Source: Epiperipatus broadwayi (Eukaryota > Animalia > Onychophora). Taken from it: 64,000 nucleotides of DNA. The translations under genes were made by a program, and so were the position numbers. The stretch lies in assembly GCA_028023455.1 (NCBI GenBank), contig JAQFVV010000002.1, positions 32,116,001 through 32,180,000 on the forward strand. Reading direction: 5' to 3'. The first letter of the stretch is position 1, and each line of letters begins with the position of its first letter. Shown one piece after another: positions 1-64,000 of this stretch. Under the pieces are notes generated by a model, which had not been told where the DNA came from, searched no databases, and saw nothing but the letters and a program-made list of their open reading frames with translations.

Positions 1-470
1 GATGGTAAGCTTGGTTAGCTGGGTTTGAGGCCCTAGGTCTCATATATCATTTGCTGGGAATATCCTGTCTAAATATAGTTTGGGACATTTTTTTACTTCA
101 TGAAATATTTTAATATTGATAAGCTTGGTTAGCTGGGTTGGATGTCCTAAGTCTCGGATATCATTTGCTGGAAGTACTCTTTCCAAATAAAGTTTGGGAC
201 ATTTTTTAACTTCATGAAACATTTTAGGGTTAAGCTTGGTTAGCTGGGTTTGATGTCCTAAGTCTCGGATATCATTTGCTGGAAGTATTTTTTCCAAATA
301 AAGTTTGGGACATTTTTTAACTTCATGAAATATTTTAATATTGATAGGTTGGGTTGGCCGAGTTCGATCTCCTAAGTCTCGGATATCATTTAATGGAAGT
401 ACTCTTTCCAAAGAAAGTTTGGGACATTCTTTAACTTCATGAAATATTTTAGTGTTGAGCCTGGTTGGCT
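1..470 (-). repeat. Coding tandem repeat, units of 114/111/114 bp (about 4 units visible)
   Basis: Anchor tgggaca recurs at 81, 195, 306 and 420; unit translates as FHEVKKCPKLYLERVLPANDIRDLGHPTQLTKLINIKI. Confidence 0.95.
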
Positions 471-825
471 GAGTTCGAGGTACCAGGCCTGGTGTATCAG
501 TCTTCTTTGTGGAATCATTTGTCTCTATTTTCTGGTTCAGGGATTCATCTGTCAATGACCCTACCGAGTTCAGGTCTGTTTCATCTTTTCTTGGTTCAAT
601 GACCCTTTTATCGTTCTTCGTGTAGCATTTTTCAAATGCAAGTCGGAGGGCTTTCTGTCCCTCTCTCACTTGTGCCAATTCGTGGATGAGTTTGGTCAAA
701 TCTTTACATTCCTCAGCTCTCCTTTGGATTTATTGTTTTTCCCATCGTTTCGCTCTTTCTTCACTTTGCTCCCACATCTCTATAAGATTCCGGAAATGGA
801 TCTCATTATCATCCGTATTTTCCAT
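1..825 (-). pseudogene. Disrupted ORF with coiled-coil-like N-terminus and 37/38-aa tandem repeats; possibly gag-like ORF of an LTR retrotransposon; runs off the window start
   Basis: ATG at 825 gives MENTDDNEIHFRNLIEMWEQSEERAKRWEKQ, then in-frame TAA (730-732), then the frame continues into the listed 40..699 ORF. The TGA at 40-42 sits where the other repeat units have CGA (DIRDLG), and the frame continues as DLGPQTQLTKLTI. Gag identity is inference only. Confidence 0.45.
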
Positions 826-3800
826 GGCCTTGGATGATTATCGTGATCGATGATGATGATGACTTTTATTTTATTTTATTGCTAACTATTTATCCTAAAC
901 AAAAATTTTTTTTTTTGAACCAATTGGTGTACTTTTAAAACACAATGTATAGCACTGATAAAGAAAGCTTTTACACTGTTTTAAGTTGAACTTACTAAAA
1001 CTAATACAGTTAAAAAAAATACTATTATTATATTTTCCTTGTTTGACTCTCTGTGATGATTATTACATTTGATTTCAAATTTTATTAATGGCTAATAGGC
1101 TATCTCCCTCTCAGTTCTGTTGGCCTAATTACTGCTTTTATGTTTATCACTAAAACCCCAACTACTACCTTTTTACTACTGCAAAAATTTCTTGTTTAAA
1201 TCTGCTGCAACATACATATAGTCTACTGCCCGTACATAAAAAAAATCTCTTAAATTCTATCTGTCAAAATATTTTGCTAACATATATATTTTTAAACTCA
1301 AGCAATTTTTATTTATACATGTTAACATTCACTAGATCCGGGTATACTTATTTCGTTCCTTCTTATTTAAGATTAGCATACATATATTTTTATTTACATA
1401 ATTATTGATCCGATTCACGTCTCATTATTTGGTCTAAGAAAAATTTACACACATTGGAAAAAAAATTACATACAAAAGAATTTAGCCTGGTGACAAAATT
1501 TATTTTAGAAGTAACTCCGTTTAATGAAATTACCCTTGGGTGCCATGTCATCAGTTAAAAGGATCCATAGACTGTTAGCTTCCCAAAATGAATTTTAATA
1601 ACTATTCCATTTAACTACAGGCACTCGTTAAAACATTCGCATTTTTTTATTGATTACAACATTTTATTTATTATTGTATTTTTTTTTTGAATTCCATACG
1701 ATAGCCTATTACATATCTACGTCATTACCGTACAAAATTACTATTATGCTATGTTGCACGTTGAGCCGATAAAACTTTATTTTGATAGAAAAATACAATA
1801 TTTGAAATATTCATAGATTGTCACAATATTCACTTGGGACAATATTTCAATAATTTACGCTATGCGTGCATAGCGTGACTTAGGTGAAACAATAAATACA
1901 GATAAATATAGATGGCTCGTATCACACTATAGCAAGTTTGGACAGGTTCAGATTATAATATATGTAATTGAATGCCCGAGTCAAACAAAATACTGTATAT
2001 GAAATATATATGCAAATAAACACATAGATAATATAGAGTTTGAAAAATATTATATATATCAAAACATAAGGGATTTGAGTGATTAAATATGAAACAAATT
2101 GCTAAAATTAAGCTACAGGAATGTGGGTGTTTAACTAATTAAGATCTACGGGGATGTGGGTGCTTAAATCTTCGAGGCTCCACGTTTGGGCAAGCCATGT
2201 ACCCGGAAAAAAATATATACTATGTAACAGTCAGAATCATTTATCTCACTAACACTGCAGAATTCAAACCCCAGACACAAAACTGAACATTCCAGAAGGG
2301 GTTGCCTTCTAGATATACTAAGTTCGAATCTAAAGCCCAAATTTCACAGCGCCACCTACATGATAATGCATCTGATGCTACTACTAGTATAACCTTTTAC
2401 CGGTGCCTGGTGGTCAGGGAGAAACAAAAGACTCTATACTAAAAGAAGCGTGGGTGGCTAATTAACGTCTATGGATTTACAAAAGAAATACATAAAATAT
2501 ATATATATATAGACCGAGACAGTGATAGGAATCAAATAAAATAAGAGATCAAATTTAGTTTTAAATAATTTCACAAAATTTATTTATATAAATTATATAT
2601 ATAATGCCACTGTCTGCTTATATGAGACAGGGATGCGTATTAAATAATTGTTGGCATTATATTCCAATAAATGACAAAAGGTTTTAAAGCAAAATTATAT
2701 ATTCTAGCCCTCGGGCTAATAGCATTACGATAATGTGCATAAAAAGATAGGAACATGTGCGAGGTGCTTTGAGTAATTATAACAGTTTAATAAAATATTT
2801 GATATTACGGGTTATATAATATTTATTGATTTCGAGAATGGCACGAACAAAAGCTTACGAAGCAATAAAGTGGGGATGTGATCAAGGCATTTAGTTGATA
2901 ATAATAATTGAAGCAGATAGGAGGTCAGTATTGCTAATAATGAATTTATTAAAGTTGGAGGGTGTGACATGTTTAAGTCACGGATGCTTTGTAAAAATAA
3001 ATATAAAATAAAATAATAGTGAAATATTTGGAATGACTACGGAGGGCAACTCGCCGCTAACCCATAGGAAAGTGTTGTCACGAACAGCCGAAACTTAGTG
3101 ACTGGGTGACGGTTGCATTTAATTCCCAGGTGTGACATTTGTGGACACACTCTGCCTGGAAACCACAGGGAATGAAAAGAAAGCGAGGATAACGGACTTG
3201 GCCATGTAAAATCCTTGGAAAAGCACAACAAAGCGGTCTCAACAACCAATTCATTTACCAGCAATACTAAACTAATGTATATAAAACATACTAAATGGGT
3301 TTTACTTGGATTAAGAGAAATGCCCAATCAAATTCCCAGAAATTCATTTAAAAGGGTCCGCACATTCTCGACGTCAATGATGAACTTTGTAATTAAAGTA
3401 GAACACGGTAATTAAAATAGGAAAATGCATGCTTGCGGGTTTGAAAAGTAAGTATAGATTTATATACGCAATCATGCATTAGGGGACACATTTCATCATT
3501 GACCTCACACATACTCTCATATTAGATTAAAATCAATAACATGTAGATTTTAAACTATGTGATTATATTATATATTAAAGAAAAGAATCGCCCTCGAACG
3601 AGTGATTTGCAAGATAATAAAATTGGAAAATTATTTAGAAATTTAAAATATGCCTTCATAGCGGCGTTTTATTTTCAACAAAAGAAATAATTCACTCGGT
3701 CAAAGATGATTCTGACACATTATCATAATAAAATAACAGAAAGCTTAATAAATAGAAAATATTAACCCAAGGATAGAGAGCAAAAATGTTGATTATATTT

Positions 3801-4950
3801 AAAGAAGTACATAATGACGTTATGTGAAATATAAGAAAACAATTTAAAATAGCTATAGCATGTTAGTTATCACAAGAGCTCTTGGGTTAATTTAGGGTTA
3901 CCTCTGGAGAAGCATTTTAGGTAGATTGATGGTCGGCAGGTTTTTATATAAATTAACAGCAAAATCTGGAAATGTTCATATTTTTGGCAGCAGCAGCAGT
4001 TCCGGAATTCCTTGTGTGATAACTTCCGATGGTCTACGGCAGCATATAGCCCTTCCGGAGAGAAATAGCCTTCTTGCGCTCTACTCCGTCATGTCAAGAT
4101 TTACAAATTACTACAAATTTTGGTTAGAAACATTAGACCTCAGAATGATTTCTCTTAGAAACATTAGAATGGAGAACAAAAGAAAACCCTCCTTTTTATA
4201 ATAGAATTTAACAATAGAACTGCCCTGGAGCGTTACAAAAATATATCGGACTTATCAGCTGTAATTAAATCTATCTGAATGTCTAAAGGAATTCAACATT
4301 AATTAATTTCTTTTGTTAATTTCCCTGTCGACATTCGAATTACAAACTAGATTTAATTAAAAATTCCTTTTACTAATTAAAGAAAACCTTAAGTGGACAT
4401 CTGCTGTTTTTAGATAAACTTATATAACATTAACTAATTAAACTATTGTCCCTCATTTATTTTAACAGAAATATTTGGAATGACTTTTATTAAATTAAAC
4501 GAAAATTACTTTACTTTTAAATTGCAATATTTGAATCTATTTACTAAACGAATATTTACTAAATGAATTTTATTTTAAATCAAAATATATTATGACGGTA
4601 ATATATTTTTGTAAATAGATTCAAACAAAATAACTTTAACAATTTATAATTTTGATATGTTTTAAAATGCATATCATAGTGTGTGCGCAATTACGACTTA
4701 TATAACCTACTTTTTAATAAATCAAAATTATGTGAACATATACATAATCTATAATCTTTTATTTATTTGGGAATGAGTTATATATATAATACGAGCATTG
4801 TACTCGTGGTTTAAAATTAGGCGGGATTTTCGGTATATAAGCGTATTGCAAACACACTACGATAGATTGGGGTTCAAACTAAGGTATGAGGGTAGGAAAT
4901 AGATGAGAAAAGGTGAAACGAAGATCTGCAAAGCAGACCTTACTGTTTCA

Positions 4951-5198
4951 ATATATATACACACCTACATTTTGACTGTCCTGCAGACTTCTTCAGAGAC
5001 AGTTCACTTTAATCTCTTTAAAAAATGTTTTTTTAAAAAACGTTTTTAAGAAATTAAAGTGAACACCTACATTTCGACTGTCCTGCAGTTCACTTTAATC
5101 TCTTAAAAAACATTTTTGTGTTTTTTGAGAGATTAAAGTGAACTGGCTCTGAAGAAGACTGCAGGACAGTCTAAACATAGGTGTATGTATATATATAC
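4951..5198. mobile_element. Fold-back element made of inverted PLE-type termini carrying decayed hammerhead motifs
   Basis: 4961-5025 is the reverse complement of about 5120-5190; an internal partial copy lies at 5064-5110; both ends are flanked by atatatatac. Confidence 0.8.
5144..5183 (+). ncRNA. Decayed minimal hammerhead-like motif (PLE type); inverted copies at 4964-5000 and 5064-5088
   Basis: CTGAAGA(5149-5155)-A-GACTG cagga CAGTC-TAAA-CATAGG. The other copies read CAGTC-AAAA-TGTAGG and CAGTC-GAAA-TGTAGG, so the consensus is CTGAAGA A GACTG cagga CAGTC GAAA CGTA. Stem II is a perfect 5 bp; stem I is weak. Confidence 0.6.
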
Positions 5199-5329
5199 AA
5201 ATAAAGAGTTTTGCTAAAAAGTGTTTGAAGTCGTTTGGATAAATTGTATTTATAGGATATTATAGCAAAATAAAGAAAAGTGTGATTTTGGTTTTTTATT
5301 TACAACATTTCAACTTTTAAATCACTCTT

Positions 5330-6170
5330 TATATTTGTTTCTTCCACATTTACTTTTGAATATCATTATTTACAAATGGTGTGCACTTAACTCCTTTATT
5401 TCATTATTCATTATCAAATTCCACATTAGATAAATTTATAAAATTATTCTCTTCTTTTTTACTCCTTTAACTTATAGTAGACATATTCTTTAATCCATGT
5501 TTAAAATTTTCTTCTTTATAACTCAACCATTTCCATTTGTGATCATGTTTCTTCCAAAGTCAATTTCTCAATTCAATATTTCGATACAACAAACCGATCT
5601 TCATATATTCAAATAAATTTTCAGATATATTTCTCTTTAATATATATTTCTTCATATTATATTTTTTAATAGTATAATTAATTTCAACATATTTTTTTAA
5701 AAAAACCAATTTAAAATTGCCACTTGAAATTTATTAGATAAACCTTTAATTTTATAATTTTTCACGTTAATAATCTGAAGTTACACGATATAGGCATTAT
5801 TCCATTATTTTTATATTTATTTAAAAATGATAACTGGTATTTTAACCTTTCAATTCCCTTCTGAATATTCTATAACTGTTTAAAAACATTAAAATCCATT
5901 CCATCCAAATTTAATTATAAAAATGTCAACATATTATTTACATAAGATTTGTTCATATTATTAAAATTCTGTATACAATAATGTTCAAAAAAACTGTTAC
6001 GATGCCGAAATACATAAAACTCAAATATAAAAAAATTATTTGTCCACAATGTTTTTATAGATATATACTTAATATAAGAATCATTCTTAATAAAATTGAA
6101 ACAAACAATCAATTATATTTACAATTATTTAATTATCAATCCGGCTTTCATCACTTATCGAGACCTTTTC
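5330..6170 (-). mobile_element. Degenerate N-terminal region of a Penelope-like ORF
   Basis: Minus translation near 5350-5460 is NNFINLSNVEFDNE**NKGVKCTPF, resembling the PLE pre-RT motif INLS..L...E..L.KGLKF.P. Confidence 0.5.
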
Positions 6171-6239
6171 AAGATATATAGTTTTATAGATCACATGATC
6201 GATTTACATTTACTCCACCTATTGGGAATAGTATAAATG

Positions 6240-6560
6240 GTATTAATAGTAGGGGAGGAATGGTTTATACAATTGAATATGGAAATTGTAATAAGGTATA
6301 TATAGGACAGACAGAGTGAACAATAACTTGATAGAGCAATTAGTAGAAGAAATTCTAAGTCAGGATCATGTATACATTATTTAGATACTGGTTATAAAAT
6401 AGAGTGTAAGAAGAATATTAGAGTTATGAAACATGTTAAAGATTATTGAAAAAGGATATGTTATGCAACTTTGTACATTTAGAAAGTTTGGATAGATGTG
6501 TAGCAACAAAATTAAGTAGAAATGGGCATACTTAAATAATTGGAAGGTTTAAAAATTATG
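6240..6560 (+). mobile_element. Penelope-like GIY-YIG endonuclease remnant
   Basis: Plus translation GMVYTIEYGNCNKVYIGQT at about 6255-6315, followed by HYLDTGYKIECKKNIRVMKH. Confidence 0.7.
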
Positions 6561-6706
6561 GTAAAATTGTGAATGAGTTTATAAAAGGGTAGGGAAAAAG
6601 TAGAATATATCACTAGATGGAGCTTTATTAATAGCCCACTATCAAGCTTGTTTACATAAACACTGAGAGAGATGGAATTTAATATCTCTTTCAAATTGTT
6701 TCTAAT

Positions 6707-6748
6707 CTTTAAACCATGATTTTGAGCTAGTTGGCTCATGTCAGTAAA
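6707..6748 (-). ncRNA. Degenerate hammerhead-like motif related to the 20845-21245 family
   Basis: Minus strand reads CTTTA-CTGACAT-GAGC caacta GCTC-AAA-TCATGG-TT-TAAAG: perfect 5-bp stem I and 4-bp stem II, but mutated core. Adjacent agggtagg...actagatctaaaca..ccaactc also occurs at about 20986-21022. Confidence 0.45.
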
Positions 6749-7299
6749 GGGTAGGAAGACTAGAAACTAGATCTAAACACCAACTCTACTAAAACACAAT
6801 ACCCATTATAAAAAATATTATATATATAGTTTAAAAAAATTCTTAGGTATTTTTTTATGTCATTTATTTATATGTTTATATGTATAATGTTAATTGTGCT
6901 GGTGAAGATAGAATAATGTCCAATAGGTGGAATAAATGTAATTTATAGGTCATATGATGTATAAAACTTTATATTTTGAAAGGTCTCAATAGGCGATGAA
7001 AGCCGGGTTGATAATTAAATAATTAAAATTCATTGTTTGTTTCAATTTTATTTACATTGATTATTATATTAAGTATTATGTAGTTATTATTAGTTTTAGA
7101 ATAATATTAACAAGAAATATTATTGATGCTCAATAAGATAATACTATCATAATGTAGGATCGATCTAGTTTTAGCTTGATTTCATTAGGTTTACTATATA
7201 CACTGCTATTGGAGATTGTTTATAGGCCTTATTAAAAGAAAAGAAATTACAAGTAGAGAGCTAGCAAAATTGATGTTCTTACATATTAAATATTGATTG

Positions 7300-10200
7300 T
7301 AATTGAGCAATTATCTATATATATAATGGGTAGTAATGAGAATAATCAATAGCCTAGTCACTGGGTTGTTATTAATGAAATCAGATTGCATATAGCTGCA
7401 AAAATATCAATTGGTGCATGGCCTGTCTCTGATCTTAATGTTATTTAATTTTTTTACAAAGAGTGATTTAGTATTGTGAGATTAAAGCATTGATAACGTC
7501 ATAGGAACCAGAGTGGGAAAAGGGTGAAGGAAGTAATTCTTATATTGGGAAAAAGATTACTCTCCATATTATTGATGACGTTCTTGATTGTTAGTGAGAT
7601 TGAATGAGTAATGTAGTGATAAGAGTATGACAAGGAAGAAGTGAGGAACACTCCATAAGTGTTACAGTGTTTCTTCATTTCTATGACAGAGGACACACAA
7701 TGGATCTATATTTGTGAAGTGTCACTTGTATGAGAGAAAATAATTAATAGGAAATGCTTTGACATTTATTTAATTAAGAAGACCAGATATGTGGATTCCA
7801 AGTGACAATATCTGAACTTTTTCATAATGTATTCGTTACTACATAAGAAGAAAGAGGAAATATTATTTGATATGTTATTATTATCTTCAATTTCATATGC
7901 TTGCCAATTTTATTTAAAAATAGATTATAAGAAAGTGTAGTGTGCTTACTTATGAAGGTTATTACGCGTTTGATAAAATTATTGTTAATGAGTAGTAGTC
8001 AGTAGAGTCAATAGAATTTATACTATTAATACTTGGGAATAAACTTAGTTAATTCATTAATGGATCTCTGAAAATAAAAGATGGAAATGTCATGTAATGA
8101 GAGACCACTGAATTCACTGTTTTTTTTTTTTTATATTCCGTATGCTTAAAGCTACTTTTTTGATCCACATTAGTTTGGTGATAAGGAAGTTTATTTTTAA
8201 TGAAAAAATAAATTTAATGAGTGAGAAACAATTAACTTTTAAAAAATATTAAAATGTTGACAAGTGATTTCGGTCAAAACAGTAAGTTGATTTTTAATAG
8301 CAGTTTATATCGCATTGTAAAAGAAGTGCATTGGGAAACCTAAAAATTTATGAGAAATAGAGGGAAAATTGAAAAGAATAGTATTGCCTATAAGAATATT
8401 TCAAATAGAAGATTTGTTTTTATTAAAGTGGAATGTGAAATTGATAGTAAAGTTATTAAGTATAATGTAAGTAGTAAGGTAAGGAACTTTTTTGAGGGGA
8501 AATAACTAAGTTGTCCATATAGGAGATGTGATTTATGATTTGGTCAATTATGGAAATATTTATTACTTTCTATTTCCAAAAGAAGGGAGTTGATTTAAGT
8601 CGTGAAGAGAAGAGAGCTAAGAGGGGAACCTTAAGGAACAGACTTATGTAGATGATGTCCAGTGAATATTTTTTCAGAGTGTGGTGCATTCTTCTCTATT
8701 TAAAAATAGAATTTTCAGTATGTAAATGAATAGCATAATTATATTATACTCTTAAAGTAATGGAATAGATTAGATATAAGAACCGAATCAAATGAAGACT
8801 TTACATCCAATTGCACAACAATCACTTTCCTACATTTCCTAATATGGTCTATCATCACTTTAAACAGAATAGCAGCTGATGAAATAACAGAACAGTTTTG
8901 TGCTAACTAAAATTTTTATATTTAAGGAGTAGTTGGATATTATCTTTAATAATTGATCTGCTATTTTACTAAGGAATGGAATCATGGATATGGGTCTAAA
9001 ATTGTCCAAGGGGGGAAAAGATTTTTTTTTAAAAAGAAACCATAGACATAGGATAGAGTTGTGGAATAATATGTATTTGTTTGGATAAATGTTTAATTAA
9101 ATTTTTAATTATTGGAACTGTGAAATGGTTGAGATGATTACACAGGAATTTGGGTATTGCATGAGATCCTAGATGAGTATCATTAGGAATGCTGTTTAAC
9201 TTGAAGGCAATATCACATTTGATAATTCCATGATATCTAACATAATGTTTAAATAATAGTGTCAAATTTGTGATAGGAGTTTGAAATTTGGATTTAAACT
9301 GATAATATTTGAGGGGCAGCATGTTTTCTCTAGTTAGCACATTTGAGTCTTTCCAAATAAATGATCATATTGCTGCTTTTGGTTTATAACTAAGGGCCCA
9401 TTCTATATATCCTTTTGAATAGTTGTGGAGATCTGCCATATATATTTTTGATTTTTTAATAGACTGATAATTATTCAAGATTTGTTGTGTGTGTTTGTAT
9501 TTTTGGTTGAGAGATATGATTATTGGAATAGAAGTTGTTGAAGAGAAAATATTTTTTAGTTGAAGATGTATGGTATCCAATTCTTTTACCAATGTAGTTG
9601 GAGGTAATAATTTATGTCAGGTTTGAAGATGTTTATAAATGTAAACTATGAGTCCACATGATTTAATTCCATGTTTATTTTTTAAAAACAAATATAAATT
9701 TCTGATAGGACAGCTTCAACAGTCATGAATTTTAGACATAATCTAATAGTGTTATTAAGGCTGAATACTGAATGACTTTGCAAGTTTAACTCGATTTTAA
9801 TTGACAGTGCTAGGTGGTCTAAAAAGCTTATAGGTATTAATTGGGTTGATGAAAAAATGGAAGTCAAGGGAGTAGAAAATAAGATCTATTAGTATAGATT
9901 GTGAGTAGAAAAGAAGGTCTATTAGTATGGAGTGTTTTTTTTTAGTGTAGAAAGAATGAGTTTGATGGGAAAAGCATTTCTGCTCTTATGAGTCTGGCAT
10001 TAATCTGGAGATTTTTTTTACAAAAGTTGAGTACAGCATCTTGAAATCACCAATTAAAATTATCAGATGGGGATTAGTAGAAATAAGCAAATTTATCTTC
10101 CTTATAAATATTAACTCCGTTTTCTTGTAAAGGTATACTGTGATTATGTCTATTGTGAGGGAAATATGATAATGGGTTATTATGTTCACACTGGAATCAA

Positions 10201-10300
10201 GATATAAAATTTTAAACTGCATAAATGGAGAATTGTGGTGTATAATCTTTCCTACTCCAAGTTCAGATGTATCAGATTGTGATAACTTAAGGAATCCAAA
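7300..10300 (-). mobile_element. Highly degenerate non-LTR retrotransposon (APE endonuclease + RT; clade not determined)
   Basis: Minus-strand motifs in the expected order: LIILIGDFK (about 10040), LNSIPNDTHLGSHAIPKFL (about 9190), VIVVQLDVKSSFDSV (about 8790-8830), VP*GSPLSSLLF (about 8610-8640), TYGVFLTSSLSY (about 7640). Confidence 0.7.
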
Positions 10301-10399
10301 TTTATTAAAATATCTGTTATTATAAATTACATAGATATTATGAAATCTAAAATAGTAAGCAACAAAGCTGTAGCTGAATGGACAAAAAATGATAAAGAT

Positions 10400-10860
10400 T
10401 ATAAACTAATAGCAAATTGGATTAAATAAGAATAGCCCAAGAAATAACCAAGATACATAGAACCATCAATTTAGAATGCTTGGGAAAGTTTGTCAGGACA
10501 CCCTACAACTGTACACATAAAGGAACTAGTGCACTTGTACATTTGGTGGCTGAATATAAATGGTGACAGAGCAAACTGTAAGATGTCAAACCTGTCAACA
10601 AATAATGAGCCTACTGGCAAAACAGTACCACCCTTAACTTGATGCCACAAGAGAATGGGAAAGAGTCCATTTATACCTTGCTGGGACATTCTGTGGACAC
10701 ATATTTCTGAAAACCATAAATGCATATTCCAAATGATCAGAATATCATTTGATGAAAAATACTAGCACAGAGAAGTTTTAAATGAACATTTTTCTGCACA
10801 TGGATATTCTGAGACTATAGCAACAGTCAATAACACAGGATTAACTAGATGCTACTGAAG
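10400..10860 (+). mobile_element. Ty3/Gypsy integrase fragment
   Basis: EWERVHLYLAGTFCGHIFLKTINAYSK*SE at about 10652-10742 matches the Gypsy integrase motif W.RVH.DFAG.F.G..FL..VDAYSKWPE. Confidence 0.75.
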
Positions 10861-11074
10861 GACTCTCTTGTTCTGAAGTGGATATGGAATGTACTTACAC
10901 CATCATATCACCTTCAATCAATCAGAATAGCAGAAAAGACTGGCCAACATTTGAAATGCATTTTTATATTGAACTATTTCCATCATCTAATATGAATATG
11001 AAATGTCTTCAGAGAAATTTAATTCAATATTCCAAATACATTCAACTGTTAGTAATAGCACATCAAACAGGTTA

Positions 11075-11126
11075 GTATATGAACATTTCAAGATGTACTA
11101 TTCTCTCCTCTTCTTCAGGTGTGCTA
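11075..11126 (-). ncRNA. Decayed minimal hammerhead motif in the PLE terminal repeat; second copy at 13172-13207 (+)
   Basis: Left copy (minus): CTGAAGA-A-GAGGAGAGAATAGTACATCTT-GAAA-TGTT. Right copy: CTGAAAA-A-GAGGGAG aataata CTTCTC-AAAA-TGTT. Inferred consensus CTGAAGA A GAGGRAG..CTYCTC GAAA CGTT. Confidence 0.55.
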
Positions 11127-11144
11127 ATTGGACCAGTGACAGTA

Positions 11145-11227
11145 CTAGCATGGATTCAAACCTGAACCCTTAGATTCTTGAGTATTGAATTTTAAGGTAA
11201 CGCTCTAACCAACTGAGCTATCCTGCC
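11145..11227 (-). other. tRNA-Lys-like Pol III cassette (A and B boxes) inside the PLE terminal repeat; inverted copy at 13062-13144 (+)
   Basis: GGCAGGATAGCTCAGTTGGTTAGAGCG...AATCTAAGGGTTCAGGTTTGAATCC resembles eukaryotic tRNA-Lys(TTT) (GGATAGCTCAGTCGGTAGAGC...AATCTGAGGGTCCAGGGTTCAAGTCC). The anticodon region is expanded; this is not a functional tRNA. Confidence 0.7.
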
Positions 11228-13490
11228 AAAGGCAACAGTCAGTAGAAATTTCATATACTTATCTATGAGGTTCCTACTGATTTCTCCACTTTTTCCTAAG
11301 AGCAAGGTTGGTTAGTGGTTTTCATACATTATGTATAGTCACACTAGGTTTTGCTATTGTTATGTGAGCAACTTCTTTAAATTTTCTTTTTTATACCTTT
11401 TCTTCTCTATCCAATATTTTTGTATTTTTCCAATTGAACATTATTAGCACATATATAGTCTGCTACCTTAGACACATTTGTTTTCTCTCTTCTAATCATC
11501 AGTTTGTGTTCTTGCAAGCACTTTTCAATGGAATGACTGGTCTCACCAATATATGTTCTTCCACATTCACATGGTATTTCATAGATGCAGTTTTTTTCTT
11601 TTCAGCATTTCAAGTTTAGGCTTTGTAGATGTTCAAATTTCCTCATAGTGTGGTATGGCTCTGGAAAGCTGTTCTGACATTATACTAATTGCAGATTTCC
11701 CTTGTCTACCTTTTTTGGAATGTATGGGTACACTACACTACCAATAATTGTTTTTTCTTTTGATGGTTCTGCTGATGGCTAACCATTTTTTATAAGAGTT
11801 TGTTCTATATAGATCTTTTCTTTTTCCAAATTGCTGGTTTCTAACACACTTATTTTGCTCTGTTCCATAGTGATAGTACAACTCCATGTTGCATGTTTCT
11901 GGTGTAAGTAGATGTATACGCTAGGTATTTTCCTGTATGTGTGTGCATTTTCAGTACTGCAGAATGATTTTTGCCATGAAGAAGCCTTATCACAAGAACA
12001 TCTAAGAATGCCAATTTTTTTTGTTCTGATTCTACTATGAATTTAATTGGGATGTTGTTGATGTGTTTCTAGAAAGATTGTAGCAGTGCTTCACCATGTG
12101 GCCACACAACAAATGTATCATATACATAGTGAAACCAAAATTTAGGTGGAGTTTTTATGGCTGAAGTTTCAAGTTCTTCCATGTAAATATTGTTAATCAG
12201 GGTGGCAATGGTGATCCCATAGACATTCCTTGACTTTGTTGAAAAAATTCTGTGTTATATTGAAAGTGGGAAATTTTTATGCAGAATGTTAATAGTTTTA
12301 TTATACTATCAATAAGAAGAGCTGTTCTGGTTTGTAAACTATTATCTTTTCCTTACAATAGACAATGCTTTTTCACATGGTACATTTGTGAATAAACTTT
12401 CCACATCAGAGCTTACTAGTAAGACAGCTCTTTCAATTTTCATGTTGTTGATTAATTCTACTAAGTGTCTAGAATCCCTGACAAAGGACTAGGTCTTGTA
12501 TGACAAAGGACTTTGAGAAGAAATCTAAAAAAATTTTGACAAGGTGAATTTCTAAAACTAACAATAGATCTTAATGGAACATGATCCTTATGGATTTTAG
12601 ATAGACTATGCTGAAATATGTGTTATTTTACTTTTTTCTGAATCAGTATTTGAAACTTTGTTTCTGTACTCAGTATTGGATTTTTTATCACTTTTCTATA
12701 TTGACCTGCTGTGAGGAGTTATTATATTTTGTTGTCATAATCAGTTGTATCTATTACAACTGTTACAATGCCTTGGTTAGCAGGGAGAATAATTATAGAT
12801 TTATTTACTTTGAGAGATTTAATTGCTTTCCTCTCACAGTAGGATATATTGATTTCAGTTTTAGATAGAGAAGGGATACAAAAGAAGAAAATTTAAAGAA
12901 GCTGTTCACTTGACAATGGCAAACAATCCCATAAGCCAATGTAGTGTGATTATATATAATACATGAAAACCACTAATCAGCTTAGCTCTTAGGAAAAAGT
13001 GGAGAAATCAGGAGGAATTTCATAGATAAGTATATGAAATTTCTACTGATTGTTGCCTTTAACAGGATGGCTCAGATGATTAGAGCATTACCATAAAATT
13101 CAATACTCAAGAATCTAAAGGCTCAGGTTCAAATCTCATGCTAGTACTGTCATTGGACAGGCCAGCAATCCCTGAAAAAGAGGGAGAATAATACTTCTCA
13201 AAATGTTGTGCATATACGAACCTATTTGATGTGCTATTATTAACAATTGAAGACCCTCATACTTATATTAGATGTTGGAAATAATGCAATATAAAAATAC
13301 AACTAAAACACAATCATCATAAACCTTCAGGAAAACATTTGAAATGCATGTTTAATAGGATGAAGTATGCTGGTATCTACAAAGTGCTAACAACAATGAT
13401 GTTTTACCAGTACTTGAAGCTAAGTTCAGTTATGTGAAAAACCCCAGCAGAATTATTAATGAAATACCAAGTAAGGATGCATATTACTGT

Positions 13491-13613
13491 TATCATTCCA
13501 GAAGAGGTTAAAAAGAGGGAAGTAAATTGATGTATCATTCCAGAAGAGGTTAAAAAGAGGGAAGTAAATTGATGTATCATTCCAGAAGAGGTTAAAAAGA
13601 GGGAAGTAAATTG
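13491..13613 (+). repeat. 42-bp tandem repeat x3, probably within a PLE GIY-YIG-like remnant
   Basis: tatcattccagaagaggttaaaaagagggaagtaaattgatg starts at 13491, 13533 and 13575; upstream translation INEIPSKDAYY resembles IYEIPCKDC. Confidence 0.9.
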
Positions 13614-14970
13614 TGAAAACATCAAATTTAACTTGGGACAGACCATCTTAATTAAAGATATTTAAAAGAAGTATACCCTGGGGAAATGAGCTATCTACCC
13701 AAATATGGAAAATAAAACTGGAGGATAATTGAATTGGAAGATCGCATTTAATCACATAAAAGAATGCTAAATTAAACTGATAGAAGATAAAAATCATAAT
13801 GTAGATTCCAGTACTATTCGAATAAAAACATTAAAATGGATGCATCTGCCAATACCGAAATAGATGTATATGATAATCATGCAATTCAAGAAGTACCCAT
13901 TGAACTAAATGGTGAAATTCAGCTAGAACAAGAAGATACAATGGAACAGGAAAAAGAAAATCAACTTCATGGAGACCTACCAGAGAAAGACATATACTAA
14001 AGAAGCTGAAAGTTTATTTTTTGTGAAAAGGAATTATTTCTAGAATGGAGGGGAAGTATTTCTGTGTATTGACTAGTTTGTTTATTCAATAAAGATATAT
14101 GTGTGTGTGCGTGGATGGTCAATGCAGGCAGTGTAATGATACTGGAAATAATATACAGAAAGTATAATTAAGCAGCCTGTAATTTACATATTCTAATTTG
14201 CATAACAAATTGTTTAACAATATGCAAATTAGCAGAGTTGTTAAAATGCCTGGAAAGCTAATGAGGGCAGAAAAAAACAAATTAGTGAAACTAATAGAGC
14301 AGAATAAAAGCAGTTTAATGAGTGCAATGCATGTGTAGCTGCAGGCCAGATAGTTCAGAAGAGATACAATCAAATCTAATTGGGCTGATTCAGAGATGTG
14401 GGTGAGCACAAAAGTTCTTACTAAAATTGCTAATGAGAACTAACATATAAAGCTACAGTGTTAAAATGATAACTTTTAATAAAGCATGGAAATGGAGTCT
14501 AACTGCATATATGAACTATTCAGTCATTAATATTATTTATTGTGAAGTTCAACCAGTCAGTAACCAGCTGAACATACTAATCTATTACTAACTTGTACAT
14601 TGATCTGAATAAATAAATGTTATTTTAAAGCCATTGTGTATGTTCAATTTAAAGTATAATTATTAAGTATATGACTGCTCAGATTATTAAAGCCTGGTCC
14701 TGTACATATTAGATACATATAATATCTGAAGCTATTACATAGCCTGCTCCCTATAAAATTTATAGGAATAAAAAAAACACTTCATAAGTATTATCAAGTA
14801 TTACATACAATCTTATAAGCAGTTAGTTAAAAAATTAAGTGATATTTAATTATTGATAAAACTTCAGAACTATTCTGTGAAGCAGACATATTTTAAAAGG
14901 TTGTGGATTCAATTCACCACCAATTTTTATCACATTGGAGTGAGCATGAGAATTACAAAAGTTTCTAACA

Positions 14971-15845
14971 TAACAATAATCATCATCATCAATCCACTGC
15001 AGGATGAAAGCCTCTCCAAGTTCAATCCATCTCCCCTGATCTCTAGTCTCTCTTCTCCACATCATCCCAGCATACTTTATTATTTTAACCATCTATCTTA
15101 AATGTGATCTCTTACTGAGTCTTTTACAATCTTGTCCATCTATTATCATCTCTTCTATCAATATGTCCAGCCCAACTCGACTACAGTCTTTTAATACTTT
15201 CAATGATATCAGTAACACCTGTTTGTTCTCTTACCCATATATTGCATTTTCGATCTTTTCTTGTTACTCCGAACATGCATCTCTCCATACTTGATCTGAC
15301 ATCTCCGTATTGCTCTTCTATTAAGAGTCCAAGTCTCAGATCCATAAGTAAAAACTGGTAAAACACATTTATTAAAAACCTTTCCTTTGAAACAGACATA
15401 TTTCTTTTTAATATTATTTCTACCAAAAGCACTCCAACCAAGTTTAATTCTATGATTAATTTCATCCATTATATTTCTATCTGTAGTAATAATCTGACCA
15501 AGTGGTTTGTAGTTGTTAACTTCTTTTAACTCATCATAATTAATCTTTATTTTCATTTATCCATTGAACATTAATTTAGTCTTTTTAACATTTACCTTTA
15601 ATCCTATTTTCTTATTTTCATCTGATAACTTATATTTCTATCTGTAGTAATAATCTGACCAAGTGGTTTGTAGTTGTTAACTTCTTTTAACTCATCATAA
15701 TTAATCTTTATTTTCATTTATCCATTGAACATTAATTTAGTTTTTTTAACATTTACCTTTAATCCTATTTTCTTATTTTCATCTGATAACTCTTGCAGCA
15801 TTTCCTGAAAATCTGAAGCATTATTTGCAAAAACAACTACATCAT
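14971..15845 (-). mobile_element. RTE-clade LINE 3' fragment with a 161-bp internal tandem duplication
   Basis: HRIKLGWSAFGRN, VLPVFTYGSETWTL, CAGTGGATTGATGATGAT tail; 15470-15630 is repeated at 15631-15791; same family as 29510-32050. Confidence 0.9.
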
Positions 15846-16126
15846 GTTAAATCCCTGCCTCCTGCATGTTTTAGATGATTCTATAAATGAAATAAAATAA
15901 GTAAACCATTTTAAAATCATTGGCAAAGCTACAATTTTTCTCAGTACAATGCGAACTAAAGTGAACCTTCCAAAACGTCTGAGCGTATTTAATATTATAA
16001 AAATTATGACAGTTTTGAAATATTGATACAGCATACATGGGAACAGTAGAATAAATTAGGTATAATTAAAAGACAGCTAACTTAAAGGCAATTAAAATCA
16101 AAGCTAAGAGCTATGTATCGGAGGTT

Positions 16127-16685
16127 TGTTGATTGAAACCTGCTAGATAAACATCGACTGATAAAATAAATAATGTAACAACTTGAAACTCAACATAATG
16201 AATTTATTCACTTGTGATAAAATAAATAAAATAAGAATATAATTACTGAGTCAACTTTACTCTTGAAAGTGATTAATCGTAAATGGTCATGGGGAAACAG
16301 ATGGTCCAGACGCTGTAGCAATAACATAAGCGTATATCTCTAAGTTTCCATTAACTAGATATCTTCATACATAAATATGACATCTCCTTTAATCAGTCTT
16401 TATTATCGCATACTAATTTTACAAATATCAGCATTGCAATCATACACACACAGCTTACTTAATCCTATACTTAGTTCTCTCTGCTAAGCCTTTTTTTTTT
16501 TCAAGCTAGCTTCTATTTTCCTTCAGTTCTTAAATAAATAGTGACATATTAGCATATCTTAACTTCAATAACTATTCAAATCTCAATACTATATGATAAA
16601 TTTCTAGAGTGTATCTTAATATAGACATCATAATAATAATATAACGTCTACAAACATATATACAATTTCAATAACTTTATTTACA
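16127..16685 (-). repeat. 3' LTR of the Gypsy element
   Basis: Colinear match with 23218-23770 (e.g. gaaacctgctag...ataaaataaat...acaacttgaaa...atttattcacttgt...acaatttcaataa). Confidence 0.75.
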
Positions 16686-17692
16686 AATATATAAATATTT
16701 GTAGTTATTCACACAGACAATCCACATGTCTTCACTCTAGAAAATAATCTTTCAGTTTCTTGGGTCTCTTATGATTTCTCATATATCTAAACAGAATCAC
16801 AGATCTTTCTTCATTGGGATCAGCAATTATATCCGCTTAATCCAGTTATCCGCTTAATCCAGTCTTCTTGATGAAAAAACATTCTCTCATTCTGATGAAT
16901 GATTATGTGATTATTCATTTTACCAGCTTGACTGTTAGTGTGCATTTTTGATCTGCTGCATAAATATCTGTGCACTCCTTATTTTCACTAGATTCAAAGT
17001 TTTGTACTGGCTAATGAAAGTTCGCTGTTAACTACATTTGACATATTAATCTGATGAGACCATACATGATTAAGATGTCCCATCATAAGTAATTCATTCT
17101 CTAATTTGATTACTCTAATAACTTTAGATACTAATTCAATTATGATACAAGGATGTCAGTTCCTCTTTAACATATCTCTGGCCCAAATTTGTTCATCAAT
17201 TTAAAATTTTTCAAAGTCCACTTTGGAATTATCCCTCATCTAAAATGGTTTTTACTAGTTATCTGCTGGCAAAAACTTTTAGAGATGAGTGCAACATTTT
17301 CATGGCAATAATAATTCTGCCAGTGTTTTCAAAGGCGATGCACTCAGTGTTGGTATAATGTAGTTTTGGTCAACACTTCTTTTATAACTTAAGACAATAT
17401 TTTCTTAAGCATCAACTTTAACTGTTGCACTGCCTTCTTGGCCAATTCATTCAATTCCAAATTAAAAGAGAAGTCAAAATATGAAGTATTTCTTTATCAT
17501 CCAAATATTTCTTAAACTCCAGAAAAACAAATCCAGTTCCATTGTTGGTCACCAAAGTTAATGGACAATCTTGACTAGGAGAGAGTTCTTGATAGGCTCT
17601 AGTTATATCTCCTGTGCTAGTGTTTGTTATGAGCTTGTACTCAGCCCACCATGAGTAAAAAGCAATGACAATTCCATCATGATCTATGTAAA

Positions 17693-18433
17693 TAAGCATT
17701 TATTTCTTTTATAGCGCTATGTCTTATAAATTGTAAAACATTAAAGATCAGCCTTTCCAAGCTATTGTGAATGCACTTTTTATGAGTGTTAATAATAAAT
17801 GAATACTTTCATTCCCAACACAAGATATAGTATTTATGAAAGAATAAAATGAATCCACTTATTCTTTCCAACCCAAATGTTTATATATGGGCAAATCTTT
17901 CATAAATACTATATCTTGGGTTGGGATCTTGCCCATATATAAGCATTTGGGTTGGAAAGAATAAGTGGATTCATTTTATTCTTTCATAAATACTATATCT
18001 TCTGTTGGGAATTAAAGTATTCATTTATTATTAACACTCATAAAAAGAGCATGCACAATAGCTTGGAAAGGCTGATCTTTAATGTATTACAATTTATAAG
18101 ACATAGCGCTATAAAAAAATAAATGCTTATTATCATATGTTTAAGTTTCATTTGAGAGTGACATTTAGTAAATTCTAGATAATTTCGTCGACGTCATTCA
18201 TTCAGACATCGTAAACAGTAATTTAAAGTGAGTGGTCTATCCTCACGCTTTCATTTCCAGTACTTAAGATTTGCCTATATATAAGAATTTGGGTTGGAAA
18301 GAATAAGTGGATTCATTTTATTCTTTCATAAATACTATATCTTGTGTTGGGAATGAAAGTATTCATTTATTATTAACACTTGTAAAAAGTGCATGCACAA
18401 TAGCTTGGAAAGGCTGATCTTTAATGTATCATT
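17693..18433. mobile_element. Unclassified fold-back insertion (hairpin plus a third arm copy) with an 11-bp TSD, inside Gypsy integrase
   Basis: 17693-18129 is a palindrome with arms of about 200 bp; a third arm copy lies at about 18270-18428. TSD atctatgtaaa (17682-17692) / atctatataaa (18434-18444) duplicates the integrase (V)YID codons. Confidence 0.8.
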
Positions 18434-20939
18434 ATCTATATAAACTTTCTGCCATGAATTTTTTGCCTCTACCCAAGATTCTAATGTCTTTTTGGCCATC
18501 TGCTATCAACTGGCATTCATAGCAATTTTTTATAGTGTGCTTGATTTCGTAATTCAAATTAGAAAATCAAACATAAGATATTGCCAAGACTTTCATGCAC
18601 ACATAGCAATAAGAGCATCTTACTATAGTCCTCAGTTGGTATGAGTATGCAGTCATCAGAATGCAACCCTTGCATATAGATAGACTTCCTTGAGCATTCC
18701 AGGTCAGCCTTGCAATAGTTTGGCCGACATTTTGGTTATCCCAGTCTAATCCAATTTTTCAAACTTTGTACCATGGTTCTTATTGATCCCTTTGGCAATC
18801 TTAGTGCTGTTCAAAATTTCTGAATTCTTGCTATCAATAAAGTTTACTTTCGTAAACTTCCGCTGCACTTTACAGATATCTAGTAAATGTGGCAAAGCAC
18901 CAGTGTAATCAATCTTCTTATCAGACTTATAAACTAGTGCATAATCATAGGAAGCTAATAAATTAATAATCCACTGGATTAGTCTCTGGATGGCATGTTC
19001 TGGGGTTTTCTTATTTGGACTGAAATACAATGATCCATATATAACACAATTTTTCATCCATATTGTGATGAAACTTTTTCAATGTGAAGATAATAGCCAG
19101 AGTCAAACTGATAACTCTATTCAGCAATTGTCAAAATCCTCAAGGCATATGCAATCAGAAGTTCACCTCCAAAACAGTAATGTATGATGACAGCTCCAAC
19201 TCTGAATTGGTGGTTATAATCACTTCCTGATTGCAGCAGTAATGTACAAGGAGTTCATTAGATATTGATAAATCTTACTTTCTGAAGTGCTAAATTGCAT
19301 TCCACTCTTCCTCTCTAACACTGTCCTTTCCACACTAACTCATATAAAGATGTAACGCGTGATTTCCCTCTAAGAAAACTCAAAGAAATTAAGTAATTCT
19401 AAAAACCTTGCAAATCTTTTACATTCCTAGGCTTTGCAGTAATTTTTATACCTCTAACTTTCTCTGGATTAAGAGATTTTCCATTTTGTGTAATAACATA
19501 ACTGAGAAACTTTATCTGTGAGGTGTCCCACATACATTTCATGGGATTCAGCCTAGCTCTCACTTTGTCCAATTTTGAATATACTTCCATGACATTATTT
19601 CTAAATCATGCTCAGTCTGGGTAATAATAAGTATGTCATTCAGATATGGGCTAACTCTCTTCAAGCCTTGGAACAAATCAACCATTTTGGCTTGGAAGAT
19701 GTTTGGGGCAACTGTGATCCCATAAGATATCTTATACTTATAATGCCCTACATAAGTGCTAATGTGAGCAATTCTGCTGCTCTTTCCATAACAGGTATTT
19801 GGTGGTAGATGGACTTTAAATCAATCATCAAAAATTAGGCTTTCTGAAGTGATGCCAGAATTTCATGCCCTCTTGACACAGTATATGCTCCTTTGTTGAT
19901 GTATTTATTGTTACATGATAATACCCACAAAGACAAATAAACCTTTCTGGTTTCATTATTATTTATCACCAGTGTAGGCCATGAATGAATCTTCTTCAAG
20001 AGACAACATACCTATAGAAGCCATGACCTTAATTGTCTCAACTTTTGGTTTTAAGGCAAAAGAGATCATTTGTGGTAGAGACATAAACTAGTTTCTACCC
20101 AGTAAAAGGCTTATATTCTATAATGTTCTTTTCATTGAATCCAATTAAATTATATACTCTCCTTTTCTTTTTAAAAAACTTTTATTTTTTCTTAACCATA
20201 TGTACAGTCACATTTATAACACCCAACATGTTGATACTTTTTTTTATGTAGTCATTTTCAAGGATCTATAAAATTACATATGTATATCATTGTTACTACA
20301 AATAAAATTAATATATAAAACTGTATATACCCTTATCACAAAAATAACATTTTCCTTTCATCTATCAATAAATCTTTTTACAGATGTATTACCTTACATA
20401 ATCTACACTTACTTACTTGTTTTTTCTCTCCAAACTTTTTTCTTTTTACATACTAATGTCTTTATATATATAAAAATATCAATATTTTTTTGTCCTTTTT
20501 ATACTCTTAACCAATTACTTTAAAAACAATATCATTTTTAAATTTGCTTTTATTTTAATCTATCTTTTATATAATTCATCCTATTTAAGACAGGCTTTTC
20601 TCTCTTTATATATAAACTTTCTTTTATCATCCTTTCTTTATATAATTTTACTAATATTCTTATCTTAAAATTTATATGTCCAAATTCTTTACTATGTATA
20701 TTAACATTTGCATTTCTATCACTCAAATGTTGTTTTAACCTTATCCTTAATTTATCCTTTGTTGTACCTATATATGATAATTCCTATTATATCTTTAACA
20801 ACTTAAACACTCAATCCTATAAATTCCATACATTCCTATTTTTTAAACAGTGAGGATTGCCAATTCCTCAACAAGCTTTGTGTTAAATGCTTAGCCAGAG
20901 AGAGCATTTAAAATAACTGTCAGGAACCCCACCCCCAAA

Positions 20940-20980
20940 CCTCTGACCATGGTTTCATGCTTTGGCACTCCTCAGAGGGA
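20940..20980 (-). ncRNA. Minimal type I hammerhead ribozyme motif (core intact)
   Basis: Minus strand: tccct-CTGAGGA-GTGC caaa GCAT-GAAA-CCATGG-TC|AGAGG. Palindromic stem III ACCATGGT; predicted cleavage between 20945 and 20944. Confidence 0.75.
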
Positions 20981-21051
20981 TGCCAGGGTAGGTTCAGACA
21001 CTAGATCTAAACATACCAACTCAAAGCCAACATTTAAAACCTACACTGACA

Positions 21052-21092
21052 CCCCTCTGAGGAGTGCCAAAGCACAAAACCATGGTCAGAGG
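21052..21092 (+). ncRNA. Minimal type I hammerhead motif with a G12-to-A inactivating change
   Basis: cccct-CTGAGGA(21057-63)-GTGC caaa GCAC-AAAA-CCATGG-TC|AGAGG. Confidence 0.7.
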
Positions 21093-23217
21093 TTGGAGGG
21101 AGGTTCCTAACAGATATTTTAAATGCTCTCTCTGGCTAAGCATTTAACACAAAGCTTGTTGAGGAATTGGCAATCCTCACTGTTTATAACTTACAAGCTT
21201 AAGAGAATAGGGTCATGTGATCTATGACTCTTATTTTGACTATTTATTCCTATTTTTTGTTTCTTTTATCACATTTTCTAAATTAAATTTCTTTTTGAAG
21301 ACAAGTTTCAGAAATAAATTACATTCCTTTCTATAATTTATTATCCTTCATAATCTTTTTAATTTAAAAAAAAAAATTGAATACCTTATAAGTGCTATAT
21401 ATATTCTACTTATCTTTCTTTTTATTAAAATTCCTTTTTATTTTTTCACTATTTTTCTATCCACATAATTTATTAATAATTTTATTTGGATAATCATTTT
21501 TCATTGCCTCTTATCTTATCTATTTATTTCTTAAATAACTTTTCCCCTGAACACAAATTTATTCCTTTAATTACTCTATTATTAACAATATTTATTTTAT
21601 GTACATATTCTATATCTGATTTCCAATTACTTAATAACCCATAAAAAGTACTTTTCCTAAATATACTTGTCTCAATATTTACCCTATAATTCCTTAGGAT
21701 CTTTTTAATGTTAACATCCATGTAATTGAATTATTTATTTATTTTTCCATTGATTCGTTGTAAATCGAAAGATTTCATGAGTATTAATGTGTAATAAGAA
21801 ATGTGGACTTAATCAGTGAAGAATTGAATAGCTTCACGCTCTCAGATCTAATTGCTCCAGCTTCACCTATTTATATAGAAAGTAGGTTGAGTAAAAAGTT
21901 TCCCTTCTTTTCTTCCAAAATGTAAGCTTGTGGTTAAGACCTATAGAGGTCCCTATTATCACATTTTACGTGCATATTCTTGAGGTTACAGCCTTAGTAA
22001 ATATTACTTATTTCTCCATTGTAAATTTAATATTTTCATCAATCAAATTAATATATTCTGATTTCCTATAAAATATTCTGATCTTCACCATAAACATGGG
22101 TAGAAATTTAATCATGGTATTAAATTTTATAGATACCATCACATTATCATGTATGCCTATCTTGTTACCATTTACATCCGTAGCCAATATAAGTGTATTT
22201 TCCAACTTCTGCTTGTTTTTATTTTTACCACAAATAATAGTCCAATCTTTTAATGATAATTCTGCATGACTTACCATATTTATTTTATTTTCATAGATGG
22301 TGACATCTAATGTAATATGACCATTGTTCGTGTCATTTACTTTCTTGATATTTTCTTTATTCCTCCATCTCCCCTTGATTTAAGGACCAGGTTTGGTTTA
22401 GGTTTGCATTTGTCTTTATGATAATAGACATGAGCAAAATGTCCTTCTATAATACAAGTGTAACACTTCTCCATTAAAAATTTTTTTTACATGGGATTTC
22501 ACACAGTAGCAATAATAGGTCAAGTTATTCTTTGTAATCTTTGAACTTGTGCTAACAGTTTGTGATTTATTCATGGAGAATCGAATTGAATCGAATTGTT
22601 CTCTATACCAGTTGAAGCTTGGAATCTGCTGTATTCTCTAACACACTCTCTTGTGCAATATATTTTCTGATTGCCAGCTTATATGACAAGTTTGTCGTAC
22701 TTTATAAAATGTTCTAAAATTACGATCTGACATTAGTCTAGCAACATGTCCTCTAGCTCAGAGGCTCAGTGCTAAATCTTAATTCCGATTCCACTCACAA
22801 GTTGATTATCTCCTCATTCAAAAATATACTGGTGCCACCTATATAGACACTACAGGCTAAAAATAAACATTCAGATTTTCTATTAAGACTTGATGTGGAA
22901 TGTCTTCAGGATTTTGAAAGTCACACAACTATTTATAACTTGTAAAATGCCTCTATGAGCAAAAACAACAGAGTAGCCACCTTAACTTTGTCATTTATAA
23001 ACATATAACATTCAATGTGTTTGATGTATGCATTCCATGTTGCAGCAATATTCACATCATGAATATTATGACTTAGCAATATTATCATTTGTGTTTACAC
23101 TATTTCACTTGCTTACACAATCAGTTCAATTCCTGCACAGGCTATATAAATTTTCATCTTGTCATTATTATCTATTAATGAAAGTTCTTTTAATTGTCTA
23201 TCTGCACCATTCTGCTT

Positions 23218-23770
23218 TGTTTAATGAAACCTGCTAGGTAAGCATCAATTGATAAAATAAATAAAGAATGAAACAACTTGAAATGCAACAAATCAATTTA
23301 TTCACTTGTAATGAAGTAAATAAAATAAAAATATAATTACTAATCAAGTTAACTTCATTCTTGAGGGTGATTAATCACAAATGATGGTGTAGGAGTAGAT
23401 TATCCCTGTGCTATATATTGTCCATATGTTTATAAGTTTTCATTAACTGGATGTTTTTATACATAAATATGATAACTTTTATCACAACTATTTTAATCAG
23501 ACCTAATCATTGGCTGACTAATTTTACTTATATCTGCATCACAAATCTATACACGTAGCTCAATTAAGTCTATACTTAGTTCTCTCTCGTAAGCTTGCAG
23601 CTAACTTCTACATCCCTTTGGTTCTTGCATAAACAGAGACTTATTATAACTTCATTAACTATTCAAATTTCAATATTATAAGCTAAATTTCTAGAGTGCA
23701 TATTGTTATAGCAGTCATAATCATAATACACTGTTTGCACACAATTACACAATTTCAATAATTTAATACA
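23218..23770 (-). repeat. 5' LTR of the Gypsy element
   Basis: Colinear match with 16127-16685; TG...CA ends. Confidence 0.75.
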
Positions 23771-24489
23771 CTATACAGGCTTACACACACCTGCATATAT
23801 ATAATATAATATATAAGGGATTTGAACTCAGACTTTCACATGACCTCAACTCTCCAAGCCATCTCAAATTGCTGACCCACCCGCTCACACACATGTTGAA
23901 AAGATAAATAATCACTAATATACGTATTTCATGCTAAACCAGCAATCATATATATATGTATATTATAATCTTCCAGAATGCGACCAAGTAACCATAAAGT
24001 AAAGTATAGATCTAAACACGGGTCTAAACCAGGACAAGATCTCTAATGCATTAAATAAGCATAAGTCGTCTCATAGGCTAAATGAGCAATAACTGAATAA
24101 ATCCTCTCATGGACTAAGCACACAGTAATTAATATATTATTTTACAATGTGGATAGATCAATGGTTGATTGATAATACATTCTACAAACAATAATAATGA
24201 ATAGTAATAGTAATCTCAGGTTCTTAAATATTAAATAATTCAGTTATAAAAATTTGCAATGATAATCTAAAATAATTTAGGTTCTTTTGACTAATTAGGG
24301 GCAATAATAACAATGAGACACTTATTTTCTTAACATTGTATCAACACTTTCTTCCTTTATAATGAAGTACAGATTTATCTAAAGACAGGTTTAAACATAA
24401 TATTGGCTAGCAAAGATTAATTCTTATTTCTCTGTTGGTTCTTAAATCACCAGCTAAACAAAATTAAGTTTTCGTAAAATCTAAAATAA

Positions 24490-25075
24490 TTCATCATCAT
24501 CATCATCATCAACTATTATCAATCCACTGCAGGATGAAGGTCTCTCCAAGTTTAATCCATCTTCTCTGATCTTTAGCTTCTCTTCTTCACATCACCCCTG
24601 CACACTTTCTTATTTCATCCATCCATCTCACATGTGGTCTCTTTCTGGGTCTTTTACAATCTCTTGGAATCCAGTTTAAGATTTCAATTGTCCATCTATT
24701 ATCACCTCTTCTAGCAATATGTCCAGCCCAACTCCACTTCAATCTTTTAATTTTTTCAATGAGGTCAATAACACCTGTTTGTTCTCTTACCCATACATTG
24801 CACTTTCGATCTCTTCTTGTTACTCCCAACATGGATCTCTCCATACTTCTTTGAGTGGTCTGGAGTCTCTGTATTGCTCTTCTACTAAGTGTCCAAGTCT
24901 CAGATCCATAAGTAAAAACTGGTAAAACACATTTGTTAAAAACCTTCCTTTTCAAACACAGGCATATTTCCTTTTAGTATCAAGTTATTTCTACCAAAAG
25001 CACTCCAACCAAGTTTAATTCTGATTAATTTCATCCATTATGTTTCCATATGTATTAATAATCTGACCAAACACA
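24490..25075 (-). mobile_element. RTE-clade LINE 3' fragment
   Basis: ORF 24587-24955 VLPVFTYGSETWTL...WSWAGHIARRGDNRW; (GAT)n tail at about 24492-24510. Confidence 0.92.
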
Positions 25076-25825
25076 TCACTAAGTACTCTACCAACAAGAG
25101 CACCAATAAAGTAATCTTATATAAATCTGACTGCATATATAATGGATTGCATGAACTGTGTCAATGTGACAATTTCAAAAATAATATGTACTCTTATATA
25201 TATTTTAACACTTTTACTATTTAAATGAATTTTCTGATATACGAATGTGACAGAGACGTAATCAAAAAATAAAATCAATATTTATTACAAAGGTTAAATA
25301 TATTTTCCTTTAGTTTACAATTTAACAAAAAATATAAATTATTTACTATTATTATTTACAATAAATATAAAAGAAAGCTTCATATCTATTAATACATAAG
25401 CTAGATATAATGCACATATATTATATAATAATATTATAATTCGATGTCTGTATTTCTTCAAAGCAATATACTAATTCATATAATAATTCATGTATTTATG
25501 GTTTTAACTTCAATTACAATAACGTTAAAATATTGCAATTAAAAAAAAATAACAACAAAAGAAAAATAAAAGAAGCTAAGCTAATATACAAATACAAGCA
25601 TGACTTAATTAACAGACAGGCAGCAAATATTAAGATCATTGAATTGTGGGAAGGTTAGCCTTTCAAAGTCTTAGTTGACAAAGACCTCAAGGCTAGTCGA
25701 AAGCACTCCTAAGTGGATAAATTTTTTTAAATATATCTGATTACTGTATTTATAAATATTCAATTATATAATTACATATAGTATATTATATGTGTGATAT
25801 ATTTACATTATATAAATAAATAAAT

Positions 25826-26490
25826 ATGCACACTTTCGCATATATTAATGAAGCTCTAGTTATTTAATATTTATGCTTTTATAAGCTTTGCACTTTAGGG
25901 ATGTAATTTTGGACCCCAATACACATAGTTTTACAAATTATAACTCCGTTATAAGTTGTTATTCATTTATGCAAATGTATTTGAATATTTGACTAGTCCA
26001 TTGTTTGGAGAGAGCAAAGTAAGCTTCTTTTCTGTTAATGGCGCTGAGGTCATTTGCAATACAATAAGCCTCTTTAATCTTTTGTTTCTTTTCTATGCAA
26101 ATGATTTGGGCAGTAGTAGGTTTAAATGAGTGACCTGTGGTTATTTGATGCTGGGAGCATCAAACAACCACAGGTCACTCATTTGAACCTATTACTGACC
26201 AAATCATTTGCATAGAGAAGAACGATGCCAAAAGAAAGATTAAAGAGGCTTACTGTATTGCAAATGACTTCAGCGCCATTAACAGAAGAGAAGCTTGCTT
26301 TGCTCTCTCCAAACGATGGACTAATTAAATATTCAAATACATTTGCATAAATGAATAACAACTTATAATGGAGTTATCATTTGTAAAACTATGAGTATGG
26401 GGTCCAAAATTACATCCCTAAAGCACAAAGCTTATAAAAGCATAAATATTAAATAACTAGAGCTTCACTAATATATGCGAAAGAGTGCAT
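25826..26490. mobile_element. Near-perfect fold-back of a Penelope-like 3' end (GIY-YIG C-terminus + 3' UTR)
   Basis: Arms of about 330 bp around a 3-nt loop (ggg, 26153-26155). The right arm translates HQTTTGHSFEPITDQIICIEKNDAKRKIKEAYCIANDFSAINRREACFALSKRWTN, matching the PLE C-terminal pattern H...GH.F...I..E....R.IKEA..I...INR.E...LS..W. Confidence 0.85.
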
Positions 26491-29400
26491 AATTATAATT
26501 ACAATTTTAATAGTGAAGAAAAAAGGTTACCTATTTATAAACAGCTCCTGCAGCTTGAATTTAATAATCAGTGATACATACTAAGAGTAATGAGAATGGA
26601 CTAATAACATAGTTGTAGCTAATAATATATAATAAGATATATCTACATTGAAATTGGCACACAATTTCTTAATATATAATTTAAAGGGGTACATTGTATT
26701 AGTCTTAGATAATTAAAGCTTGTGGAGTAGAGAAATACAAACTCAATACGTTACTCAACACATAATCATTTCAAAAAATATATAATAAGGGAATAGGGGA
26801 GTATAGTCATGCCTTTTGTAATACACAATTTGGAACATCTCAGTATTTATGCATAACAATGATAAGAAAACAAACCTACGCTAAAGAGAGTAGAGCAATA
26901 TTGACTCAATTTACACACATACAAGCATCCCATAGATATCTACCACCAACATAAGGAAAGGCCTAACAAATAATATCTAAGCAAAATGAGAAATCATCAA
27001 CACAATTGCCACAATAAATACATGATCAAAATCAGAAATACCAATAATGAAAGGAAAGGCAATGAGATAATAATTTAATGGAAAATCTTAAACCGCATCT
27101 ATTCATATTCATAACACATATAACAAAATATAATCAAAAGACCGATACAAATGTCTGTATGAAAGATGAATAAATAGTTAATTTTAAAGTTATAATTATA
27201 ATAATAGAAACTATACTCCAACCCAAAGTGAAATATATAGTATATATCAAAGTATCAACTCCCCTACCCTTATGAGTTTTTTTAAAGCATACATAAGTTC
27301 TCTGCTGTGGTCTCTTAAAACACAATAAACACAAATAAAACCATTTATATACACCATCTTTAAATACATGATTATATAAGTTAAATATACCCAAATAACA
27401 AACAAAATAAAATGAGATTAACAAAATATTAACATTTCAAATATCGTAATAATAATAAAATATAAAAGAAATAAAAGAAAATCTTAAATGGTTTCTCTTC
27501 TTCTCTGGAGTGCAAGTGATTTTCCCCCAATTGTAAGTTTGATTACTTTGACAACTGTTTGTATTATTTCACTTATTTTAAGAGCACATTCTCAAGAACG
27601 ATTCCAAATGATCATATATATATATATCTTCATTAGGAGATTGGAGATTTTTCCGTAATAATGAATTCACATTAAATAACATAATACAGCAAGACGGCAA
27701 TTTCTTTTGAGAGATTAAAAAAAAAGATATTGACGTTAACTTTGCAAAGATTAAAGTGACTATTTAAATTAAAGAACAAATTGAATATATTCTGCAATCA
27801 AAACATATATATTAAAGTTGAATCCAAACAAAAGGAGTTATATACTTTATATAGGTGGTAATCATGACGGATAAGTTATAAATGCATAATATAAATTAAT
27901 TATATTAAATAGGTTGTAAGCATATATATAGAGTGATCATGTAAATATAAAAAGTTCATTATAAACCAATATGTATGTCCAAATGTAATTATTTTTCATA
28001 ACAAACTATTATAAAGCAAAGCATATATTCAAATATAAGTATAAATAAGCGAGATATAATAAATGTAAATCCATAATTATATTTTATAATAAGCTATATA
28101 CATCTTAGCCATAGATTTATCTAATAAAATCAATATAGTTCATGGCAAAATAGTATAAGTTTCTAGTTTCAGGTAAAATATTATAAGCTTGAGCAAAATT
28201 GACAAAGTTCGCAAGATAATAAGACAGATAATACATCTGATTGCATTGTTGAAGTTTCAACTCCTCTCCATAGAAAATTGCTTTTTTCCCTGCATTTGTA
28301 GAAATTTAGAGATTAAAGTAAAACAGCATAACTTGAAAGGATGTTAATTGCTTGAATAAGTCTGCTTTTAACAGCTCATATTTTGTCCTCCAAAACAATT
28401 AAAACTTAATTAACTTGGTTGAAGCAAGCAAAATATTAATGTAACTGACTGATAATGATGATGAATAAATGCCTTTATTAATTGTTCCTTTTAATACTCT
28501 TTTGAGAGTACCATGTGATTCCAATTAGAGCAATTAACAGAAGGGATGGTTATTACAATTGACAGGAATCTAAAAAGATTTGCACCAGAAATGATTTACA
28601 TATAATTTAAATGAATACAGAGAAAATTGACTAAGTGTTTTTATAGTAAAATACATTACCTGTCCCCCCTCCTTTTTTAAAAAAAATAAATTTGAAATTA
28701 AAGTTATCTAATTTCGAATAGTAGTAAAAGGAAAGAAAACTTTTTTTGTTTGTTTTAATAGGAAGGTAACAACAGATAAATTTATGAAAGTTAGGCTTAA
28801 CTTTTCAAAGTCAGTGATTGGGTAGATAGCAACCTAGGTTTTGATATATTCTTAAATAAATAAAAATGCAATTATACAGCTTTAAATACATAAAATAGAG
28901 CATTTAGTTGCTAAATTAAATTAATAGATATCAGCTAAATTTATATCAAAAAAAAATAATTAGATACTAGATTATACCTATATTTACTTTTTGTGCAAAA
29001 TAAATGGTCACAATATATATTTAGTTATGACCACTGACAGACTACAATTTATAGATAACTTCATGAGGTAAATATCAAGATTTGATATAGGTTTAGCAAT
29101 GGAGTTTTTCATTAGAAATATTGTTTTCTAGGGACTCCTTCTATAGAGGACATACCTGATACTCAGGTGTTCCATGTTTGCCAATAACATGTTATTTTTC
29201 ATTTCAAGAGTTTTAGACCTTAATGTTTGTAATTCTGAAATGATTATCTCCCATAATATAGCCAGAGTTCGCATTAATATGTTGCATATTTTTGTAATAT
29301 CCCTTCTTTAACATCGATACGATAGTACTTCAAGAGAATTACCATTCTTTTAATAATGTATATTTTCTTAAAACTTCTGGATTTGCATCGATTCTTGATA

Positions 29401-29509
29401 GAATACATTCTAAAATAGTATAATAACTTTTGGTATAAACCATCTTACAAATAACTACTGAAGATAGTTAAAATGATATTGCAATCATCATTTGAATAAA
29501 TAATTTTTG

Positions 29510-32050
29510 TCATCATCATCATTATCAACCATTATCAATCCACTGCAGGATGAAGGTCTCTCCAAGTTTAATCCATCTTCTCCCATCATTAGCTTCTCTT
29601 CTCCACATCACCCCTACACATTTTCTTATTTCATCCATCCATCTTACATGTGATCTCCTTCTGGGTCTTTTACAATCTCTTGGAATCCAGTTTAAAATTT
29701 CAATTGTCCATCTATTATCATCTCTTCTAGCAATATGTCCAGCCCAACTTCACTTCAATCTTTTAATTTTTTCAATGAGGTCAGTAACACCTGTTTGTTC
29801 TCTTACCCATACATTGCATTTTCGATCTCTTCTTGTTACTCCCAACATACATCTCTCCATACTTCTTTGAGTGGTCTGAAGTCTCTGTATTGATCTTCTA
29901 TTAAGTGTCCAAGTCTCAGATCCATAAGTAAGAACTGGTAAAACACATTTGTTAAAAACCTTTCTTTTCAAACACATAGGCATATTTCCTTTTAATATCA
30001 AGTTATTTCTACCAAAAGCACTCCAACCAAGTTTAATTCTATGATTAATTTCCTCTATTATGTTTCCATCTGTATTAATAATCTGACCAAGGTATTTGTA
30101 ACTCTTAACTTCTTCTAATTCATCATAATCAATCTTTATTTTCATATTTTGAGCAAATCGATTAAACATTACTTTAGACTTTTTAACATTTATCTTTAGT
30201 CCTACTTTCCTACTTTCATCTGATAACTCCTGCAACATTTCCTGCAGCTCGGAAGCATTATTTGCAAAAACAACTACATCATCTGCAAAATCTAAATGAC
30301 TTAAATAATCTCCATTTACTTTCACTCCTTTAGTTTCCCATTTTAATCCACAAAATACTTCTTGCAGCACTGCTGTAAAAAGTTTTGGAGATATGGAGTC
30401 ACCTTGTCCTACACCTTTCTCAATGTTGACTTTCCCAGTATCATTATGTAATCTAATTGTTGCTGTTGCATTTTTATAAATATTCTTTAAAATATGACAA
30501 TATCCTGGATCTATACCTTGATGATCCAATGCTTTAATCACTGAAGAAATGTTTATAGAATCAAATGCCTTTTCATAATCTACAAATCCAAAACATAATG
30601 ACAACTCATATTCATTTGTCCTTTCTATAACTTCTCTCAATACTTGAATATGATCTACTGTACTAAAACCACTTTTAAATCCAGCTTGTTCTCTTGGTTG
30701 GTGAAAATCCAAGGTTCTCTGTAGACGAGTTGTAATTATCTTGGTAAAAATTTTATATAAAACTGATAAAAGGCTGATAGGTCTGTAATTTCTAATATCT
30801 TCTTTATCACCTTTTTAAAATATTAATATTATTACTGCATTCTTCCAATCATCCGGTACATCTTTATCATTTAGACATTTGGTATATAACTTTGCTAATA
30901 TTTTTTCTGTTTCTTCACCTGCTTCTTTTAATATATCAATTATAATTCCATCATTACCTGGAGCCTTTCCTTTTTTCATACATTTAATTGCATTTCTCAC
31001 TTCTTCATTTAAAATTCTGGGCAATTCAGAAGATGTAATAGATATAGGAGGTACTTGTTCTTTATTACTATATAATTCTTGATAAAAATCTTCTACCAAT
31101 TTCATAATGTCATCCCTCTTTTTAGTAATAATTCCATCTTTTTTCCTTATTGCAGATATAAATTTCCTACCAATACCAAAATGTTGTTTTACATTCTTAA
31201 GACTTTTATTTTCTTCTACAGCTTTTCTTGCTAGTTCACAGTTATACTTTCTTATATCATTTTCAACTCTTTTCCGCACCATTTTACAAAATTCGAGATA
31301 TTCAATTCTTTTTAATGCATCATTCTTGCATATCTTCATATTCCTTCTTTTCTTCATAAGTTCTCTAGTCTCAGTAGAAATTTTATTAGTCAATTGCTGC
31401 TTTTTTCTACCAGCTATCTTTGTTGCAGTTTTTAAAAGTGTATCAGTTATTTTCATATTAATTTCATTCAAATCTGAATCATGTTCAAAATCTACTAATA
31501 CTTGAAACCGATTTGTAAGTTCTAATTTAAATTCATTAGAATGTTTCTGAAGATTAGGAATATCAACTGTAAATATAGTTTTTCTTAATAATTTTTGTCT
31601 CTCTAGTTTTACATTAACATGTATCTTACCCCTTACTAATCGATGATCACTTCCTGTGTTAAATTTATTAAGAACATTACAATCTTGAAATATGTATTTC
31701 CTGTTAGTCAAAATATAATCCAATTCTGCTGTACCTTCATTTGGATGCTTCCATGTCCATTTCCTTCTAACATTTTTCTCAAAAAAATAATTCATAATAT
31801 AAAGTTTTTCCTTCTCTGCAAACTCCACAAGTCTATGTCCTCTCTCATTTCTATTACCATAACCAAAATTACCTACAACACTTTCATCTTTCATTTGTTT
31901 ACCAATTCTAGCATTAAAATCTCCCATAACAATTTTAAAATGTTGTTTACTCTGATCAAAAGCCTTTTGTACAACCATATAAAAATCTTCTACTACTTCA
32001 TCACTGTGAGAACTTGTTGGGGCATAAACCTGAATTATCTGCATTTGATA
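29510..32050 (-). mobile_element. Near-intact, 5'-truncated RTE-clade LINE (APE + RT in one frame, two nonsense mutations)
   Basis: Listed ORFs 30815-32044 and 29750-30712 are in the same frame, separated by TAA (AAA in the 63199 copy), with TGA replacing TGG at 29750-29752. Motifs QVYAPT, GDFNA, LDYIL, GSDHR, DYEKAFDS, GQGDSISP, FADD; microsatellite tail. Confidence 0.96.
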
Positions 32051-32359
32051 TATACATATTTAAAAAGCTCCAATTTAAACTGGCCCAGCCTCCTCTTCCA
32101 GTTCTTATTACACCTTCTGCATTAATAGAAGATTTCATTTTTCATAATAGTCTTTGATGATATGCAAATGAGAATCAAGAAGATTGTTAACTTTTAAAAT
32201 AGATTAATGTAAAAAATAGGAATTTATTTTACAATGCAAAGCTAGATGGAACATTCCATTTAGGCAAATAGGGAAGTGAAATAACTCCTTATTTATATTT
32301 TGTCAAAAAATGTTCATTATTATCTGATAAACTACTGATATTAGATCATTTCCCTTATA

Positions 32360-34320
32360 ACAACATAAATCAGGTCTAATCTGGGTATCTTGACCAGAAT
32401 ATTACTAGAATATCCAATTCCTGCTGCTATGGATGGGTTTAAAAAATCCATATAAACAACTGTCACAGAATCTATTCTTTGTGAATATCAAAGGGAATTC
32501 ATTCTAGGTTGGAACAAATCTAGTAGCACTCTCTATAGTCAATTTTTGTCTACCAAAGATCCAGAAATTGCTGACAATCTTGTAAAATCACTAGAAGATA
32601 CCAAAAAAAAAAAAAAAAAGGAAGACGATGGAAAAGCAAAACATTACAAGATCTATTCATAAAATCTAACACTTTTTATGAAAAATTGTTGAATGTAAAA
32701 GTATCTATAAATAAAAATTACTACTACCACTGCTAATGTGATTATCTAGCTTATATATCAGATTTCTAAATCCAAGATTCTTAGAATATTAAAAAAACCA
32801 CCATTACGGCAAAATTGCAAGCTTCTCTTTCAGTGTTCTTTTAATATCAATCTGATAAGATCAGTAGGTATTAGTAAACTTGCTCTTGATTGTCTTAAAC
32901 TAGGATATGCCCTAGAAACAGATATTTCCAACATTTCTAACAAAATTAAAATCTAAAATCAAAACATGGTTGGCAAAACTATTCAATAATATTATTCATA
33001 CAAAAGTTTATCCAAATATTTGACACAAAAGCAAAACTATAGCCATCTTAAAAACAAATGAGTCCAGAAATAATCCCCAAAATTATCACCCAGTATGATT
33101 AATGTATTCCTTACAAGCTTTTTGAAAGCAACATTTTAACAAAAATTTGAACCATTTATCTAAAAAAACTGGCTGGGTTTAGGCTAGGAAGAAGTTCTTG
33201 TGACCACTGGGGCTATCTTTATTGATCTAACATCTGCTTATGATTTTGTTTGGAAAAATGATCTTCTAGAAGTTTCTAAAATTCTTAAATGCAGTAATGC
33301 TCTCTGATAAAAAAAAATTCAAGTGACATTAAATAATAAAGAAGCAGAATGCATGCTAATATTACTTTGACTTTTCAAAAGAAATGCTTTCCTGAAATAG
33401 AGAAGTTTCTCAATAAGGATATAAAAACATTCAAAATCTTGTTCAAAGACTGGAGTCTTCTTCCTAATCCAATGAACACAGGATGCTTAATGTTTCCTCT
33501 AATCCAGAGGGAAACATCTCATAATCTGAATGTAAACTTTTGCAATAATAGACTAAAATACAATCATATTCCCATAATATTTAGGAGTAAGTCTGGATTG
33601 TAGTCTAATTTGTTTTCCTCATTTATCTAAAGTTAGAACATTCATTTCTAGGAATAATCTCTTTGGAAAGCTACCTGGCACTACACAAATTTATGATGGA
33701 AGTATTTTATGTGCAACTTCCTTGGCAGTAACATATTCTTCTAGTGAGTACTGCATCTCTGTTTGGAGAAAAACTTCCTACATTAAATTTCTGGTTACTC
33801 AATTAAATATTACCATGAGAAATATTACTGGTACATTCAAGTCTATTCTTCTGCAATGACTTCCTGTTCTAAAACATATTTTTTTCACCAGATATTGAAT
33901 AAGAAGTTGGCTCATAGAAAATGTATAAAAAGCTGTTTAGCAGATTGGCCTTGCTCAAGATAAAGTTTCACCACCTACGATTTATATCAAACGAAAATCT
34001 TCTTTTTGGATTTTCAACCAAAAAGATACAATTGAAGAATTAAAAAAGAAATTTTATGAGCTTCCGAACATTTATTTTTGTCCGAATTCAACAATACATT
34101 CAGTAGGATTTGTTTTTTTCTAAATGCAACTGATATCTCATGAACAAATTCAAGATAAGCCATGGTCATGGTGCTCATATGCGTCATAAATGTAATTTAA
34201 CAGCCATTCATCTATGTACTTGTGGTCAAATACAAACCAAATTTGTTATTACAATGGTGTAATTGAAGGACTTAATAAAGCCACTAATATCTATATCTTA
34301 ATGGAATTTCAATAAATTTC
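32360..34320 (+). mobile_element. Degenerate Vingi/Ingi-like LINE (RT and C-terminal region)
   Basis: GFRLGRSSCDH, AIFIDLTSAYDFVWK, FPEIEKFLNKDIKTFKILFKDWSLLPNP, C-terminal GHGAHMRHK...CTCGQIQT. Clade assigned from recalled motif pattern. Confidence 0.7.
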
Positions 34321-35525
34321 TTTATGATATTTTATTAATAATTATATTGTCTAAAAAGTCCAACTAAGATTGAGCGACCAGTGAACAAATACACAATAAA
34401 GAATAATCTGAATAGTTTGTAACAACAACATCTCACACAGTTCACTAATGTTCAGTTCCCTCAATTTATTTTCAGACTGGCTGCTACAAAAATGGTTCTC
34501 AATGGACTCGGTTTACGCACACCTTGGCCCCAGTTGTTAAGCTGCACACGAACACATCATAGTATAGCACTGCAACTGGCTTTAAGCTCCTTACAGCTTC
34601 TGTTTCTGCAACAGTTCACCTGTAACTCCACTTGAAACCGCTGGAAACCCAACTCATTTAGTGGCTATCTGGACGGTTTCCTCAGGTTACTGTCTCCCAA
34701 TCTTTGTGGTCCTATTCAGCTATTGCCTGTGAACACATTTCCACTGAGTGCTGCACATTAACTGAAGCACTGACCCAAAATCTCTGCTACACTGGAATTG
34801 AACTGAAAAATCATCTGGAGATGCACTCGAATGTTTCACGTATTTGTTATGTACTCTTTTTATAGCTTTCTGATTACTCCTACAATTAATTATATTTTCC
34901 ATTACTAATTAAATTGTGTTTTCGGAATTCCTTACCATATAAGGCAATTTAGTCTTTTATCAAAAGAAATATTTGCAATCAGCAAATATTTCTTGGAATT
35001 TTATCGATAGCCATTATGTTAATTCTCTAATTAAATTTTTATCAGTTATCAGTTCGCGATCTAAAAAAAAAAAAACTCTCTAATAAATTCTAGTTTTTCT
35101 GGAGTGTACAAACTTGTATAATATTTTTACAAAAATACAACTAAATAAATAATAATTAAAAACTTTTAAAGGCAAAAACAATATTATCTTCTGACTTCTA
35201 GATTTACAGTATGCTATTTTTTGTGCTAGCCTTAACCAATTCAAAAGATGATCTATAGAATGTATTTAATGAAACCCATAAAAATATTAGTTTGGTAATT
35301 AATATTTAAAAAAAAAATCAAGTTATTTATTAGTCAGTTATGGAAGAAAAATTTTCAACCACTTTTAACTTGAATGGTTATTAGCTAGATAATATGAATC
35401 TAGTTAAATATTTTGGCAGCTTTTTTGATAGAAAAGCAGACTCAAATGCTAAGGTGAAACTCAGACTCATACATGGTATTGTTGCATTTAACAAATTCAA
35501 AGACAAGGAATTTCATTATAAAATA

Positions 35526-35680
35526 AGGCAAAACTCTCCATACAGTAGTGCCACCCTGTGCCAACCAGATTAATTAATGGATGTCAGAAAGTTTGTGCAT
35601 AAAAATCTCTATCTAGTGCCTACTCATCAAAAATCCCCAGACTAGTTTCTAGCCTTTGTCAGTGAGAAGCTTTGGTGATC
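35526..35680 (-). mobile_element. Short HHR-bearing repeat family, copy A (ribozyme decayed)
   Basis: Shares aggcaaaactctccatacagtagtgccacc... with the copies at 39730, 57518 and 62429. Minus strand reads ttctca-CTGACAA-AGGCTA-GAAA-CTAG-TC-TGGGGA (G8-to-A change, 7-nt stem II deletion). Confidence 0.8.
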
Positions 35681-36859
35681 ATGTGAATTTCATTATAGTG
35701 ATATATCCTCTATAACTAGCTTAAATGAATATACAGTTGCTATTTTGTATTTATTGTAAGGAATTGAGATCTGGGATCCCTATCAACTTAAGATTCTACA
35801 CGTATTATGCCTAGATCATAAGATCAATAGACATGATTATCAGATTCCCGGATATTATTGGTTACTATTGTAAATGATATATTCATTGGATTTGCACGTG
35901 AAGTAAATGAATGGTGAGACTTTACAACAACAAACAAAAATTCTATGATGGCATGATTTTCATACAAAGTCAGATTCAATTTATATTATAATTTCAAAGA
36001 CTCGAAAGAAGTATAAAGCTGACAACATTCTATGGAAAAATAAAGCTGGTAGATTATAATGGGCAACTATAATTAGATAAAGCATTGCTTTTTTTTCAAT
36101 AAGTTAGCTACGATCGAAATTAAGATAGCAGCAAACTGCCGAATCAATAGAACAAAGAAATAGCGTGTAATAACCAGATGTATTTATGATGAACGAATTA
36201 CTTTATATATATAATCAAGGCAAAGTACATTTTAAATTTTTTATTCTTTGTTTACTGAAATTAGAATGACGGTACTCTTTTAAGGTTTGGCTACTACTAA
36301 TGATATAAAATAAAATTGTTAAAATAATTTTCTTGTCTATTATTTATTTAAATTCTAATAAGATACTTTTTAACATTATCGTAATCATTAAAACAAAATA
36401 TGTACAATATGAATATTTAAAGCTATTCGCAATTTTACTACACTTCAGTTTTCCATAACTTATTTTTCGGTAAAGTATAAATAAAAAAAAATAAAAAAAG
36501 ACGGGAGCGACTAGGAAGTCAATTAAACAATCTAATGAAATAAATCGTTGACATTCGGGAAAAAAAATTAAATAGCCCTCGATTTGAAGCCAACTCTATC
36601 CAAAACATAGCAAAGAAAACAAATTAAAAATCTCATTCAGAATATTAGTAACTATTTAACTAAGGCAAAAATCCCAATGACAACAAATCATCTCATCATG
36701 TTTCATAAAATATTACATTCTTTTTATTTTAACTTTTTACATTATAAATAGTGTGAAATTGTAAAATGATGTTAATTTCAAATTACTATTGACCAAATAA
36801 AATAAATTGCTTCTTTTTAATACTGACGTAAAACATTGTGCGAGACTCATAAAATTAAG

Positions 36860-37037
36860 ATGGCTGTCAATGGAGAGTGGTATTTGAGAGAAGACGGATG
36901 CTTGTCCGGTGTTGAACCAGCCGTCAATGTTTTATACCATCCCACTCTCAATACTATTTTAGTAATAACTACAGAACCTTCCGTCAAAGTCATAGATGTT
37001 AACTCTGGATCACTACTTCAAAAGTTTAATTTATGTG
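36860..37037 (+). CDS. BIRC6: Baculoviral IAP repeat-containing protein 6 (Bruce/Apollon), first coding exon
   Basis: MAVNGEWYLREDGCLSGVEPAVNVLYHPTLNTILVITTEPSVKVIDVNSGSLLQKFNLC aligns with the recalled BIRC6 N-terminus (SEWLVLRDGC...LSYHPALNAILAVTSRGTIKVIDGTSGATLQ). Ends at a canonical phase-1 donor G|GTAAGG; context aagATGG. Confidence 0.9.
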
Positions 37038-39729
37038 GTAAGGCTCTTTTAGATATCTTAAAAATTCTGTCTTAACGTAAAATAGGCTTACATAAATTTG
37101 ACAAAAATTTTACATTTGCAGCATAACTTTATTTATGAATGTACATTTAATATAATATTTATTATTCATTTAAATTTGTATTGTCTCTGAGTAGAACATT
37201 TTATAATATATGTATATCTAATACGTTTTTTGTTTTTTTCCTTCAATTTCTGAATCGGTTTCTGTTTACGATAACAACGTAATATGTGGTCGAGCCTTTA
37301 TGTATAAGAAATTAGCCCTTTTTAAGATTAACTTTATATTTGATAATAATAATGTAATTTTTTGCCTATTTATATGGATATTCCTAAATGTAAGATATTA
37401 CATTTTAAACCGGAGATGTATTATTAACTGAATGCTTTTGTGTACCGTACCATATTTACGTAACCAAAACATCTTTTTTAAAGAAATAGACCACTTAGTA
37501 CAAATTATTTACTTATTATAATTTGTTAATTTTTTAATTTATTAGATGAAATTTGTTTTAAAAATATAATAAATTCGAAAATATTTTTTAAGGAATATTT
37601 GTATATTTGATTGTATTAAATGTTTACGAAATTAATAATGCCTTTATTTTATGGAAGGCGGTTAAGAAAAATATATATATTTCAAATTTATCTTCCAGAA
37701 ATTAATTTATATATATGTAGTTATTGCTTTCTTGCTTAAAAATGGACATTAATTAACGTAGAAATTTAAAAAAAACTATACGTAGGCTATGTGTAGCTAT
37801 ATAGTGTATCAAAAAAGTAGTTATCAAGATTAAATAAAGTATAAACGCAATAATAATTTGACATTATAACAACACTACATTTTAAAACTGTCATTATATT
37901 CTAATGATAATTTTTAATTAGAAATGAAGCATTATAATAAAAAGTAATGGTTTTGCAAATAAATGATTTATACGTAGATACTGTATTTTTAAAAATAAGT
38001 TTTGGAATGACAAGTTTTGAAAAATGTTTAAAAGAATACTTCATTGATCTTGAAAGGGTTTCTGAAAGTAAACTGACTTATTATTTTTTGGATATTTAAA
38101 GAAATATAGGAATAAATTGAAAGTAAAACTAAATGTCAAGCTATTTATATGTGAATCAAAAGATTTGTGCAAAATTAAGTGTTTTACAGAAAAGATTGAA
38201 TATAGAGAGGTAAATAAATAATCAAAATAAGATTGAAATAAACAACTATTAATAACTATATTAGGTACTTTGGTACTATTCCTGTAACCAAGGAAAAATA
38301 GGACTTAGTTATAATATTTATTGAATCATCTTTCATCTCCATTGAGTTTTTTCAAGATATTATAATATCTTGAAGAAAGTCTCAATGGAGATTAAAGCCA
38401 GTTCGATAAATATCTTGAGAAGATCTCAATCGAGATGAAAACCGGTTTGATAAATAGTATAATATACGTAGTTATTATAATTGTTTATTTCAGTCTTATT
38501 TTGATTGATTATTTATTTATGTATTTGTGATAACATTATGGACCAATAAATTGTATTGGATATTTGACCATTATAGTAATATAGAGAGGTGTAAAGCAAG
38601 AATGATATCACAAAGGCTAAACTCTCCATCACATGATGCTTAGTGGCTTAAAACAAGAATATCTTTTGATTTGTATTGATTTTTATTTAGATGAATTGCT
38701 ATGTTATTGTTTAAATAAGAATGGAGTTAGTTTTTGGGGTAAGAAAATATGTTTTTTCAGAAATGACTGTATTTGATAGTTATTGAGAATAAGCTTAACA
38801 AAATGCTCACTATTATTAATGAAATGTATAGCAGGTTTAGAACAAAAATAAATTTATCTACATCTAATGCGCTATTTATAGGTGAAAATGATAAAATTTA
38901 AAAATGATAATTGAACAGTAAATAGTAGTCTTTTAAAGTATTGAAAAATTTATTTATCTGATGATTAAATAAAGAGAAAGATATTAGACTAAGAATTGTA
39001 GGTACTAAATAGGCTTTTTGAAGTTTAAAGAGTTGTATTAAATGTTGGTTTGGAATAAGATTTTACGTATCTATTGTAGAGACTTGGATAGTTAACAAAA
39101 GAGAAGTAAAAAGATTGAAGGGCTTTTGAGGTACAGATTGGAGGAGGGGCAGTGTAAACAAGATAAATTGGAAGAATAGGTTTAATAAATGATGAATTTT
39201 TGAAAATGGTAATTGAGATTATTTAATAAAGAAATTATAAAGAAGATGAATTGTTTAGGATTATAAAGTTAGAAATAGAGGAATTATGTAAATTTGCTTG
39301 AAGAATGTTTAGAAGAGAATAGAAAAAGAATGAAGTTGATTGATAATCTAAAAATGTAAATAATTATGAGGGTGTGATGAAAAATAGAACAAAGGGCCAA
39401 AAGATTTGTGGAATTGTTAATGAAGAACTTGCCTTTGACAAATAACTAATGATGGTGATAGTAGTGCATGATACAGTCATCCAATTTTCAGATAACTAAA
39501 AAAAAATGTTTAAACTTTGCTTAGATTCAGATTGCATGTTGCAGATGACTGCACTAAACCAGAGATTTCTTTTTATCATAACATTTTTGTATATAAAATA
39601 TTCACACGCACAAATCTACCTTTGAATTGTAACTTCTGGAAAATCACACAAATGTGCATATGAATTTAATATGTATTGAATGTCACATGATCACCATTTC
39701 ATATGCTTGCACATGCTGTTCATAACAGT

Positions 39730-39960
39730 AAACTCTCCATATAGTAGTGCCACCAAGTGCAAGCCTTCATAATCAATGGATGCAGAAAGTTTGTGCATAA
39801 AATCCCTATCCAAGGCTCCTCGCTGATGAAAGCCACAAGCTAGAAACTAGTCTGGGGATGTTCGATGAGTATACATTAGGCAGGGATTTTATGCACAAAC
39901 CTTCCTGTATCCATTGATTACAAAGGCTTGCACTTTGTGGCACTACTGTATGAAGAGTTT
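39730..39960. mobile_element. Short HHR-bearing repeat family, copy B, in fold-back form
   Basis: Arms 39730-39807 and 39882-39960 are inverted repeats; the 74-nt loop contains the ribozyme. Confidence 0.88.
39817..39858 (+). ncRNA. Minimal type I hammerhead ribozyme motif, catalytic core intact
   Basis: TCCTCG-CTGATGA(39823-29)-A-AGC cacaa GCT-A-GAAA(39843-46)-CTAG-TC|TGGGGA. 6-bp stem I (two G.U pairs), palindromic stem III ACTAGT, predicted cleavage 39852|39853. Confidence 0.75.
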
Positions 39961-42639
39961 AGTATTCAGGTATTGAATGCAGCTGTTAAACATATTAGAA
40001 TAACAGTCCGGAATTTGTATATAAGTATCTTAAAACAATTCGTTTGTTTTCAAAGGGTGAACATATTAACTGTTAATTGCATGTATGTTGGGTTTAAATT
40101 GTAACATCACCTTACAAAGCTGTCAATTATAGCTTTATATAAGCTGATAAATTTCAACCACTGACATTAAATATCTAATAAGTAGAAATGCAATTGGAGT
40201 ATTTATAAATTATAACAAATTTTAGTACTCTATTGCAAATATAAGCTTTAAGATCTTAATCACTGTACCAAGCTTTTATACTGTACAGGTATATTATCTA
40301 AACATTAGTCTTGTCAGATATGCTAAAAAAAAAACTTGCTCAATACTTTAGAATAGCAGACTGAATTTCATGAAAGGCAATCTGTTTCAAAAATGTGAAT
40401 ATTGACAATATAACATTAAATGCATATCATGCAAGGCAGAGACAATTATAATCTTATTTACAACCTTGTACAAGGTGATAAATATCCATTATTGGTTCGT
40501 CTAATTTTTCCTATAGCTGCGCAGTGCAGAAATGCACTAAAATAAAATTTCAGACACGATTAAATGTGCAATATTTTTACAAATTGTAGTATTTATTATT
40601 AGGGTTATATATACATAATAAAACAAATGTTAACAGTAAATGTTCTCATTACATTTATTTTTCTTGGAATTTTTTCTTCTGTTCGTTATAGAAATCTATC
40701 CTTTGTATGTATCGTCTATGTTTATAGTTGTATCATTACTTACATTTAATTTCATTCAAAAATGGTTTGCTTGTTTTGAGTTTTTATTTAAATAAGTTTG
40801 TAATAATAAATTCTTGCAAACATTCTGCAAATGATGCTTGTAATGCATTGATTTTCTTATATGTAGAAAAACAATAATTAAATTATAAATATATAAGAAC
40901 TATAGTGTTATAATTTATATTATATTTTTAGGATAAGTGTATTGTCAAAAAAATATTTTTTTTACATTTTATTTACTCAACTATTCACTTACATGTATGG
41001 GGGTAGAGTCTATAAAGATTGTATTGCGATTGTGAACATTTTTAAAATCTAGGTTTTTGTTTATTAATTTTTACTCATCCAAATTTTTTTTTATATATGG
41101 GTAAAATGTTTTGCTGTAACATAGCATTTGTAAGGTTGTTCTATACAATTTTTTTTTTTTTTAATATAACACTTAAAATTTGTTTGTTTTATATTCTACA
41201 CAGTTTATCAAAATCACCATATTATTTTGATTATTATGAATGTTTTGTGTATAGATGTTCTGCTGGAACTATGTGCACGATAAGTAAAATCACCTATACA
41301 TCTTCATATGAATCAATTAATGACTTCACAAACATAAAGCTTAGAGAAAACATTTCCCACTGCTGGATTAATTATATGATAAATAATAAATGCAACTGGA
41401 ATATTTATATATAAAGATTAGACAGGTTTATGCGCACATTGCAAATATAAGCTTTAAATCATTAATTATTACTAATGTATATGTATTTCATCAAACTACT
41501 ATTCTGTCATGAAAGTTATGTATCTAAATCTCTAGAATACTCGTTAAATCTGTCTAGCCAAAGACTGACCGTATCTATGATGGTTGTGATAGTATATACT
41601 AAAGTCATTATATTTTTTTATATATTTATAGACATTTTGGACTCATATCATAGTAAATAAGGCATACTTATATATATGAATTGCATTATTATTAAAATTC
41701 TCAAATTTTTTTTTAATTAATTAAGCCTGATAGTTATGAATTTTAATGAAATATTCAACAAATCTATTTTGATTTATTTATAATTTATCCATTGATTAAG
41801 AGAACAAATCTATTATATATTTAATTACTTACTCTCACATATTTTAGTTAAAGCCCATACATAGATTTCGAAAGCATTGAGTTTAATTTAAAACATGGAA
41901 ATTCTAAGCTTTTCTTATCACAGCATCCAAACACTTGAAAGTCAAATTAGAATTAGAATTATGTATGTGATAAGAAAAACATGCTTTTCTGTCATACTAA
42001 TCAAGAAATTAAAGTATTTGTAGTAAATAAATCCGGGTAAGAAAACAATTCTCAAAAATCTATTAAGACATTTATTTAGTGTCAGTAATTAAGTTGTACG
42101 TTGGTGCATTAGATATTAAGTAGTTGTGATGAAATATATTAAAATAGAATAGCCAGTTAGATAACTATTGGCCAAAGATCGTATACTTGAATCAACTCCT
42201 TATGAGCTTCTGAAACTTAAGCTGTCCTAAATATCTGTATGTGCTGCTAACCTATAGATATGATCAGTCATAAAAACTATATGGCTATAGGAAAATAACT
42301 AGTTAAAATACTTGCAAAATCATTATTAAATCTACCTACAAATGTTTAAAAATTAAATAATTTTTTTCAAGGTGTTAAATTTTATAATTCTTAAGCTAAA
42401 TATGAAAAGAGGAAATTTATAGTCTAATTAAAATCCTGCAGCTATTAACTTTGAATAATGTGTGACTTATTGTATTTTTATAAAGTAATATTTATTTGAA
42501 AGTAGTTATTCTTAAATATTTAATTTTAGTTTTCAAATTATTTTAAATTGTTCATTTTTTATACAAAGGAACTAACTGCAAACTATGCTTTATTTTGTTC
42601 CAATCCTTCCTTGCATTCAACATATCTAATATATGTCAA

Positions 42640-42719
42640 GCAGTGGTGGTCGAGAGGTCAGCGACAGCTGCTTTACAAGCAGATGTCCCGGGTTAGCGGG
42701 TTCGCTTCCCGGCTGATGC
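42640..42719 (+). pseudogene. tRNA-like sequence (tRNA pseudogene or SINE head) with TAC anticodon
   Basis: A-box-like TGGTCGAGAGG, anticodon arm CTGC-TTTACAA-GCAG, B-box-like GGTTCGCTTCC, imperfect acceptor stem, 8-nt extra segment before the T-loop. Confidence 0.65.
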
Positions 42720-45700
42720 TATAACATATGAGAAAAAAAAACAAAACATATATAATATATAACAGCTCACATTTTGTTAATAAACATTGATTAAAAAAGA
42801 ATACATCTTGTTTATTTAACTGCAGATGTACAGTACTTTTCAACATATACATATATCTACATGGACATTTTTATAGTATAAACAAAATTTTAATAATAAT
42901 TATATACAGTAGTTATTTTTAAAATAAAATAAATAGCAGAATGTCTGATCACTCATGCATTCAATGAAGCAATAACAATAAGAAAAAACTTTTTATTTTT
43001 ATAATAAAATAAATAGCAGAATGTCTGATTTTCCTAGCTATAAAATACATTTTAAGCAATTTTTTTTCTGTTATAGAAATAATAATGGTCTTGTTTTTAA
43101 AAAATTAGAATCTCTAATTGTTTGGAAATCAATGTCAACCTTTAGTACATTCTAAAATTTTGCATAACTCTTAGCATTATGCTCAGAAAATATTTTTTTA
43201 ACAAAATACAGTTTATCAAATTTGGAAAGGATAATGAAGAATAAAATATATATGCTTTCAACATAAACTGATTTTTTTTTTATTAATATATATATATAAT
43301 CACATAGGGCACTCAGAGAAGGAAAAATGGTTACTGAGTATCGTAAAATTTAAAAATTGTTTTTGTTTGTTTGTTTATATTGATGGTTTATTTACATTTG
43401 TATTTGTTTACATTTTTTTTTAATAGCTTCTAATTGAAGTTGTATAATTAGATACAGTGCACTCACAACTCAACTGTATATGATATTGATTTGTTAGGTG
43501 TATTTCTTTAGGCTCTTATTTTAAATGTTAATTGCCATCGGAAAGTAATAATTAAACTTTGCTGATATTTATAATTATTAATTGTAAGATTTGATCCAAA
43601 CTTCACATTTATAGCCATTTGCTAGACTTTTTAATACAGTTTCATATTTATTACATAAATAGCAAAATCATATATTAGTATTATTCACTTTAATTTTTAC
43701 ATATTTTTAATGTATTATAAACATCATTTTAAATAAATCCTTATTTCTTGCTAAAATAAGTTGATTTATAATTGGATGAATGGATTATATGGATATTAAA
43801 TATTAGCAATTAAGATTATTTCATTATTTATATTTTCTTTTTTTATTGAAAATCCCAAATGAAATTATTTACAATTTTTGGAGATCTTTCTCAATTTGAT
43901 TTCTAATATTATACACTGGCTAGGCTGACTATATGTATTGTCTTAATTGAATAGTTTCATTATTTTATTCTTTCAAATGTCTGTCCTTTTAATAAAAAAA
44001 TTAAAATTGTCCAGGTATTTGATTCTTAATATATCTTCAAATAGTATTATAACAGGGCTGAGTTCAAACCCTGTTCTAAGTCATAAGGCGATACAACCGA
44101 GCATACATATATACTCAAATCAAGTGTAATATTAAGTCAAATTTTTTTTTTTTTCTCGTTGTTTTGTATGTATGCGTGTGTGTATCTATTTTAAGTAAGT
44201 AAATAAAAAGAGATTGAAACATAAGAGGGACGGGGGATTATATGGTTTGTGCTCTTATATTTTGTTTATACGCTTGTTTGTATTGCTGCATGAGTGAGTA
44301 AATGTAATAGTTTCATAAAAAGAAATTGATTCCAAGACGGACGACTAAAGGAAAGATTTTACAAATTCTAAAAGATATGTTAATTGGAAATAAAGAATTC
44401 GAAAAGTTGCAGATCGCTATCTCAAGACAAAGCCGTTTTAATTAATAAAAGTTATAAATAAGAGACAATGAACAGTCGAGTGTGGATCTCAAGGTAAAAT
44501 TGAAATTCCTGAACATAGATAAAAACAAAGAAAAGAAAAGTTATTGAAAAGATTTTCTATTTGCAAACCATGTGGTTTAATTAAAAAGACGAGAACAATA
44601 GCATGATTAATTGGAGTTGAAAAGCTGAACTTTGAAGAGGATTCTAGAACGGTGACTGCCACGAGCAGGATCGAAGGAAAATTAGTAAAAGAAAAAAGTT
44701 TATATATATTAAAATCATGAACAGGCTGGGGTAGAAGAACAGAACGGACCGGGCTATGCCATCCATCCTGCGGAGATATTATCGTCACTGTCCATGAAGG
44801 AGCGAAGCCCTTTCTAAAGTTATGGAAAGAACAGCATTCACCGGATGCCATTGATTGCCTTATGGAAGCCCACAAAAGAAAGAAATCATTTACTCATAAC
44901 ATCGCAGCACGAAGCCAGTGGAAAATTACCATTAATCTACACCCGGGTGTGATAAAGTAGGTAACTCAAATATTTTCTTAAATGACAGTAACCTCTTGAA
45001 TAAGAATATCTCAGTAAAATAATGCATAAAAGGGTTAAAAGTAAATAAAGAGACAGTTGAAATAATGCCCTATATAACAATACGCCTAAATAGACAGGAT
45101 AATGACTGATTGCAGTTATTTTTCATGCTATGATATATATGTTTTGTTTGTTACATTTATGAACTTATGCGAGTGTGTATTTACATGCGTGTCATTTAAG
45201 TATTCAGGTACAATCCAATATCCAATTACGGGATTCTGTTGGGTTTTATCATGTTTTTGCATTAATAAATATTAAGTAGTGTTTTAAATATAATTGTATG
45301 TGTTTGGTGTTAATTTTTTAAAAAAAAAAGGGTATAGATTACATAGTATAATTAAAGAGTAGCATTAAGAACAAAAGTAAGAAAGAAAAATGAATCATTT
45401 ATGCACTCCGTGCGCATTTGACCTGTTCCCTCCACCTCTTTCCCACGGTCAACGACTACTACTCCTGAGTGAGCTAGCCAGAGGTATAAGCTCTATCCAC
45501 TAGAAATAGCTACTCGTTCTCTCCCAGCATAATTCTTACTTACTCGTAAGTAAGATTGGCGCTTGGAGTCAAATTGACGTCCATAAATATGCTGGGCGAG
45601 TAATTAGAGTACATTGCAGAACCAACTACATATATATGTGTTCGCATCATAATTTTCGTTTAAATAAAAAGAGCAGAAACTTAGATTTGAAATACGTAAT

Positions 45701-45846
45701 AAACGTGTACCACCTATTTACGTGTTACGCCGGATACAAACCATTACAGTATATAAAATATGCTTATAGCCCACAGTACGCATTTAATCTGCTACAGTTG
45801 CAACAAAATTATGACTTATGAAATTTTAATATTTATATAGATATCT

Positions 45847-46039
45847 TTAAAAACCAGTCAACACTTAGACAATCCTAATATTAATAACAATCAACAAATT
45901 CAAACTGTTGTCAAGGCAACCTTTTAACAATAAAGGTGGAATTCGCTTTTATTATTAAAAGGAGGTTGCCTTGACAACAGTTTGAATTTGTTGATTGTTA
46001 TTGATATTGGGATTGTCTAAAGTGTTGGCTGGTTTTTAA
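45847..46039. repeat. Unclassified hairpin, arms of about 80 bp
   Basis: ttaaaaaccagtcaacact...gtcaaggcaacct versus aggttgccttgac...agtgttggctggtttttaa. Confidence 0.9.
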
Positions 46040-47328
46040 TGATTACTTACAAAACTATTTAGTCTTGAGCATTATTACATTTATATAGATATATATTATA
46101 AATCAGTATTTTATGGAGTTTACACAGTTTATGCACAATTTACTTTGCACTTGGCATTTCTGTAGAATAATTAATGTTTCATCATTGTACCATTACTTTT
46201 AACGCTTTATTCTATCATCACATTACTGGCTATTTCAGGAATAAAAAAAACAGGAAAATGTTAAATTGTAAATATCATAATGCTTAAATTTTAACAATTT
46301 TTTTTTTTCGTTTTATAGAATTTGGAATTTTCCTATCAGAAACTATAACTGCTATAAAAGAATATTTTCCTTAGTACATAGATTAATAAAAAATCTAGAT
46401 TCAAATACAGAAATTATTGAAGCAATGTTTGTTTCACCAAATTTTCTAAGATAACCTATTAAATAAAATAAAATATTTATGGTCAATAGCCATAATGATT
46501 TTTAGTATCTCTTGCTATCTGCTTTATTAATATTGATGTATTTTTTGATTGAGTAATCTGAAACTAGACAATCAATAAAACAACATAAAGATATTTGATT
46601 GAAATTTATTTAATATGCAACCATCATTAGAATAAAAAGGAATTGAACAATCATGTTATTATCAAACACATATACAAATATAATTACATAAATACAGTAA
46701 AATTTATATAAATTCTCCATAATTCAAAAGCTTATTAAAATAATATTGGATTGATCTGTTTAGATACTTGGTCTGAATTTATTCTCTTCAATACTCAAAG
46801 TAACCAAGTTTATTGAGAGCTACATTTTATGGTAATTCATTTAGCCAATGAATTGTTCTTCGTTTCTCACCCTGTTCTTCTTATATGAACTTAAGATCCC
46901 TTTTATATAGCCCACTATTATTTTCTGGCTCTAAAGTTTTTACGTCTTTAACAAGATTTAATCAGAACTTTTTACTAATTTCTTATTTACATTTTTGCAA
47001 AATCAAAATTAAAATATTTTTCTAAACAATTATTTCTATATGACTTATAATGAACTATTTTACTTCTACCAATAGAATTTCTGTTACAGTGGAGCTGTTG
47101 TATCCTCGGTGTTTGTTTCTGAAATCATCTACAGATGATATGAATCCATGGATAATAGCAGATGCTACATATCAAATAGATAATGTAATAAAAAAAACTA
47201 TTATATATATAGTTAAACTTTTAATACTGAGATACATATATATATATATAGAGAATGTGTTATATATACATATTTCTATAAAATCTTTTTAACTTAAAAT
47301 AAAAATAATTCATAAAAATACTATAAAT

Positions 47329-50165
47329 CAGGGATGTCCAATCTGTGACCCATGGGTTGCTTACAGCCAACACAAAATTGTAAATTTATTTAAAACATTA
47401 TATGATTACATGCCAGAATGTGACTAAAATAAATTACATATATTCTCACTATTGTATGCTTGTGTAGCTCCAGTTTTACATCAGTGTACAGTTTTCAGTG
47501 TTATGTTCTAAGTACAGAAAGTATAATTGACAACATGGTGACTTGGCAAGGCAGCGATTATCAATAACATTTCAATCTACCATTGGAACATTAGGGATTT
47601 GAAGTTATTTAGAAATCCAATAATCATTCTTATCTGATTATTAACTATATTTCCACACCTTAGCAATACCTTACTCATACACCATGTAATAGGGATAGCA
47701 ATCAGTCAACGAATGAACATTTACTTGTACATTTAACTGAACAGATTGTTTTAGCAGCCTGAAAAATCATCTGTTGGTCACACCTCTGTGTGACGGGAGA
47801 TACACAACCCTTCCCGCATGATAATGAAGCCTTGTAATAGGTTTTGTAAATGGGCGGCAATCTATGATCAGTGCTTGTTTACAGATTTGCTTGGGCTTAA
47901 AATCGATTCTGCCTTGCCCTGCATCAGCAACTGAGAGAAATGTGAAAGGGCCAAAACTTTACTCTCAATTTTCCCATCGATTAATTTTCATAATAAAAAA
48001 GAAAGAAAAAGTCCCTTATTTATTATTATTTTTTAAATTTTAATATCTTCTACAATATCTCAAAAGAAAAAAGAATCCAAAAAAAAATTACAAATGAAAG
48101 ATTTTTCAATGAAAAAATGGACTGGTGACTACTTTTTTGTCAATGCAAATAATAAGATTCTGCTTAATTTGTAGGCAATTTGTGCAAGTTTTCAAAGACT
48201 ATAACTTGGAATGGCATTATATGACCAAACATGCTACCAAATTCAATGCATATAGATTATGTCTTAAGATTCAAATAGCTGAACTGAAAAAGTCTTAACA
48301 ATTTTTTTTCAAAAGGTTACATTTGGATAGATTCCATTGTAAAACCTAGTTGTTATAGTAACATATTTAATAGGAAAAAAATCAAAACCATTCACTGAGA
48401 GTGAGATTATTAAGTAATGTATGAAAAGCATGATAAGTATAAATTGCTCCGATTCTAAAATCAATTTATCTCACCAGACTATAGCCAGGCAAATTGAAGA
48501 AATCGAAAATCTATTGGAAGAAGTTTGGAGAGTAAAGCAACTAATTTAAAATTTATACTTTGGTAACAGCTAAATGTGCTAGTTTTTTTAGAAGTATTGC
48601 TAACTAATTTAATGTTACTTAAGAAATGGCTTCTTTAGTGCCATTAAAAGACTTAACTAAATCAAGAGATTTATACAAAGCAGTAAAAAATATGTTGAAG
48701 TGATTTTCTTTGTCCACATATCTGGTATAGTTATTGATAGTGTTCCAGCGATGGTGTTTAAAAAAGGAATTGTAAAATTAATAGCAGATAATGCAATTTG
48801 CTGCCCTAAACTTATATTTGATGAAGTATCAGCAAGAAAATTTATGCCCAAAAGTTTTAAAAATGAATATGTCATGTAAATCATTTCCTACGGGCCAATT
48901 CCAGGAATTTCTTAAAAGTATTAATGTAGATTATGGTGATGTCATTTATTTTTCAGAAATAAATCGAAGCAAAACAATGAAAAGATTTTATGATTTACGG
49001 CATGTTATGACGTTTATTTGTATATAAAAAATAAGTTATGCCAGAACTTGATGAAAGCAGGTTTACAGATTTAGCATTTTTAATGGAATTAATCGCTCAC
49101 TTTAATGAGTTGAACATGCATCTTCAAAGTGAAAACCAACTTATCAATATTATGTTTCAAATCATAGCAATATTTCAAATGAAACTAAAATTATAGCAAA
49201 TAACACTTTAAAGCATTTTGACAAAATTGGCTAAACACAGTCTTGTCTATAGTGAATAATATGCAGCCTTGCTTTTCGATTTGATACAAGAATTTGAAAA
49301 TAGATTTCCAGAAAAATAATTAATATTTTGCTATATTTGCGACTATTTTCAGTAAACGTAAATTTATTATTGACAATTTTTAAATGGGATGCATAAAGCT
49401 GCAGTTTGACATTTAACTTAAAAAAAAATAACTCTTGCTTCACAATCATGTTTTATTTGTGTCGTTTTTTGGTTGATAAGGATCTTTCCTGGGAAAAGTA
49501 AGGTTGTGACTTCAAGTTTTAATCAGGGACCAGATTTTTTATTAATCATTAAAAATTCAAAAATGTGGATATCCTAACAGAAACACCGAGAGGACAAGTT
49601 AATATAAAAGCATTTAAAAAGGAACAGCATGTTTTATATGTGGATGTATTAGTGGTTCACCGATTGGTGTATATATTCACTACAAAACTCATTTTTAGAG
49701 TACTTTTTTTTCACTGATTTTCTTGCCTACATTTGTGAACAACTCTTTTCAAGAATGAAACACACTAAGCGTAAACATAGAATCAAAATATCTGCTGAGC
49801 ACTTCTGAGAAATCTCTGAGAATTGCAGCAACTTCCAATAAACGAAATATTTCTCTAATACAATATCATTTATGCCACTAGTTTTATGTTATTTTCTTTT
49901 ATAATAAAATGTCAATGACATTCTATTACTTAGATACATACTATATTAGTTATCACAAACTCGGGATATGTTTGACAATTTTAAAAGATTCTCCGAATGG
50001 GCTGCTGCGTAATTAGGATTATTATGTGAAGACTTCTTTGTTTATCTGTAGTGGGAGATATGAAAATTATGTGACTTTTTTTATATCAGCTTTCAATAGT
50101 TAGTGTATAATGTTTGTCTTAAGACAGTTCTTCCAATGTGGCTCAGAGATATCAAAAATTCCAGT
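47329..50165 (+). mobile_element. Decayed hAT (Charlie/SPIN, GTF2IRD2-like) DNA transposon
   Basis: Left TIR-like CAGGGATGTCCAA at 47329. Frameshifted transposase fragments WTGDYFFVNANNK and CLICRQFVQVFKDYNLEWHYMTKH (about 48115-48235). Charlie-like right subterminal ttcttccaatgtggctcagag; right TIR not resolved. Confidence 0.8.
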
Positions 50166-53152
50166 CTTATTGTATTTTTAAATTTGAAAAATTATTTATA
50201 GAAGAATGTATTGTGAATACAAACTAGAGAGTATCTTTTTTTTCAAACAAAATTAATTGTAGTTATCTAAAAAGCAAATAAAGCCTTTCCTAATCAAACT
50301 TTCCAAATTTTAAGTAAAAGTTTTAGTTAAATTTTCAAAAGAAACGAAAAAAGGTCTTAAATAGAAAAAAAATACAATAATGAAAAATATTTCTGTAGTG
50401 CAAGGTTGGAACATCTTTTTCACTTGTCTTTGGTCATATCTTTATGATTACACCTCTCTAAAAGGTGTTGAAGTATATAGAAACCAGCCCTACCGTCGTG
50501 AGAGTGGTATAGTGAAAATTACACTACAGAAATATTAAGAGGATAATCCCTAGTCTAATGAATGATTAATAAAAATTAAGAAAATACAATACTTTTAAAT
50601 ATAATATGGTTTGAAATGAATTACAGTGAAATCTATTACAGCAAAAGCTAAAAATGAGAGCAAATAATTATTAGAACAATTGTTTTTTTTTTTATTAAAT
50701 TAAGAATTAATGCAAAAATATACAATGAACACTAGAATAGTTCACATAATTATTTCTATATTTAGTGTAAAAATGTATATATTTTATTTAAAAATAATTT
50801 CCTAGGCATGTACACTGTAATAATTTTAACCATGAACAGTAAAAATTGAATTTGAAATATAAAAAATTAAACAAAAATTTGATGAAAATTGCAGAAATTT
50901 AAGTGCTAAAATTTACTAATTTGTGTAACCTTTTCTATCATTAATTGTAAAAATGTGCATATTCTTGTTTAAAAGTATTTTCCTAAGTGTTTGTACTTTA
51001 ATAATTTTCACCATGACACGTAAAAACTAAATTTGAGATCTGATAATATTGACATTAAAAAAGAAAAAATTTAAAAATGAAACTTTAATGAAAATGACAG
51101 AAATGTGTGCGCTAAAATTTACTAATGAATTTTGTTGGAATAACTTCAACTGTGACAATAAAATTGTGTGCTTGAGCAACAGGCACATCATTTGTGACAC
51201 TCGTCTCCACCTTAACTCGTGAATTGAGAAAGCAATGACGGGATCAGGCATAATAGGCTGACAGTCACCAATGATCTTTGCTCAAAACAATACAATCACT
51301 AATGAGTCGTACATAACTAATTGCCTCAGCTTCATTACTTCTCTTAAAATCTTTTGGAATGCTACTTTGTTTGAGAACATGATCAATCCATTCTATGTAT
51401 ACATATGGTACAAACAATTTATTAGAATGAATTTTTGTTAAAAATTTACATATTTTGTTTAAAAGTATTCTTTTAAGTGCATATATTATAAAATGCTGAG
51501 AAAATAAATGCTAAAACTTAATTATCAATTTAATTAGCTTATCTCTATTTTAGCGGCAAAAGTGTACTTTTTTTTTTTAATATGTTGATGTTAAAATTTA
51601 ATAAATGATCTAATTTTAACAGATAAAACCTTATATATATTCTTGTTTGAAGATAATTTTTCTAGTTGCTTATATTGTAATAAAAAGCAAATTTAAAGTT
51701 GATATCAAAAAAAAGAAAAAAAATGAAAATCTTAAGTGCAAAGCATGGAATTGTTAATTTGGAAACCACTATCTTTTGAGTAAAATTATTGGACAGCATT
51801 ATTATGTTTGGTGAGTTTATTTGAGTTTAGTTTTCATCTGCATTTTGATCAATTTAACTTTTTTGTTGTTTTAAAATTCTTTTCATTTATGCACAACTAT
51901 TAATTTTAATCATATATTAGGAAAATGTCAAAAAATTGATCAATATTGAAATGGGAAAACATTTTAAAAATAGAACACTATAAATTAGTCTGCAATTTAA
52001 ATTTTGAATGGTATGATAAAATCAATGATCTACACCATTTAAAAAGACAAATTAAAAAATTCATAGGTAATTAAAAGGATTTCAATTTGAGCAGTTTATA
52101 TTGTAATATTAATGAAAATTCTGTCAATGTGAATCAAAATCAGAAGCTAGGTGTTAGTATTATTAAGGCAATCATTTGTGAAAAGGTTAAGAATTTTTTG
52201 CTATATCGAATAAAATACTATTGTACAAAGGAGTTTATTGCCAGAATAATTCACTGCATTCAGAAAAAGTACTGGATTAAGACATTGTGAGGTCATTAGG
52301 TGCTGCTGGATATTATTTTGCAATAAAGTGGGAATTCTGAAATCAGCAAACTGCGAATTCTTATTATCATATGTAAGTTGATATTTTTATGCTTTTAAAA
52401 CTTATATTTTAGTTTTCAGTAAAATATAACTATGCATTATGTATAGCAATTTACTTTATATGTATTTTTACATTAATATTTTTGATGGATGATAGTTCTG
52501 GTCTTAACCATGAGTCTGGAATGAATTATCCTAAATGCATGTATTTCAATATAAACTATAATGAACCAGTGATATAACAAATGTCATTCTGGAGTCAGCT
52601 AATTCATTTTTCCAGATTCTGTTGTAAATGGTTCCAGAAAGTCATCTTTATATCATTCATTCATTGTAGCTTACAGCCTAAATCAAAGTTACCATTCAAA
52701 CAACCATTTCAATAGGAAAAAATGATACAAAATCATCAAAAGTGTAAATAGTATAAGTACTATTTATGAATCTGTACAATTAGATTTTAATGAAAACTAA
52801 AATTCAACTTTTAAAAACATAAACGGACATACATATATATATAAAAATTCACAGGTTTGGAACTTCTGTTTCCTTTCATAGAATTTTTTTTTTCATAAAT
52901 TCCTCAAGATAATATTTAACATTAATCCCATAGTTTGTTGGCTATAAACTCTCACAGCGAGGCACTTATGCTAGAAGTCTTAGCAAAAAATTCCTTAAAC
53001 AGTTGCTTAATTTTTTTTACAAATGATTGTCTCATTGATATTGTCACCTATCATTTGTTCCATTATGTTAGAATATAAATTGTTCAATCTGGAAATCTTT
53101 TCCAACATCTGTGTATTTTTAATTCATTCTTATTTTTTAAAATGGTCTAGAT

Positions 53153-53526
53153 CAGTGGTATTCAAACATTTTAGCAGTACGACCCCCACATGGAATATCA
53201 AGGTAACATGCCGACCCAAAGTTAAAAAAATCAATAATCTAATTCTAATTGCTTAAAAACTAGGACTAGGTAATATTAAAAATTAAGATGTTAATTTATT
53301 TTTTATTTCATATAAAATAAACCTAAGTGTCAATGCAAGTACAATAAACTGAAAATCAACTCTGTAGTTACCAAAATATTAGGTTGAAAAATCAACTCGT
53401 ATTAATCATTTATAATCATTTTGTAATCAATTAAATTTATTTACAATTTTTTCATCCATCTTGCGACCCCAAGGTAATTTTTTGTGACCCTATTTGGGGT
53501 CGCAACCCATAGATTGAATACCACTG
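53153..53526. mobile_element. Non-autonomous hAT MITE
   Basis: TIR CAGTGGTATTCAA / TTGAATACCACTG; 8-bp TSD gtctagat / gtctagac, the typical hAT-Charlie nTCTAGAn target. Confidence 0.92.
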
Positions 53527-53892
53527 GTCTAGACCATTGATTAGTCATATTATTTTTAAAACTTAAATTGTCAGTTTATCTGTTTTCACTTCATTGCTAA
53601 TCAATATTTGATTATTTTTCTGACTTAGGATTAAAATTAATATTTATATCTCTGAAAATAATTAGAAAAAAAAAACTAATAAAAATGAAAAATTGTAGGA
53701 AAAAATTAATTGGTATTACCTTGCAAAATGTGAAAAAAATATGCTATGCATTATTCAAAACTGAAATGTTCTGAAAAATCCTGTGCACATTATTGCTATC
53801 CCAGCCATTAGTATTCTTTGATTTAGTGATTCCATATCGCTGTTTATACTGTTGGCTTCAACACTTAATAGTATCATTTGTCTTACCTTTAG

Positions 53893-54899
53893 TATTCAGT
53901 TTTTCATTAAGACTTAACAGAATTTGCCAAGCAATTCTAAAATCCTGACTCATATTTTTTATTAAAATATTGTGTGTACTAGGTATATATACCACAGAAA
54001 CACATTTTTATGATTCTTATTTACTTTAACACAACTAGACCTTTTTTTAAAATAATGTTCTGAATAATTCTACAAATTATATTATTCTCATATCCAATAT
54101 TTATCAAATCCTGAGTGTATCTTACAATATTGTCTTTCTGATCAGATTCATGTGAACATAAACACCAATTCTGATGTAAAAATGCCTTTAATCCAAGTAT
54201 CCTATGAGACATATGTGCATACGATGTCAGATGAGTAGAACCCCTAATATTTATGTTTAATTATCATTTTATATATAAAATCTTTATCAGTATATGAACC
54301 AGTAAATCTAAATACTTAATTGCTGAATTCTTTTTTTTACCTCTATAATTTACGTTAAACCATAAAATTTTGTAAACCATTCAAAATCTTTATAATTACA
54401 GAATTTTGTTTATATACCTACAAAAAATTGTATTATTGTTTTTTTATTAAAATTTTTATGGTTTAACATGGACTAATGAGAAAGAAAAGAATTCAGCAAT
54501 TAAGTATATGGATTTAATGGTATCATACATGGATAAAGGTTGTATATATAAAATGATAATTAAACATAAATAGTAGGGGTTTTATTCATCTGACCTCATA
54601 TGCATGTATGTCTCATAAGTTGGCTGGATTGAAAATGTTTTTATAGGAATTAGTATTTATGTTCTCATGAATCTGATTGGAAAGATAATATTGAAAGATA
54701 CACTCAGGATTTGATAAATATTGGATATTAGAATAATATAAATCATAGAATCATATTAGTGTTAAGATAAATAGGGGTCATAAAAAGTGGGTTTCTGTGG
54801 CATATATATCTAATATACAAAATAAGTTAATTAAAATTATGAGTCAGGATTTTAGAATAACTTAGTGAACTCCGTTAAGTCTTAATAGGATATTGAATA
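53893..54899. mobile_element. Old fold-back of a Penelope-like RT C-terminal (thumb) fragment
   Basis: About 53893-54375 versus 54445-54899 are diverged inverted repeats; translation includes KKNSAIKYLDL and CLCSHESDQKDNIVRYTQDLINIGYENNII, resembling the PLE thumb pattern ICS...EI..I...L..NGYP. Confidence 0.72.
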
Positions 54900-56149
54900 A
54901 TACTAAAGATAGACAGAAGTTGCTAATAATTGTTGTATTATATATTCTATTAATTGCTATGGTCCAGGGTCTAGGGCTGTATATATTGAAGAAACAACGA
55001 ATAATATGAAATATCATTTACAACAGCATAATTATATGTATAAGAATGCAATGGAGGATCAAACGTTTATTCAGCATTTTATTTACATCAAAGTGTCATT
55101 GGGCCATATTTGTATTTCCCAAAGGTTTAATATTTTAATGTATGAGCCACATAGTAAGAAACGTAAAATTAAGGAGTCATATTTAATTAAAAGATTATAA
55201 TATGCAATTAATGCTAAACACACTAGTTTTCTTAGATATTTATTGAATATATTCTTTAGTATAGTTGTCAAGATAAAGACACAAATGTTGAAAGCATTTG
55301 AATATTATTTGAATTTATATAGTACTATTTTTTTATATTTTCTCTGTTAAACAACTGCAGACATGTTGGTTTTAATCTTTTACAATTAGTAACAGAAGGA
55401 AGTTAGTTTATTACATGAAGCTTTTAAGAAATGTAATGTAAGTAAATCCCTATTTAACAAGTACACTATATTGCAACTAACATGAAAAGAAATATTTCTT
55501 AATATATCTACAGTATATATAAGGTGTGTGTCATTTGTTTTAAATGTTTAAATTCATATTACAGTCCATATCCTTTATGACACATTAGGTTTCATTTTAG
55601 AAATAGATACCAGTCAAAAAGAAAAGGAAACGCAGATTACCATACATCAGTCTGCAATGTAGCTAAAGCGTGTGTATATGAGGAATATTTTGAAAAAACC
55701 TTATTGAATATCTTGATAAAGAATGAATGAATGATAAACTTTGTGAACAGTTGCTAGTAGACTCTGAACCTATCTTATAAGGAAGCTATCAGGAAAAGAT
55801 TAGCATGATATTGTAAAGTTTTCCAAGAAATTTGAATATTTAAAAATATTAGGCACAACTAGTATATGCACTGAAAGAACCTCCTACATTGCTGAATCCA
55901 AAAATGAAAGACGTGATCAAAAAGTTGCTGAGAATTGTTCTAAACAAATGAATTGGTGTTTACTGCAGACAGACTGATCATTGGACTGGAAATTGTAAAT
56001 GAATATATGAAATGTACAGAAGACACAGTCAAAAAGGACACTTAGCATTATTTGTAAAAAATTTCATAAAAATAAAATGGTTATTTGTAAAACCTATAAA
56101 AATTAAAAGAACTAAAAGTCAGTTGGAGGAATAATGGACTTTAAAAGTA

Positions 56150-56750
56150 TATATATCCTGTAACCTTTCCATACGGTTCTTCTAATTATCTCTAACTTAA
56201 CTACTCTTTTACTCTACCATACTAGCTCAATACTAAACAATACAGTATTACAACAATAAAGTATGACTATTGGGAAAACTCCAACAAGCAATGACTAACC
56301 TAATATTTTAGCTTTAATAAGGATTTAAACTACCCTTCCATAATTTAAGAATCTTAAATTAATAACATTAACACAATTAGTTAAACTAATTAATGCTACC
56401 CTATGGCTATATCAGGGATCATAAGTATTCTATTCAACAATATATTATGATCAATTTGATTAATAGTGAAATAATTAATCGCAAGAGGGATTTTCCTTGG
56501 ACCCAACCATTTCAAAATCATTTACTGTTACAAACTATGATTAGTTTCCTATAAAAAAATCTAACTAATAATAATGGGTATGGAAATCAAACAATGGCTA
56601 TCTACTCATTAATCTCATTTCTATAACTTAATCTACTTTCCTATAATTGGTTCTCATACTTATAACAATTATTCTAGAATACTCATTTTTGTTATAATCA
56701 AAGCTTTATTGCACCCTTATTATCTACAAAGTTTAGTTCACTGAAATACA
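56150..56750 (+). mobile_element. Very degenerate LINE RT fragment
   Basis: ISGIISILFNNIL at about 56410-56450 resembles the QG.SLSPILFN motif; weak. Confidence 0.3.
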
Positions 56751-57517
56751 TCTGCTAATTAATCAGCATTCACTTGCTGTGATCAAATTCTTCTGAACCA
56801 CAGACCTTAAAACATATTGGTCAATAACTTGCACCTTGAAATGAAATAAGATATTACTTTAAATTTATGCTATAATATATTTTTCAATTGGATTACAAAC
56901 TCAGGGTGTGACTTATAACATACTACTAATTTCTATTATATGCTTTCCATTTGGTAATACTGAATAGTATTTTTCACAGGGATCTTGAAGATTCTTTTAT
57001 ATCCATAGCAAACTGAAGTACCATGCTCCCTTTTGATATAGTTATGATTTATAAGCAGTTGAGAGTTAGTGTATTATAAAATATTAAACAGAACTCGTCA
57101 AATAAGGCATGTAATCAAAATATCTGTACCATTCTACGTGGATAATGTGCTTTATTGATGTGATCTTTTGATGGGAAATGACTCTCAAACACAATGAAAC
57201 CAATACTACAAAGTTAAATCAATATGGTCTTTTATTTATAACAATACTAATAAAGAACAAAAACATACACACATTAGGTTAAATACTTCATTTAACAATA
57301 AAAAAAAGTTAATAAGCTTGAAACTATTTATACATTGATAATAACTTATTTACATTCTTTACAAATAGCTTTAATGATTATGATATCCTCTTTACCCTTC
57401 CCGTAGTTTATATCTAGTTTTTTTGAAATTATCCATTTATTATTTTTATCATTATGTATGCTTTCATACTAATCTGATATATTTGCATCATTCACGAGTT
57501 TTCTGAGATCTTAAAAC

Positions 57518-57680
57518 AGGCAAAACTCTCTATACATATTGCTACTCAGTGCAAGCTAGAGTAATCAATGGATGCCAGAAAGCTTGTACATAAAATTCCC
57601 ATCTAGTGCCTACTCATCCAATATCTCCAGACTAGTTTCTGTCTTGTAGCCTTCGTCAGTGAGGAGCCTTGGATCTGAGA
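57518..57680 (-). mobile_element. Short HHR-bearing repeat family, copy C
   Basis: Minus strand at 57624-57665 reads TCCTCA-CTGACGA-A-GGC tacaa GAC-A-GAAA-CTAG-TC|TGGAGA; core intact, one mismatch each in stems I and II. Confidence 0.82.
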
Positions 57681-57732
57681 GCATTGCACCTAGATCTTAG
57701 GATCTAATGCAACCCTCCAGCAGCCATCTTTT

Positions 57733-58024
57733 ATCTCTACTTAACTACAAAACTATGAGTCTTAAATTGAAAACACTATATTTTCAACCCAAGCTCAGTA
57801 GCTTATATAGTCCTATATAAGTTACTGAGCTTGGATTGAAAATATAGTGTTTTCAATTTAAGACTCATAGCTTGGATTGAAAATATAGTGTTTTCAATTT
57901 AAGACTCATAGTTTTGTAGTTAAGTAGAGATCTTGGATTGAAAATATAGTGTTTTCAATTTAAGACTCATAGTTTTGTAGTTAAGTAGAGATCTTGGATT
58001 GAAAATATTAGTGTTTTCAATTCA
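57733..58024. repeat. Hairpin followed by tandem re-copies of the right arm
   Basis: Left arm 57733-57810, centre tc, right arm 57813-57870, then 61-bp units at 57871 and 57932 and a partial unit at 57993. Confidence 0.92.
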
Positions 58025-58870
58025 AATGATTAGTTTTCTTATACTTATCATTCTCGACTAATTAATTATTTTTAACATTCAATAAACTTTTTATAGTCTT
58101 TAAAATGTTCGTTTTAGGAAATTTTGGATTGGTTTCTCTTTTTTAATCTATAATTAATTAAAACACATAACATAGATAAACGAATGCTTTCTTATGTGAA
58201 TGCAGTTAAGTTTCTCTTTGAAGCAATGTCATTGTCTTTCCTTATGGTTATTCTAAACAAAATTAAAACAACTTTGATTTTTCAACTTTTTGGGTCTTAT
58301 TCTGTTATAAGTGGTATGATCAGGTTTGGCAGTTAGGTCACAATGAAGATTAATTTCTTACTCCATGGTGTTATAATTACTTTATAATATTTTATATCCT
58401 TAGATAGTTTTTTGAATACAATTTTTACTGCTGAAGACTTTATTCTAATTTTAGAAAAAAAAATTGAGACTGCTATCTATTTTTTTTAAAACTGCCCGGA
58501 TATTGTGACATCAGAAAACTACTTACTAAACTCTCATTGGTCAAAATCCTGCGTCAACTTGTACACTTTTAAATTGAAAATTTTTCTGGTTCTATTTAAA
58601 GTAATTAAAATCACTAAATATTTTACAAATGAAATTAATTTACATCATTTTTTTAAGACTAAAATTTTCATTATATTTTTAATATAAGATATTAGTTCAA
58701 TTTAATAAAGTTTACTAATAAATATTTATAGTTAATATATATTATTATTATTATGATAATTTTAAAATAAATTATTATCTTGTAATCAACAATTGTTCTT
58801 TTTTTCCTTGATTGCAATTTTATGTTTTTAACCTTTGAAGAAACGTCACAATAAAATAAATTAAAATCAT

Positions 58871-58935
58871 TGTTTATAACTTACAAGCTTAAGAGATAGG
58901 GTCATGTGATCTATGACTTATTGTGACTATTTATA
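58871..58935 (+). repeat. Isolated 3' tail of the 20845-21245 family
   Basis: tgtttataacttacaagcttaagagatagggtcatgtgatctatgact...gactatttat matches 21181-21247. Confidence 0.85.
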
Positions 58936-61900
58936 TGTAACGATGTTTGTTTAGATTTACAACTAGCATATTAAAATTATATAATGGGTTATACTACAAA
59001 TGATTATAAATCACGATGATTATAACATCTCTACCAACTTCTCTCTTTAATCATATATATTTTTATTATTTATTCCTATTATACCAAAGTTTAAATTATT
59101 ACTATTATCTTAATTCATAAATTTAAAATTTTGGAGCTATTCTTTATATTTTATATGCTATTCTTGCCATGGATAACTAATCAAAATGTTACAATATATA
59201 TAATTTTTTTTTTTTGAAATTGAATCAGCTATAGGTTAGGAGGTACAGAAATATCGGGGGTTAACCATACGGTTTAATCCAAGACACATTCTAAAAATGA
59301 CAAACTTAAGAGCTATACAAAGAGTAGTCAATATACCTATCCAAATTTTATAAAATACAGAGAAAATTTTATATGTACTTAATAAAAAAAATCCATACTA
59401 ATTAAAGATTAGTTTGAAATCTCAAAATCATATTTTGTGTAGCCTATAAAATTGTCCTGAAAGAGAAAAACTTGTGAAAATTTTTCAGTTTTTCAGAAAG
59501 ATCAGAGAAAATTTGTTACAAACCAATTGAATATATTTAGAAGAAAATTAATCTTCACGCATGTGCTGTTTTAATATAAATTGATACATACTTCACTTGT
59601 TCTTCAAGCTTATTTATATATGTCAGCCTTTGCTTACCATGCATTACTCAAGGCTTGAGTATTATATGTCTGATTTTTTAAGTGATATTTGTATTATACA
59701 AACATAATTCAAATATTACCAGGAGAAAGAATTTATCTCATTTTTAATCACCTGTGATTAACGTATAATAATTTAGAATCTAAATGCATAAATGTTAACC
59801 AATTGAATATTAAATTTATTAGGGCACTAACTTATGGATATATAAATCACAGAAAATTTATTTTGGGCAAAGGAATTATGTTAAGCACATACCACTTAAA
59901 TGGTAGGATGGTGATTTTTTTACCATCCAGCACGATTACTATTCAATCTATTAGAATATTGTGAATAGGGTGATTAAAGAATTATGGTGAATAAAGAATT
60001 GCAGAAAGATGTAATAACAAGTCCTAATGTGATAGAAATGCTATCATCTTTGCAAATTTGCTCTTAGTTTCAAAAGTAAATCTAAAATCACCATTCTGTA
60101 AAATACTTGTCAATAAAGAGATAGCTAGGATATTTACATGGATCATTCATATACAGTTATTTAAATGGAACTAGCTTTTTTCAGAGATATCAATTTCCAA
60201 TGTTTCAAATAAAACATGAAACCTTTATGATGACCAAACATATTATTCAAAGTCAAGAATGAAGGAAATAAACCAAAAGAGAAAAATATATATCAGCTGC
60301 AAAATCAGACTAAATGATATACTAGAGAAGAATCAGCAACATAAATGAAAAATAGATAGAAACTGAAGTTGTTACCCAGCTTAGAAGAGAAATCATGAAA
60401 ACAAAATTAAATCAAAGAAGCTGAAAAAAGAAAACAAACAGGATAAAATAACATAATCGAGGTATCTATAAAATCATGAAGAAAAGGTAGAAGAGAGAAG
60501 ATACAGGCTGAAGAGTTTAAATCTTCAATAAGAGAAATCTCAAGGCTTCTGGTATAGGTGAAGATATCCTATGCACTAAAATAGAAAGTATATATATATT
60601 GCTATAACTGAAATAGTGATTGTGTATACAAATTATATAATAGAAATTCTACTCATGATATTGAAATAATTATTTATAAGTCATAAAAATAATTACTTCA
60701 TAATAGAAAAAATAATTGTTAGTAATATTGCAAAAATATAAACAGGAAATTGTAGATTAATTAAGATTTATACAATGTATATGAAACTTTGAACTAATTG
60801 AGATTCATAAAAAGTTCAAATTAATTCCTGTTAGGATTTTAAAAAGCAAAGATGTATTAATTTGCAGAAGAAAAATACTTCAGAGCACCGAAAATTACTA
60901 GAAAGGCTATATAAGAAGGATCTTAAACTTGTGAGAATAAAATGCAAAAGCAGAAGAGCTGACAATTCAGCCATATGTAATTTCTAAAGGAATTATCATA
61001 TGGTTCTCGCCACAACCTACTTACTATGAGGTTAAAGGTACTAAATTCTGATCTTAAACAGTTCATTCCCAGAGTGTATATAAAATACTTAAATAAAATG
61101 GAAGACAAATGAGATAGAAAAGTCATTTTTTTACTCATAATTTTTATTTGTTTCTTGTATTTGTTATAAGTTGCTCTATAGATTTAGGAAGCATTTTATA
61201 ACTTACTTGAAAAAATGATGATGAAATAACCTTTATTATCACCCTTAAATTTAGGAGGCCATTTGTAACGGATTAAAATGAGGATATACTCTTCTTTTAA
61301 TGTATCACAGATTTGGGAGCCATTTATAACAAATCAGATATGACAAAGCATGATAATCATGTGTAATTATGTCCTGCAAACTGCAGTGCCATTTATAACA
61401 TAAATATGTGTGTATGCTAATCTCTGTTATAGCCCCAATAATCTAGACAGCATTTTGTAACAGATCATAAATATGCAATGGGAAATGATAAATAAAACCT
61501 GAATAAAGTATAGTTCAGTCGTTGATCTACCTATTGTAAAAATGAAAATGAGTCCTGAAGTTGGACAATATTTGTAACTGAATTAAATATAAATCAAAGA
61601 AAAATAATATTAATTTTATAATACCTTGTAAATAATAATATCATTCATAATAAAATGAATATAATATATTAAGCTAATCAATGTTAATAAATAATCATTC
61701 AGTATTTAAATCAATCCTTTACTTATCACATATCTGACTTTTAACTATACCAAAATAAAATAGTTATGATAATTTTTGTTATAGAATCATGAGTTCAAAC
61801 AGAATTTCAGATACCCTAAAACCTTACTTAAAATAGATTAAGATAAAGCAATTAAATCAAATGTCATTGCACCAAAACAACAATGTATGCCTAAGATATA

Positions 61901-62428
61901 TTTCACTTATAATCAAATGAAAATAATGATAAATCATTCAACAACTAAATTCTAATATACTTAATGAATCACACATTGCTTATAATAATATAAACTTATA
62001 CTAAAATTTAATGATGTTCAAAGTAACTCACAATGTTCATAATATCTAAATAAATACACAATCCAATAATTAATTTTAAATTTTAATTAAATGAAATATA
62101 AATTATACTAACTCAGCCATGCTATATTTTTATATTGATTTACTATTACTAATTATGCTATTTATGACAAGTTAAAATATTTAATACTGATGTAATATCA
62201 GCTTTCTAATTGAATAAGGTTAAGATCTTATTGACCGACTGTGAACTTAATAGAGTACTTATTCCAGTCAATAATAATTTAGATAAAACATGTAAATATT
62301 TGCTTGATTATCATATAAAGTTTATATCCAGTCAGATAATAACTAGAATTCAATACAAAAATGTATATATATAACTATACTCACTTATTAATCCTGGGAT
62401 TTGATTTTTGGATTATGTGGTATAAACA

Positions 62429-62492
62429 AGGCAAAACTCTCCATACAGTAGTGCCACCCTGTGCCAACCAGAGTAATCAATGGTTGCCAGAT
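62429..62492 (-). mobile_element. Short HHR-bearing repeat family, copy D (terminal fragment, no ribozyme in the window)
   Basis: aggcaaaactctccatacagtagtgccaccctgtgccaaccagagtaatcaatgg is nearly identical to copy A and abuts the RTE element. Confidence 0.85.
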
Positions 62493-64000
62493 GTAATAGA
62501 TATAATAGGTACTTGTTCTTTATTATTATATAATTCTTGATAAAAGTTTTCAACCCATTTCATGATGTCCTCTCTCTTTTAAGTAATAATTCCATCTTTT
62601 TTTCTTATTGCAGATATAAATTTCCTACCAATTCCAAAATGTTGTTTTACATTCTTGAGACTTTTATTTTCTTCTACAGCTTTCCCTGCTAGTTCACAGT
62701 TATACTTTCTTATATCATTTTCAACTCTTTTCCGTACCATTTTACAAAATTCGAGATATTCAATCCTTTGTAATGCATCATTTTTATATATCTTCATATT
62801 CCTTCTTTTCTTCATAAATTCTCTAGTCTCAGTAGAAATTTTATTGGCCAATTGCTGAGTTTTTCTACCAGATATCTTTGTTGCAGTTTTTAAAAGTGTA
62901 TAAGTTATTTTCCTATTAATGTCATTTAAATCTAAATCATGTTCAAAATCTACTAATACTTGAAACCGATTTGTAAGTTCTAATTTAAATTCACTAGAAT
63001 GTTTTTGAAGATTAGGAATATCAACTGTAAAAATTGTTTTTCTTAATAATTTTTGTCTTTCTGGTTTTGCATTAACTCGTATCTTACATCTTACTAGTCG
63101 ATGATCACTTCCTGTGTTAAATATATATATATCTGAGGAAATTTATATCTGCAATAAGAAACAAAGATGGAATTATTACTTAAAAAAGAGATGACATTAT
63201 GAAATGGGTAGAAGACTTTTATCAAGAATTATATAGTAATAAAGAACAAGTACCTCCTATATCTATTACATCTTCTGAATTGCCCAGAATTTTAAATGAA
63301 GAAGTGAGATATGCAGTTAAATGTATGAAGAAAGGAAAGGCTCCAGGTAATGATGGAATTATAATTGATATATTAAAAGAAGCAGGTGAAGATGTAGAAT
63401 TTTTTTTAGCAAAGTTATATACCAAATGTCTAAATGATAAAGATGTACCAGATGATTGGAAGAATGCAGTAATAATATTAATATTTAAAAAAGGTGATAA
63501 AGAAGATATTAGAAATTATAGACCTATCAGCCTTTTATCAGTTTTATACAAAATTCTTACCAAAATAATTACAACTCGTCTACAGAGCACCTTGGATTTC
63601 CACCAACCAAGAGAACAAGTTGGATTTAAAAGTGGTTTTAGTACAGTAGATCATATGCAGGTATTGAGACAAATTATTGAAAGGACAAATGAATATGAGT
63701 TGCCATTATGTTTGGATTTGTAGATTATGAAAAGGCATTTGATTCTATAAACATTTCTTCAGTGATTAAAGCATTGGATCATTAAGGTATAGATCCAGGA
63801 TATTGTCATATTTTAAAGAATATTTATAAAAATGCAACAGCAACAATTACATTACATAATGATACAGGGAAAGTTAACATTGAGAAGGTTGTAAGACAAG
63901 GTGACTCCATATCTACTCCATATCTCCAAAACTTATTACAGCAGTGCTGTAAGAAACATTTTGTGGATTAAAATGGGAAACTAAAGGAGTGAAAGTAAAT
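62493..64000 (+). mobile_element. RTE-clade LINE with 5' inversion; continues past the window end
   Basis: 62493-63120 is a minus-strand EN/linker segment (FNTGSDHRL...KKDGIIT). About 63135-64000 is the plus-strand linker + RT (ORF 63199-63723). The two segments overlap by about 130 nt. Confidence 0.92.

What the first reader, a model, noticed from the sequence alone, without database searches (positions are those of the whole stretch)
39730..39960. Core-intact hammerhead in sense orientation in the putative BIRC6 intron 1, displayed in the loop of a ~78-bp hairpin
Seen: the fold-back duplicated only the sequence 3' of the ribozyme, so the long stem closes around, rather than masks, the complete HHR (39817-39858). 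All invariant core nucleotides are present. It is on the BIRC6 sense strand 2.8 kb after exon 1, while the other intronic copy with a ribozyme (57624) is antisense. Inference: co-transcriptional self-cleavage could affect BIRC6 pre-mRNA processing or release a structured small RNA. The palindromic stem III predicts dependence on a second copy in trans, making cleavage sensitive to family RNA levels.
Basis: partly seen in the sequence, partly recalled or inferred. Interest (0 to 1): 0.8.

Follow-up and report, generated by a model that had tools for sequence, protein, structure and literature searches.

The report
Retroelement fold-back with hammerhead motif
The hammerhead-ribozyme motif and the long hairpin around it are real, but together they are one old, truncated head-to-head insertion of a very common Penelope-type mobile element that landed in the first intron of BIRC6, and nothing indicates that it cuts RNA or affects the gene.

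Summary
At 39817-39858 (+) there is a type I hammerhead motif with the core boxes CUGAUGA, GAAA and UC, a 6-bp helix I, and a palindromic ACUAGU in place of helix III. It sits in the 74-nt loop of a hairpin with roughly 78-nt arms. It lies 2.8 kb downstream of BIRC6 coding exon 1 (36860-37038) on the same strand.

The hairpin is not a display device. The whole unit (39683-39969) is flanked by a 10-bp target-site duplication. It consists of a one-sided 47-nt extension, an inverted 5'-truncated arm and a forward copy. This is the published insertion signature of Penelope-like elements, and earlier notes of this scan report the same pattern elsewhere in this genome.

Three sibling copies lie in the window, two of them with their own duplications. 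The two arms are 90% identical, so the insertion is not young.

Several points argue against activity:
- Helix II has only three pairs closed by an A.A mismatch.
- Rfam reports no hammerhead.
- The catalytic fold is thermodynamically disfavoured here.
- No same-strand partner copy was found in the window.
- Published single motifs of this class show no detectable cleavage.

Read evidence could not be obtained. Verdict: an ordinary member of a known kind, of low interest.

The parts
39673..39682 (.). Left target-site duplication, GTATTGAATG
   Evidence: Exact 10-mer found only at 39673 and 39970 in the whole window, both on the + strand. About 3.7% of equivalent window pairs share a 10-mer by chance.
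39683..39729 (.). One-sided 47-nt extension ('tail') between the left TSD and the inverted arm. Its first 14 nt, TCACATGATCACCA, recur directly after the left TSD of the sibling copy at 35.6 kb.
   Evidence: 39674-39696 matches the left junction of the 35-kb copy (20 of 23); the extension is not a copy of the right flank (score 10 against a null mean of 10.4). No other copy of it in the window.
39730..39807 (-). Inverted, 5'-truncated copy of the element's 3'-terminal 78 nt. This is the left arm of the hairpin and carries no ribozyme.
   Evidence: It is 89.9% identical to the forward arm and 74-84% identical to the siblings.
39808..39969 (+). Forward copy of the element: the hammerhead motif plus a tail of about 110 nt. 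Positions 39882-39960 form the right arm of the hairpin.
   Evidence: Aligns over 153 nt to 57523-57674 (-) at 78%, and to 35531-35680 (-) at 76%.
39817..39858 (+). Type I minimal hammerhead motif.
- Helix I: 39817-22 with 39853-58.
- CUGAUGA: 39823-29.
- Helix II: A.A, A-U, G-C, C-G, with loop CACAA, 39830-42.
- GAAA: 39843-46.
- Palindrome ACUAGU: 39846-51.
- C17: 39852.
- Predicted cut: 39852/39853.
   Evidence: No Rfam hammerhead hit. The hammerhead-compatible fold scores -18.0 against an MFE of -23.6 kcal/mol for the loop.
39970..39979 (.). Right target-site duplication, GTATTGAATG
36860..37038 (+). BIRC6 first coding exon: ATG at 36860, donor GTAAGG starting at 37039.
57514..57691 (-). 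Sibling copy (178 nt), antisense to BIRC6, flanked by the 8-bp TSD TAAGATCT. The core reads CUGACGA...GAAA, and helix II has a G.A mismatch.
35521..35684 (-). Sibling copy (164 nt) upstream of exon 1, flanked by the 13-bp TSD TATAATGAAATTC. Its ribozyme is broken: G8 is changed to A and 7 nt of helix II are deleted.
62434..62500 (-). 3'-terminal fragment of the same family.

Best explanation
The feature is a single, fairly old insertion of a short non-coding hammerhead-bearing retroelement. Elements of this type are mobilised by Penelope-like element (PLE) machinery.

**How the hairpin arose (inferred from published mechanism).** PLE enzymes cut both target strands and extend both by reverse transcription. 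This often leaves two 5'-truncated copies head to head, a short extension on one side only, and a target-site duplication. In this copy the inverted arm was truncated 78 nt from the element's 3' end. The forward copy was truncated 9 nt upstream of the ribozyme. The hammerhead therefore ends up in the loop by accident of the two truncation points.

**The motif itself.** It is the family's minimal type I hammerhead, inherited from the source element. An RNA of this class can form an active site only by pairing with a second copy.

**Expected behaviour in the BIRC6 pre-mRNA (inferred).** I expect it to be inert or nearly so, and to be removed with intron 1. The reasons are a weak helix II, a competing local hairpin, and the absence of a same-strand partner nearby.
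For: **Insertion anatomy.**
- A 10-bp TSD flanks 39683-39969.
- The inverted 5'-truncated arm abuts the forward copy at 39807/39808.
- A 47-nt one-sided extension lies at the left end.
- Sibling copies at 35.6 kb and 57.6 kb have their own 13-bp and 8-bp TSDs and the same 3' end.
- The arms are each other's closest relatives: 89.9% against 71-84% to the siblings. This fits one template or one event.

**Published signature.**
- An inverted 5'-truncated copy plus a 30-40 bp tail is typical of PLE insertions (PMC8557442).
- Both target strands are cleaved and extended, and the tail lies between two internal RT start sites (PMC11167929).
- Minimal hammerheads with palindromic 15.2-16.2 occur massively in metazoan PLEs and as isolated truncated copies. 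Some occur as pairs on opposite strands 100-700 bp apart. A single motif showed no detectable cleavage in vitro (PMC4209133).
- 44% of Xenopus retrozyme copies are intronic (preprint 10.64898/2026.07.22.740005).

**Against activity of this copy.**
- No Rfam hit.
- Helix I has about 3% and helix II about 0.5% probability in the ensemble. The GCUAG-AAA-CUAGU hairpin sequesters G12-A14.
- The double-hammerhead fold scores -18.0 against a dimer MFE of -27.6 kcal/mol.
- The only other descriptor match in the window is an unrelated weak motif.
Against: - No PLE ORF is attached to this copy, so mobilisation by PLE machinery is inferred from the signature only.
- The left extension begins with 14 nt that also start the 35-kb copy in the forward orientation. 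The simple two-strand priming model does not predict this. A nested second insertion or a template switch may be involved.
- This copy is the best preserved of the family in the window. All core positions are intact, and helix II shows an A-U where the sibling has G-C, a change on both sides. Some residual activity therefore cannot be excluded.
- Nearest-neighbour energies ignore the tertiary contacts that stabilise hammerheads.
- No RNA data were obtained.
Confidence: 0.85

Rival explanations
1. One reading: the sense-strand hammerhead cleaves the BIRC6 pre-mRNA co-transcriptionally, possibly with family RNA supplied in trans. Cleavage would lower BIRC6 output or release a structured RNA, and the hairpin would present the ribozyme.
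For: - The classical core is intact, helix I has 6 pairs, and the motif is on the sense strand 2.8 kb into the intron.
- The motif is transcribed before the right arm, so it could fold before the hairpin closes.
- A mismatch at the base of helix II does not abolish activity in a published case: the axolotl HHR with U.U cleaves, and cleaves better as a dimer (PMC7229834).
- Earlier scan notes say the family is abundant, so trans partners could exist.
Against: - Single minimal motifs gave no detectable cleavage, and dimers only low cleavage (PMC4209133).
- No RNA-seq ends were seen at a PLE hammerhead site in Anolis (PMC11167929).
- Helix II has 3 pairs plus A.A, there is no Rfam hit, and the active fold is disfavoured by 5.6 kcal/mol with a competing hairpin over G12-A14.
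- No sense partner was found in 27 kb.
- The arms are 10% diverged with uncompensated mismatches.
- The hairpin is explained by the insertion mechanism.
Confidence: 0.05
2. The roughly 80-bp imperfect intronic hairpin, rather than the ribozyme, is the active part. It would be a substrate for dsRNA enzymes (Dicer-type small-RNA production or A-to-I editing), giving small RNAs against the repeat family.
For: The hairpin is very stable (-131.7 kcal/mol, z = -14). It resembles miRNA-precursor models only at the level of generic hairpin shape: MIR162_1 scores 32 bits against a gathering score of 75.
Against: No small-RNA data are available. The Rfam score is far below threshold and belongs to a plant family. 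Such fold-backs are reported throughout this genome in earlier scan notes, so this copy is not special.
Confidence: 0.07
3. The fold-back arose in two steps. First came a complete forward copy (39683-39696 joined to 39808-39969). An inverted 5'-truncated copy with a 33-nt tail (39697-39807) later inserted into it.
For: - The 14 nt at 39683-39696 match the start of the 35-kb copy in forward orientation.
- An imperfect short duplication (ATCACCA / ATCCA) flanks the 111-nt inverted segment.
- A 33-nt tail fits the published 30-40 bp range.
Against: - The two arms share subfamily-specific characters and are closer to each other than to any sibling.
- A hit of the same subfamily inside a 176-nt target is improbable unless the family is extremely active or targeted.
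- The flanking duplication is imperfect.
Confidence: 0.2

Closest known systems
Minimal type I hammerhead motifs of metazoan Penelope-like elements (Cervera and De la Pena 2014, PMC4209133)
   Same: - Type I topology and core boxes.
- Helix III replaced by a palindrome, so only a dimer can form it.
- Occurs mostly as isolated motifs in truncated copies, sometimes as head-to-head pairs.
- Highly variable within one genome.
   Different: - Helix I (6 bp) and helix II (4 positions) have the sizes of 'canonical' metazoan type I motifs. The published min-HHRs have a long helix II of 7-8 bp.
- The conserved G10.1-C11.1 pair is replaced here by an A.A apposition, shared by all three copies in the window.
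Penelope-like element insertion architecture (Craig et al. 2021, PMC8557442; Frangieh et al. 2024, PMC11167929)
   Same: An inverted 5'-truncated copy lies next to a forward copy, with an extension on one end only, a TSD, and high 5' truncation.
   Different: - There is no ORF, and the whole unit is only 287 bp.
- The extension is 47 nt (33 nt if the recurrent 14-nt piece is set apart), against the published 30-40 bp.
Metazoan non-LTR retrozymes (Cervera and De la Pena 2020, PMC7229834; Li et al. 2026 preprint)
   Same: A short non-coding AT-rich repeat with a type I hammerhead and TSDs longer than 4 bp. It is proposed to depend on PLEs. A mismatch at the base of helix II is known from the axolotl (U.U).
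   Different: Retrozymes are defined by tandem repeats that yield circular RNAs. This copy is single and truncated, so no unit between two cut sites exists.
[quoted passage not shown]
   Same: A type I motif on the sense strand of an intron of a protein-coding gene.
   Different: Those motifs are conserved across species and have a helix III stable enough to act alone. This one is a decaying repeat copy without a monomeric helix III, and its conservation could not be tested.

Membership tests
Hammerhead ribozyme, type I minimal/dimeric class | Core boxes C3-U4-G5-A6-N7-G8-A9, G12-A13-A14, A15.1-U16.1 and H17 | tested here: met
   CUGAUGA at 39823-29, GAAA at 39843-46, U at 39851, C at 39852.
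Hammerhead ribozyme, type I minimal/dimeric class | Helix I and helix II can pair, with the conserved G10.1-C11.1 closing helix II | tested here: inconclusive
   Helix I has 6 pairs, 2 of them G.U. Helix II is A.A, A-U, G-C, C-G, and the G10.1-C11.1 pair is absent in all 3 copies. The pair next to it is A-U here and G-C in the 57-kb copy, a change on both sides.
Hammerhead ribozyme, type I minimal/dimeric class | Palindromic 15.2-16.2 / loop 3, allowing an intermolecular helix III | tested here: met
   ACUAGU at 39846-51 is self-complementary and identical in all three copies.
Hammerhead ribozyme, type I minimal/dimeric class | Recognised by the curated covariance models (Rfam Hammerhead families) | tested here: not met
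   No hammerhead match at gathering score or at E <= 10 on 501 nt.
Hammerhead ribozyme, type I minimal/dimeric class | Self-cleavage at H17 | not testable with these tools
Energies only: the active fold is 5.6 kcal/mol above the MFE.
Penelope-like-element type insertion | Inverted 5'-truncated copy adjacent to the forward copy | tested here: met
   39730-39807 (-) abuts 39808-39969 (+).
Penelope-like-element type insertion | Target-site duplication around the whole unit | tested here: met
   GTATTGAATG at 39673 and 39970. The siblings have 13-bp and 8-bp TSDs.
Penelope-like-element type insertion | Optional 30-40 bp tail on one end only | tested here: inconclusive
   A 47-nt extension lies on the left only (33 nt plus a recurrent 14-nt piece) and nothing comparable on the right. 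The family-wide tail sequence could not be checked.
Penelope-like-element type insertion | RT plus GIY-YIG endonuclease ORF of the same family | not tested
   This copy is non-coding. I did not search the window or the genome for the autonomous partner.
Metazoan non-LTR retrozyme | Tandem head-to-tail repeats, each with a hammerhead | tested here: not met
   No direct repeats in 39600-40100. The copies in the window are dispersed.
Conserved intronic hammerhead (HH9/HH10 type) | Conservation at the orthologous site across species, and a helix III stable in the monomer | tested here: not met
   Helix III as a monomer is one A-U pair over a 4-nt loop, which adds +4.8 kcal/mol. Conservation across species is not testable here.
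microRNA precursor | Match to a curated family above its gathering score | tested here: not met
   MIR162_1 scores 32.2 bits against 75, and mir-9243 scores 15.4 against 83. This is generic hairpin resemblance.

The most novel reading that the evidence does not exclude
The family's hammerhead with an A.A apposition at the base of helix II may be catalytically competent when paired with abundant family RNA in trans. In that case this sense-strand intronic copy would be cut at 39852/39853. BIRC6 pre-mRNA integrity would then depend on the expression level of a retroelement family.
Probability: 0.04. Interest if true: 0.55.

Novelty: new member of a known kind. Interest (0 to 1): 0.12.

Why it matters
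As found, it matters little. It is one more decayed copy of an abundant hammerhead-bearing retroelement in an intron.

It is a clean worked example of how Penelope-type integration creates 'ribozyme in a hairpin loop' structures by accident. This should temper similar readings elsewhere in this genome.

Only the family-level question may deserve a bench test: do hammerheads with an A.A apposition closing helix II still cleave? That question is not specific to this locus.

Tried and rejected
**Rfam.** I scanned the whole window at gathering score and the locus at E <= 10. There was no hammerhead hit, only a tRNA-like hit at 42640 and generic hairpin resemblances.

**Exon 2.** I searched for BIRC6 exon 2 with five homologues at permissive settings. 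Nothing above chance turned up, so the intron runs past the window end.

**Sequencing runs.** I asked for kind 'any'. That returned four DNA holders of one sample, one small putative RNA run holding 3% of the words, and one run of unknown kind holding 1%. Asking for RNA only might have served better.

**Read laying.** No read evidence exists. Two of my own local scripts did read the window file whole: the descriptor scan and the random-window control for TSDs.

**In-situ duplication.** I tested whether the left extension is an inverted copy of the right genomic flank. It is not: score 10 against a null mean of 10.4.

**Chance occurrence of the motif.** Rejected. The motif is homologous in three copies, and the pattern is expected 0.01 times.

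**miRNA precursor.** Rejected on score.

**Organism.** I did not try to identify it.

Full report
**1. What is there**

The sequence at 39817-39858 on the + strand reads as a type I hammerhead.

| Part | Sequence | Coordinates |
|---|---|---|
| 5' strand of helix I | UCCUCG | 39817-22 |
| Core box | CUGAUGA | 39823-29 |
| Helix II and loop | AAGC-CACAA-GCUA | 39830-42 |
| Core box | GAAA | 39843-46 |
| Self-complementary hexamer | ACUAGU | 39846-51 |
| C17 | C | 39852 |
| 3' strand of helix I | UGGGGA | 39853-58 |

- A pattern made of the two core boxes and the palindrome matches twice in the window against 0.01 expected.
- My own relaxed descriptor covered three core types, a palindromic helix III, and helices I and II of at least 3 bp. 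It found this motif and one other weak candidate, against 0.2 per shuffled window.
- The inverted repeat is real. Its arms are 39724-39807 and 39882-39966.
- The 261-nt stretch folds at -131.7 kcal/mol, z = -14.
- The motif lies wholly in the 74-nt loop.

**2. Gene context**

- The ORF at 36860-37038 (+) aligns to residues 55-111 of human BIRC6 in solved structures (E about 2e-6).
- It also aligns to the extreme N-terminus of full-length homologues of 4,677-4,858 aa.
- It ends at a GTAAGG donor.
- With five homologues and permissive settings, no second exon appears before position 64000.
- If the gene continues, intron 1 is therefore longer than 27 kb. The motif then lies 2.8 kb into it on the sense strand.
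- Earlier notes of this scan place BIRC6 introns 65 kb and 380 kb beyond the window end. This agrees, but I did not verify it.
- Transcript evidence could not be obtained.

**3. What the hairpin is**

The window holds further copies of the same repeat.

| Copy | Strand | Length | TSD | Note |
|---|---|---|---|---|
| 57514-57691 | - | 178 nt | 8 bp, TAAGATCT | |
| 35521-35684 | - | 164 nt | 13 bp, TATAATGAAATTC | |
| 62434-62500 | - | fragment | none found | 3'-terminal piece only |

The same logic defines the unit at the finding.

- An exact 10-mer, GTATTGAATG, occurs only twice in the window. It lies at 39673-82 and 39970-79, bracketing the structure. About 3.7% of comparable window pairs share a 10-mer by chance.
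- Between these duplications lie three pieces: a 47-nt extension (39683-39729), the inverted 3'-terminal 78 nt of the element (39730-39807), and a forward copy (39808-39969).
- The forward copy starts 9 nt upstream of helix I.
- The two arms are 89.9% identical to each other but only 71-84% identical to the siblings. They share subfamily-specific characters. They therefore come from one template or one event, and about 10% divergence has accumulated since.

This layout is the published signature of Penelope-like elements.

- The purified Anolis enzyme cleaves and extends both target strands. It starts reverse transcription at two internal sites that delimit the tail (PMC11167929).
- Minimal hammerheads occur in the repeats of these elements and, far more often, as isolated truncated copies. 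Some occur as pairs on opposite strands 100-700 bp apart (PMC4209133).
- Earlier notes of this scan, one with a follow-up, describe the same 'fold-back + hammerhead + one-sided tail + TSD' pattern for several families in this genome. Another example sits in this window at 20845-21245.

The hammerhead is in the loop simply because the inverted arm was truncated downstream of the ribozyme and the forward arm was truncated upstream of it.

**4. An unresolved detail**

- The first 14 nt of the extension, TCACATGATCACCA, recur in the same orientation directly after the left TSD of the 35-kb copy. There they run straight into helix I.
- One possibility is that this piece is a recurrent terminus of the family.
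- The other is that the structure arose in two steps, with an inverted copy plus a 33-nt tail inserting into a complete forward copy. An imperfect short duplication (ATCACCA / ATCCA) flanks the 111-nt inverted segment.
- The extension is not a copy of the right genomic flank.
- I give the two-step origin about 0.2. Either way the mechanism is retroelement integration.

**5. Is the ribozyme likely to work here?**

*Points in favour*
- The classical core is intact.
- Helix I pairs over 6 positions.
- The helix II pair next to the A.A is A-U here and G-C in the 57-kb copy, a change on both sides.
- A mismatch at the base of helix II is tolerated in a published natural case. The axolotl motif with U.U cleaves weakly alone and much better as a dimer (PMC7229834).
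- Earlier notes say the A.A apposition is a family-wide trait in this genome. In this window all three copies have it.

*Points against*
- The 2014 survey lists the G10.1-C11.1 pair among the consistently conserved features of this class. It also reports no detectable cleavage for a single motif, and only low cleavage for dimers and trimers.
- Rfam's covariance models give no hammerhead hit, even at E <= 10.
- In the loop context the hammerhead-compatible fold is 5.6 kcal/mol above the minimum (-18.0 against -23.6).
- Helix I has about 3% and helix II about 0.5% probability in the ensemble.
- A 5-bp hairpin, GCUAG-AAA-CUAGU, hides G12-A14.
- An explicit double hammerhead scores -18.0 kcal/mol, against -27.6 for the best dimer and -22.4 for two separate monomers.
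- These energies ignore tertiary contacts and are only indicative.
- A dimer needs a partner with the same helix I and helix III strands on the same RNA strand. The other two copies that keep the ribozyme region are antisense, and one of them lies upstream of the gene.
- In Anolis, no RNA-seq reads begin or end at the PLE hammerhead site.

**6. Orientation and location**

- One sense copy against two antisense copies is what chance gives.
- Intronic location is common for such elements. 44% of copies in Xenopus tropicalis are intronic (preprint 10.64898/2026.07.22.740005).

**7. Verdict**

- The functional interpretation is not supported. The feature is an ordinary, aged, 5'-truncated fold-back insertion of a known kind of element.
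- The scan has described the same architecture and the same helix II peculiarity before on other DNA of this genome.
- The remaining open question is whether hammerheads with an A.A closure cleave. It belongs to the family, not to this locus.

**8. Limits**

Two local scripts read the whole window file.
- No genome-wide family alignment was made.
- No comparison with related species was made.
- The organism was not identified.

Noticed in passing
window 38415-38448 (+): A second hammerhead-like motif lies on the BIRC6 sense strand, 1.4 kb upstream of the finding. It has a U3-A8 core (UUGAGAA), a 5-bp helix II, the palindrome ACCGGU and a 4-bp helix I. The descriptor expects 0.2 hits per shuffled window, and 'helix I' overlaps a short direct repeat (GATAAATA), so it may be chance. 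A nested inverted repeat lies just upstream at about 38330-38400.
   Followed up: partly
window 42639-42721 (+): A tRNA-Val(TAC)-like sequence with an oversized T-loop region: Rfam 32.3 bits against a gathering score of 29, also called by ARAGORN. It lies in the same intron and strand. Earlier scan notes describe tRNA-headed hammerhead SINEs in this genome, so it may be such a head rather than a tRNA gene.
   Followed up: partly
window 20845-21245: Another long fold-back from a different sequence family: arms of about 130 nt around a short loop. It shows the same head-to-head architecture as the finding.
   Followed up: no
window 29750-32044 (-), also 62579-63723 and 24587-24955: A non-LTR (LINE-type) retrotransposon with ORFs that look like endonuclease plus reverse transcriptase (409 aa and 320 aa in adjacent frames), read from the ORF translations alone. 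Fragments of the same family occur elsewhere in the window, one next to the 62.4-kb hammerhead-element fragment.
   Followed up: no
window 39683-39696 and 35671-35684: The same 14-nt piece, TCACATGATCACCA, sits directly inside the left TSD of two independent insertions of the family. In one it is followed by the ribozyme, in the other by a 33-nt unknown stretch and the inverted arm. It may mark a recurrent terminus of the template RNA.
   Followed up: partly
window 40-699 (-): A 219-aa ORF containing a roughly 35-aa unit repeated about four times (KIFHEVKKCPKLYLE..LPANDIRDLG). I did not examine it.
   Followed up: no
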